In this document: positions 1 to 64,000 of the stretch, piece by piece
Layout of the letters: every line of letters starts with the position of its first letter
How positions within the stretch are numbered: position 1 is the stretch's first letter
Assembly (NCBI GenBank): GCA_045837725.1
Contig: JBEWZL010000061.1
Span: 1 to 64,000 of the forward strand
From: Vermamoeba vermiformis
Lineage: Eukaryota
Reading direction: 5' to 3'
Length of the DNA: 64,000 nucleotides
Program-made: the position numbers and the translations under genes
Notes under the pieces: model-generated
Seen by the model: the letters and a program-made list of their open reading frames with translations, nothing else
The model's database searches: none
Told to the model about the DNA's origin: nothing

Positions 1-474
1 TTCTCCTCTTATGAGCCCTCGAGCTCATTGTAACAACAATAAAACCCAATTAAAAATACTCACTTGTCCTCTTGTTCTTAACGGTCATTTCTTTCCAACA
101 TGGCCCTGCGTCGACGACTACTAACTCTGTCAAGTCCAATTAGCCACGCACTCGCTATCGTACGATATTCATGCAACGCCATGCGCAGTTATAACACTGG
201 GCCCTTCGAGTACAGTTCATAACTCGGGTTGTCGCGATCGGGCACAGTTTGTTCTTCAACGAGATCGAGCAGTTCTGCAGCTTATTTTTTCATCCCTTGA
301 TTAATACTTAGTTGTGAGTGCACGCCAAAACGGTAGTGAAGCTTGCCTAGTTAATGCTGTTGTATTCTCTCGTCACCTTACCGGCATCCGCTTTCTTGCA
401 GTTGTATCAAATGACCAATAAAGGACACAGATATAATTTTAAAGATGGAGGTTTATTCACAATCAAAAATTGAC

Positions 475-2210
475 TTAGAAGAGAGCCAACAAGGCAACGG
501 CAGCAGAGGCCACAGAAGCAACAACAGTTGGGGCACTGCTGAAGGCAGGGTTGGACAAAGGCTCAGAGGCAGCAGGAGTTTGACCAACGTTGTTCAAGGG
601 AGTAATGCCGACGGTGGTGTCGAACTTCTTGTCTTGAGTGCCAGAAGGCAAACCATTGGCTTGAGCAAAGTTGAAAGCGAAACGCTTGCCAGTGCTGAGG
701 GTGTTGAGTCCTTGCCATTCGACTTCGACGGTGGCGCTGAATTGGAATTGGGCGTTGGCGTCAATGTTGACGGGGAACATGTCATTGGTGGTTTGACCGA
801 CGGAGACGACGAATTGGAAGCCCTCAGAGGTGGCGTTGTTGGGAGTCAAGGCGAATTGGTTGGCATTGCCGAGAGCAGTGTTGTCACCAGCGGCGAGGAG
901 AGAGCGAGAAGTACCATCGGGAAGAGCGTAGGCAACATCAGTGATGGCAGAGGAGACGATGGTAGCCTTGGTGGACCAGACGGTGGCCAAGAAGAAGGCA
1001 GTTTGCGAGGGCAAGAAGGCAGTCTTGGGGGTGGTGTGTTGAGCGTCTTGGTAGACTTCCAAAGCACCGTTGAGGTCAATGTCGAAGCGAACGATCTGGC
1101 AGAAGTCTTCAGAGACAACCTTGGAGGCAATCAAGGCAGTGTTGGTGTTGGCATCCAAAGGACAAGCGGCTTGATCACCACGGCAGATGAGTGAGGTAGT
1201 GATGTTGTAGTCACCGTTCAACTTGCAAGCGGCGTTGGGGATCAAAACAAGACGGATCTGTTGAGTGCAAGGAGCGCCTTGAGTATCGGGGCAGTTAATG
1301 TCGGTCAAAGAGTAGTTGGAGACCAAGGGAGCGGGGACCTATGGTATCAATATAGTGAGCACTAGTCGTCGAGTACTTGTTATCAAATGCACTTACAATG
1401 AGGCCAATAACGTCGGAGATCTTGAAGGGATATTGCAAAGAGGTAGTGTACTCGAGGGCACCAGTTCCAGAGACGGGATCGTAGGCTTGGAACGTGATCG
1501 CAGCCAAGAGGTTGACACTGCTGAACACATTGATTTCAGAGGTAACCTATATTTAGAAGCACGTGCGTTAGAAATGTTCCGATTGAAATTATTCCGTCGA
1601 GCGCGTAGCTACTTACAGTAATTCTCTTGGGGAATCTGACTTCAACACGAATGATGGATTGAGTGGTACGGAGGATGGGGTCACCACGGAGAGCGAGGTT
1701 GTCGTATTGAGAGACGATCAAAATGCTGCGCATGTAGCTGTAAGTGGCATCTTCGTCACGAGTCCAGCCGCACAGGGAGGCAGAAGACATGGGCATGACG
1801 ACAGTGAAGGTGTCATTGCACTGAGTGACGCTCTTCACCCACAAGTTGCCAGGGTACGAGCAGCTGGCATCACCGTTTTGGAAGGCGATGGCGGCATCCA
1901 TTCTGTTGGTGACGAGAGGAGAGCGGATCACGAGAGTAATTTCACCGTTGTTGGCACCAGAGGCTTGTTCGTCGAGGATGGGAATGTAGCCGGTTTGGAG
2001 GTTTTGAGGAGCAGGGTTGAAGGCGCATTGGTCGTCCTTGAGCGTGCAGTCAGCGAAGCCATTAGCACCCCAGTAGCCCGAGTAGCAGCTGCACAGGCCA
2101 TTGATGCTCTTGCCAGCGACTGTTGTGCCGTCACTGTAGAGACAAGTTTGTGCGAAGACTGCGCTCACGCAAAGAGTGGCGAGAAGAAAACGGATCCAGG
2201 CTTTGTTCAT
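475..2210 (-). CDS. Secreted, probably GPI-anchored Cys-rich surface protein (EGF-like N-terminus, ZP-like domains); exons 2210-1617, 1546-1397, 1338-475
   Basis: Signal peptide MNKAWIRFLLATLCVSAVFA. Two GT-AG introns (1547-1616, 1339-1396) join three ORFs in frame. EGF-like CSCYSGYWG..C, S/T/P spacer and hydrophobic C-terminal tail. Confidence 0.8.
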
Positions 2211-3579
2211 GAAAGGCTAATTAGAGCGAGTGTTGAGTGTTGCGAGTTGTTGTTGTTGAGAGGTGTTGTTCGAGTGTTCGGGTTGATCTGAGTTGCTTTT
2301 TGTTCTTTCTTTCGCTGTTGTTGTTCGAATCTGGTTTCGTTACTTCTTGTTCTTCGTGAGTTCTTTTGTTCTTTCGTTGTTACTTGTTCTTAGATGAGCT
2401 GTTAAACTCTTCGGATCGAGTTGTCGTTGAGAGCTGTTTGTTATTTGTTCCTGCGCTGTGTTTTTGGTTCGAGAGTTGTTGTTCTCTCTATTGCTTTGGT
2501 TGAATTAACTGAGCGTTGCCGCACCCCTATTTATATTTTTTGACGAGATTTTGGTGGGATAATGCAGTTGCCAAGCATAGGCAAAAGTTGCATTTCTTAA
2601 TTTTTCCGATGACCATAAAAGGCAATCGACGCGCATGGATTAATGTGGATTATGTAACACCCGTGTTTCTGCGTCTTGGAGATTGAAAAAGTATTCCACC
2701 GATGTAATCCACCATTGACGATTGTGCTTATTTGGCAATGTGTTCGGAATTGTGGGCCTCCAACTTGCCATCCAACTGGATTTGCTCTTGCTTTGTTCTT
2801 GCTTCACTTTATTCGTAGGTGCACGAGTCTGTTTATTATAAATTATTTTTTTATAGTTTGTTTGGGTATAGCTCAAACGACTGAGAACAATTATCTAGCA
2901 GATTTACAAAAAACGAAATTTAATAATTGAAAGGATGAGAGCCTTAAAAGCAATCTTCTCGCTTTAAATAGCCTCAAAATAACCAAAGAATTTCTAAAAA
3001 TATTTTGGATGGATATTTACCAGTTACAATCCTTATTGATGTTTCGAGCTGTTTACATCCTCGATATCTTTGCCCGTGTAGATTAAGCGTCAACGTGCTT
3101 GGTTGGATCGCTGGCAATAAATGCATACTATTATATATATTGATTTGATGGTTTCAACCTTGGAGCGAGATGAGGATAACTAAACTCAAAATTCAGCTTG
3201 GTGCGTCGTGCACAATCCAGTTAAAACTAAAATCTGCAGGAGAACATGTGTCATACGCCTATTTGTTATTTATAGCCTGATTAATATGCTGACTCATAGC
3301 TAATGTGGTGGATTGTTAATCCTCAACGTTGATCTTTTGCCGGTCAATAAATAGTACGTGGAGCAGGTGCGGCACCGACGGCGCAGATGCCCAAGCATAC
3401 ATACGGGAACATCGTCATATTCCTCGAAATAAGCGCTGTGGTTTTCCGGGAACAAAACAAACGACAATAATAAATATCGATTTTTTTGATTATTTATTTT
3501 CACAAGCTCAAGCAGAACAAACAACACCACTACTTTACTTGTAAGTACTTAATTATTTTTACAATCTTACCTACCCATC

Positions 3580-4785
3580 ATGTCGTACAGTTTGCACAGC
3601 TCTATTCAAACATTCGGCGCGGATTTGTTCAGTCAGATCGCACCAAACTCTAGCACGAATGTTTGCTTCTCTCCTTTCAATATTGCAGCATGCTTTGCGA
3701 TGCTCGTTGAAGGGGCCGATGGAGACACAAGAAAGCAATTGATGGATGCGTTTCACTTGCCCAAGAATTTTCAAAGCGAATTCAAAGACCACTCAAAAGC
3801 CATCAAGCACGCCCAGTCAACTATAAGATCAGCTCATTCTATCTGGGCCAGCAACAAAGCCCAGCTGGACGATGATTATCTTTTTTACGTGAAGAGAATG
3901 TTCAAAAACGCGAAGGTCGAATCCGCTGACTTTGGCTCTCTGGACGTCGTCAAAAAGATCAATCAATTCGTCAATAAGAAGACAAAAGGTCTCATCCCCG
4001 AAGTACTGAGCGCATTGAATATCAACACTCTTCTCGTCTTGGTGAGTGTTTTGTATTTCAAAGGCCAGTGGTGCCACCCTTTCAAACAGTCCCTGACAAC
4101 TCCACGACCATTCCATCTTCTCGACAACAAGGCCCAAGTACAGGTGCCGATGATGGCACAGACGGTAGAGCGCTACGAGTTCACTCGACAACCGACATTC
4201 AGCGCAATATCGTTGCCATTCAGTGGTCGTGACACATCGATGATCTTCATCTTGCCGAAGGACAACACAACATCCGAACTCAACAGAATGTGCTCAACAG
4301 AGTTCCTGACGGAGTTCTTTGCACACAAGTGCTCGTGGATGCGATCACAGCTCGTCGATGTGACAATTCCCAAGTTCAAGTTTGAGTGCGAGTTCGATCT
4401 CACCACTTTGCTTCCATCACTTGGAGTCACCGACGCTTTCTCGACCGCTGCCAATTTTTCAAAGATGACCAAGTCTGGAACTCCAGTCTACGTAAACACA
4501 GCAGTTCATAAGACGTTCATTTCTGTCGACGAAAAGGGTTGCGAAGCTGCCGCTGCTACAGCAGTTTGTCTTCTTGAGCTTGGTATCAAAAAGCCGCAAC
4601 AATTCGAGACATTCTACGCAGACCACCCTTTCGTGTTCATCTTGTATCATCAAGTGACGCAACAAGTTCTGTTCATCGGACGAGTTGTGGATCCAACCAA
4701 CGGAGCAAAATCCGAGAAGAAACGAGCTGCGGAAGATCTTGAAGACAAGGAATTTCAACGCGAGCATAAGAAACAGAAACATTAA
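3580..4785 (+). CDS. Serpin (intracellular, single coding exon)
   Basis: NVCFSPFNI, LYFKGQW, VPMM, IPKFK, hinge EKGCEAAAATA and serpin signature FYADHPFVFIL..VLFIGRVVDP. Confidence 0.97.
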   Translation: MSYSLHSSIQTFGADLFSQIAPNSSTNVCFSPFNIAACFAMLVEGADGDTRKQLMDAFHLPKNFQSEFKDHSKAIKHAQSTIRSAHSIWASNKAQLDDDYLFYVKRMFKNAKVESADFGSLDVVKKINQFVNKKTKGLIPEVLSALNINTLLVLVSVLYFKGQWCHPFKQSLTTPRPFHLLDNKAQVQVPMMAQTVERYEFTRQPTFSAISLPFSGRDTSMIFILPKDNTTSELNRMCSTEFLTEFFAHKCSWMRSQLVDVTIPKFKFECEFDLTTLLPSLGVTDAFSTAANFSKMTKSGTPVYVNTAVHKTFISVDEKGCEAAAATAVCLLELGIKKPQQFETFYADHPFVFILYHQVTQQVLFIGRVVDPTNGAKSEKKRAAEDLEDKEFQREHKKQKH

Positions 4786-5130
4786 ATCCTTTTGTACGCA
4801 TGATTTAGTTCAATAAATACAATAATGAAGCCAATCCACCAGTCTGACAGCGAAAGCTGATCACGTGATGCTAGTTTAGACATCTTTTGATGTTGGCTTA
4901 GTCCAAGAGATCAGCCTAACCGAGTTCTCTTCAAAATACAGAACCAGCCAATCAGGTGCCACTTGGTTCAGTGAACGAAATCCAGTACGCGCAGCCTTAA
5001 AAGCGCGACGCGTTTCGTCCTCTTTCTCCGTTTCATACACGAGTTACCACAAGGAGACATTGCTGCTTGCTCGGTAAGCCAAAACATCCAGTTACTATGG
5101 GATTGACCTTCGAACTCAAGTTCAAGTTCG

Positions 5131-5949
5131 ATGGAACAACAACAACAGCAGCAACCTCAACAGTTTGTCATTGCTCAACTGCAAGCGCCTGCAGGTCTAG
5201 TAGCTCCAGGTCCAGTGGTGTACGGCCCAAACGATCCGATCGCGGATGCAACCGTCAAAGCAGAACACGAATATTTTCGAGCGATCAAAAAATACAAAGG
5301 TAAGACATTATATAATTCGTAAACATACGATATTTTAATTTATAATAATCTAACTATTTCCTTAATTAAATTAATTATCTTTAAGCCGCAAATGGCGGGG
5401 TTGTCATAACAGATGCGGATTACGTCGCTGCTTTAAAACGTAAAACTGCGATAGACTTAGTAGGTAATATCGCTGTATACTGCTGGTACTAGTACTCTTA
5501 CTAATATTTGTTAGCAACCGAACAAGTGTACCCGCGAGTAGGAGTACCTTCCTGGGCAGTTGAATTGATGGCAAAACTCGATGCCCAATCGACTTTATTA
5601 AAAGTTGTTCAGTACAAGCTCGATTTACCTGCATTACGGGCTCGCAATGCTGAGGCTTTCTCAACTGCAAACGATGAAGCTGGTTTGTCACCTTTGCCAT
5701 GCACGGTGGCTGGAAACAACCGTAAGTGCCTGCCATATCTTTTGTTTAATAGACTTTTAATCATTTTCGCTAGTCGGTTTACTGCCTGAAGCTGCCAATC
5801 CTCCCGTATTCTTTCCGCCTACTGTTGGTGCTTTCAAGAACCTTACTACCGCTCGCGTCAAAGCACTGGCCAAATTCTATGACATCAACTTAGTCGGAAA
5901 TTCTACCGCGAAGTTGACTCAATTAGAGCTCTATATCAAACAGGGTTAA
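5131..5949 (+). CDS. Small multi-exon protein with Mug135/DUF1773-like C-terminus
   Basis: Four exons spliced by eye. The C-terminus ARNA..LSPLP..FFPPTVGAFKNLT...ALAKFYDI..LELYI resembles the Mug135 C-terminal pattern as I recall it. Confidence 0.55.
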
Positions 5950-6166
5950 ACGCTTGCAACTCGACTAGCTGACCAAGAGATATTATTCTTAATATAATCT
6001 CTTTGTGTATAGAGTGTATCGCGCTTAATAGCGCGTGCCGCGGTGAATATAAACCCTCTATTTGGAGAATGTTGTCTGTACAATTAGCAAAATGTGTTTA
6101 AGTCTTAGTCACGAAGGATTATAGAGTAGTACTTATGAACAAATGTTTACTACGAGTTAACATGCA

Positions 6167-9100
6167 CTATGTTTTAGTCTCGTTAGAAGTACTCTTGTTC
6201 TTAGTCTGCTCGTCCTTCGAGCTTTGGTCAATGGACATGGCTTGTTGGATCAGCCACATCTGGTACGCTAACATTTGCTGATAATTAGCTAGTAGCGATG
6301 CCGGAATATTAGCGTGGTTATTAAGGGTGTTGGTATTGTTAGCTGGAATATTGACATTGGTGTTGTTGAAGGAAAGAACCGTGGCGTTGATCGGAGGTGG
6401 GTTAGGAGTAACATTGAGGTTGATGTTGATTGGTTGGTTTGTGTTCGATATTTCCTTATTAGGGATTGGTGTAGAGGGGGTGTCGGCCTTGTCGAATTTT
6501 AGTCGGTCTTGGTAGAAGTTGATCATTTTCTGGGGCGTTACAGTGGAGAGAAGTGACGAGGGAACAAAGCTATATTTAGCGTTGCCTGCAGCACGTGATT
6601 TTCTCTTTTTGGCAATGTCTTTTTCTTCTCGCCATCGCACTAAGTGCATTAACTCGCCATCGATAACCTTTGATCCAACAATCTGTTCGACTTCGAGCTT
6701 GTTGTCCAAACTTCTCCTGATCCGAACGCCTTCGTGCATTTCCTCCTAAAGTCATGTTTTAGTCACGGACTACAATGTCTAGTATAACTGTCACGTACCT
6801 CTGGTTTTTCTTTCAAACTGCTTTGAAATTCGTTCAGAGTTTCAGCAGCGAACAAAATTGTTTCGGATCTGTGTCGAAATGTTAGAGCTGAAGGGCTGTA
6901 CAATATAATAGGCACATGGTACATACGCAGCATTGTCACTCTTTAAAGTAACTTTATGGCTGACCTTCTCGTTGGTAGGTTGGGTCAAAGCCAAGATCTG
7001 ATCGGCAACGTACTCGACTTCGTAGCTGTACAAAATACAATACTATTAGTATCTTATATTGAATATGTATCATAATTTTCAACTTGCCTATCATCAGTTT
7101 CGTTGCTCGAAGGACTGGATGCGCTGCTTCTGTTTACATGTTGACACGTGTCAAAGTCCTCTGCTTCAGATTTCTTGGCTAATAACTGTGCAGGTGTCTC
7201 AAACTCGGCGTCCTCATGCGAGATAGCATCGCTTGTTTCATTAGTGATGAAGCTCAGCGAACCGGGCCTCGGCGAAGTTGACGGATCTGACGAGTCGGAG
7301 GGTTGAGACACCTTTTGCTTCTTAGTAATAACCTCTAATAGATCTCTAGAAGGCTTTCGCTTGAGTGTTCGATCAGATCCGTCACTAAAAATTCAATGTT
7401 AGATCATGACACGAGGGATCTAGATCTGACCAACTACGTACTGTCTTTCAAATTCTTTAGCGAGATGATATAGCATTGGATTGTCGTAGTTCGAGAGACC
7501 CCACCACACTTTGGCTTTACACTTGAAGATGTGTGTCTTGGCGACGAGTGATTCTTCGAGCAAGTTCGGGATCTGATCCTCCAACTCTGCCTTAGACTTT
7601 GAATAGCCCAGTGAGATCCAATTATTCGATAGGAATTCTTTGATTTGCTCGAAGTGGAAGTACGTTGTCGTCAAGCCATTGAATGTACTTTCGTTGTTCT
7701 TGACCAAGATCTCTTCGTGATGGACTTGGCCAGATGCGTTACTTTGGCTTCCTACTTGAGGGTTGCGTGATGCTTGGGACTCTTCTTTAAGATTGTACAG
7801 CGTCACTTGGAAGATGTGATCCCATTCACGAGGAAGGAACCTGAAAATCTCGCGTCGACGCGTGTTGAAGGTCTGTGGCGGAAGAACAGCCAGCACGTTA
7901 TGCTCGAGAATTTGCGGGGTTTCTTCGTCGGTGTCTTGCCGACAATTAGCGCAAATGAATTGGTAGCGCCAGTCGCCAGGCAACGGTGAGATGTTGAGCA
8001 CAATTGACAGGCAGCGTTGATGGAAATATTTCTCGCATCTTTGACAGCGCAAGTCGATTGGATCTCCAGCACGATTCGGCCCTGGTTGATCGCTGCCACA
8101 GTAGCAGTTGTACGTGATAGGGTACTTGGCAGTGTCTTCATTCAGCAGCAACGACAAGTCGTTAGAAATGCTGTCGGCGGCTGAGAACCCGGTGTGTCTT
8201 GTCGAGAACGACGGCGGCAACTCGAAAAGAATAGGCGTGTCATTGAACATGAGCCGCTTGTTCTTCAACATCATGGCGTCTGAGGAGCTAGCGAGTTTGA
8301 CACGCCAAATGTCACGGGCATAATTCAGTCGTGAAATTTCAATAGGAGCAATACGGAAGTGGCTAATGAGGAGCTGCACGACTTGTTGACGAACCATTTC
8401 TTCTGAGGCTGTTTTCGGGACTCCCTTGACCACCAGACAATTCGTCATGTCTGTTTCGTTCAACTCACGCTGCAAGATCTCGGGTTCACGTGGATGAAAC
8501 TGCAACGGCAGTTAGTACAAGTTAATACTATAAAATGATATGTCCTTACCAGTGTGTTGGTTGCAGAGTGGCCTGAAAGTCCGCATGTCGTGCACTTTCT
8601 GTCATCGTGTGACTTTAAGACAGCGTTACTTTGAGGACCAGGCTTCGTTACAACAATAGGAATGGTCGATATAACCTATACGAAGTTAGTATTTAAGAAT
8701 ATGGACGATACGCTTGTGAACTCACCGATTGGATCTTGGATGCGCTGCTGGCCAGCATTTTAGCGTTGTCGTCCCAGCACTTGGAACACATCTCGTTGAC
8801 TTTAGGTTTCGTCCTTTGCAGAACAATCAACGTGTCTCCGCTGTACGTGTTCGTGCCTTCAGTTCGCAGAGGATAAAACTTCATGGATCTAGTGCGAGTC
8901 GATTTGCAAAATGCACAGGCTCTACGAAGTGTGTCGGACTAAATAGATAAATGATTAGCTTTGGATCCCAAAGATTCTGAGATTCATGAACGATAAACCG
9001 ATTCGCGAATGAAATCTCCGAGATGAAACACACGACAAGAGCGTCAGAAGTGTGTCAAAAAGTGTCGTTGTCTCAAAGTCGAGCAGTGTATCGTAGCTTA

Positions 9101-9497
9101 CCATAATACGCTTGGCTGACTTCTTTTTCATCTTGAAGTCGTAGACCATGGAGTTGGGTCGAGTGCCTAGTTGGGGTTGAAGTGGCTGAATTGGTGTGGG
9201 TTTTACGATAGACTTTTGGACCTGTTGAAGTCGTGCTTGGAGGTCTGTAGGGAGTTGGAGGGGGATTGTCGAACTAGGGACATTCAGACCTTGTTTCGAG
9301 GTTGAGTTAGTCGTGGAGGGAAGTGGATGTGACACGAGTGTCGAGGCGATTGTAGAGGCTTGAGTGGGTTGGGAAACGGTTGTAGATGCTATAGAAGGTA
9401 GGAAAAAGCGCTGGAGTTGAGTTGGCACTGAGGAGTGCGCATAAATTGATTTAAACGCATCGTTGGATGCTGGATTCACTTCGTTTGCTCGGTTCAT
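6167..9497 (-). CDS. Multidomain chromatin protein: Zn fingers, RRM-like, Polycomb-like PHD + winged helix, degenerate chromo, chromo-shadow domain
   Basis: CAFC..CSKC; CTTCGLSGH; CLVVKGVP (RNP2-like); CYCG..CQRCEKYFHQRC..GDWRYQFICANC; LPREWDHIFQVTLYNL..YFHFEQIKEFLSNNW; LEVEQIVGSKVIDGELMHLVRW..PQKMINFYQDRL. GT-AG introns link the ORFs. Confidence 0.8.
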
Positions 9498-10424
9498 CAA
9501 TTTTTTGAGCTTTTTGTTCTTTCAGTCCACCGTGGCTTATGGCTGTGGTGTCCTGTAAGTAATAATGAGCTAGAGACCCAGAAGTTTATTTTTAGAGCGT
9601 GGGCGTAGATTTCGTGGGAATTTTGAACACGAAAATAACGCATCGCATAAACAAAATATAGCGGTCTTATTTATCGCCAATTTGTAATGAGGTTCGTGTA
9701 TTTTGACATCAATTAAAAGTATGCATCGTTATTTTAATGATTCATAAAAGGGGTTTTGGATTAATAATTGTTTATGGCTTGAATTAAATTATGTGAGTTT
9801 TGATATAGCCTCGGAGGCGTATATAATTGCTCATAGGTATTATTCCAACATTATTTTTATGATTTCAAGAATAAATAACTCTGAGAAAAGGTAAAGACAA
9901 TAGATTCGCGTTAATAATGGCATGTTGGCACTTACCTTGCAGCGAAGTTGTATAATAGCGCTATTTTGTATTGTAAATCAATAGTGTTTGGTTTTCTTTT
10001 GTGTCCTCATTCGACAAGTCACAATAAAAATGATTGTTCAGATAATTCTGACTAGATCTCGTTGAGCTCACGTTACAACGGCACGTGCACGGTTCGGAGG
10101 TTCTTACACACGATACTGTACTCCTATGAGACTTGCGTACCTGGTTAATCCTGAAGTTTGGGCATTATTTAATCTCGGATCATCTTCAATTGGCTTCAGA
10201 AACGATTCTATTAATATCAATGGTCTTGACTTCAATACTAAGTATTAAGAAAGTACAGGTATTCGCAGGTTATTTATTTACAAGCAAGAAACAAATATAT
10301 ACATACAGGAGTTTGTAACAAAAATGGGACTCAGTCCGAGCTCGTCCGTAATCTCCTTCGGAATTGATTGAGACTGCGGAGCGTAATAGAGGTTGGTGCG
10401 GAGTAGAAACAAAATTTAAATTGT

Positions 10425-12496
10425 CTATCCCGTTGAGACAGTTTCCTTCCTGGCAAAGGTGGTCTCATCTGTTACCCACGCTGGTTTAGCGTTAGGATTA
10501 CGACGCAACTTGACTAAGCAAGTCTTAGTTGGTCGGAATACACCAAAGACTTGGTCTTTAGGCAAAATTTCCTTGAGCGGGACCAAAGGCTCGATCTCGA
10601 ATTGTTGCAAAACATTGTACAGCAGCGTTTTGATGTTCATATAGGCGTAATGAGCTCCTAAAAGCCATTGCGATACGTTAATAAGAGCAATAATAGCGAA
10701 CACAGAAATGGAATAATTAAATTGCTCATGAAAAATTTCAGATCTTTCGAAAATGACGAGACACGCATTGAGTTCTAAATGGATTTTCTCGTGGCTAGCA
10801 AAATATCTACGGCCAAATATCGGACTTACCAGTACAAGGATGGCGACCCGATCCAAAGCTTATCATTTCGCAAGGCTTTTTGCCTTCTGTCTCGTAGCGT
10901 TGAGGATCAAATTTTTCGGGGTCAGAAAAGATCTCAGTGTTGTTCATGATCAAGCCCGAAACTAACACAATGTACCAACCTATCATATCGTTAGTCTAGA
11001 TAACATTAAAAGGTTTTTGATCTGAACGATAAAATTGAATCGATTAGTTTGCTTCCAATTTCGATGAAATAGCTCTATAAGATATGTACCTTTAGGAATA
11101 GTAACATTTTCATCGAGTTTCATATCATTCGCGGCCACACGAAGAGCAATACCGTTCGCGCTAGTACGCACAGTTTCATTGACAAAACGCGAGCTGAATG
11201 ACGAAGAACTGATCAAATCATCAACTGGATTGACTCCCGACGCGAGCTTCTCGAAATATTTCTCTTTTTCTTCCATCAACTTAGCTCTCTAACGAATCGA
11301 AATTGTCAGCCAGATCCACTTCAAAAGTGACACGTGTCATCGTTACAATAACGAGGTGATTATAATTACCTGTTCAGGGAACAATGACAAGTAGACTAAA
11401 GACCAAGCGCTGGTCGCGTGAGTGTTTGTTGTACCGGCGAAGATGATGAAAAACACGCAGAGCGCTATTTGACGATAATCAGGGGTACCTATAATAAGAC
11501 GGTTAAAAATTTGCTACTTAAAGGTTGATTATTAAATTTAGAGTTAATCTCAAGAAATAACCACGCAGATCGAGAATCCGTTATTTTGTTGAAATTACTT
11601 ACCGTTTGTAGTCTTCAACTCATTAATGAGGTAGTTGATAAAATCAACTGTTTGAGAGTTCTCTTTAATGCGCTTGTCGACTTGGTTTTGGATCAAGGCT
11701 TCAAATTCATCCCAGTACTTCGCGCTGTGCTTTTTGCCGCTTGGGAGCATATTAGGGATCAGCTTATCCATTGAGCGCAGCTTCTCTTCAACGTCAAGGT
11801 GCTTCATGAGGTAAATGATACGGTCAATATCGGTTGACGCAAGATCAGTTCCAGCGAACGACCTAAAAATTAAATATAAGCCACTATACGTAAAATTCAT
11901 TAAACCATGCTAAAGACGTACTTGATGAAGATAATAAGACTGAGTTTCTCAATCTCGGCGAACAGATCAATTGTTTGCTCGTCTTTGGACCAATGCGACA
12001 CGAGGTACTTTTGGATCTCGGCTTGGAGCTCCTTTTGCAAATGAGCGAGTCTATCCTTTGAAAAGGCCTTCTTGAAGACGTCCACCATTTGGGGGTTATG
12101 TCTAACAGCGTCAGGAGAGACGAGTTTATGGAAAAGCTAAGAAGAAATACGCGATCAGACAACTATTGAAAAAACAAAAAAAGTTGATTTTACCTGGTAG
12201 CCTTCGTTGATATCAGCGTCCTTGGAGAAGAAGAATGACCTAGCGTATTGGGGTCCAGTCAAGATAGCAATGTGGCGCCAGAATGGTACCTTGATCGCAA
12301 TGATGCCGCCAAATCTCTCGCGCATGAGCTCCATGAAGCCAACGCCGCGCTTCTTCGCTTCTTTGATGTATGAATAGAGCTTCCATAATGGAATGACGGT
12401 CGGAGCTGAAAGATTAACCTGCTGAGCACGATCTGAAAATAAGAAAACTAATCCAGCAAGAATGCCGGCAATTGTGAGAAGTGCAGCTACGAGCAT
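10425..12496 (-). CDS. Cytochrome P450 (CYP51/CYP7-clan-like), multi-exon
   Basis: N-terminal membrane anchor, I-helix FIIFAGTTNT, ExxR (ETVR), heme motif FGSGRHPCTG at about 10830-10860. Confidence 0.93.
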
Positions 12497-13155
12497 ATTG
12501 TAAACGCTTGCTTGATATATAAAATATCTACGATTTCAACCGTCGGGGGCTATTTTAACTGGCGGAAAAATCATTCGGCTGTGATTCCCCGTGCAACTTC
12601 TGCCCAAAAAAGAGTTGCTAGCGCCACGCAAACCAAATTTCATTAAATATCTTGGGTAGTTGGCAAAAATTTGTCGTTCAATCGCTAAATTTGAGCGTAA
12701 ACCAAAAGCTTGTAAGATTGCAGTAAGATGCAACCAAATCCTGCCCTAAAATTGTTCAAAGCGACAATTAAATTTGAATTAAATAACACTGATGTATTGG
12801 CAGTTAAAAGGGCAATTATAAGGCTGATCTTGCCTTGTTAAAATTTAAAATCGCAAAGCGGGAATTAGATATTTAACCAATTTGCAATAAAATGTTGTAC
12901 TTAGCTATATATGCTATTGTAAACCAGTTCACACCACGAAAGACTCTCGATCTGCCAACCGTTCAATAAGCAAATCTGAATTGGAGATGTGCGCCTTATA
13001 ATTGAGGAGTTGCACGTAGAGATGAAAAATAATGGTTAGGTAAGACATAATAGTCTATTTGATAGGCGTGTCAATCAAATTGAATGGTGGGAACGAATCA
13101 ATTTTGATTTTTTTCTTTTTTTTATCCCACGCAACAGAACAGCACAAACAACACA

Positions 13156-14240
13156 ATGACAGAAGTAGAGCCCTTAGAAAAAATATTATTAAATCCTTTG
13201 GAGCTCTTAGACTCTTTGGCGCCTATGTCAACCGAGCAGAAAGGCAACACTCCTCGCCCTCAAAAATCCGAGATGCTCTTTGTAAACGGAATGAAATTTG
13301 TGCAGCATAAGAAATACGACGAAGCGTTCAAGAAGCTTATGGAGGCAGTCAAGGAAGGAGAGAAAGACGTGGCGACAGAAGGAGGAGATGAGAAAAAAAA
13401 GAAGGAAGGATTAGCTGTTTCACTTTGCGGCTTAGGATTTTTATGCGCCACTAAAAACGAGTTACAAAAGGCTGAAGTATGCTATGTAAGAGCCCTTGGC
13501 ATTTGGCAAGCTATTCTCGGCAAAGGAAACTCTAAACTTATGCGACTTTATGTTGACATCGGCCAAATCTTTGAACGTGAAGCAAAATACGAGAAGGCGT
13601 CCAAGTATTATGAAAAGGCACGCAAACTTTTAATTAAGACGAAGAAGGGCAAGGGCGAATCGACAACTGTTGAGGATGATCCTGAAGTTCTTTCTTTGGC
13701 TTGCGCCGTTGCTAACGTGCTCGTTTTGGAGAAGAAATTCGGTAAGCATGCTATTACAATAGATATAAATACGTGGCGAATATTATTTGATTTAATATCA
13801 GTTGGATTTTTTGGCTGAATTTATTTTTAAATCTGACTTGTCTAGCAATCTAATTTTGTGTCAAATTTAATGCTTCAACTTGATCGCCCACATTTATTTT
13901 ATCGAATTTATTCGAGTATTTATTGATATGATGAGGTTCTTAAGCCCGAAAGTAATAAGATTTTTTTTCGCCAGTCAATTTTCTTTGATCAAGCTAATTA
14001 AATTTATTTTAAATAGAGGAGGCTGAGAAAAGCTTCAGCCACGCGATCTCTGTATTGAAGAGCTCAAATCACCCCTTTGAATTGCAAGCACGCAAATTAT
14101 ACACTCACTTGTTGAAAGCTCAAAACCGAGATGCGGATGCCAAGACCAACGACGCTCGAATCAAAGAATTAGAAGAGAAATTCTCTCCTAAGGACGTCGA
14201 AGAGAAATTGAAGAACACCAACATCTCAGAACAGAAATAG
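13156..14240 (+). CDS. TPR-repeat protein; exons 13156-13741 and 14018-14240
   Basis: Kinesin-light-chain-like TPR patterns (AVSLCGLGFL..AEVCYVRALGIW; YVDIGQIF..AKYEKASKYYEKA) and one GT-AG intron. Confidence 0.85.
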
Positions 14241-14726
14241 AGTTATTTATATTTATCATAATTTACCCCCGCCCTTCAAAATTTTTTCAACTTATATTTT
14301 TATTATTTATTATTATTTGCAGTTTGTATCTTCCGAAGAGAGGACAAATAGCACAATAATAACTCAAAACCTATTATAATACTATAATAACTGTTTTAAT
14401 ACGGTTTTTAACTGATAGAGCTGTATTTTAACAACAATCAAACCTTGTTTAAAAACAATACCTTGTTCAAATTGTAAAACAACGATAAATGAATGTAGAT
14501 CACTAATACAAGCGTAATTTAATTTTATTGAACAGATCCGCTTCGTACAAACTTTATTGTCTTAATTGGAATGTAATTCTCTTTCAGCCAAAGTATACTT
14601 CGTTTTAGCCATATTAAGATTTTTAATGCCCAATCTCTAGCAATTCAATTGTAATTTCATTGCTTTTCTGTGACCAGATCTGCGGCGAGTAATATAGTAA
14701 TAAATTTTGTTATTTTAATTGATACG

Positions 14727-15542
14727 ATGACCACAGAGGAACGAAAACCAAAATTTGCGTTAGTAGCGCAAGTACCAGATGAAGACGATGCTGAAGAAGA
14801 TGAAGGAGAAGAGGATGAGGCTGAGCAGGAGATAGATTCGCCCTTGAGCTTACGTCCACCTCCTCAAGCCAAAATTACCGAGGGTGAGGAAGAAGAAGAC
14901 GAAAGTGACGATTTAGCGTTGCCTAAAGAACCTACATCCACTGCCACAACGAGCAATAATAACACTCAACCAAATCCGACTGCTGACAGCAAAAACGACG
15001 AGAAAAAATATGAAAATTATGTTAATACTATTACACAAACCAAAGGACAGCAGGCACAAGCTGGACCATCACCTAACACGTAAGATACTATTTTTTGCTA
15101 TTTAATTCATTTCTAATTTGCGTTTATTGTCTAGGCCTTTAGAAAAGAAAATATGTACGTAATATATTATATTGTAATTTCAAGTTATTTCTAATTGTCA
15201 TCGTTATTCAGATGAGCTGAATGATTCTCTCCGAAAGCATTTGGCCAAGAAAATTACCAATTTATACGAGTCAACGAACAAAGAGTTACTTCAAACATCT
15301 ACAGTATTAAATCGCACCTTAACAACGACTCGAGTAAGTAGAACAAATCCGTTTGGAAATTTCGGATCAATTGGAACTTTTGTAGCGTGGCTGGGACATT
15401 AATTCTATGTATTTTCGGTATTCGTATACTTTAGATAACTAATATTTGCGATCTATAGGACATTTGGGACAATGTAAACAAACTTAACGGTAACATTGCA
15501 AATCTGACCCAAAAGCTCGAAACTTTGCGCGTTCCTATTTAG
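14727..15542 (+). CDS. BLOC-1 subunit 3-like protein (acidic N-terminus, coiled-coil C-terminus)
   Basis: VAQVPDEDDAEEDE, acidic low-complexity region, then spliced helical LEKKIYDELNDSLRKHLAKKITNLYESTNKEL..LTQKLETL. Architecture recalls BLOC1S3. Confidence 0.55.
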
Positions 15543-15869
15543 ATTGTAACATTATACTTGTAATAAATAGCTTCTATTTTACCCTTCTACACCAGCGCTA
15601 CGCCGTGTACCGTTTGCGGCGGATCGTACCACATTTTTCAGGTAGATCTGGCGCTTATATTTAAAGAATAAAATTACTACTAATTATTGAGACACAACAC
15701 AGGTTTTTCTTTTCTATTCAACCAATTTTTGGCCTTTGTGTTTCGCTACAGATTAAAATCTAGAATTGATTGGTTTCAAGGCATTTGACATTTGTATTTC
15801 ATTGAATGACAACAAGAGCTGTAATATAATAGCGAGTAAACACATGTATATGCCAACTTAATTATAGCT

Positions 15870-18536
15870 ATGCAAAAAGAGAAGATACTTTCCGAAAAGA
15901 AGGGTATGGTATTTTTAAAAGATTACGAGTATCTTTCGCATCAACCTACCGTTTTTTTTTTAAACGATCGAAATATAAAGATAATTATATGCAATGATAT
16001 TATTCATTTTTTCGTAATTAACAAGACTTTACTGCAATAGAAATTGTGGTTTGCTTTTCTGGGTTCCCGGATGACGTAAAGAAACAGCTAGCCGAAAGTG
16101 TATATAGTTTATATGGCAAGGTTAAATGGGACGTGGGCATAGACGCCGATATTACACACGTGGTACGTTTTTGTAATTGCGATCTGACTGGGATTCGGAA
16201 TTAAATTCGAGTATTTGCCAACAATTCGCCATAATAATTGCATCATTATCATCGAAAAAGATACAATATTAAATTTGAAGATACACCGGAAGTTTTGGAG
16301 ATTACGCAACTAGTTGTTAATTCCAATTTTGCCGTTAATCTCGAGCGCGGGAGATTAATTATTTCCTTATTAGGTCACGAAGCCCAGTTGTCGTACAATG
16401 AAGACATTAGCAGCTGGCGTCACGTGTAAATGGCTTGTCTCATTGGACTGGATAATTGACAGTGCTAGATCTGGGTACTTTTTGCCTGAAATTGGGTACG
16501 CAGACGATCCGCCAATGCAACATGATTATATTAAGCTTAATATGACCGCGGGATATTTTTGAGCGGTCATTGCGATTTGCATAATTTTTCTATGTTTTTG
16601 CTGCTTTTGGCAGAGATTTTGCAACGAGCGAATCTTTTCGTAATCTTTTTGTACCGTAATTACAAGATTGACATACTTACACTAAATCTTTATAGATACG
16701 GTATCCGTAATAGTGAGTGGTTGTTCCATAAGAAGAAGTTCTTTATATCACCAAAATTCAGAGCAAAATACAAAAAATATCGGATGCGATGCTGTTACAC
16801 ACTGATTAAGGTACTAGTCTTTATTTATTTTCCATTTATGATACTAATATGATGTATAGCTCGGTGGAGGGCAGCTCGTTAATACTACAAAGCACGCTGA
16901 TTATGTTTTGGTCACTACAAAAGAAAGTTGTTCGCCGCATTGGTTTTTAACGGCGAATACGAGCAACAAAGCTGAAATTTTGGTGTGGGGCACATTTATT
17001 AATCTAATAGCACCTAAAGAGATCGTTAGGGTAAGAAAAAATTTTGATTCAGTCATTTGTTTATTCGGATCTGCTCCGTCGAAAAAGTATACGCTTACTA
17101 ATTGTTTTTTTCTATTTTTAGTCGCCTAATCCACTAATAGAGAAGTGCTTGCAAGTAGTATCGCAAAATCCGAGTCAAATAGGTGCAGATAAGATTAGTT
17201 CTCGGTTATCGTTGGATCTCAAGGAGAAAATTTTGGAGTATTTAGCGGAGACGCAAACATTGAACCCGCGTAATATGCAATTCTTCTTGGATTCTAGATT
17301 AACCGAGGTTAATCTTCAAGAATGCGTTGTGACTCAAGCGGTAAGATCACATCTAGCTTAACAATACTACTGCTTTAAAGAGAATTGAAATTTAATGCGT
17401 TTGCTAGGCTTGAATTGTTATTACCGTTTCAAAATAGCTATATTTGGCGAAATTTTATTCGAAATCTTAATTTTTTGGCGTTTTGTGGTTTGGATCCCGA
17501 TCTAATATTCTTATTAATTACCTTTATAGAGCTTGGACTCGATAAAAGTATGCACGAATTTAAAGTCATTGGACATATCAGGCATTAAGTCCGAAGAAGA
17601 CATAAGTGAATTAGCGTTGATCAAGCTGATCCAAAAACTACCGAATCTGAGTTGCTTAAAGATGAACAAATGGCGCATAACCGATATGATGTTATCGCGG
17701 CTCTCTAAAAAGGAAAATTTGACGCATTTGGAGATCAGCCAATGCAATCGATTGTCAGCTGGCGCGATCTTGGATTTTATCAACGATGTTCAGAATTTGC
17801 GGTCATTAGCAATCGCTGATATTCCGACGGTATGTGGTCGAACTATAATATAATTATATTACGGAGAAATACGGCTGATTCATTGAAATCGAACGCGATC
17901 TACAACAAAGTGTCAATGAAATTCTTATGTTAATTTGATTCATTATGCCGTATTTGTATAATTACTATACAATATAGTTCTCATTATACTGTATACCTTT
18001 TCAATGGGCAAAGAGTTTTTGGATCTGATCTGATTCTTTTTTTCAGGTTAACGATAAGGTAGTTTGCGCCTTGGCAGATAAATGCGGAGAAAATCTTATA
18101 GCACTAGATATTTCTAAGAACGAAGGAATATCAGATCAGAGCATCATCAAATTGGCGAGCAAATGCAGCAATTTGATCGAGTTGAAAGTCAAGCGAACAG
18201 CGGTGTCCTTCACTGCAATTTTGATGTTAATAGAGGCCTGTCCGAACCTAAAAGTAAGTATTCAACATCAATAGTGCTTAGAGTGAATGAGATCCGTTGT
18301 GTAACGGGAAGATCCGATCGCGTAGCTCAGATCTCACTTGGCAATCCATCTATTTCAAAAATACGTTCTAATCTTGCTATTATTATTAGCACCTCGACGT
18401 TTACAACTGCAAAGACTTCGTACCTAAGGCTCTGCGGCAACTTAAAGACAAATTTCCGCATCTGAAACTGACGCACACGAAGTACATCAAAACGTTGAAT
18501 TTTATTAGCGGAAATGGTTCCGAGGACTCTTTGTAA
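15870..18536 (+). CDS. Tandem BRCT + AMN1/FBXL-type LRR protein, multi-exon
   Basis: BRCT motifs VVCFSGF, RTMKTLAA..WLVSLDWIIDS..GYFLPE, LGGGQLV. Cys-containing LRRs (CTNLKSLDISG, LTHLEISQCNRLS, CSNLIELKV). Confidence 0.8.
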
Positions 18537-18792
18537 ATAATATATAATATATAAATAGGTTAATATGGCGGCGCAATCCAAATTTTGTACAGAAATGTTA
18601 CCATAATAAACAGAAGACTAATTAAAAGTAGTTTTGCAAGCTCCAGGTTCTTGATTTATTAATTCATTGTGCTTGCATAGTAACGATTGTTGGTTGATGA
18701 AAACTCAGGAGACGGAAATTCTAGAATGCGGGGTGCCCCGCAAAAAAATTTGTCGGCACTACTTTCTACTCAATGTTCCCAAAGCTACAACA

Positions 18793-20505
18793 ATGAAGAG
18801 CTTGTGGATTTTATTGCCGATTCTGGTCAGCTTCTTAATCTACAACTTGGTTGGACGCGATCCTCCTTTTGGCTTGCGCTCGCGATCTTGGACTCCGCCA
18901 CCTTACTCTCATAATACTACTGATAAAATTCAAAATATATTGGCTACCAGTAAACTCTATTTTGAAGGTACGGCATGAGTATCGCAATACAAATTGAAAA
19001 ACTTTTCAGTATCTTTATTGAAAGGTTCATTAAATATGAATAATATTGATTTGCAATTTTTTAACCATGATTTATGTAGGAAAAATTCAGCAACCGGAAG
19101 CGATCGCATTTAATAGCAAAGGCGAAATTTTTTGCTCATCTGTCACGGGATTCATCCATAAAGTGGACTTAGAAAAAGGAAAAGATGAAGCGTGGCTATT
19201 CGTAGGTGGTCGCCCTCTCGATTTAGCATTTGACAAGGATGATAATCTTTATATTTGCGTTTCTACAATCGGTCTCCTGAAAGTAGATGCCAAAACTAAA
19301 GACGTCACAATCTTGTCATCTTACGCTGAAGAAGGAGGCGCTATTAGATACGCTAATGTAAGTTGATCGAGGTCATTTATAAGACTACCGCCTATTTTAA
19401 GACCTTGCCTTTAAATTCTTTTCTGATCTTGCAACCTCATCTAAACAATCTTATGAAGGGCCTTGCTATCGCGTCCAATGGCGATATTTACTTCTCCGAT
19501 AGCTCTCATATCCCTCCGTATCAAAGAATTGGCCCGTCAGCGACTCGATTTGATACGTACATGGCTGCCGTCTCAACTGTGGTTTCAACTTCCGCTACTG
19601 GCAGGTATGTTGCTAAATCATCTTTCCGGTCGAACTTTCGCCCAAACGTAGAGGGCGACAGCCTTAACCGTTTTAATGCCTTTTTGTATTATGGCTGATC
19701 AATTTCTCGTCTCCTTGTGGCGGTCCAATTGAGCTCTCATTTGTTTTGTTGCAGATTGTTAAAGTGGGACGCTAAAACAAAGAAAACTTCCGTTGTACTC
19801 GGCGGACTGGTGTTTGCCAACGGAGTCGCATTGTCAAAGAACGAGTATGTATTTTTGAAGCAATGTTCGTGTAGTCAGATCTCATCGCTGACCTCCTTGT
19901 CATTCTAGGGACTTCGTCGTGGTTTGCGAGAGCGGAGGTTACAAAGTATGGCGTGTGTGGCTCAAGGGCCCTAAGGGTACGTTATCTCATTGCTATATCA
20001 TTTCCTAAATTGGACTCGTTTTTGAACTATTCGATCTGCAGCTGGCGTAACAGAATCGTTCATCGACGGATTGTTCGGTCACCCTGATAATATTAAGGCC
20101 ACTAAGGACGGGTAAGTACGGCTTCTGCCTGAGTAGAATTAAATTCCGTACCGATTTCCTTATTTGGAAATGATCCAATTTTATCGTTTAACTCCTTACT
20201 TGGATAGTTTTTGGCTCGCCATTGATTCTCCTCGTCTCAAGCTCCTCGATGCCATCCATCCCTATCCTATTTTGAAAGACATGATGTTGCGAGTTTCAGA
20301 ATCCGTCTTTGGCTTGATCAAAGGCCCTGAGATCGCCGATATTCTTAAGCTTGACGAAGACGGTAAAATTGTCGCTCATTTGCACGATGATTCGGGCAAG
20401 TTGTCGCACCTCACTTCTGCCATCGAGAAAGACAACAAACTTTATTTGGGAACAGTTGTCAATCGCTACATTGGTGTATTTGACTTGTCTTCCCTTAAAA
20501 AGTAG
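18793..20505 (+). CDS. Strictosidine synthase-like / APMAP-like beta-propeller, multi-exon
   Basis: N-terminal hydrophobic anchor; QPEAIAF, GGRPLDLAFD, GDIYFSDSS, GRLLKWD, GLVFANGVALS, GHPDNI, KLYLGTV. Confidence 0.93.
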
Positions 20506-21041
20506 TTGAATTGCAATCGTTAGTCAAATAAACGCGGTTTTTTACTGTTTACCTGAGAATTAAAAGCTTTTCTGTCAACTCAACTTTAATTAATCTACGC
20601 GAGTATAATTGACCGTGTAGTGCCAATATCTTTTGCAAACGTGCATGAATGGCGCTATAATAAGCGTCCCAGCGGTTTCTGATTCGGTTTTTCGGCGGAT
20701 CTGGCTGAGATTTCCAGATTCAGTTCGCTGTTTTGCTTGATTCGCCTTGATTTTGGAAAAGATTCCTTAAGCTTACTTTGCAATAGCATAATTACGGATC
20801 CAGCACCACAATCAAGGGTAATCAGTCTTCGAAGATTGCCATCTAATTCGTCCTTGCAATAAAATTCAGGTACAAAACGGAGACCGACGCTTCTACCATG
20901 TTCTTATACTCGCATCAGAGATTAATATCGAATTTTGCAGCTCTTAACCTTCGGGATACGGAACAAAGCAAGAAAAACCGTGTCCACAAACAAAACTACA
21001 AAATTTTGTTTATACAACACCACTAACTACCCGTCATAACA

Positions 21042-21774
21042 ATGGAAACCCTCAATTACTTTGGCGACAACCATCACTTGGGCTTTCCTCGCCGAAAAGA
21101 ATGGAAACTGAAACGGAGATCGGATTCGGAAGAATCTCAGGTATGAAACTTGACTTTTATGCCACAAATTAGCCTTGCAAAAGCAAAACCGTAACGGGTT
21201 GTGGCTAGACAGCATATTCCGACCTTTAGGAATAATTTATATAGAATTCTCTCAAGATTAATTTTCGATATTTAATTTGTCAAAAAGACGGATTAACATC
21301 CGGAAAAATAATCCATTCGAAACCCAAATCAGTCAATGGAATTATATTCTTCTGGATATCTAAGACACTTTCTAACGTAATCTCTGCACAGACTCGCCTT
21401 CTTGTCGAAATTCACCCACATCCGACTCGTACAAGTCAAATTCCCTTTGATATGCCTCATATCACCCTGACCGTCGCTTCGGACGTAACCATCCACGATC
21501 TACAACGATACATGATGGACCGAGTCCTAGACGATTGCGACGGTTTCGATCTAGGTTCATTTTTAATTCCTGAATCGCTCTGCTTTATTGCGGATGCGAA
21601 AAGTCGACCCTATAGCCAAGCATTACCTATTGAAGCTACCCTAGAGATGGTTCATAGTGCGGTATGTCATATAAATTAAATTGATTCACATGTGTCAATC
21701 AGTTAATTAATTTTTTTTTCGATTGCCAGTTCGGTCAAAACCGCGGTGTGATCCGGCTCTACTACCATTTCTAA
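21042..21774 (+). CDS. Small ubiquitin-fold (RAWUL/ATG12-like) protein; three exons
   Basis: Spliced product ..HITLTVASDVTIHDLQRYM..LPIEATLEMV..GVIRLYYHF*, a beta-grasp-like pattern. Confidence 0.5.
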
Positions 21775-22148
21775 CGCTGCTATCAGCAAACCTTGTTAAT
21801 ATTGTACAAAAACCTCTTATTTAATTTAATAAATGTATAGTGCGAATGATTTTTCATATCACAAAATCTGTTTTGAATTTGATTTGCAACATACTGCGGG
21901 CTGGAGCATCTTCGCTGCATTCCTATAATGAATCTTGATGTAGATAATCATATTTATTCTTTTAACGGTAATCAGGTTGGCACTAGCTGCGCGTTGTCGG
22001 CAAAATGATTCCTCATCATCAATTCCGTCAGTCGCTGAACTCATCCAACGTTACCTGCTTTATCAATTTTCTATTCACAGTATTTAGAATTGATTTTTTC
22101 GTGTTGCAACAATTCTACGACCAAATCAGTACGAGGATCTAAAGAAAC

Positions 22149-22437
22149 GAAAGTCAAACAAAGTCAACGAGAGACTCTGCTTGTCGAAACCTAGCGAAGT
22201 AACCAATATTCTGTACTAAAATGTCGAAATATTCATAACGACTCCTCTTAAAGAAACTAACATTAGAACTAGTAAAAGGTTGGATCCCAACCTGAACCAA
22301 TGTAACTAACCACGTGCTTCTTACGTTGAATCTAATATTCCTAACTCGGAATTAGCAGCACGTAGAATAGATACGACAGTGCTGAATAGAAGTATGTTAG
22401 TAAACCCTGTAGGCTGGCACTATCGTTCGCACTTACA
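22149..22437 (-). repeat. Diverged duplicate of the last intron, last exon and 3' flank of the Cet1-like gene (other copy about 23962-24269)
   Basis: Colinear shared blocks aaagtcaaacaaagtcaacg, cgaagtaac.aatattct, cgactcctcttaaaga, tgcttcttac, gctgaatag, tgttagtaaa, atcgttc..acttaca. Confidence 0.85.
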
Positions 22438-23257
22438 CGCAATGCGACTAAGAATCGGATTTAGCTTAGAGATTTCAACTCGGCAAATTAACCCGTAGAA
22501 ATGAAGGCGAAAGTTAGTGTCGGCAATGCAATGACATTTGCATCGAAAAACCGGCTCGTGATTCCGGAGCACCCGAAGAGATCCGCTCTAATTGTTCCTG
22601 TTATGATCGGATATGTACCTCAGTAATCGAGTTCTGATCCTTCCAAGAAATCGATTTTGCTAGTGCATTGTGCGCCGTTCAAACCAACTTGGTTTGACTT
22701 TCATGCTTTCCGGTGCCTTCCGTTGTCGCTTTACTTGCAAGGGCATCCTAATGAACTCACAGATCTGTACTCTGAACTCCTGTTAACCTTTCATATAGGT
22801 GTACAAAAGGTCGGTAAGCTCGGGAAGTGGAAACGAACTTAGCTCTACAACAATCCGCTCATCCTTCCAACTGGGTCAAGATGCTTACACTAACGAGCAG
22901 CGCATGGGATATATGACACCATAACTGCATATTGACACTTCTACTGAAGTATAGCGCTGTTCCTAGAATTGGATCTGATTCCGATTTCACACGAATTCGT
23001 TACACGCCGCGCTTGGTGAGCACATCGGATTATTTTCTTAGTCCCACGTTGGTCAAACCTATTAGAGTACATTTCTCAGAACTCCACAACATTCCGACTC
23101 GTTCTGAAGTGCCATCCGATCCAAATTTGGAAAAATATCTCAGATTTTTCGTACTGATGAGCTCATGGGCAACTATTTAAGGCTAGCCTCCAAAGTGGTG
23201 ACTATTATTCGTTCAACAACCGAACTAACAACCACACACCTACCTCATCAACTAACA

Positions 23258-23800
23258 ATGGCTCTTGCATTACGTAAAGCTGTCGCTGACTGCGAAGCCG
23301 GCAGTGGATTGAAAAACTTCACCAAAGAGTTGCAGGCAGTTAGCCCCAAGATGGTCGGCACCCTTGACTATCGAATCCATTAAGGCTTTGACTGTAAGTC
23401 CACTAAACACTCGATCCAACTTTCAAAAACAAATTCTTAGAACTTTATTTACGAATAGGGCAAGATCAACTGGACTAGCAAAGAAGAATTAGACGCTCCT
23501 ATTGCCGTCTTGAAGTACTTCACCAAGGGTTGGAATTGCATCTTTGTCGTCTCAAAGGCCCTTGCGAAGATCGCCAACAATCCTATCGGCAAGGAAGCTG
23601 TTCAAGAAGAGATCGAGAAGGTGGTTGTCCACGTGGCTCAAGACGACGCTAAAAAGTCCGGTTACACCTACAAGCTTGAGAAGAACGGCAAAGAGCTCCA
23701 CGTGACCCTTGGTAGTGACTGGGCCTCGCAGGCCAAGGACATGAACAGCTCTTGCCCCGGAGAGGACGACTTGGCTAAAATGATTGAAGCTATGTTGTAA
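23258..23800 (+). pseudogene. Small two-exon hypothetical gene with an apparent +1 frameshift in exon 1
   Basis: ATG 23258; in-frame TAA at 23381 precedes the GTAAGT donor at 23394. Exon 2 (23459-23800) is phase 0, and removing 1 nt near 23360-23373 restores a continuous ORF. Confidence 0.6.
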
Positions 23801-24158
23801 ACTGCGAGTTACACCTGTACTGCCGTTTATGTAGCTGCGAGTAATTCGGACAGATCCGACAACAATAAAGTCAACTTTTGATTAATGAGCTCACCTGCTT
23901 TTTCAACAAAATGTCGGTTTCTTTTCCGCGTGTAGCCTAGAATCCACGTAGCGCTAGATCAAAAAGTCAAACAAAGTCAACGGAAGCGCAGATCGAAGCC
24001 CAACGAAGTAACAAATATTCTATTTAAAGAAGATCGTAGACATACTCATAATTCGACTCCTCTTAAAGAGAAACTAAGGTTAGAACTGTAAAAGGATCCG
24101 GTAAACTTAAAAAATTAAACTAGCAACGACATGCTTCTTACTATTGCTTCTAATCTGT

Positions 24159-26434
24159 TTATTTCATTCCTAACATTGAATTAACAGCGCGCAGATTAGA
24201 CACGAGGGCTGAATAGGATTAGTGTTAGTAAAGGTTGTTGATCGGATCTATTAATCGTTCAAACTTACATTGTACAGTAGCGGAAAATTGATTAGGCTGT
24301 TTCTTAAATACTTTATCGCGTTGTTCTAATACGAAGGGCATATTACGGCACTCAACTTCAATTTCGTAATTGACTTGATCTAACATCGAGCCTGAACTCT
24401 TTTGAAACTCTTTTCGGAAGCCTCTGGCATTCTTAGGCGCATTCTTCTCGTTCTATGTCACGTACAATATTAGCAAAATATTAATAAAAAAATAAAAAAA
24501 TTCGGTACAAAAATATTAACTAAAAAATTCCGATCCAAACGTTGATCTTTAGATCTAGATGCAGGCGGGGGAACAAAAAGCAAAAAGAAAAGAGCACAAC
24601 ACCTCCGATTCCCAGGTAGTCTCCTACCCCAGTACTAAGAAGGCCTGAACAAGCTTAACTTCGCTGATCGGACGGGAAGCGGTGCATTCTTGTTAGTGTG
24701 GTCGTGCCCGAGACGTTCAGCAGCATCGTGTTCGGGTCACTACTTACAACTAACAAGAACATCCGAATCGCAAAAGGCGCTTGGTACGTGGATGTGTTCC
24801 GGGGAACGAGACCGATTAATTGTAGTATTTATATTGAATTACTTACTGTTTTAACACTAGTGACGTCAAATTGCCATAGTGAGTACGCATATGAAATACG
24901 ATGTTTTTCTCGCTCATATTGTACTGGCGAGGTCAGATCCGGTACTATTCCATAATAAGTTAAGAAATTAATTGTAATTTAAATAAGAGCATGTCCATAC
25001 CTTTCTCTTCTATTGTAGCACTAATTCTAAAGTCTAAAATATTATTCGGACAATACACATCCAAGTTATCTAATCGAGTCTTCTTAATGCATCGGATCAG
25101 CTAAGTCAAGCTTAATTTAATACTTATGTACGATAAGACTATAATTCTTGCATACTTCTCCTTTATCATTGACCGTCCTTCGATTTTTAGTGCTGTCAAA
25201 CTGATCCGTTTCCTTTTGCACTTGATATTGCATTCTTGGTCCTTTGTAGGTCGGTTTCTTCGTTTCAGTGAATTTATTGTTCATTAACGTATTGAAACTC
25301 TTAAATATATCCTAAAAAGCGTTCTCGTAAGTAAAGCTCGATCCAGATCGGTTTTTGAATCCGTCTCATACAGCTTCTTTTCAATTATACTATTAACCAA
25401 CTATATCTATACTTACCAAATGTACATAAGATTCAAATCGGACTACTTGCGGGTTAACGCACGCTTCGTTCATAACTGATAGCAATTGTACATCCGTTAG
25501 AAAACATTTCAAATTCGTTTAGAGTAATAATAATTGTATAACTAATATACTGTAAGATGTTTTATAGCGCTATATACTCTTAAAACTTACTTGGAAGTCG
25601 GATGCGCTGATTTGACTGCTTGTCAATCACGAAGCCAAATTTCGCTTCAATTTCGACGTTAGGACGGTCGCCGTATTTGAAAATAAAGTCGCCGATGAGC
25701 TTAGTAATACTATCGACTGAAGAAGTTGGGAACTATTATAGCAAGCATAATTGAGTTGGAGAAAAGTAGCGGATCGGATCGACCCCGCAATACTCTTGTA
25801 ATTGTAAATTAAACGTTATAAAGGATACTATAGGCATTGATAGATATTTAACGATATCCTCGTTGCTATCTTGAGTTACTTCAGGTTTTGGTTGATTTTG
25901 AATTGGTGCTGAATTTTCCTTGTGGACATCTGACTTAGTCTCGACATTCTCTTTTGAATTCACACTTGTATTTTCATTTTCTATATTATTTTGATTGTTT
26001 TGGTGAGGTTGAGAGTGCTCTTCGTGTTGGTCAGAGTTCGTATTTGAGATTGGATCTTGAGAAATTATTTTATCTTGTTCCTGCGAGGTTCGAATATTTT
26101 CTTTTTGGTTGCTATAATCTTCATGTATAGTATTTGAATTATTTACAGTATCGGTTGATTTTTTAGAATTATTTGGGTGGTGTCCAAGCAGGATGGGCTT
26201 CTTTACATTAGCAACAGGTAAAGGAGGCAAATACTTCGGTGCATCGGCATCCTCTCGTTTATATAGTACACGTTGCGGTGCTGGTTGATCTTCGATTTTC
26301 TGCTTTTTAGTTTCAGGACCCTCTTCTTCGATCGAATCTACTTCTGCCAGCTTCCTCTTTTGAATATGATCGTCATTTTCAGTCGATTCGATAGGAATCT
26401 CTGTTGTAACGCCCTCAGATGTGTTTTCGCTCAT
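24159..26434 (-). CDS. CET1: mRNA-capping RNA 5'-triphosphatase (Cet1/Pct1-type triphosphate tunnel metalloenzyme), about 8 exons
   Basis: Spliced product contains DSITKLIGDFIF..NVEIEAKFGFVIDK..RIRLP (motif A), RFES, CIKKTRL..DFRISATIE, REKHRISY..WQFDVTSV, YEIEVE (motif B), LVSNLRAV. Low-complexity N-terminal extension. Confidence 0.92.
24575..24591 (-). terminator. Pol III oligo-T terminator of the 5S gene
   Basis: TTTTCTTTTTGCTTTTT immediately 3' of the 5S on the minus strand. Confidence 0.85.
24591..24709 (-). rRNA. 5S: 5S rRNA gene (119 nt), intronic
   Basis: GGGCACGACCACAC..CCCGTCCGATCAGCGAAGTTAAGC..TTAGTACTGGGGTAGGAGACTACCTGGGAATC..GTTGTGCTC. Helix I pairs, A/C-box-like internal promoter, followed by T-tracts. 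Confidence 0.97.
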
Positions 26435-26506
26435 TAAAAAAACAGTTTATTTAAAGTACAAGGTAAAAAAATATTTAATACGTTTGGATCGTCGGTCAAT
26501 CAGGGT

Positions 26507-29500
26507 TCATAGCTCCATTTTTTCTTCTTTAAGTACGGCATCATTTTTAACCTCTATTCTTTCAAGAATAAAGATAAACACGTCATAAGGTGAGTCTTCC
26601 ACGAAACGAACGGTACCTTCGTCGTTCGCTGGACGATACAAGGTCTTTGTTACTTGCCAAGTCACATTGTCAATAGTGACAGTGCTTTGCGTTGACTCTC
26701 CCATCTTGCAGATTGGCACCACAGCGAAGATCTTAACGAGATTGCACCGACCTCGAAGTCTCTTCAATACTGCTCCCAAGGCACTTGGAACAGCTAAATG
26801 AACCCGGTTAGTAGGCTATTTAAAAAATAGAACCTCAACGTACCAAAGTCAGAGCCCTCACTCAAGGCGTAAAAGTAGACCAGCTCGGTCTTGCTGCCAA
26901 TATCATTCGGTAATTCGCCTCGTTGTTGAATGAAGTTCGTGTTGCACAAATCGGGCAAATTGTTGCTCAAAAACAGTGTCGAAGGCGAGTTTTGACCGTC
27001 CAACCATGTTTGCAGGACTCCTCCTTTGTCTTCAGCTTCTCCAATAGAAATTTCCTTATTAGGCAAGTTCAGCCCCACAACCTCAACGAACGTCGGCAAC
27101 ACTGAAGCGACAAGTTAGATATCAGATATAAATAAGTTATAAGGTACCTTTAATCGTAGTGTTGGGAGTCCAATTCAGCTTCGTATGAATGAATTCGTTC
27201 ATTTTGATGACGTGCATATTGTTCTCAAAGCACAAGTTTTGAAAATCGATGTCTTCCATCACCGTTTTGCACGGGTACAAAACGCCGTTTTCGACCGTTA
27301 GCTTCGTGTTTAAATAGACGGCGCTGTACACAATGCGTTGTTGGAACGGAACTGACACGTTGAAAATTTGCATGTGCCAGCGACCCATGCCAACCAACGC
27401 AATTCGCGCAGGATCGAATCCATACAAACCCTCTGCCGATGTTACTTGTTCTGTTTGTTTGGTCACGGGGAAAGGTTGATTGATTATAGGGTCACCTCGT
27501 TGGTTAATCGTCAAAAATGATTGAGAAGCAGCAATCTTTTTAACAAGCTCGTTGGTCGGCTTGGCAACGCTCTACAAAGTAAAAGATTAATTAACCCTTC
27601 ACTTCGTTGTAGGTTGTCCATGTACGTGCCTCTAATCGCTTCATTGCCTCTTCGAAGTACACAGGCACCATTTTCTTAGAATTGAAATCGATTTTCCAAC
27701 AGCGTTGCACGTTGTCGTCCCAAACATGAATCCAGTGTAGCCCAAGATGATACGCAAAGACCTTATAGTTAACCGCAGTTAGTCCGAGATGTTCGAATAA
27801 TAACATAAGGCATACTTGAATGAATAATCTTGCGTAGCCGATGCCACCGGAGTTAGGATCTTCTTCTCGATCACCAACTGTCATCTTCTCGGGTAAACAA
27901 ACGATAATGCAATTGTTGCCCCACACCTATTATTAAAGAGTTAGAATATTCTAATGGTCAATTACAGTCCTACTTCTTTGTAGCGAGCGAAAGTTGATTC
28001 TCGGACTACCAAGAATTGGATAATATCGGGCAAGGGCTCTATGGACGTCGCATGTGTATAGTTACAAAGGGCTTTTTCTGCAATATTTTTCAGTTTTAAT
28101 CATATAATATTGTGATTTCCTACCTGGAATTGCCAAGCCTGACGACACGCGATAACTGGGCGTAAGTACAACGTGCACATCGTTAGACAAGTTCTTCTCG
28201 CAAATTGCTTTCCTATACGACAATGTTAAGCGGAAGACATAAGGTACCAAAGACATACCATTTATCAACGTGGAATTTAGTGTTCGGAATGGATAGTTGT
28301 ACGGTACTGCATTGCACTTTAGTATTTGCTGATATCGCAAAAGCCGGTAGCGTTGTCGTAATAGACGAAACATTGCGCATCCGCTGCCAAAGCTCGCATT
28401 TTTCGCATCCCTGGAAGCATACGACTTGCGATGGCATTGCTAACTTATACTTTGCAAGGCAGTTGATTGGCTTAACAGCTGTGTATTCTGCCTTCTCCCA
28501 AAGATCTTTTGATTCAATAGTCTGATTCCTTTTGAACGACAAGTTATAATTTAGTAACTTTTGTCTTGACAAGCATTATGCTATAACGTACTTGACGAGG
28601 GACAAATTATCATCACTAATTTTGTTACTTTTATGCGCCATCGTGAAAAAGTTGTCATAATTGATAAATTGAAATACCTAAAGAATGAATTAGATCTCAA
28701 TGATACGAGTGCAATTCGACCGTACGTTTGATGGTGCGGGAATGTCCTTATGCGCTATCGTTAAATTCTTAAGATTGTTCAACAAGCGCTTAGCCTCGTT
28801 GAGCGTAATTCGTTCATGAATCGTCACAGCGTCAATGAAGTGCTGTACGCAATTTTGAGTGTTTGCGCTGTCCTTTGTACTTTGATAAGCTTCATATAGT
28901 AGTCTCTTTCGCTTTGCTAGTAACACTGAATGATATTTGCCCCATGCCTGAGAAGGTTTGAGCATTTGGTTGGTACTATATATACTTGAGAGCTCTTACG
29001 TGTTCGTGGAACCGTTGTTTATCCAAAGGTGTCAAGTACTTCCAGTACGGCAACAAACAAGTGTCTTCGTTAACAGTGCTCTCGAACGTGCATAGCGGGG
29101 TCGGAACAATTTCTGTGCATCAGCGTTAATTCAACTCATTATCTGTCATCGACACGTACCAATTCCTTGAATTTCTTGCTTGAGGAGTTCCCAGAAACGA
29201 AGATAGGCCTCCGTTTTACCGATCTATCAATTGCGATTAGCTAACTAATAAAGTAACTGTAAAAACTTACCTGCGGTTCTGCCATCAATAGCAACCGGTT
29301 TTTATGCTTCTCTGTCGCGCCAAAGTCCATGCTACGATCCTTCTCCTTGTCACTATTTCGGGCGTTGTAACGTCTTCTCCAGTTGAAAGGTGCGTAGCCA
29401 ACATTAATAGTCAGGGTGCCCTCGGTCATGCTAACAATATGTCAGTATAATGAAAGTGGTAAGAGAATGCTTAGCCGCGTACTATGAGTCCAAAGTCATG

Positions 29501-32500
29501 TTCGCGAAGTGCTCAGCAGAGGCTGAAATTCCATCAGAATGCACTGGCTGGAGGGATTTGTGCAGTGCTTTACTGACGAGGGAGTAAGGTAAAGGCTCGT
29601 GCGGCAAGTCTGCATAGCGGCACATGCGACCCAATTCCTGGAAACATCGTAAGTATCAGGGGTACTTTTGTCCTAATATCTTACCTGAACTGCGCTGCTG
29701 ACAGTACCGGGACCTCTACGATGTCGAATTCGTAAGTCCAGGCAGTCCATTGACTTCGGAAAAGTGTCGCCAAGACGTCCCTTTGACACCAATATCAACA
29801 GCACGGGAATGGACCCCAAATCTTTTATCGAATTAATAACATTGCACTGAAACGAGTTATTACTGTACCTTCGTATGACTCAAGTTTACGGTGAACATGT
29901 CCACAGTTGTTGCAGTATCGATTGTTGTTCGGGTCATACTTGGGACATGAGCATTGGCTCACCGACTTTGACGAATAACAGCACATTGATTTACTTTGCA
30001 GCAAATTGAAGAATTCGATTGACAGATCGTTCTTGATGTTGAACGTGCTAAAGTCGGGGCAAATGGCGAACAGGTTATGCCTGATTAAAAGTTAGGCAAT
30101 CTCTATTTTAAAGTAAAGCGTACGTACCACTCCAGTTTACCACGTAGCCATTTCAGTTTCTTGACGAAATCTTCGCCTGATAGCATTTTCCGTTGTCTAG
30201 TCGGAGTATCGCTACCAATGCGAATCAGCTTCATCGTGCCTTGTTGCAGATGTGCTTTTTCCAAGAACGACAGAACGGCTGGTAATAGTTAGACGACAAT
30301 AATAACAACTACTATCGTCGCTTACTTTTGTCGGTCTCAGTCCACAAGTGGTTGTGCTGGCCCTTGTTCTGCATGGCACGGAACTTCTCGGCACAAAAAT
30401 TAGCAAAGTCAGCACTGTTGGTGGGAGCCTCCATCTCTTTGCCAATGCTTTTGCCGTAATATAATGCAGCCACGCGATGAAGCAGCCCAATGTTATTCGT
30501 GTAAAGCGATTTCGTAACGTCTATATTATGTTAGTTAACAACTACTGGCGTGATATTTATCCGTACCATTAAGCAATGTTTCAGCTAATTCTTGCAACTT
30601 ATTTGAGATTTTCGTGTCCCAGAGTTCGTTCCACTCAGCCTCAGACGTAGGAATACAAATCACCCGATCAAATTCGAAGAATTTCTTGAAGAATAACATG
30701 CTGAAAGCGTAGTCAGCCAACAACGTAGCTTGCTCGTCGCCCAGCTCGTCGCAAAGTTGTTCGAAGATATCGTCACTTCTAATACTTGATTGGGCCTTCA
30801 AGAAATAATCTAGGCCGTAGTACTGCTTGCCCTCTGCGCAGACAATAATAATTAATATTTTTCAAGCGGAAGATTCCGCGCGTACCTGAATAGCCTTCAT
30901 TGTCATTGACTCCAGACTGTTTGAAAGCAGCGATAGTTGAGGACCAGTCTACAATATGATGTTCTCCTTCGACGAAGTCCAGTCGATCCACTTGAACTTT
31001 GAACTCTTGTCCTCCTGCTCTTGGAGAAACAGTAACATCTTTTGTAGCCGGATCATAACTGTGCACCACAACTTCCATTTCGGAGTCCTTCAACCGGTAC
31101 ACCTCTGGCAACCTGTACGATTATTAGTCTTGCAACTTCAGTCCACTGCTCATTCTTACCTCGATTGCTTCGTTAAAATATTGTACGGCGTTGCTGTAAC
31201 TTGAAGCACGAAGAAATTGTCCCGAATAAGCAGATCGGGGTAATTCACGTACTCGGAGTTAGCTCCTTTTGCGTTATAGCCCCAATGGGCTTCATCCGCA
31301 ATGAGCACGAACAAGCACTTGTCATCTTTACGTACTAAACCAAGATGTTAGTAGCCGTATTAGTCGCGTCGATTTAAAACTACCTCGCTCTCTAAACTCG
31401 CGATAGGGTTGATCGTTTTTGTTCTCATTAACGTTGTACAGCCAAACAGGAACATTATTACTCGTTTCATCGTACAGACCAAAGTCTTTGATTCTTTTCA
31501 ATGTCTGTTCCTTTAACGTCGTGTAATTGGCGGTCTGAGTAGTTGGCGAGGTCAATAAAGAATACATGTATATTCTTCGCATCTACGTACTGCTACGCAA
31601 ACTTCAAGCTTGTCGAACTTCTTGATGTTCGCGCTTATGATTTTTTTAAATTTGTCGAACAATTTGCGGCCAATGACGTTTTGATCTCGGTACATTCTCG
31701 GGCGGGGTTTCTCTTCTTTCTATATAACTTGTAAGAACCACCTTGAAATCCTTGACACGACAATACGTACCGGTGTAACATCTTTCATGTCAGGCGCTGG
31801 TGGACGAAGATTTGGGGCTTTAATCGTGACACTGAGGTGATTGTCATCGACGACCTCTTTTTCGGCGATTTTGAAATCAAAAGCAACCTCAGCGTCTTGT
31901 ATAATCTTCGCACTTCGTGCTTCTTCACGAACAAGATCTGCCAACTCTAGCGAGCGAATCTCGGAGGCCAAATCTTTCGCTAAAATTGGGGAGGTTGTGG
32001 TCAAAGAGTAGATTAAATCATCATCGTCCGCTCCATATATTGACACAGTGATCGTTGTCGGCGGCGCATTTGTTTCCGTAGTATCGACAACAGCTGTTAC
32101 TCAAATTAGCAAAGTCTTTCTCATGCACTTTGTACGTACTTTCTTCCTCAATGTATATTCTATCAGCTTCATTCCGAACGATGACAACTATGTCCACGGG
32201 ATCCAAGCAGATTATCCAAACATTTTGCTCTCGGTTGAGTGATTGGAAGGCACCAGATGTAAGCAACGATTCAAATGCCCCAGCATTCTCGATGACGAAC
32301 AGCCCGAAAGTGTCACTGTAAATTCTTGTCTGTGGAAAGTCGATGCCTTGGACGTATTTCAAGAACTGTTTGCGGTCCTCGGGTGGAAGTTGATTGACGG
32401 ATCGGTACCACTGATCGACTTGAGCTAATAGTTCTTGCTTCATTGTAAGATCCTCCAAGCTCTGAATAGAAAAGCCTGATTTCTTGGCGACGCCATTCAA

Positions 32501-33137
32501 CGAGGCAATAACCATAAGACAGAGCTTGAAGTATTGTTCGGAGCGGTCCAGGTCGATCGAGATAGGCTTCAAAAGTTTCGGGTTGTAGAACTTGACCGGC
32601 TGTCCAAGTAACCTCGTACAATCAGCATTGAAATTGTCGGAAAAGACAACGCAGTGCAACGTGTTATCGATACTCGACTGCGAGTTGGATGAGACACTTG
32701 GCGGGGAAACGTCAAGTTTCGGTTTTTTAGTGGAACCTTCTCTCTCCTATCATTGCATTTGTAAAAATTATTGTATAGTAGCGATCAAACTTACACCAGA
32801 AGCCTTTCGCTTTTTCGAGGATGGAGAATCCGCCGCAGGCGGAGTATTGTTTGTATTGTTGTTAACCGCTTGGCTTTCTTTTTTTCTTTCTTTAGCCTGT
32901 AGAGCATACCTCTTTGTCGTAATATGTTTCTCTTCCAGCCCGGGAAACATTGCAATCATTTTCTTCTCGATATCATTTTTCGATAATCCTTCTTTCAATA
33001 AGGCCTTTAGAGCTTCCTCTTCCTATAGAAATATGCGTTAATGGGAGAGGCAAAAAAGAATCGATGACACTTACTGCTTCGGTCCAATAGTGCCTCGACC
33101 CTTCTTTCTTTTTGTCTTTTTCAGGTTTCTCGGCCAT
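26507..33137 (-). CDS. GREB1-like protein: Myb/SANT-like N-terminus, circularly permuted SF2 ATPase, TAGT/JGT-type glycosyltransferase; many exons
   Basis: RHYWTEAEEEALKAL; LIADEAHWG; QVTATPYN; SKGRLGDTFPKSMDCLDLRI..QELGRMCRY; RLLLMAEPQ^IGKTEAYLRF; VLTPSYR; LVVRES..YKE.WGNNCIIVCLP..GGIGYAR..IHVWDDN. These match remembered GREB1 motifs GETFPRSL..DLRL, RLLLSGPPQIGKTGAY and GVGAA..ISDD. Confidence 0.88.
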
Positions 33138-33578
33138 CGAGATTAAACCTCTTTATGCAATGTGGTAGTATAACTAAATTGATTGGGAATTGCTTCAGAA
33201 CGCGACTTTGGTCTCCGGTTGGTTAAAAAGAATTGAATTCTCACTTTGGCGGGCGAAAGTCGTCTAATCGTTTTTTCTTGGCGGGAAAAATACCAATCGT
33301 AATTTCGCTTCATAAATTCATGAACCACGTGCAATTTATTGCCTACCCTCGAGTGCACGTAAAAGGACGCCTCTGGGATAAAAGTAATAATATTAAATTT
33401 GTATCTTGTTATAAAATGTTTCTCAATAATTTGTGCTACATACCCTTTATTATTAATAATAAATCGAGTATTATGAACACAAAATCGGCCTTCTTGTTTC
33501 TTTATTAGCAAAATGTTGATTCAACCTAAAAATTAGTTGTGTTCGTCAGTCGTAGCACTTCACTACAACTGAATTAAA

Positions 33579-35818
33579 ATGAAAGTCAGTATTTGTATAG
33601 TACTTACTTTAGTTTTATCCTGCTTATTGAACTTCGTGGCAGGTAAGCAAAAAGATACTCTCCATTATCAGCTTACTTACTTTTATGTTATTGTAGCCTC
33701 AAAAGCAGATGATATTCGGGCATTCGATGAGTGGTATCAAGGTAATAACCTGTTTTAATTCATTTATTTAATTTTTAAAGATTTTTCGAACGTTGTTCAC
33801 GGGATCCTGCAGGAAATAATTCAGTAACAAGTAAATAATAATGTTTATTCAATTTTAGGCATAAATCATAATGAAAAAGTTCGCTTGGAGATGATCGATG
33901 ACGAGCCTGGATTTATCGCGACCGGAAATCTGCTTCACGTAAGCCCTTTTGTCCCTAAAATAACTTGATATCGATACCAAAAATAGCTTATAATATAAAT
34001 ACCGCAAATTTAACAAATATTTGTACTCAGAGTGAGATGGCGCTTATAACTCCTTATGAAGTTTTCATTTCGTCAGAAACTGTAAGTAAACCAAACCATA
34101 ATTATATAAATAGCATTCATATTGCTGTAAAGCTTAATTTTACAATAATAATGCGTATCGATACGCATCCGGATTCGTGACGTGTCAATCGGAAACTCGC
34201 TTTCTAAAAGTTATTTCTGCTCGTGTAGGTTGAAAATGACGCAGTATTAGGAGATGTTATAGAAGATATTTATGACGAGAACGAGGATGATCAGTTGAAG
34301 CCAGTTCAATTGGATGCGCTCTACGTTTACTATCTCTACCACAAATTCTGCGATAAAGATCCAAAATTTATGTGGAGATTATATTTTAAAGCCTTACCTG
34401 ACCATTATGATACGACCTTATTCTTCAGCAAGGAAGATATCGAGCAACTGAAAGGATCTGTTATTTACGGTAAGTCTTAACTCTTCAATTTTTTAAATAA
34501 GGCAAGCTAATAATGGTATTATATAGAGGCCGCTATTGAAGAAAGAAAATTCGTCGATGAAAAATTCCAATACTTGAAGGAAAAGTTGTTCGATGTAAGC
34601 ACTTTTAGGGGCATAAAATCGTCCCGTAAAAACTAAGTATTACCAAATATAGAAAAATCCTGAAGTATTCGGCGAGTGCAAGCCTACTTTGCAACAATTT
34701 AAGTGGAGTTACGCGACAGTAACGGCGCGCAAGGTCGATTTGGTGCACGCGAACAAAAATACCAAAAAAGAACGAAAATTCGTTGCTGTGGCTCCGTACT
34801 TTGATTTTATGCGCCATTATCCTTTCCCAAAGGTACATAATCACCCATACTATACTTATTAATATATCTAATACTCACATATTAATACTAAAAGGTTGAA
34901 TGGGGCTACAGTGCTTCAACTTCAACTTTGCATTGCGAAGCCCACGAGAACGTTCGCAAAGGTCAAGAAGTGTTCAGATTGTACGACGAACTGTCAAACT
35001 CTGAACTGCTCAAACAACAAGGTACATCACCGAGACACGAGGGTCATATTAATACCAGGTCCTAATTATTCGTGTTGTAGGTTACATTCTCGAAGAAAAT
35101 TCATACAATGCAGTGTTGTTCGATCACGATCTGTTTGTCGTTGACAAAAAAGATCCCGAGCACGAGAAGAAACAACAAGCCGTCAACGAGAAATTAAAGT
35201 ACGTACTCAAAAATTTTTAATATCGAACCAGTATTATATGATAGACTTTACCAAGCAAGCGATCATTTTTTATGAAATTGTGGTTGTATTTTCTATCGTA
35301 GTAATTTTTTTTTCCAAATTAGGCAAGTGAAATATTTGCGATTGCTCGATGGAGGCCTGTCCCAAGAACTATTTGACATTGCAAAAACCATCGGAGGCAA
35401 GTCCGATAAGAGCAGCGATTCAGTGGACACGATGTACCATGCATTTATGTTCTTGGAGAAGTTGTGCGAAAGAAAATTGAGCCAATATCCGACCACTCTT
35501 GAGGTACGACTTTTGACACCTGGATCTGTCAACCCAAATGTCAAATTGGTTTGATATTTATAACATTATATCAAGCCCTGAGATACTACCTAAATATGCC
35601 AATGATACTAATATGGGTCGTATTAGGAAGATGAAAAGTTCTTTGAAAGTGATGCATTCGAAGAGTTAACCTCGCGAGCCAAAAACGCGCGAACGGTCGT
35701 CATGGAAGAGAAAAAGATTCTGACGACGATGAAAGAAGAATTCAATACTTTGGCACGCAAGAAATTAAACGAGGCCAAGAAGCGAGGTATTGCCATTGAT
35801 CTGAAGGATGAATTGTAA
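33579..35818 (+). CDS. SETD3/Rubisco-LSMT-like SET-domain protein with signal peptide and C-terminal KDEL, multi-exon
   Basis: MKVSICIVLTLVLSCLLNFVA; WRLYFKALP..FSKEDIEQLKGS; FKWSYATV; PYFDFMRH; KGQEVFRLY..SNSELL; LSQYPTTLE; ends IDLKDEL*. Confidence 0.88.
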
Positions 35819-36180
35819 GATCTACCAACTTTTTTGCGGTTCGATAAATTGTTATTTTATACTTTTTAATTACTACGAATATTATTTTGCATTGCATTTC
35901 AATTGACTTATCTCAACGCTTGTTTGTTCTCCCGAGCTAGTGAAGCAGTAGATCGATCTGGAGCAAAAGAATTTTCAAATGACATATCAGAGGAAGTACA
36001 AAGTTATTATAAGCCGTACAATTCATAAAATCAACTTTTCGTGGCCTCATTGCAAGCGACACTAAGGAAAAGAAAGCGCGTCAAACAGTTGTCAGCTTGA
36101 CACGTCCTTGTGAATTGAGGGGCAAAAAGCCGACCCAAGATTTTCATCAATTATTTTTAATTCTTCATTATTAGAGCACA

Positions 36181-49735: not shown

Positions 49736-52700
49736 ATGTCGCTCTTCCAACAAAAGCAGCATTGGACGATTTTGGGTTGCTTACTCTTACTTCTCGCACT
49801 GAATTATTCAGCAGCGATGGATGTAACCGAATCTGACATTACTTTTTCTTCTCAGCTTATTGAGGTGAGTAAGCGTTGTATAGTTATTTTCCCGAATGCG
49901 ACTTCTTCATCTTTTTATTATGACTGGTCTGATTTATTTTGTAGACGCAATTAGTGTTCAGAAAAGATTCAAGCCGTTCCGCAAGTCAAGGCATCGGTCT
50001 GAGTGTATCTCTGAGTGGTCCAGGAGCACCTCAGATCAATCCAGAGGATGTATTGTACAAGAATGGAGGTTCAATCGAAGTTCGACCGGTAAGTTGTTTA
50101 TGGTTTCGGCTGTGTTGATTACGCTCGTTCTGACGAACACTTTACAGACTCAATCAGGCATCAGTGATGCGAACAAAATCAACGGTCATTCATCTTTTGT
50201 CGTGCTCACGTTGCTTGGCATCGCAGGGTTGTGTCTTGGACCAAAATTCAAGTCACCAATGACAGGTAACGTGCTCGAAATCTGTGTAGTGTGGTCGATC
50301 TAACTGGATTGTAGGAGTGCTATTTATATCTCTCGCGCTTCTTTTAAGCACAGTCATCTCACTGCAAGACTTCTCCGCTGACTGGACACTTGAAGTGGTT
50401 GCTACAGTCCCCGAGTCATTCACACTGCAATCACTGACCATTAACATGATGCGTGGCAGTGTTCGCACAGACGGTGATATTGGCATGGAGATCAACAACC
50501 TTCGCATCGACTTGTGTAATGCTGGTGAAAACTCCGTCGCGCTTGATGGCTTGAAGCTTAGTCAGTCGGCTTCCGTTTGCGCAACAGACGCAGTCACGTT
50601 GAGCAACCTTCAACTGACTGATGGCTCGTCGGTGGATGTTACATCGCTTGGAGGCTCAGCCACAGTTTCATCCAAGGTACGATGGACCGCGTCCATCTAA
50701 GGGTTAAATTTTACTGACACTATCTATCTTTAGAACGTTGCATTCAGTGGCTCATTCAATGTCTCATCTGGCGCAGGCTCGGCGGTTGCATCGGCTTGTA
50801 CATCACCTTCACTCACAATGAAGTCCGCTCAATTGCTTGTTGGCTCGTGTGGTACTCAACAACCTTTCGTATCAGTTCGTGCACACAGCGATGCCCTGTT
50901 TGCTGCTGAGGATACGTCAGTACCAGCAGGAGCAAAACAATGGTCAGATCCGTCAACATGGGGCGGAGAGCTTCCAAAAGACGGGCAAGCAGTCACTATC
51001 GCTGAAGCCGACACTATCCTTCTCGACACAACAACAGCGTCACTTGGCAACCTTGACATTCGAGGCACACTTATGGCAGATCCATCGAGTGACTTCTGGC
51101 TGATGGCAGATAGTATCAATGTGTATGGCACGCTTCGTGTTGGATGGCTCTCATCACCTTACACCCGTAACGGACGAATCACTCTCACTGGCGAGAAAAA
51201 GGGCAACTACACTCGCCGTGCTGCACCATTGCTTGCGTTCAGCAACGATGGAGTGTCACGTGGTCTTCGAGCACACAACGGCTCTACTCTCGAATTGCAC
51301 GGAGCACCAAGAACCATGTACACACGCCTGAACGATCACGCTGCACAAAACGATACTGTTCTCACTCTGGACTCAGTCGATGGATGGAATGTTGGCGATG
51401 AGATTGTCATATCACCTACTACATTCGTGACCACTAGTCAATCAGACAATCGTCGCATTGTTGCAATCGACCGAGAAGCAAGAAAAGTGACCATAGATTC
51501 GGGCTTGTCCTTTGCACGATGGGGCAAGCTTCAATATGTGACAGATCAAGGTCTCAGTCTGACACCAGGTGTGTTCCAAGAGCTCAAAGCACATCCTGAT
51601 GTCGCCGATGTTCTGGACGAGCGCGCAGTTGTGATTCATTTGACACGCAACATTGTGATCGAAGCACCAAACGACACTCACTGGCAACAAGGACATGGAG
51701 TTCATGTGATGTGGATGGGAGTGTCAACACGAGTTCATCTGAACGGTGTCGAAGTACATCGATGTGGACAAGCAGGAGCACTTGGAAGGTATCCACTTCA
51801 TGCCCACATGCAAAGCTACAACTTGCCCAATGGCCCCACTGAACCAAGCGATGGCACATTATTAGGCGATGTTGATGTATTTGTTCGCAACTGTGCGGTT
51901 CATGAAAGTGTCAACCGAGCGATTGTCATTCACGGCACATGTGGAGCACAATACGTGAACAACGTTGCATTTGACATTCTCGGTCATGCATACTTCTTTG
52001 AAGATGGCTCAGAGGTGCGCAACGACTTTATTGGCAATGTGGTTCTCAACGTGCGTGCTCCCATCAAAGAGAATCAGATACTGTTGACCGAGAGCTTTGT
52101 TGGATCAAGTGGCATCTGGTTCTCGAACGGCAACAATCGCCTCCGTGACAACATTGTCGGAGATGTACGTAACGGTGTTGGTGTATGGAACGCTTTTGCT
52201 CGAAAGCAACCACCTTCGTACGTGGATATTGTCACTCCAGGCGGCATTACCTTCCAGAATGTAAGCACGGAGGAGTGGCGCAGACGTCACAATCCCATGC
52301 CTGAGTCATGGACTTTCACCGCACGAAACGCCACTCATTGGTCAGCCGTTGGTTCACGAAGTGGCGCCCAGCCTGACCTCGTTACGGGAACGATGTACGA
52401 CAACGGTATTCTCACTGGATTCATGCTTAGTGGAACTGCCAGTGCAGGCGCCAAAGTGACATTCAGAGTTGATGGCTATGTTGGTGGTTGCTTTGGTCTA
52501 AGTCGCAATGTCAAATTATTCCCTCAGTTTACACCAACGCTCGACTACTTCAACAACACTGCCTTCTCTTGTTTTGCGTCAGGATTTATGACTGATTTCG
52601 CTGTCACAGACGAGATTGGCAATGTCGAGAGTTACAAGTTCATCACAACCAACGATTCACTCCCTGGTGAAGACCATAACAATCCACGACGCGTTTTCAC

Positions 52701-53949
52701 AACGTTCGTTCGTCATCGCTTTTGGATGAACAATGGCGGTGGCTATACCAACAGATTGTATCAGCCGCACTACATTGGATGGATTGGCGCTGATAACTAT
52801 GGCACAGATCTTCGAGGAGCCACTCAGATTGGCAAGATCGAACAAGGATTGTTCATTGGTCACTCGTTGAACAATCTCGAACCCCAGATCTTCACAAGAG
52901 CTCGACACGCTTTTGCGACCTACCACTTCTCGTTAGACTTTCATGACATGGTGATTATGAACTATCCTCCGCTGCCACGTCGAGACGTATTTATCGAACG
53001 AAAGCTGCTTGACATGCCTGGTGCTGTCGAGTCTTGGGACTTGTACTTGAATTCAGTCGAAATGGGATCGTACAAACTTCACAACTGGAAGCAGTTTAAC
53101 GTCACGTAAGTCCATTCAAATAATAGAAAGATTTTCTCGTTGACTATAACGAGGCCGAGCTCTAACTTAATCTTATTCAGTCAATTCGAACGCACCCCGC
53201 CACCAAACATCGAATACCTTTACCCATACAACGCTGGAGGTCCTGATGTTGATCAACGCTATTGGACGTTTTCAGGTGCGATGTTCGACAATGAAGGTAT
53301 TTTGGCAGGAAGACACGGCGACTACATTCTGTTCAATCACACATTCTTGACCTATGGCCTTTCGAACATTCGTCGCGTAGGCACACCAGAGTCCCTGACT
53401 GTTGCCACAAGTGACGTGTTCTATGGTTTGAAAGTGGGTGACGCTGACACTCGTGATGCATTCAACGATGCAGTGACGTTTGTGCGACTTAACAATAACT
53501 TCCAGTACGTCGCCAACTGGTCAATTGAAAACGGCCACAAAGCACAGATGCTGCCTAACATGCGTCACGCGTCAATTCTGAAAGGAGGCATCTATCGCGT
53601 GTACAATCAGGATATTACAACTCCGAACTCGCAGATCTATCAGCTGCTTGTATCCAACGCTAACAATGACAACGACACATTCATTGTTGGATTCCCTTGG
53701 GCAGCTAGTGCTCCAGTAATGATCTTATCGGGCCGTGCTGCGATCAATCCTGCTACCGGCCTTCCCTATGATGGTGAGATAACTTTGGGCTGGCAAGTTA
53801 TTGCCACAGAAGTGAGCTCACGCAATGCAATGACGACAACTCCACGAAGCTGGTGGCGCGACACAGCAACAAATCAGATCTGGTTCCATCATCGGGGTGG
53901 ATTCCCAGTCGATGGTAATCTGCATATTTATGCTCGACCTCCTGTATAA
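49736..53949 (+). CDS. Large secreted G8-domain + beta-helix protein (CEMIP/TMEM2/fibrocystin-like core)
   Basis: Signal peptide; G8 WSDPSTWGGELPKDG..ILLD..L.IRGTL; WNVGDEIVISPT; DERAVV..LTRNIVI; GQAGALGRYPLHAH; ESVNRAIVIHGT; GHAYFFEDGSE. Confidence 0.9.
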
Positions 53950-54190
53950 TAATTTAGTAAATTTTTGGAACACGGTATTGTTGACGTCTATTACTGGGAC
54001 GATCACGGCAACAAACAGTGCCAGCAATATGGGAATTAAATCATGCCTCGAGGCAGTTAGTCATGCTTTGTCTCACTCGTGGACTTCAACACGTCGTATG
54101 TTCAACTTGTTTTTGCATTTTAATATAACTCTTAAATTAGTGCTAATCATAAAATGAGAACGAAAATTTCAAAGAGGACTTTGTCCCATC

Positions 54191-54265
54191 CAGCGTTAAC
54201 TTTTCGTCCAAAAATTTGGACAAAGTGTCCCTTCCGAAAAAGCCCTCAGCGTTAACTTTTCGTCC
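54191..54265 (+). repeat. 19-bp perfect direct repeat CAGCGTTAACTTTTCGTCC (54191-54209, 54247-54265) upstream of the LRR gene
   Basis: Read directly. A 9-bp inverted repeat ACTTTGTCC/GGACAAAGT (54178-54186 / 54218-54226) brackets the first copy. Confidence 0.8.
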
Positions 54266-54340
54266 TCCAAAAATTCATTTATTTCGTATTGAAGGCAACA
54301 AATAATAAATTGATATTAATACTTTGTACGCTACTTGATT

Positions 54341-55884
54341 ATGAGCGAATTGGTAAGCTGACTTTTAGTGGCGATCAGATTTACTATTTGTTATCTGACT
54401 TTTAGACTTAATTAATGATGTAAACTTAGGAATATGAAGAAGGCCTAAGGCTCTATGTAAGGACGAGTGAGGACGCACGTAATTTTATCAACGCAGTTCA
54501 AGAGAATATTACCCCCATTGAAAGCGTTAATTTTGATTTCAAGGAGAATTTTGACCTAGACGAATTAGTGACAGTATTGCGTTCATGCAAAGTAGAAACT
54601 GTTAGTCTCTCCAAGATAATTGATATTGACGTGTGTCCGATCTTACGAGCCTTGCAATTTACCCAATTAGAGGCCATTGCAATACACTACCGTTTATCTG
54701 ACGAAGAATACGAAGCACTTGCTTGCGCCTTGCAAAATGCTGGTCTTCACCAATTCCAGTATCATGTCCATTATTGGGCTTTCGAGGGTCCAACAAAATT
54801 ATGGGCTCCAATTATTCCTGTATTATCGACACACAAATCAATAGTCAGTATTCTTCTTCATTCGGTTCGATCGCCAGCTTATGCTGCACTTGGTCAAATT
54901 CTGTCACAAAACACGGTGATACGGAAACTTCATATCGGCGAGAAAGATGATGCTCTCACTACTGAAGACATGACGCACATTGTGAACGGATTAAAGCACA
55001 ATACGACCGTCAAGTATCTGTTTATTGGAGGAGAAGTGACATCAGAAGCACTGAGCGTGCTTTGCGAATCATTTGAGGACAATCAGATCCCAATAGAAGA
55101 ATTGCAGAGCGGTATCGAATTTACGCAAGAACATGTATCCAAATTAAGCAAGTCACTACTATCAAACTACACGTTAAAATCGCTGTACAACCAGGACGCA
55201 CTTCAAGATCCGATCAGCTGTCAATTATTCAGCAAAGCATTGGCTTCAAATGTCGGACTCAAACGCATACACACATCTATAGGTAATTGTGGAATAGATG
55301 GTGCAAAATACTTCTTCGAAGCATTGCAAGTCAACAAGACAATCGAAGAGCTGGATCTGCGACTGAAGAACGAACAATTGGCACACTTCAATTTAATCAG
55401 TCGAAATTCATCATTAAGGAAGCTTTCTATATGGTTTGAAGACTTAAATCAAGGTGAAGGCAATGAGCCCGTGGATCAACTTTATGAAGGTCTAAAGTAC
55501 AACACATCAATTACTAGCTGCCAATTTTATTGGTTTGCCGACAATGAAGAAATACGCAACAACGTGATTAGCAAACTGATCGATGTTCTTGAGCACAATC
55601 TTGCACTCGAAGCCTTTCACGTTCAGGGTCACCGAACTCCTGAGCAACTACAGCCATACGTTACACGCAACATCAAGCTCAAATCTGACTTGCAAGTGGC
55701 AGTAGCAACAATATCCCACAACATTGCACGAGACGATGGGGCATTAGCGATGCTTCCTCGTGAGCTCTGGATCTCGATCTTGTCGAAAGTCACTCATCCA
55801 GGAACACCATCTTTCGAACACTTAATTGCGAATATATTTGATATGTATCACTATGACGACAGAAAGCACGAGCGCTCACAATAA
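54341..55884 (+). CDS. RNI-like (NLRC3-type) LRR protein with C-terminal F-box-like motif
   Basis: Repeats LxxNTxIxxL (LSQNTVIRKLHI, LKHNTTVKYL, LQVNKTIEELDL, LKYNTSIT); MLPRELWISILSKV near the C-terminus; 12-nt first exon ATGAGCGAATTG^GT. Confidence 0.85.
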
Positions 55885-56367
55885 TAGAACGTCTTACATT
55901 AACGTGCCAATGTGGCTCAAAAAATAAAGCCATTTTTCGATTTTAACAACATAGCCGATGGTAATATCATAATATTAACGTAAAATAGACTTTGATACTG
56001 CAGTATTGTGGTATTAACACCTGCTCCGAGAGTCGCAACTTGGAATCCAGCCTCGACGCCAACGTACATTGTGTAAGTTCGAGATCTGACATTTAGCTCC
56101 AATAATTTTACTAATTTAACAATTATTCACAATGTAATAAAAATAATGTGTATGCAAGCACAAGGAAATTCATTAGTATTTTCTTATTATTTCAAAATCG
56201 AAAACTAATAATAACTCAAATAATTTATAATAACCTGGCCCCGGATCTTCTTTCTAAGTCGAGATTATGAATAACAGCCTGTGGTACGTAAGACTAACGA
56301 TAATTTATAGCAATAGAATTACAAATTAAGAAGAACGAAACAATTAAAGCTTGTCAAAGCACAATAG

Positions 56368-58681
56368 TCAGTTGAAAGTAAGGAACAACAGCGCGGTGAC
56401 TAAAATTGATAGCACACCACGATATTCGAATTGAGTCGCTGCAGTGCTAACTCCAGAGGGAGATCTGCTTGCGACCGGCGTAGTAGCAGTGTAGGGAGGA
56501 GAAGTGACTGGTCCGGGCACTGAAACGATTTCTGCATCAATTCGTTAGTACTTATTTGCGGATTAATAGTAGTCACTTACTCGCTGGAGTGACAGACCAA
56601 ACCGGATGTGGATTAAAATTTTGTTTCATTTCGGGCCAGTTGGTCGCATTAACCATTCTGAAATATGATTCAACAGCACCAGGTACTCCTAATTGCACGG
56701 CATACGCGATAGCAGGCTGAAGATTGCCCCACATACTTTTCACCCAAGATCCAATGTCATACTCGGCACTCAGTACTCCTTCTTGTGTGCTCAGCCAAGT
56801 CGGTGGCGTAGCGAATGTGGCAGCGTAAACAGCGGACCAATCAGCGAGCCAGGGACCCGCGCCTGTTTGGAAGTTGGGAATGTCGACGCTTGAGACCTTA
56901 ATCGTGTACGGAGCTCCGTTGATGTACCAGAAGCCAGTGGACGGTCCTAATCTGCCTACAATAGTCTTAGCCTTCCATTGGAAGAATTCCATGGCTTTTT
57001 GGTTGTCTGGATCCGACACTGGCAGATCGAGCGAGATCGCGTGACCCCAAGCAGCCGTAACAAAGTCTTGTTGCCATACAGCCACAACACTCGTGGCCTC
57101 GCCGCCATTGCCGTTGCTATATGCTTCTCCAGGCTGAATAAGTCCAAAGTCGTTGTTTTTTTGCTGGATGTACTTGGCGTGGTGGAACCGGATGTTGCTC
57201 TCCCAGCTCGCTTTGAAGTTGTTGCGATAGTCGTCCGCATCAGGAGTGACTGAATATGCTTGGGCGAGGGCTCTGATCATCCATGCTGAAGAACGAGTCT
57301 GCACGGCACCAACGACTGAATGCAAAATGCCAGAGCTGAAATTTCGCACGATTTCGCTGTCAGTGAGGCCCAAGTAGTTGGTGGTGGCTGCGAACTGCAC
57401 TTGTTCCATGAACAGCCAGCGGCCAGTGACTAAATAAGCCAAGTAGCCTACTGACGGTGAGTGTGCAGGGTCCCATTTAGGAGCTGCAGTTCCGTTACAG
57501 CGCGGAGTGATGTCGTACTTGGTCGAGGCACCATTGTTGTGGTATCGGCACGTGTCATCAATGACCAAATTAGGATAGTCGCTGAATCGAAGAGGTTTCA
57601 GCGTATTTTCATCGCGCCAAATCAGCGGATAACGACCAGCACTGTAGCCATTGAACACGATGCCTTTGTAGACTATACTGGCGTTAACGGAGGTCAAATA
57701 TGCCACGTCGTGCTCGGGAAGCATGCCAATGGGCCGCTGATAGCCAGGTGAAGGCATTGAATCGTAGTCGTAGTCGAAGTTGCCTTGCTGTAAGGGCACA
57801 AAAGAGCGAACTAAACGGATCAGCGCTCCTTGACCCGCATCAGCATCGGCAAAGTATGACGGAACAAGCAGTGAGGCTTGCATGTAGATCGTGTCGTGGT
57901 GGACTGTAACGGCAGGATCTGTTGCACCGAACCAATAAGAAAGAGCTGTTCCTGATAATAGAGGAGTGCGTGTATGGGTAGGAAGATCGATGAAACTGGT
58001 GAAGAGAGAGTCACCACCCAATTGGAAGTTGAAATTGGCGGTTTTGTTGGTCGGATTGGGAACGCGGATGTAGCCGTTTTCGATCCAAGGAAGAACTTCG
58101 ACCGCTCCTCCTTTGTAAAGTCGCACGTCTAACCAAGCAACGAGATGAGGGTCATTTCCAACAGGCTTGCGGTAAATCCAGTTCGACATCTGCCAGCCCG
58201 AAATCCATTCCAAGTGAGGAGAGTCCCAATCAGCATTTTGCCACGAAACACTTCCATAGCTCTCACAGTCTATCGCTGCAGTAAGACCAGTGGCCTTCAA
58301 ATCGCTAAGCGTGAGAGGAGAACCGTTCGGGTCACTCGTGGATGGACCAAGGGTCACAACCAACGGAGAGTCTGCTGTAAGAGCTGCATGGCCAGAAATT
58401 ATGGCATATTTTAATGAGCCATCTGACCAATAGTTTTTCGGCACGACTTGCATTTCGGCTAGATTTGAAGCAGCAACGTTTTGACCAGATGCGACGTGGC
58501 CCTTGACGAAAGAGAAGCCCAACGTGAATGGTGCGCTGCCAGTAACAGGACTAAGCAGCGCAAAAGACATCGAGCCAGTGGGAGATGGCACGGCTACGGC
58601 GGAGTACGTCGTGTTGAGACATGAAACGGATGTTGACAGCGAGCAAAAAAATGCCGCGCACAAAACAAGTCCAAGGTACAT
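56368..58681 (-). CDS. Secreted, GPI-like-anchored protein with a bacterial-like core (N-terminus resembles PcRGLX/YetA-type lyase barrel); exons 58681-56581, 56531-56368
   Basis: Signal peptide; PFTLGFSF.KG..KNYWSDGSLKYAIISG; WDPAHSPSVGYLAYLVTG; VWQQDF. A 49-nt intron adds ..PVASRSPSGVSTAATQFEYRGVLSILVTALLFLTFN*. Confidence 0.75.
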
Positions 58682-58965
58682 GTTGTTGAATGATATGAAT
58701 ATGTTAAAAAAAATAACTCTTCGCGTATTGACAACTTGTTAAAGGTAGCTGAGGTCCCCTATTTGTCCCGTGCTGATTTTGGTCAGAAAGATACGCGAAT
58801 CTTTGACGTGCGTTGCTGAAAGCAAGACAACATATTAGGCAGCAGCATTCCTACGTGAGAAACAGAGGAGTAGAGACGTGTGTCAAGGTAGGCCAGCGGA
58901 CATTCAAATGTGAGACTTTGTTTATCATCGTTTTGTTCGAACAAACGCTCAACTATTATTATAGT

Positions 58966-60504
58966 TTACATGAATGCAAGAGCGATTGTTGTCAAGAGCG
59001 AGGCAACGCCCAGTTTAAGAGCACCAGCGCTGCTCACTTTTGTTGGGGTGGCTTGAATGTTTGCAACAGGAGCGACAGGAGGAGCAGGACACGTGACGGT
59101 CGCATTGCAATACACTGCTGGTCCAAAGCCCTTCGTGAACGAGAACTGAACTTCGAGCTCTTGGTTGTTAATGAGACTAAAGCCGTTCATCTTCGCAGTA
59201 ACAGCACCGCACTGAGGATTGTTGACGGTGTACAACGGAGTGGCAGTCAAGTCTGTGCACGAGTCAACCTGTTTGTCGTTGCAAGTCACGTTGATTGGCT
59301 TAGAGAAGCAGAGGGGAGCAGTGTAGAATGTCACTCCATAGCCGCCCGAAATACCGGTAAGCGAAACGAGAATCAGGTCGTTATTGTTGATTGCCATGCC
59401 AAAACCAAAGAGTCCGGCGCCACCAATCAAGTCAACAGTGGGATTCCACACGCCGTTCTCGCGAGTGAGCATTAAGACTTTACCACCGGCGATAGTTTGG
59501 CCGCTGTATCCGTCAAAAGCAACACTGACCAGCATCGTGTCCGCATCGATGAAAATGACCGAGAAGCCCATAAGACCAACTGGTTTGTATCCAAGCTCGA
59601 GCAAATCGAACCTTTGGTATGTCCAGGCGTTGGCTGTCTTTGTGTAAAGGTAGACCGCGCCATACGTGGAGGGATTGGAGGCCAGCAGCTCTGCAAATCG
59701 GGCGTAGACCAGAGTTTCTCCGTTGTAGCTGACACCGCCGGGGAGTTGATCAGCAGTACTATTGACGGGCACAGAGTCAACGAGTTTCCAAGACTTGTCT
59801 GCTTGTCGTTCGTAGATGTTGATCGTGAAGTTTTGCGGATTAAAAGTGTCGAGAATCACCAAATGAGTGTCAGTTGCGCGGTAAGTGCTGGCGTCTCCTA
59901 AGTAAGCAGCAGTCGTTCTAACCACGAGTTCAGTGCCAGGAACGTTGAGCCAAGTGTTGTTTGAGGCCTCGTATTGGTAGGTTCTGATCGTGTAGTTGCC
60001 ATCGCTCAGCGGAGACGGATCGTAGCCAACAAAAGTGTCGTCAGAGAGCAAGAAGCCACCAACAGTAGAAGCAATGGTACTTCCATTGGAGACGTTGTTG
60101 CTGTCATCGATAGTGAATAGAGTCGCAGCAGTGCCGGATAGAGCAGTGGTCGCGATCCACTTGCCGTTGGTTATCACGTAAACTTGTACATTTTCGGTGA
60201 AGTTGGCAACAGGTACGTAGATACCTTCAGCATTGCGACGTCTGATTGCTAAAGCGGCAGCGACTGAATTCGAAGTGTCAGGATAGACGAGCAGATCATT
60301 CTTCACTCCAAGACTGACGCTATAACCGTTGATTGCGCTTATCGTAGACCATTGAGGTTCGAGGGTGAAAGTCTAATTTGTGGTAAAGTCAGTTAAATAA
60401 TCATAATGGATGAAAACGAAGTGACTTTAAACATGACTTACTGGGCGCTCGGCACTAACAGCCACGGCTAAAATAACAACTACGAAACTGAGCAATAGCT
60501 TCAT
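58966..60504 (-). CDS. Surface protein family copy 1 (FG-GAP-like beta-propeller, Cys-rich domain, GPI-like tail)
   Basis: Signal-peptide exon MKLLLSFVVVILAVAVSAERP^; GAVYLYTK..W, GKVLMLTR..W, FGFGMAI motifs; hydrophobic tail. Confidence 0.8.
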
Positions 60505-61034
60505 GATGTGGTCTTGGTGCTCAACGTTGAATTGAAATTATAAGAAGAGTGTGTTCGCAGTTGCTATTTATACGTTGCTAAAGTGACACTTTATGACGTT
60601 TAAACCGATCTCCGAGCGAGATTATTGAATTGCAGACTTTGGTTTCGGCATCAAAGATAATCAAAATTTTCTAATTATGGATATTATAATAATTCCAAAC
60701 CTTTGCATAATCTCGGGTACTATTTCGCATCGAAATGACGATGATGGTGATCATGATGATTATGCAGTACAAGAATGCTTCGAACAGGTGCGTATGTTTC
60801 CGATTTTTTACTTTTGCATTGAATTTACGTCCAATGAAATACTGCACGAGATTAAATTGTGTCATGTATTGAGTGGTGGCCCAAATACTCAATAACGTTA
60901 ACCAATTATTCGCACCAAATTAGAAAAATCATGCTAAAAATACCTTGCATTGACGACACTGGTCAGAAAACGCTTACATTGCAATGATTTTTTAACTACA
61001 GTCTTATTATTGTAATGTCAACGTTTATTTAAGT

Positions 61035-62586
61035 TTACATGAATGCGAGAGCGATCGTGGTCAAGAGCGAGGCAACACCAAGTTGAAGAGCACCAGCGCT
61101 GCTCACTTTTGTTGGAGTGGCTTGAATGTTTGCAACAGGAGCGACATGAGGAGCAGGACACGTAACAGTCGCATTGCAATACACTGTCGGTCCAAAGTTC
61201 TTCGTGAACGAGAACTGAGTTTCAACGGCTTGGTTGTTGACGAGACTGAAGCCCTCAATCGTAGCAGTAACAGCACCGCACTGAGGATTGTTGACAGTGT
61301 ACAGCGAAGAGAAGTCGACGCCAGAGCATTCGCTGACTTGTTCGTTGGTGCAAGTCACGTTGATCGGATCACTAAAGCAAAGAGCTACCGAGTAGAACGA
61401 CACAAAGTAGTTGGTTGAATAGGAAATCAACGATGCCGCGATGATATCACCATCATTGGCGCCCAAGCCAATGCCAAAAAGACCGGATCCACCCACGATA
61501 TCGAGAGAGGGTTGCCACTCGCCAGTGGCATTGCGAGTGAGCATCAAAACCTTGCCACCGTTAAGGACTGTATTACCGCCAACGTAACCTACGAGAGAGG
61601 CAGACAAGAGTAGAGTGTTGGTGTTGAGGAAGAGGACTGTGTATCCGAGGGCGCCCGTTGGTTTGTAGCCAAGGTCAAGGACTCCAAAAGCAGTTTCAGT
61701 CCACACGCCATTGCTCTTGGTGTAGAGGAACGCAACGCCGAAAGTGGTGTCGGGTAGCGTGGCAGCAGGATAAGCCACAACGACCGTGTCAACACCGTTG
61801 AAGGTGACACTGCCCGGTTGTCCAAAGGAGCTGTTGACATGCACTGAGTCCATGAAGCTCCACGACTTGTCGGCCTGGCGCTGGTAGATCATAACAGTAG
61901 AGTTGGAATAAGCTGGATCCACCGCAGTGAATACCAAGTGCGATTCAGTTACGCGGTACGAAGAGTAGTCTCCTTGCCATTTAAGTTGATTGCTAATAGT
62001 CACTTCAGTGCCAGGAATGTTGAGCCAAGTGTTGTTTGATGCTTCGTATTGATAGGTTCTGATGGTGTAGTTGCCATCGTTCAGCGGAGAATTCGGGATC
62101 GTAGCCAACAAAAGTGTCGTCAGAGAGCAAGAAGCCACCAACAGTAGAAGCGATAGTGCTCGTGTTAGAGAGCTTATTATTGGCATCAATAGTAAAGAGC
62201 GTCGCACCACCGCCGTTATTAGCAAGAGCCAAGGTCGCGATCCACTTTCCGTTTGTAGTGGCATACACCGTTGGAGCTTCAGTGAAGTTAGCTACCTGTT
62301 CGTAAATTCCTTCAGCATTTCGACGTCTAATAACCATTGTGGGAGTTCCAGAAACGTCAAGGTAGATCATCAGATCTTTGTGGGTTGTCAGCCCGATGTT
62401 GTAAAGGGAGAGTGTAGTGACGGTAGAAATACCCATTGGTTCGAGAGTGAAACTCTGAATCATGATATTAATAATTTATGATTTTAAGAATAAGACGCAA
62501 CGGTCTTCGAGCTTGACACTTACTGGTCGTTCAGTGAACGCAAGAGTCACCAATACAGCGACGATCAAGCCCAGTAACAGCTTCAT
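61035..62586 (-). pseudogene. Surface protein family copy 2, frameshifted at about 62095
   Basis: Paralog of copy 1. Reads GAT CCC GAA T TCT CCG where copy 1 has GAT CCG TCT CCG; removing one C restores the frame. Confidence 0.75.
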
Positions 62587-63529
62587 TTGTGTTATCGTGC
62601 TCGGAGTAAGTAAATTGAATTGAATTTAGTGAACGGTGACCTATTTATGGTGACATATTGCAATCTATAATGACACGTGAAGTTTTTTACCGGTAATCTC
62701 GATACGAGATTGTCAGTACTACGCAGATGTAATTCGAAAGAAATGCATTTCTCAACGTTAGCAGTCTTGTCCATTCACTGTGAGTATGATCGTCGCATAA
62801 TTTGCATCGTTAATATAACGATACTAATTTGTCGGGATATTTTAGTATACGTGATGCGGTACGGTAAGCAGAGAGCATGCACAGAAGACTACCAATTAGC
62901 CGAACAAAGTCTTGAAATTCATTTTAAGCTTTTACTTAACTAATTCTGAATCTTTGCTATCTACGCCATATTTTTTTTTTGGTAAAAAACAAGAGCCGGA
63001 AGCAGTTAATTTATGATTTTGCGTTTCTTTTATTGTAATTTACATTACATTAGTGCCCTCTTAAGGTCAAAGAGAACATTAGAATTCAACTTCGGAGAAT
63101 ACTTTCCGATCCGGAATCAATGCTTCAAATTGAATTGCTCACGGCGTCACTCACCGCGAGTTTATAAAATTGATGATTTAGAACGAGTGGGCTGATCATA
63201 TTACTGATTTTTTTTCATATTACGCTCAATCGGTGTATTCCGAAGTCCAAACTTTTCGACAGACCGTAGCTCAGTAATCTCCGTAGATTTTTAATCAATT
63301 CAATTGGACGAACACTACGTTTGTTATTAACTATCATATTACATCCTTGAATAGCGCTAACACAATTAGGCTGGACGGTCAACTTTCCGGCAATCAAGTA
63401 GACAACGAATTGATCACACGAACATTGGACCTTGTTGAACGAAGAAGTGAGGCCTACATTCGCAGTGATGAAGAAGGTCCAGGGATTAGCTATCACGTGT
63501 AAATTCGGGCGTTTACTGAACTGAAAGTT

Positions 63530-64000
63530 TTACACGAACACAAAAAGTACCACGAAGAGCAAAATAAGGCTGAATTGCACGACATTAGCACCGCTCACAT
63601 TGCCTGTGGGTATTTGAGGACACGTCACTGTTGCATTGCAATAGGCAACTGGACCAAAGCCCTTGTTGAACGAAAACTGTGCTTGCAATACCTTGTTATC
63701 CACGAGTCCGATGCCAGTGAGAGTTGTATCGACAGCACCACATTGAGGATTGTTGACAGTATACAGCGCTGAGATGTCGACTTGAGAGCAGTCGTTGACT
63801 TGTTCATCGTTGCAAGTCGCGCTGATTGGTTGAGTGAAGCAGCGAGGAGCAGCGTAGAATTGAAGGAGAGAGGACACAGGATTGACTGCAGCAATGATAA
63901 TGTCGTAGTCATTGGCGCCAATACCAAGTCCAAAGAATCCTTGGTTTGCAACAAAGTCGAGCATCGGTTCCCAAGCACCGATGTTAGTGCGAGTGAGCAC
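63530..64000 (-). CDS. Surface protein family copy 3 (3' part, truncated by window edge)
   Basis: LTRT..WEP.LD..GFFGLGIGAND; LYTVNNPQCGAV; FSFNKGFGPVAYCNATVTCP shared with copies 1 and 2. Confidence 0.85.
   Translation of the reverse strand: MLTRTNIGAWEPMLDFVANQGFFGLGIGANDYDIIIAAVNPVSSLLQFYAAPRCFTQPISATCNDEQVNDCSQVDISALYTVNNPQCGAVDTTLTGIGLVDNKVLQAQFSFNKGFGPVAYCNATVTCPQIPTGNVSGANVVQFSLILLFVVLFVFV

Follow-up and report, generated by a model that had tools for sequence, protein, structure and literature searches.

A complete 5S rRNA gene lies in the sixth intron of a Cet1-type RNA triphosphatase gene of Vermamoeba vermiformis and looks like a scattered 5S copy

The minus strand of the window (the whole stretch of 64 kb that we analyzed) contains an eight-exon coding region of 464 codons at 24159..26434, which the exon model and the matches to PF02940 mark as a probable Cet1-type (TTM) RNA triphosphatase; the triphosphate tunnel metalloenzyme-type fold is described in the available text of PMC5027499. 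The gene model begins with an ATG at 26434 and consists of exon 1 (26434-25829), exon 2 (25732-25591), exon 3 (25475-25417), exon 4 (25311-25156), exon 5 (25100-25001), exon 6 (24847-24944, 98 nt), exon 7 (24269-24452), and exon 8 (24208-24159). They are separated by seven introns of 96, 115, 105, 55, 56, 394, and 60 nt, all of the GT..AG type. It is the sixth of these introns that houses a complete 5S rRNA gene, in the same orientation as its host.

The Pfam scan was run exon by exon on five exons (2, 4, 5, 6, and 7), and PF02940 (mRNA_triPase) matched three of them in colinear order. Exon 2 alone exceeded the cutoff of 24 bits (34.8 bits, profile positions 2 to 48), while exon 5 (22.3 bits, positions 135 to 159) and exon 6 (19.0 bits, positions 173 to 199 of 221) each remained below it. 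Exons 4 and 7 had no PF02940 match in this single-exon scan, and a match of exon 7 to another Pfam family was at chance level and was discarded. Exon 7 is instead supported by its conservation in the ortholog described below and by an RNA-derived contig that splices it to exon 8. Two acidic strands of the Glu-x-Glu type can be read in the translations, VEIEAKFG in exon 2 and NYEIEVE in exon 7, and we take these to be the metal-binding motifs A and C of Cet1-type triphosphate tunnel enzymes, with motif B presumably carried by exon 6 (HRISY...WQFDVT). The C-terminal Glu-x-Glu-x-Glu strand of these enzymes is called motif C, and the label of motif B that the original prediction gave to exon 7 was probably a slip for motif C. 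The host gene is presumably essential.

Protein searches with single exons returned few relatives. Neither exon 6 nor exon 7 had a match in the PDB (for exon 7, at E ≤ 10), and exon 7 had no candidate among longer proteins. Against 1.84 billion representatives, exon 7 gave five matches at E ≤ 0.001, one of them a 52-aa fragment with 97% identity; the other four, all proteins of more than 1000 aa, were judged spurious, three of them aligning in several short stretches and one having no aligned stretch listed. Exon 2 found a single 104-aa fragment among longer proteins. No full-length homolog that could be aligned across the exon 6/7 junction was recovered with the exon 2, 6, or 7 protein queries. 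The intron signals (GTAAGT, CTAAC) and the TTM type of the triphosphatase would be reminiscent of a fungus or a fungus-like protist.

The 5S rRNA gene occupies 24591..24709 (119 nt) and was recognized by cmscan with Rfam 15 as one full-length match to RF00001, running from 24709 to 24591 on the minus strand, with 104.7 bits (gathering score, 38) and an E value of 6.6e-22. The match spans model positions 1 to 120 of 120 and is not truncated, and helix I consists of nine standard pairs closed by the 5' and 3' ends, with no "v" marks in the NC line of the alignment. The original prediction of a full 119-nt 5S gene with an intact helix I, in sense to the triphosphatase gene, is therefore borne out. 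This was the sole Rfam match in the 64 kb, both at the gathering threshold and at E ≤ 0.1, and ARAGORN found no tRNA genes in the window, so the gene is a solitary copy and not a member of an array. One RNA-derived contig (data set X4) is identical to the window over 24589-24715, with 0 other letters, before entering a different flank. An expressed 5S thus has the same letters as the intronic gene, which shows that the intronic copy is not degenerate.

The intron that contains it, intron 6 (24453..24846, minus strand), opens with GTAAGT (24846-24841) and ends in CATAG at 24453. As had been noticed from the letters, with 394 nt it is far longer than its neighbors (55 to 115 nt for the other six introns), and the 5S gene sits near its middle, with 137 nt before and 138 nt after. 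Evidence from reads and contigs was gathered over 24100-26500 and came from the RNA-seq runs X21 and X23 (shared species label), the RNA-derived contigs of X4, and the DNA contigs of X1. Small shares of words with runs X5 to X20, including water and soil metagenomes, were also seen and were left out of the evidence.

Splice junctions were supported in six of the seven introns, intron 6 included. The RNA depth of the host gene is low (1 to 8). No junctions were listed for intron 1. Intron 2 had one read in X21, one in X23, and one X4 contig; intron 3 had two reads in X21, one in X23, and one X4 contig; intron 4 had one read in X21, four in X23, and one X4 contig; intron 5 had three X23 reads; and intron 7 had one X4 contig (joint 24208/24269, exons 7 and 8). 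For intron 6, two X21 and three X23 reads, all with different starts, join 24847 to 24446 with six letters in between. These letters are a two-mismatch variant of 24447-24452 in which both differences are synonymous, so the joint is the one expected between exons 6 and 7, carried by an allele that differs slightly from that of the window. In five more X21 reads a loose end begins at 24446; its first letters are these six, after which it is similar to the end of exon 6 (agreement, 0.74). No alternative junctions around intron 6 were listed in the RNA data. A candidate poly(A) site at 24466-24500, suggested by the loose ends of 21 X21 and 8 X23 reads, was rejected, as these look like A-rich reads on an A-rich stretch and both sides continue as A.

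The exon 6/7 junction is thus used, in five reads from two runs, but by a related strain that is diverged from the window. At each of the exon sites listed, the reads of X21 and X23 disagree with the window, and their lineage is about 8% diverged in the exons. At the 16 sites of exons 6 and 7 at which the RNA is unanimous against the window (rows from the other exons were left out of this comparison), the ortholog L001 has the RNA allele at eight, the window allele at seven, and neither at one, which makes the source of the RNA a third lineage. The X4 contigs are much closer to the window (about 98 to 99% identical) and show exons 7 and 8 spliced, and no X4 contig covers exons 5 and 6 or the exon 6/7 junction. 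Since the junction reads come from a diverged lineage and X4 has a gap at this point, we infer, rather than observe, that intron 6 is spliced out with the 5S gene inside.

The X1 contigs bear on the DNA itself. They differ from the window by several indels of 3 to 4 nt and by a 79-nt stretch, so X1 is not the same sequence as the window. A 167-nt contig (depth, 462) starts in exon 7 and stops within the 5S gene, 10 nt in from its 3' end (24428-24600), and a 420-nt contig (depth, 492) covers exons 5 and 6 (24825-25111), jumps to 24745, and continues for at least 53 letters, reaching 17 nt into the 5' end of the 5S gene. Both depths resemble those of the X1 exon contigs (500 to 670), as would a single-copy region. 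The stretch skipped or replaced at the 24745/24825 joint (24746..24824, minus strand, 79 nt) appears in this one contig as a strain polymorphism, and the X1 depth in the bin 24748-24828 is 27 versus about 490 beside it. At least two strains, distinguished by indels, therefore carry the intronic 5S gene: that of the window and that of X1.

An ortholog without the 5S gene was found by scanning metagenome contigs with exon 7, which retrieved one locus (L001, 3436 nt) that is 95% identical across 61 residues. Blastn places all eight exons on this locus with 75 to 87% nucleotide identity (the alignments miss 3 nt at the start of exon 5 and 2 nt at the start of exon 8, and the frame is open with those exons ungapped). 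All seven intron positions are kept, with lengths of about 86, 117, 95, 52, 57, 124, and 59 nt. Intron 6 of L001 interrupts the same codon boundary (GTAAGG...TAATAG, 124 nt), and an Rfam scan of the 3436 nt found neither a 5S gene nor any other match, so that the arrangement of a 5S gene within this intron is lineage specific. The mobility of 5S genes into introns that the original prediction had proposed fits this comparison.

The protein has changed little between the two loci. The 32 complete codons of exon 6 encode an identical peptide in L001, although 13 of the 98 nt differ, and 58 of the 61 residues of exon 7 are identical despite 24 base differences. With dS of about 1.4 to 1.6 and dN of about 0.02 to 0.04, dN/dS is 0.025 for exons 2 to 6 and 0.010 for exons 7 and 8; the exons that follow the 5S gene are as constrained as those that precede it. 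Judged by these substitution rates, strong purifying selection acts on the coding region throughout, also on the portion that follows the 5S gene. A dS of about 1.5 also places the lineages of the window and L001 far apart.

With two lineages compared, the simpler reading is that the 5S gene was gained in the lineage of the window after its split from that of L001, since the 124 nt of the L001 intron are close to the lengths of the other introns; a loss in the line of L001 is a possible alternative. Neither a target-site duplication nor another insertion scar was found, and none of the six repeat families detected provides a direct repeat flanking 24574-24745. The remainder of intron 6 has no similarity to the L001 intron above that of shuffled sequences. 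Two candidates for an insertion scar, an 11-nt inverted repeat (24687-24697/24749-24759) and a box-like 9-mer (24794-24802), were within the range of shuffles and were discarded.

The sequences around the 5S gene are shared with other 5S copies. A 13-nt box, GTGACCCGAACAC, lies at positions -31 to -19 from the 5S start (24728..24740, minus strand). The exact box occurs once in the 64-kb window, and the two matches found elsewhere in it with two mismatches allowed are within chance (4 of 100 shuffles reach three matches). Three classes of upstream flanks from other 5S copies (19 X21, 8 X23, and 7 X23 reads) carry GTG(T/C)TCGGGTCAC on the plus strand at 24728-24740, which on the gene strand is GTGACCCGA(A/G)CAC at -31 to -19; this consensus derives from the loose ends of reads, with the register worked out by hand from their positions. 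The 16 bases separating the box from the 5S gene differ from those of the window in all three classes, and a fourth upstream flank, from one X1 contig, has a partial match to the box. A box at a fixed distance behind a variable spacer is the pattern expected of a constrained promoter element, and we regard it as a candidate 5S promoter element specific to this lineage.

Downstream, the T-terminator that had been predicted on the 5S strand can be read as runs of T4, T5, and T5 at 24575..24591 (minus strand). On the gene strand, the last U of the 5S (24591) opens a TTTT, followed by C, TTTTT (24586-24582), GC, and TTTTT (24579-24575). Runs of T terminate Pol III, and T-rich sequence also follows the other 5S copies, where it is seen as A-rich loose ends on the plus strand. 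The extent of the repeated unit can be approximated from the points at which the X1 DNA contigs diverge from the window. Fourteen contigs match it up to 24745 and then diverge, so they have in common the 36 nt upstream of the 5S gene, and others diverge before 24572-24574 or 24589, which delimits a repeated "5S unit" from about -36 to about +136 (24574..24745, minus strand).

On this evidence, we favor as the probable explanation that a scattered 5S copy, which forms an independent unit of about 170 nt, inserted into intron 6 of the triphosphatase gene after the lineage of the window separated from that of L001, that Pol II reads through it, and that the host protein is unchanged. The unit would have three parts: the upstream box (-31 to -19), the gene of 119 nt that contains the internal control region, and the terminators formed by the T runs. 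Pol II would transcribe through the 5S gene, the spliceosome would remove it with the rest of the intron, and production of the triphosphatase would be unaffected. An active copy would recruit TFIIIA, TFIIIC, and TFIIIB through its own signals, and Pol III would transcribe it between +1 (24709) and the T runs without depending on the host gene. As the box lies upstream of the transcribed 5S, it would be absent from a reverse-transcribed 5S RNA, which suggests that the unit spread as DNA or as a longer transcript. Pol III activity of the intronic copy, a gain instead of a loss, and neutrality for the host gene are all parts of this explanation that we assume from the arrangement, and co-occupancy by the two polymerases, which the original prediction had raised, would be a conjecture that follows from it.

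The most serious competitor is that the copy is young and intact but silent, a passenger heading to decay from which the passage of Pol II or the local chromatin excludes the Pol III factors. We consider this unlikely, although it keeps real weight. Identity to an expressed 5S is equally expected of a young dead copy, and no copy-specific read was found in X21 or X23. The letter of the window at position 24714 appears in none of eight X21 reads and in one of 12 X23 reads, both runs being from the diverged lineage, and the listed loose-end flank classes of these runs all differ from the flank of the 5S gene in the window. Other copies have an identical 5S body, which prevents any read from being assigned to the intronic one, so that its activity is a presumption. 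A precedent exists in Caenorhabditis elegans, where tRNA genes located in introns in the sense orientation have lower Pol III occupancy, according to the accessible part of PMC4999229. Against a silent copy, the box, the T runs, and the full gene, all of them signals shared with other copies, are intact, and the gene occurs in X1 as well as in the window, hence in no fewer than two strains that can be told apart by indels. Moreover, X21 and X23 may lack this 5S gene altogether, so that their silence weighs little.

A bolder variant goes beyond the insertion that we favor. The cassette of about 170 nt could be actively spreading as DNA and be tolerated in sense in introns of housekeeping Pol II genes, with the intronic copy functioning as a Pol III gene that, through its product or the factors bound to it, interacts with the capping-enzyme gene. 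We give this little credence. If it were true, the interaction could take place by blocking Pol II or by binding of uL18 or TFIIIA to the 5S fold of the pre-mRNA, and the locus would be a natural system in which Pol II and Pol III share one template at a type 1 gene.

The original prediction had also considered that the 5S RNA could be cut from the excised host intron after transcription by Pol II, like intronic snoRNAs. The sense orientation and the position near mid-intron would suit such processing, but we disfavor it strongly. The upstream box, in register with that of other copies, and the Pol III-type T runs at the 3' side are the same signals that accompany 5S copies elsewhere and would not be needed by an intron-processed RNA; the shared box in particular argues against a 5S synthesis that depends on the host intron. 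In addition, L001 manages without a 5S gene in this position, a host with such a low expression could contribute little 5S RNA, and we know of no pathway that trims 5S RNA from an intron. As far as can be read from the DNA, the copy fits a self-contained Pol III unit and not a 5S processed from the intron.

An equally slim chance is left for a regulatory role, in which the intronic 5S would serve as a binding site on the pre-mRNA for uL18/L5 or TFIIIA and link the splicing of the capping-enzyme transcript to ribosome production. Plants have a 5S mimic in the TFIIIA pre-mRNA (P5SM type). Here, a perfectly folded 5S would sit in every unspliced transcript, and the whole intron folds somewhat better than its shuffles (z of -2.1, with 3 of 100 shuffles as good). 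However, the 5S is absent from the one ortholog compared, its sequence equals that of the bulk 5S instead of an evolved mimic, the flanking intron varies between strains (the 79-nt difference), and there is the lack of listed alternative junctions already mentioned.

Least credible of all is an assembly artefact, since although 5S genes are multicopy and assemblers can misjoin at repeats, the X1 contigs of a different strain tie each of the unique intron flanks to an end of the 5S gene at exon-like depth, which argues against a misplaced repeat. A 5S retro-pseudogene or a 5S-derived SINE was also considered and rejected, as the copy is full length, is followed by T-rich sequence, has no flanking direct repeat, and shares its upstream 36 nt with the 14 X1 contigs.

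Taken together, the presence of a complete 5S gene in an intron of the triphosphatase gene is confirmed, and the interpretation that accompanied the original prediction is partly supported. Rather than a new mechanism, we appear to be seeing a dispersed 5S copy that inserted fairly recently and is tolerated. It adds a modest new example to two phenomena already known, dispersed 5S genes and the nesting of Pol III genes in Pol II introns, and because this kind of nesting is well known for tRNA genes, the arrangement is less surprising than originally held. Where 5S genes are scattered through a genome rich in introns, an occasional intronic copy is to be expected. The case matters mainly for annotation, since the length of the intron is genuine and the 5S deserves an entry of its own as a nested gene. 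It also dates the gain of a 5S gene, which two strains have and a diverged ortholog lacks. Should Pol III be active here, it would share with Pol II a short template, transcribed in the same direction, in a gene that every mRNA needs. Polymerase interference has so far been studied mostly at tRNA genes, and the locus would then provide a compact natural test of it at a type 1 (5S) gene.

Several known systems resemble parts of this arrangement. Mammalian 5S pseudogenes, SINE3 elements, and Cassandra LTRs have also taken 5S sequence to new places, often introns. Such retro-copies and SINEs are truncated or fused to tails, LTRs, or A-runs, whereas the copy described here is full length, shares untranscribed upstream sequence with other copies, and has neither an A-tail nor a flanking direct repeat. 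Cassandra elements are described as 5S-derived LTR elements in the available text of 10.1101/2023.07.14.548913.

Intron-encoded snoRNAs are likewise small structured RNAs located in sense inside an intron. They have no promoter or terminator of their own and mature by trimming of the spliced-out intron, unlike this 5S gene, which has a promoter-like box and T runs. Such snoRNAs are mentioned in the accessible sections of PMC2566860.

The dispersed 5S genes of fungi are a further case. Some fungal 5S genes require a TATA box, and the upstream box found here differs from those in not being one. In Yarrowia lipolytica, 108 scattered 5S copies are reported in the same sections of PMC2566860, about half of them fused behind tRNA genes, unlike in our window, which holds no tRNA gene. 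Fission yeasts have the same pattern of scattered 5S genes with gain and loss, as far as the available text of 10.1101/2022.12.06.519325 describes it. The likeness to these fungal genes, as portrayed in the accessible parts of both sources, lies in solitary copies outside the rDNA, each with its own flank, and in gain and loss between relatives. In our case there is one copy in 64 kb, and the many X1 contigs that diverge at the edges of the 5S unit recall copies with flanks of their own. The difference is that the accessible parts of the two fungal sources report no copy in a spliceosomal intron of a protein gene.

For this last aspect, a parallel is provided by intronic tRNA genes. Of the 609 tRNA genes of C. 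elegans, 44% lie in introns, a share that does not exceed chance, and 56% of those are in sense, with the lower Pol III occupancy cited above (PMC4999229, accessible part), and many type 3 Pol III units are located in mammalian introns according to the available text of PMC3509611. Within what these sources describe, intronic tRNA genes differ from the present case in having type 2 promoters and in that some pairings with the host gene are conserved between species, while here the gene is of type 1 and the pairing is absent from L001. What they have in common with the 5S gene of the triphosphatase intron is an autonomous Pol III gene within a Pol II intron, in a nesting that tolerates either orientation.

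Two raw RNA-seq runs (X21 and X23) were compared with the window over 24100-26500; both were deposited under the species name given to the best-matching DNA run. The two runs differ from the window at all of the listed exon sites, with approximately 8% mismatch in exons 6 and 7 of the Cet1-type RNA triphosphatase gene (24847-24944 and 24269-24452, minus strand). At 16 sites in these two exons, the reads are about equally close to the ortholog on a metagenome contig (L001), with 8 of the 16, and to the window, with 7. Several diverged lineages may therefore be grouped under this one species name.

Within intron 6 (24453-24846), the 79 nt directly upstream of the approximate repeat common to other 5S copies (24746-24824) are skipped or replaced in the DNA contigs of another strain (run X1). 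Positions 24794-24802 in this stretch weakly resemble the 13-nt upstream element, as a second copy of it, but the match is not significant against shuffled sequences. A perfect 11-nt inverted repeat (24687-24697 and 24749-24759), with a score within the shuffle range, pairs positions 13 to 23 of the 5S rRNA with intron sequence located 40 to 50 nt upstream; the branch-point-like word ACUAAC falls within these same 5S positions, and a GTAAGT word is found at 24748-24743. At the A-rich stretch at 24466-24500 (plus strand), reads (21 from X21 and 8 from X23) continue as poly-A on both sides, which is probably a mapping artifact rather than a sign of a poly(A) site.

Elsewhere in the window, a single open frame of 410 amino acids (3553-4785, plus strand) matches the serpin family PF00079 over the full length of the domain at 331.5 bits, with Atlas neighbors from mixed eukaryotic phyla. 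Another frame of 791 amino acids (50734-53109, plus strand) contains a G8 domain (PF10162, 71.9 bits) and a CEMIP beta-helix (PF24606, 126.9 bits), and a frame of 721 amino acids (56573-58738, minus strand) has a weak N-terminal PcRGLX-like match that is below the cutoff (19.9 bits).

In X1, summed word depth, which is not equivalent to copy number, reaches 294,092 over the bins of the 5S rRNA gene (24591-24709, minus strand), several hundred times the value of roughly 500 to 670 in the flanking single-copy exons, and this depth fits a large 5S family. Among the RNA reads, 19 from X21 and 8 from X23 extend from the 5S, with loose ends at 24711-24741, into one identical foreign upstream flank, and the median number of loose letters on these reads is 49 to 88. 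Therefore, at least one other 5S copy seems to lie within a longer transcript in a cDNA library, and the intron 6 copy may not be unique among 5S copies in being embedded in a Pol II transcript.

What the first reader, a model, noticed from the sequence alone, without database searches (positions are those of the whole stretch)
26507..33137. GREB1/JGT-like Myb-ATPase-glycosyltransferase with intact permuted SF2 motifs: candidate DNA base glycosylation system
Seen: the motif order is DEAH (about 31290), TAT, QELGRMCR (motif VI, about 29630), then Walker A AEPQ^IGKT (about 29210-29280), so the SF2 ATPase is circularly permuted. A glycosyltransferase with WDD follows (about 27700-28200), plus an extra C-terminal region. 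There is also an N-terminal Myb-like helix and a Cys/His insert (CSC..CNNCGH). Established: GREB1-family TAGT domains are related to the kinetoplastid base J glucosyltransferase that acts on hydroxymethyl-pyrimidines. Inference: the Walker A/B and motif VI residues look catalytically complete, unlike my recollection of animal GREB1. This could be a DNA-targeted ATP-dependent enzyme that glycosylates oxidised bases in a lineage where base J-like marks may not be described. No TET/JBP partner is visible in this window.
Basis: partly seen in the sequence, partly recalled or inferred. Interest (0 to 1): 0.85.

Follow-up and report, generated by a model that had tools for sequence, protein, structure and literature searches.

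The report
Protist GREB1-like helicase-glycosyltransferase gene
This is a real, spliced protist gene for a relative of the animal protein GREB1, an apparently working ATP-driven motor joined to a sugar-transferring enzyme; it is a new member of a known family, and whether it puts sugar on DNA bases or on proteins is still untested.

Summary
Observation confirmed. The minus strand 33137-26507 splices into one 1779-aa frame (27 exons). Spliced public contigs support 12 of 26 introns; a 73%-identical ortholog shares 5 of 5 introns it covers. Exons hit Pfam cpSF2-GREB1 and, weakly, TAGT; the transferase scores 195 bits on a homolog profile. Walker A lies behind motif VI. The intact ATPase is not special: Planoprotostelium, Guillardia, Hondaea, Naegleria and the annelid Owenia have it too. 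New details: an unpermuted sister family in giant-virus contigs, and evidence that only the strand/P-loop/helix unit moved while the Q-motif helix stayed in front, so the change is not a strict circular permutation. Homolog transferases match a phage DNA glucosyltransferase family, but the one tested family member, human GREB1, glycosylates protein. No TET/JBP among 262 window ORFs; no genome is held. The Myb label is unsupported. The scan has noted this family before on other DNA. Verdict: new member of a known family; DNA-base glycosylation about 40%.

The parts
26507..33137 (-). GREB1-like gene, 27 exons, 26 introns of 46-63 nt (25 GT-AG, one GC-AG at 27629-27572), 1779 aa
   Evidence: Open spliced frame; 12 of 26 introns seen as joints in public contigs X1/X2; 5 of 5 covered introns shared in place and phase with ortholog L072
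32900..33092 (-). N-terminal helical segment aa 16-62, Myb/HTH-like by eye only
   Evidence: Sequence; no Pfam or PDB hit on exon 2: inconclusive
32717..32815 (-). Basic clusters KKRK and KKPK (aa 91-107), possible nuclear localisation signal
   Evidence: Sequence; function inferred
32141..32662 (-). Alpha/beta region aa 126-299 of unknown family
   Evidence: No homolog among fetched sequences; Atlas blank; single-sequence model pLDDT 42, best Z 4.1
31639..31695 (-). Q-motif-like helix (YxxQ, Q420), left in front of RecA1
   Evidence: Q in 22 of 23 rows of one alignment, 17 of 23 homologs in another; aligns to the helix before Walker A of the unpermuted viral family
31109..31638 (-). RecA1 without its first strand: motif Ia-like strand, Walker B DEAH (31296-31285), motif III TAT
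   Evidence: PF20692 76.6 bits; alignments
30274..31108 (-). Largely helical insertion between the RecA domains (aa 561-790)
   Evidence: 93 of 151 residues identical in L072; helical in the homolog model
29608..30273 (-). RecA2 with motif V (GRLGDTFP) and motif VI (QELGRMCR)
   Evidence: PF20692 47.5 bits; 53 of 56 residues identical in L072 around V-VI
29891..29983 (-). Cys/His insert CxC...CxxCxH inside RecA2, likely zinc-binding
   Evidence: Full set in 9 of 23 homologs incl. Owenia, P0096-P0100; metal binding inferred
29164..29303 (-). Relocated strand/P-loop/helix unit with Walker A AEPQIGKT
   Evidence: PF20692 positions 653-705; matches residues 57-86 of the unpermuted viral family
28182..29104 (-). 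Linker aa 1085-1322, poorly conserved apart from a PYW...GKY motif
   Evidence: Alignment consensus; introns 28725-28678 and 28258-28213 seen spliced
27167..28175 (-). TAGT-type GT-A glycosyltransferase: R1333, D1428-D1429-N1430, E1563-D1564, F1567
   Evidence: 195 bits on a profile of 15 homolog domains, best shuffled 6.3 bits of 200 shuffles; PF20691 15.5 and 13.9 bits on two separate pieces, under the 27.5 cut-off
26510..27148 (-). C-terminal region aa 1599-1779, spliced and expressed, family unknown
   Evidence: Both introns seen as joints; no Pfam, PDB or Atlas hit

Best explanation
One polypeptide couples an ATP-hydrolysing SF2 motor to a GT-A glycosyltransferase. Shown here: the gene, its splicing, the complete ATPase motif set (Q, I, Ia-like, II, III, V, VI), the complete transferase motif set and the family. 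Inferred: the relocated Walker A unit folds back into RecA1 and restores a normal ATP site; the motor binds or moves along double-stranded nucleic acid, probably in the nucleus; the transferase then moves a hexose or HexNAc from a UDP-sugar to a hydroxyl on a modified base (hydroxymethyl-uracil or -cytosine, or a sugar already on such a base), giving a base-J-like mark. The hydroxymethyl group would have to come from a dioxygenase elsewhere in the genome or from foreign DNA.
For: Homolog transferase domains match phrog_842, beta-glucosyl-HMC-alpha-glucosyltransferase, in 4 of 7 full-length GREB1-like homologs scanned (best E 4.9e-8). A homolog model matches phage TET-associated glycosyltransferases (Foldseek probability about 1.0, E 2e-3 to 5e-2). 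The R...DDD...EDY/F motif given for phage DNA GT-A enzymes and JGT (bioRxiv 2023.12.21.572611, passages) is present as R1333...DDN...EDIDF. The motor's best structural neighbours are DNA or RNA translocases (6jde Z 9.5, rmsd 5.0, 302 aligned; FANCM Z 9.1, rmsd 4.0, 311 aligned). The Walker A strand and helix are modelled at pLDDT 81-95. One homolog carries a bromodomain. An ATP-driven motor makes most sense with a polymeric nucleic-acid substrate (inference).
Against: Human GREB1, the only assayed member I found, O-GlcNAcylates a protein (PMC7968844, passages). A 2024 review says base J seems absent from other protozoa and metazoa (PMC11065753, passage). No TET/JBP in 262 window ORFs or in 58 ORFs scanned in homolog loci, and the genome could not be searched. 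The third Asp of the DNA-type DDD is Asn here and in 14 of 15 homologs. No PDB match reached E 0.001; the top rows were RIG-I/Dicer-like RNA helicases and protein/glycan transferases such as B3GalT5. The model is of a homolog (L003), not of this protein.
Confidence: 0.4

Rival explanations
1. Protein O-glycosyltransferase, as for human GREB1: the motor docks the enzyme on chromatin or an RNP, or gates it, and the sugar goes to Ser/Thr of a protein.
For: Human GREB1 transfers GlcNAc to ER-alpha, and its mutated residues R1553, D1645, D1646, R1737, D1742 have counterparts by spacing at R1333, D1428, D1429, K1559, D1564 (spacing only; no human sequence was aligned). Fringe-like protein/glycan transferases are the best PDB matches of the domain. 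No dioxygenase partner was seen. Intact forms occur in an annelid, where no glycosylated DNA base is known to me (recalled).
Against: Human GREB1 is described as having a dead helicase, so its protein activity may be derived; this protein keeps every ATPase motif. The nearest viral family is a DNA transferase.
Confidence: 0.3
2. Conflict or innate-immunity effector: the SF2 part senses foreign nucleic acid and switches on the transferase against a viral or host target.
For: Homologs carry varied fused domains: caspase, bromodomain, EF-hand, ankyrin, OTU, or a SAM methyltransferase in place of TAGT. Planoprotostelium and Hondaea records hold two tandem units, Guillardia two paralogs; several assemblies hold two or three distinct copies (metagenomes may mix species). 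The motor's unpermuted sisters lie in giant-virus contigs. RIG-I-like helicases top the Foldseek list, weakly.
Against: This copy sits among housekeeping genes (mRNA triphosphatase 72 nt downstream), has 26 introns and a conserved ortholog, and groups loosely with the amoebozoan Planoprotostelium (SH-aLRT 89, quick tree): all fit vertical inheritance. A preprint on protist antiviral responses has no passage on GREB, TAGT or glycosylation.
Confidence: 0.2
3. Two neighbouring genes or a partly dead protein: ATPase and transferase are separate transcripts, or one half is only a scaffold.
For: No public contig bridges about 28870-29305. Genes here are tightly packed (72 nt to the next start). The linker is poorly conserved and 9 of 10 listed strain differences in it change the residue. 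Intron 28591-28529 has a weak acceptor and no support.
Against: The frame is open through the linker with canonical introns, two linker introns are spliced, and intronless homologs carry both domains in one ORF (L003, L013, L071). Both catalytic sets are complete.
Confidence: 0.1

Closest known systems
GREB1-like proteins of protists and invertebrates (PF20692 cpSF2-GREB1 + PF20691 TAGT): Planoprotostelium PRP75493.1, Guillardia EKX34931.1, Hondaea GBG30820.1, Naegleria lovaniensis KAG2386909.1, Owenia CAH1787208.1
   Same: Domain order, motif order II-III-V-VI-I, intact catalytic residues, DDN and ED motifs; Cys/His insert shared with Owenia and others. Best hit Planoprotostelium, 442 bits.
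   Different: Own N-terminal 410 aa and C-terminal 180 aa without homologs among fetched sequences; single unit, not tandem. None of these proteins has an assay that I could find.
Human GREB1 / GREB1L
   Same: Described as permuted SF2 followed by a Fringe-like TAGT domain (PMC7968844).
   Different: Its helicase is described as catalytically inactive, it has an N-terminal Zn-binding domain, and it O-GlcNAcylates ER-alpha. No human sequence was retrieved, so no direct alignment.
Kinetoplastid JGT and phage TET-associated / glucosyl-HMC glucosyltransferases (PF20691, phrog_842)
   Same: GT-A fold and R...DD...ED motif; profile and structure matches through homologs.
   Different: DDN instead of DDD; fused to a motor; no JBP/TET partner seen. 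Those enzymes act beside a dioxygenase or on already glucosylated hmC.
Unpermuted SF2 family of giant-virus contigs (L002 ORF 9956-11611 and relatives)
   Same: Same A-x-P-Q-x-G-K-T Walker A, DECH, SATP and YxxQ helix; profile-profile probability 96.7 and 95.2 for the two pieces in native order, 99.6 when the unit is put back.
   Different: Walker A precedes Walker B in 96 of 96 proteins with both motifs (of 116) and 70 of 72 viral loci (2 lack a motif); about 550 aa, no insertion, no transferase; no TAGT-profile hit among 885 ORFs in these loci.

Membership tests
cpSF2-GREB1 (PF20692) | Profile match above the curated cut-off | tested here: met
   76.6 and 47.5 bits on two single exons, cut-off 26.2
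cpSF2-GREB1 (PF20692) | Walker A placed after motif VI | tested here: met
   aa 1057 versus aa 955; profile positions 653-705 of 716
cpSF2-GREB1 (PF20692) | Strictly circular order (everything before motif Ia moved to the end) | tested here: not met
   The Q-motif-like helix stays in front in this protein and its homologs: score 164.6 with the helix in place, 145.5 without, 147.5 +- 0.7 for 60 column shuffles, 0 of 60 reaching the real score. Holds for the family, so it refines the label and does not exclude this protein. Cut points were chosen by eye.
TAGT (PF20691) | Pfam score above cut-off 27.5 | tested here: inconclusive
   Only separate pieces could be scanned: 15.5 and 13.9 bits. The spliced domain scores 195 bits on a profile of 15 homolog domains; 7 of 27 long homologs pass the TAGT cut-off and 2 more hit below it
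TAGT (PF20691) | GT-A active-site motif R...DD(D)...ED | tested here: met
   R1333, D1428, D1429, N1430, E1563, D1564, F1567; both D in 15 of 15 homologs; motif
TAGT (PF20691) | GT-A fold | tested here: met
   On the homolog model only: phage TAGTs; 5ggf Z 8.4, rmsd 4.4, 178 aligned
Base J / TET-TAGT DNA glycosylation pathway | TET/JBP dioxygenase in the same genome or neighbourhood | tested here: inconclusive
   None in 262 window ORFs or 58 ORFs of homolog loci; no genome held; the PF12851 search reached one unrelated MAG and its control did not ring
Base J / TET-TAGT DNA glycosylation pathway | Glycosylated base in DNA; transfer to hm-pyrimidine DNA | not testable with these tools
   Needs LC-MS/MS and enzyme assay
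Active SF2 ATPase | Q motif, GKT, DExH, motif III, V and VI residues | tested here: met
   Q420, DEAH 514, TAT 547, G927-D928, Q955-G958-R959-R962, G1062-K1063-T1064
Active SF2 ATPase | Nucleic-acid-stimulated ATP hydrolysis | not testable with these tools
   Needs assay
Vertebrate GREB1 (protein O-GlcNAc transferase) | Catalytically inactive helicase | tested here: not met
   Motifs complete here against the description in PMC7968844
Myb/SANT domain | Three-helix repeat with regularly spaced tryptophans; profile match | tested here: inconclusive
   Only the first W is present; exon 2 has no Pfam or PDB hit; joined segment not scanned

The most novel reading that the evidence does not exclude
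Protist GREB1-like proteins are the ancestral, ATP-driven form of the family: a motor taken from a viral SF2 family, rearranged by moving only its P-loop unit, and fused to a phage-type DNA glucosyltransferase. They write a glycosylated base on DNA outside Euglenozoa, either on the cell's own chromatin or on incoming hydroxymethylated or glucosylated viral DNA as a defence; vertebrate GREB1 would be a derived form that lost the motor and turned to proteins.
Probability: 0.3. Interest if true: 0.85.

Novelty: new member of a known kind. Interest (0 to 1): 0.38.

Why it matters
Base J is the classic glycosylated DNA base of eukaryotes and is reported only from kinetoplastids and close relatives. 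A widespread family of motor-coupled transferases of the DNA-modifying type in amoebae, heteroloboseans, cryptophytes, stramenopiles and some invertebrates raises the question of an overlooked glyco-DNA mark and of how GREB1 arose. This gene poses that question no better than the Naegleria, Guillardia or Planoprotostelium genes already on record, which is why the score is moderate.

Tried and rejected
No genome is held, so the TET/JBP search stopped at the window. First automatic gene model over-called introns and was replaced by a curated one. Word-index search with the Walker B exon found nothing. No run on record as RNA holds the stretch; raw RNA runs X4 and X6 gave 2 and 3 reads under 90% alike, so they say nothing. 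Viral scans for the permuted form found none: 0 of 12, 0 of 11 and 0 of 4 candidates; one scan gave only the unpermuted L002. Phage tblastn: no match in 4 of 4 queries. So the split phage form of earlier notes was not reproduced. Prokaryote genomes: 0 of 16 candidates and 1 of 20 (L001, a lone MAG contig with ankyrin repeats, probably a stray eukaryotic contig, not checked). PDB sequence searches: no real hit. ESM Atlas blank for two exons. My by-eye ideas of a decayed P-loop domain at aa 126-299 and a decayed methyltransferase fold at aa 1600-1779 got no support (model pLDDT 42, best Z 4.1). Strain differences: 13 synonymous, 22 not, of the 35 listed inside the gene (40 rows shown, 22 more hidden), against 21% expected, p 0.023, weak; two pairs share a codon and were scored singly, which produced one false stop. 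The careful tree did not finish; the quick one is used. Iyer et al. 2013 (NAR 41:7635), which defined the family, is not held: I saw only citing passages and cannot say whether it already describes intact protist forms, the viral relatives or the retained Q helix. NCBIfam gave nothing useful.
Full report
Source and gene. The window is from an intron-rich microbial eukaryote; no genome is held. On the minus strand, ATG 33137 to TGA 26507 splices into 27 exons and an open frame of 1779 aa, with introns of 46-63 nt, 25 GT-AG and one GC-AG. Public contigs of two runs (RNA by guess, 90-99% alike, so other strains) show 13 joints; 12 match 12 different introns of the model, including the GC-AG one, and the thirteenth is an imprecise reading of one of them. 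A metagenome contig, L072, encodes an ortholog 73% identical over 329 aligned residues with all 5 introns it covers at the same residue and phase. No contig bridges about 28870-29305, so the join of motor and transferase rests on the open frame and on intronless homologs that carry both in one ORF.

Observation. Single exons hit PF20692 cpSF2-GREB1 at 76.6 and 47.5 bits, and the two exons that share Walker A map to positions 653-705 of the 716-position profile. PF20691 TAGT gives only 15.5 and 13.9 bits on separate pieces, but the spliced domain scores 195 bits on a profile of 15 homolog domains against at most 6.3 bits for 200 shuffles. The Myb-like helix has only the first tryptophan and no tool support; the joined segment could not be scanned.

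Family. A full HMMER search with the Walker B exon gave 76 proteins. All 27 long ones that I scanned hit PF20692; 9 of 27 also hit TAGT, 7 above cut-off. Named ones come from Planoprotostelium (best hit), Guillardia, Hondaea, Naegleria, Owenia, Willaertia, Heterococcus, Gefionella and Phalansterium. In 23 homologs long enough to hold both Walker motifs, D, E, H of motif II, G, K, T of motif I and Q, G of motif VI are present in 23 of 23 and the first Arg of motif VI in 22 of 23. This count is partly circular: the query was an intact exon and the 23 were picked for having both motifs, so decayed forms could not enter. The very high PF20692 scores of Planoprotostelium (887 bits), Hondaea (732) and Guillardia (675) suggest that such proteins shaped the Pfam model (inference). 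A quick tree puts the window's protein with Planoprotostelium at SH-aLRT 89, weak support for an amoebozoan source.

The rearrangement. A scan of viral contigs gave L002, a 145-kb contig with two NCLDV major capsid genes nearby, whose 551-aa ORF has the same AEPQxGKT ahead of DECH. It belongs to a family of at least 116 proteins; 96 of 96 with both motifs have Walker A first, and 72 viral loci were fetched, many labelled GVMAG, most often beside capsid genes (17 loci), three in a phage-like replication cluster. Profile-profile alignment finds the two pieces in swapped order (probability 96.7 and 95.2). It also shows that the YxxQ helix at the front of the eukaryotic domain (Q420) matches the helix that precedes Walker A in the viral family. 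Putting the P-loop unit back behind that helix scores 168.6, against 145.9 for a strictly circular order; in the control 164.6 against 147.5 +- 0.7, with 0 of 60 shuffles reaching it. So only the strand/P-loop/helix unit moved, and the ATP site keeps its Q-motif glutamine. Cut points were chosen by eye and coordinates of the model could not be inspected.

Structure. The spliced protein could not be folded, so a 1071-aa stretch of the intronless homolog L003 was folded with 55 rows: pLDDT 68.8, pTM 0.63, Walker A strand and helix at 81-95. Foldseek gave no PDB match at E 0.001; top rows were Dicer/RIG-I-like helicases and the Fringe-like B3GalT5. Among viral models the transferase matched phage TET-associated glycosyltransferases. 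The wide structural search gave SF2 translocases (6jde Z 9.5, FANCM Z 9.1) and GT-A enzymes near Z 8; these are middling scores that show fold, not function.

Substrate. For DNA: 4 of 7 full-length homologs match phrog_842, a phage glucosyl-HMC glucosyltransferase family; the motif described for phage DNA GT-A enzymes and JGT is kept with Asn for the third Asp; the motor is complete; basic clusters lie at aa 91-107. Against: human GREB1 O-GlcNAcylates a protein; base J is said to be absent from other protozoa and metazoa; no TET/JBP in 262 window ORFs, in 58 ORFs of homolog loci, and no TAGT beside the unpermuted viral genes (0 of 885 ORFs). Varied fusions and duplications among homologs keep a conflict role open, though this copy looks vertically inherited. 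I put DNA-base glycosylation at 0.4, protein glycosylation at 0.3, a sensor-effector role at 0.2, a split or half-dead gene at 0.1.

Literature seen. PMC7968844: passages, methods passage and supplement legends; the alignment figure itself is not held. PMC6163654, PMC4111573, PMC7824862, PMC3417536, PMC11065753, bioRxiv 2023.12.21.572611 and 2026.10.11.758280: passages only. Other papers: search listings only. Iyer et al. 2013: not held, known only through citing passages; it or its supplement may already cover intact protist forms and viral relatives. Nine searches found no assay of a protist GREB1-like protein; only 2 papers hold both GREB1 and TAGT. Motif names for SF2 helicases (Q, I, Ia, II, III, V, VI) are from my own knowledge.

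Earlier notes of this scan describe the same family in two other eukaryotic windows and a split helicase-plus-TAGT pair in two giant phages. They are unchecked leads; my searches did not recover the phage form.

Verdict. Real, expressed, catalytically complete-looking member of a described family with an untested substrate. Novelty: new member of a known kind. Interest 0.38; 0.85 if base glycosylation of DNA were shown.

Noticed in passing
L002:9956-11611 and L077-L148: A family of unpermuted SF2 proteins, sisters of the GREB1 motor, mainly in giant-virus contigs (often near major capsid genes) and in a few phage-like replication clusters (L145-L148); no PHROG, NCBIfam or GenBank phage match for the one tested.
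   Followed up: partly
window 27629-27572 (-): A GC-AG intron, confirmed by a spliced contig, among otherwise GT-AG introns.
   Followed up: yes
window about 25580-26434 (-): mRNA triphosphatase gene (PF02940) starts only 72 nt after the stop of the GREB1-like gene, with AATAAA at 26451 between them.
   Followed up: partly
window about 34229-35140 (+): Divergently oriented gene that looks by eye like a SET-domain methyltransferase; no Pfam hit on the single exons.
   Followed up: no
window 6170-9520 (-): Gene or genes with chromo shadow and PHD domains, an HP1-like chromatin protein.
   Followed up: no
window 40518-40906 (-): JmjC/Cupin_8 2-oxoglutarate oxygenase exons; not of the TET/JBP family.
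   Followed up: partly
window 44461-45420 (+): Histone H3 with a divergent N-terminal tail, possibly a variant.
   Followed up: no
window 48002-49100 (+): Fic/DOC domain gene in a eukaryote.
   Followed up: no
window 50734-53946 (+), 56576-58738 (-), 58969-62475 (-): Intron-poor, higher-GC genes: G8 plus CEMIP beta-helix protein, a PcRGLX-like protein of bacterial look, and a duplicated secreted-protein gene; possible lateral gains.
   Followed up: no
P0056 (and P0087-P0089): A cpSF2-GREB1 motor fused to a SAM-dependent methyltransferase instead of TAGT, so the motor can carry a different modifying enzyme.
   Followed up: partly
P0096-P0099, L005, L013, L016, L017: Intronless 2200-aa intact GREB1-like proteins with ankyrin repeats on contigs up to 535 kb, grouping with Owenia; host not determined.
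   Followed up: partly
L001 (CBDDTI010000316.1): GREB1-like ORF with TAGT and ankyrin repeats in a contig filed under a bacterial MAG; probably misbinned eukaryotic DNA.
   Followed up: no
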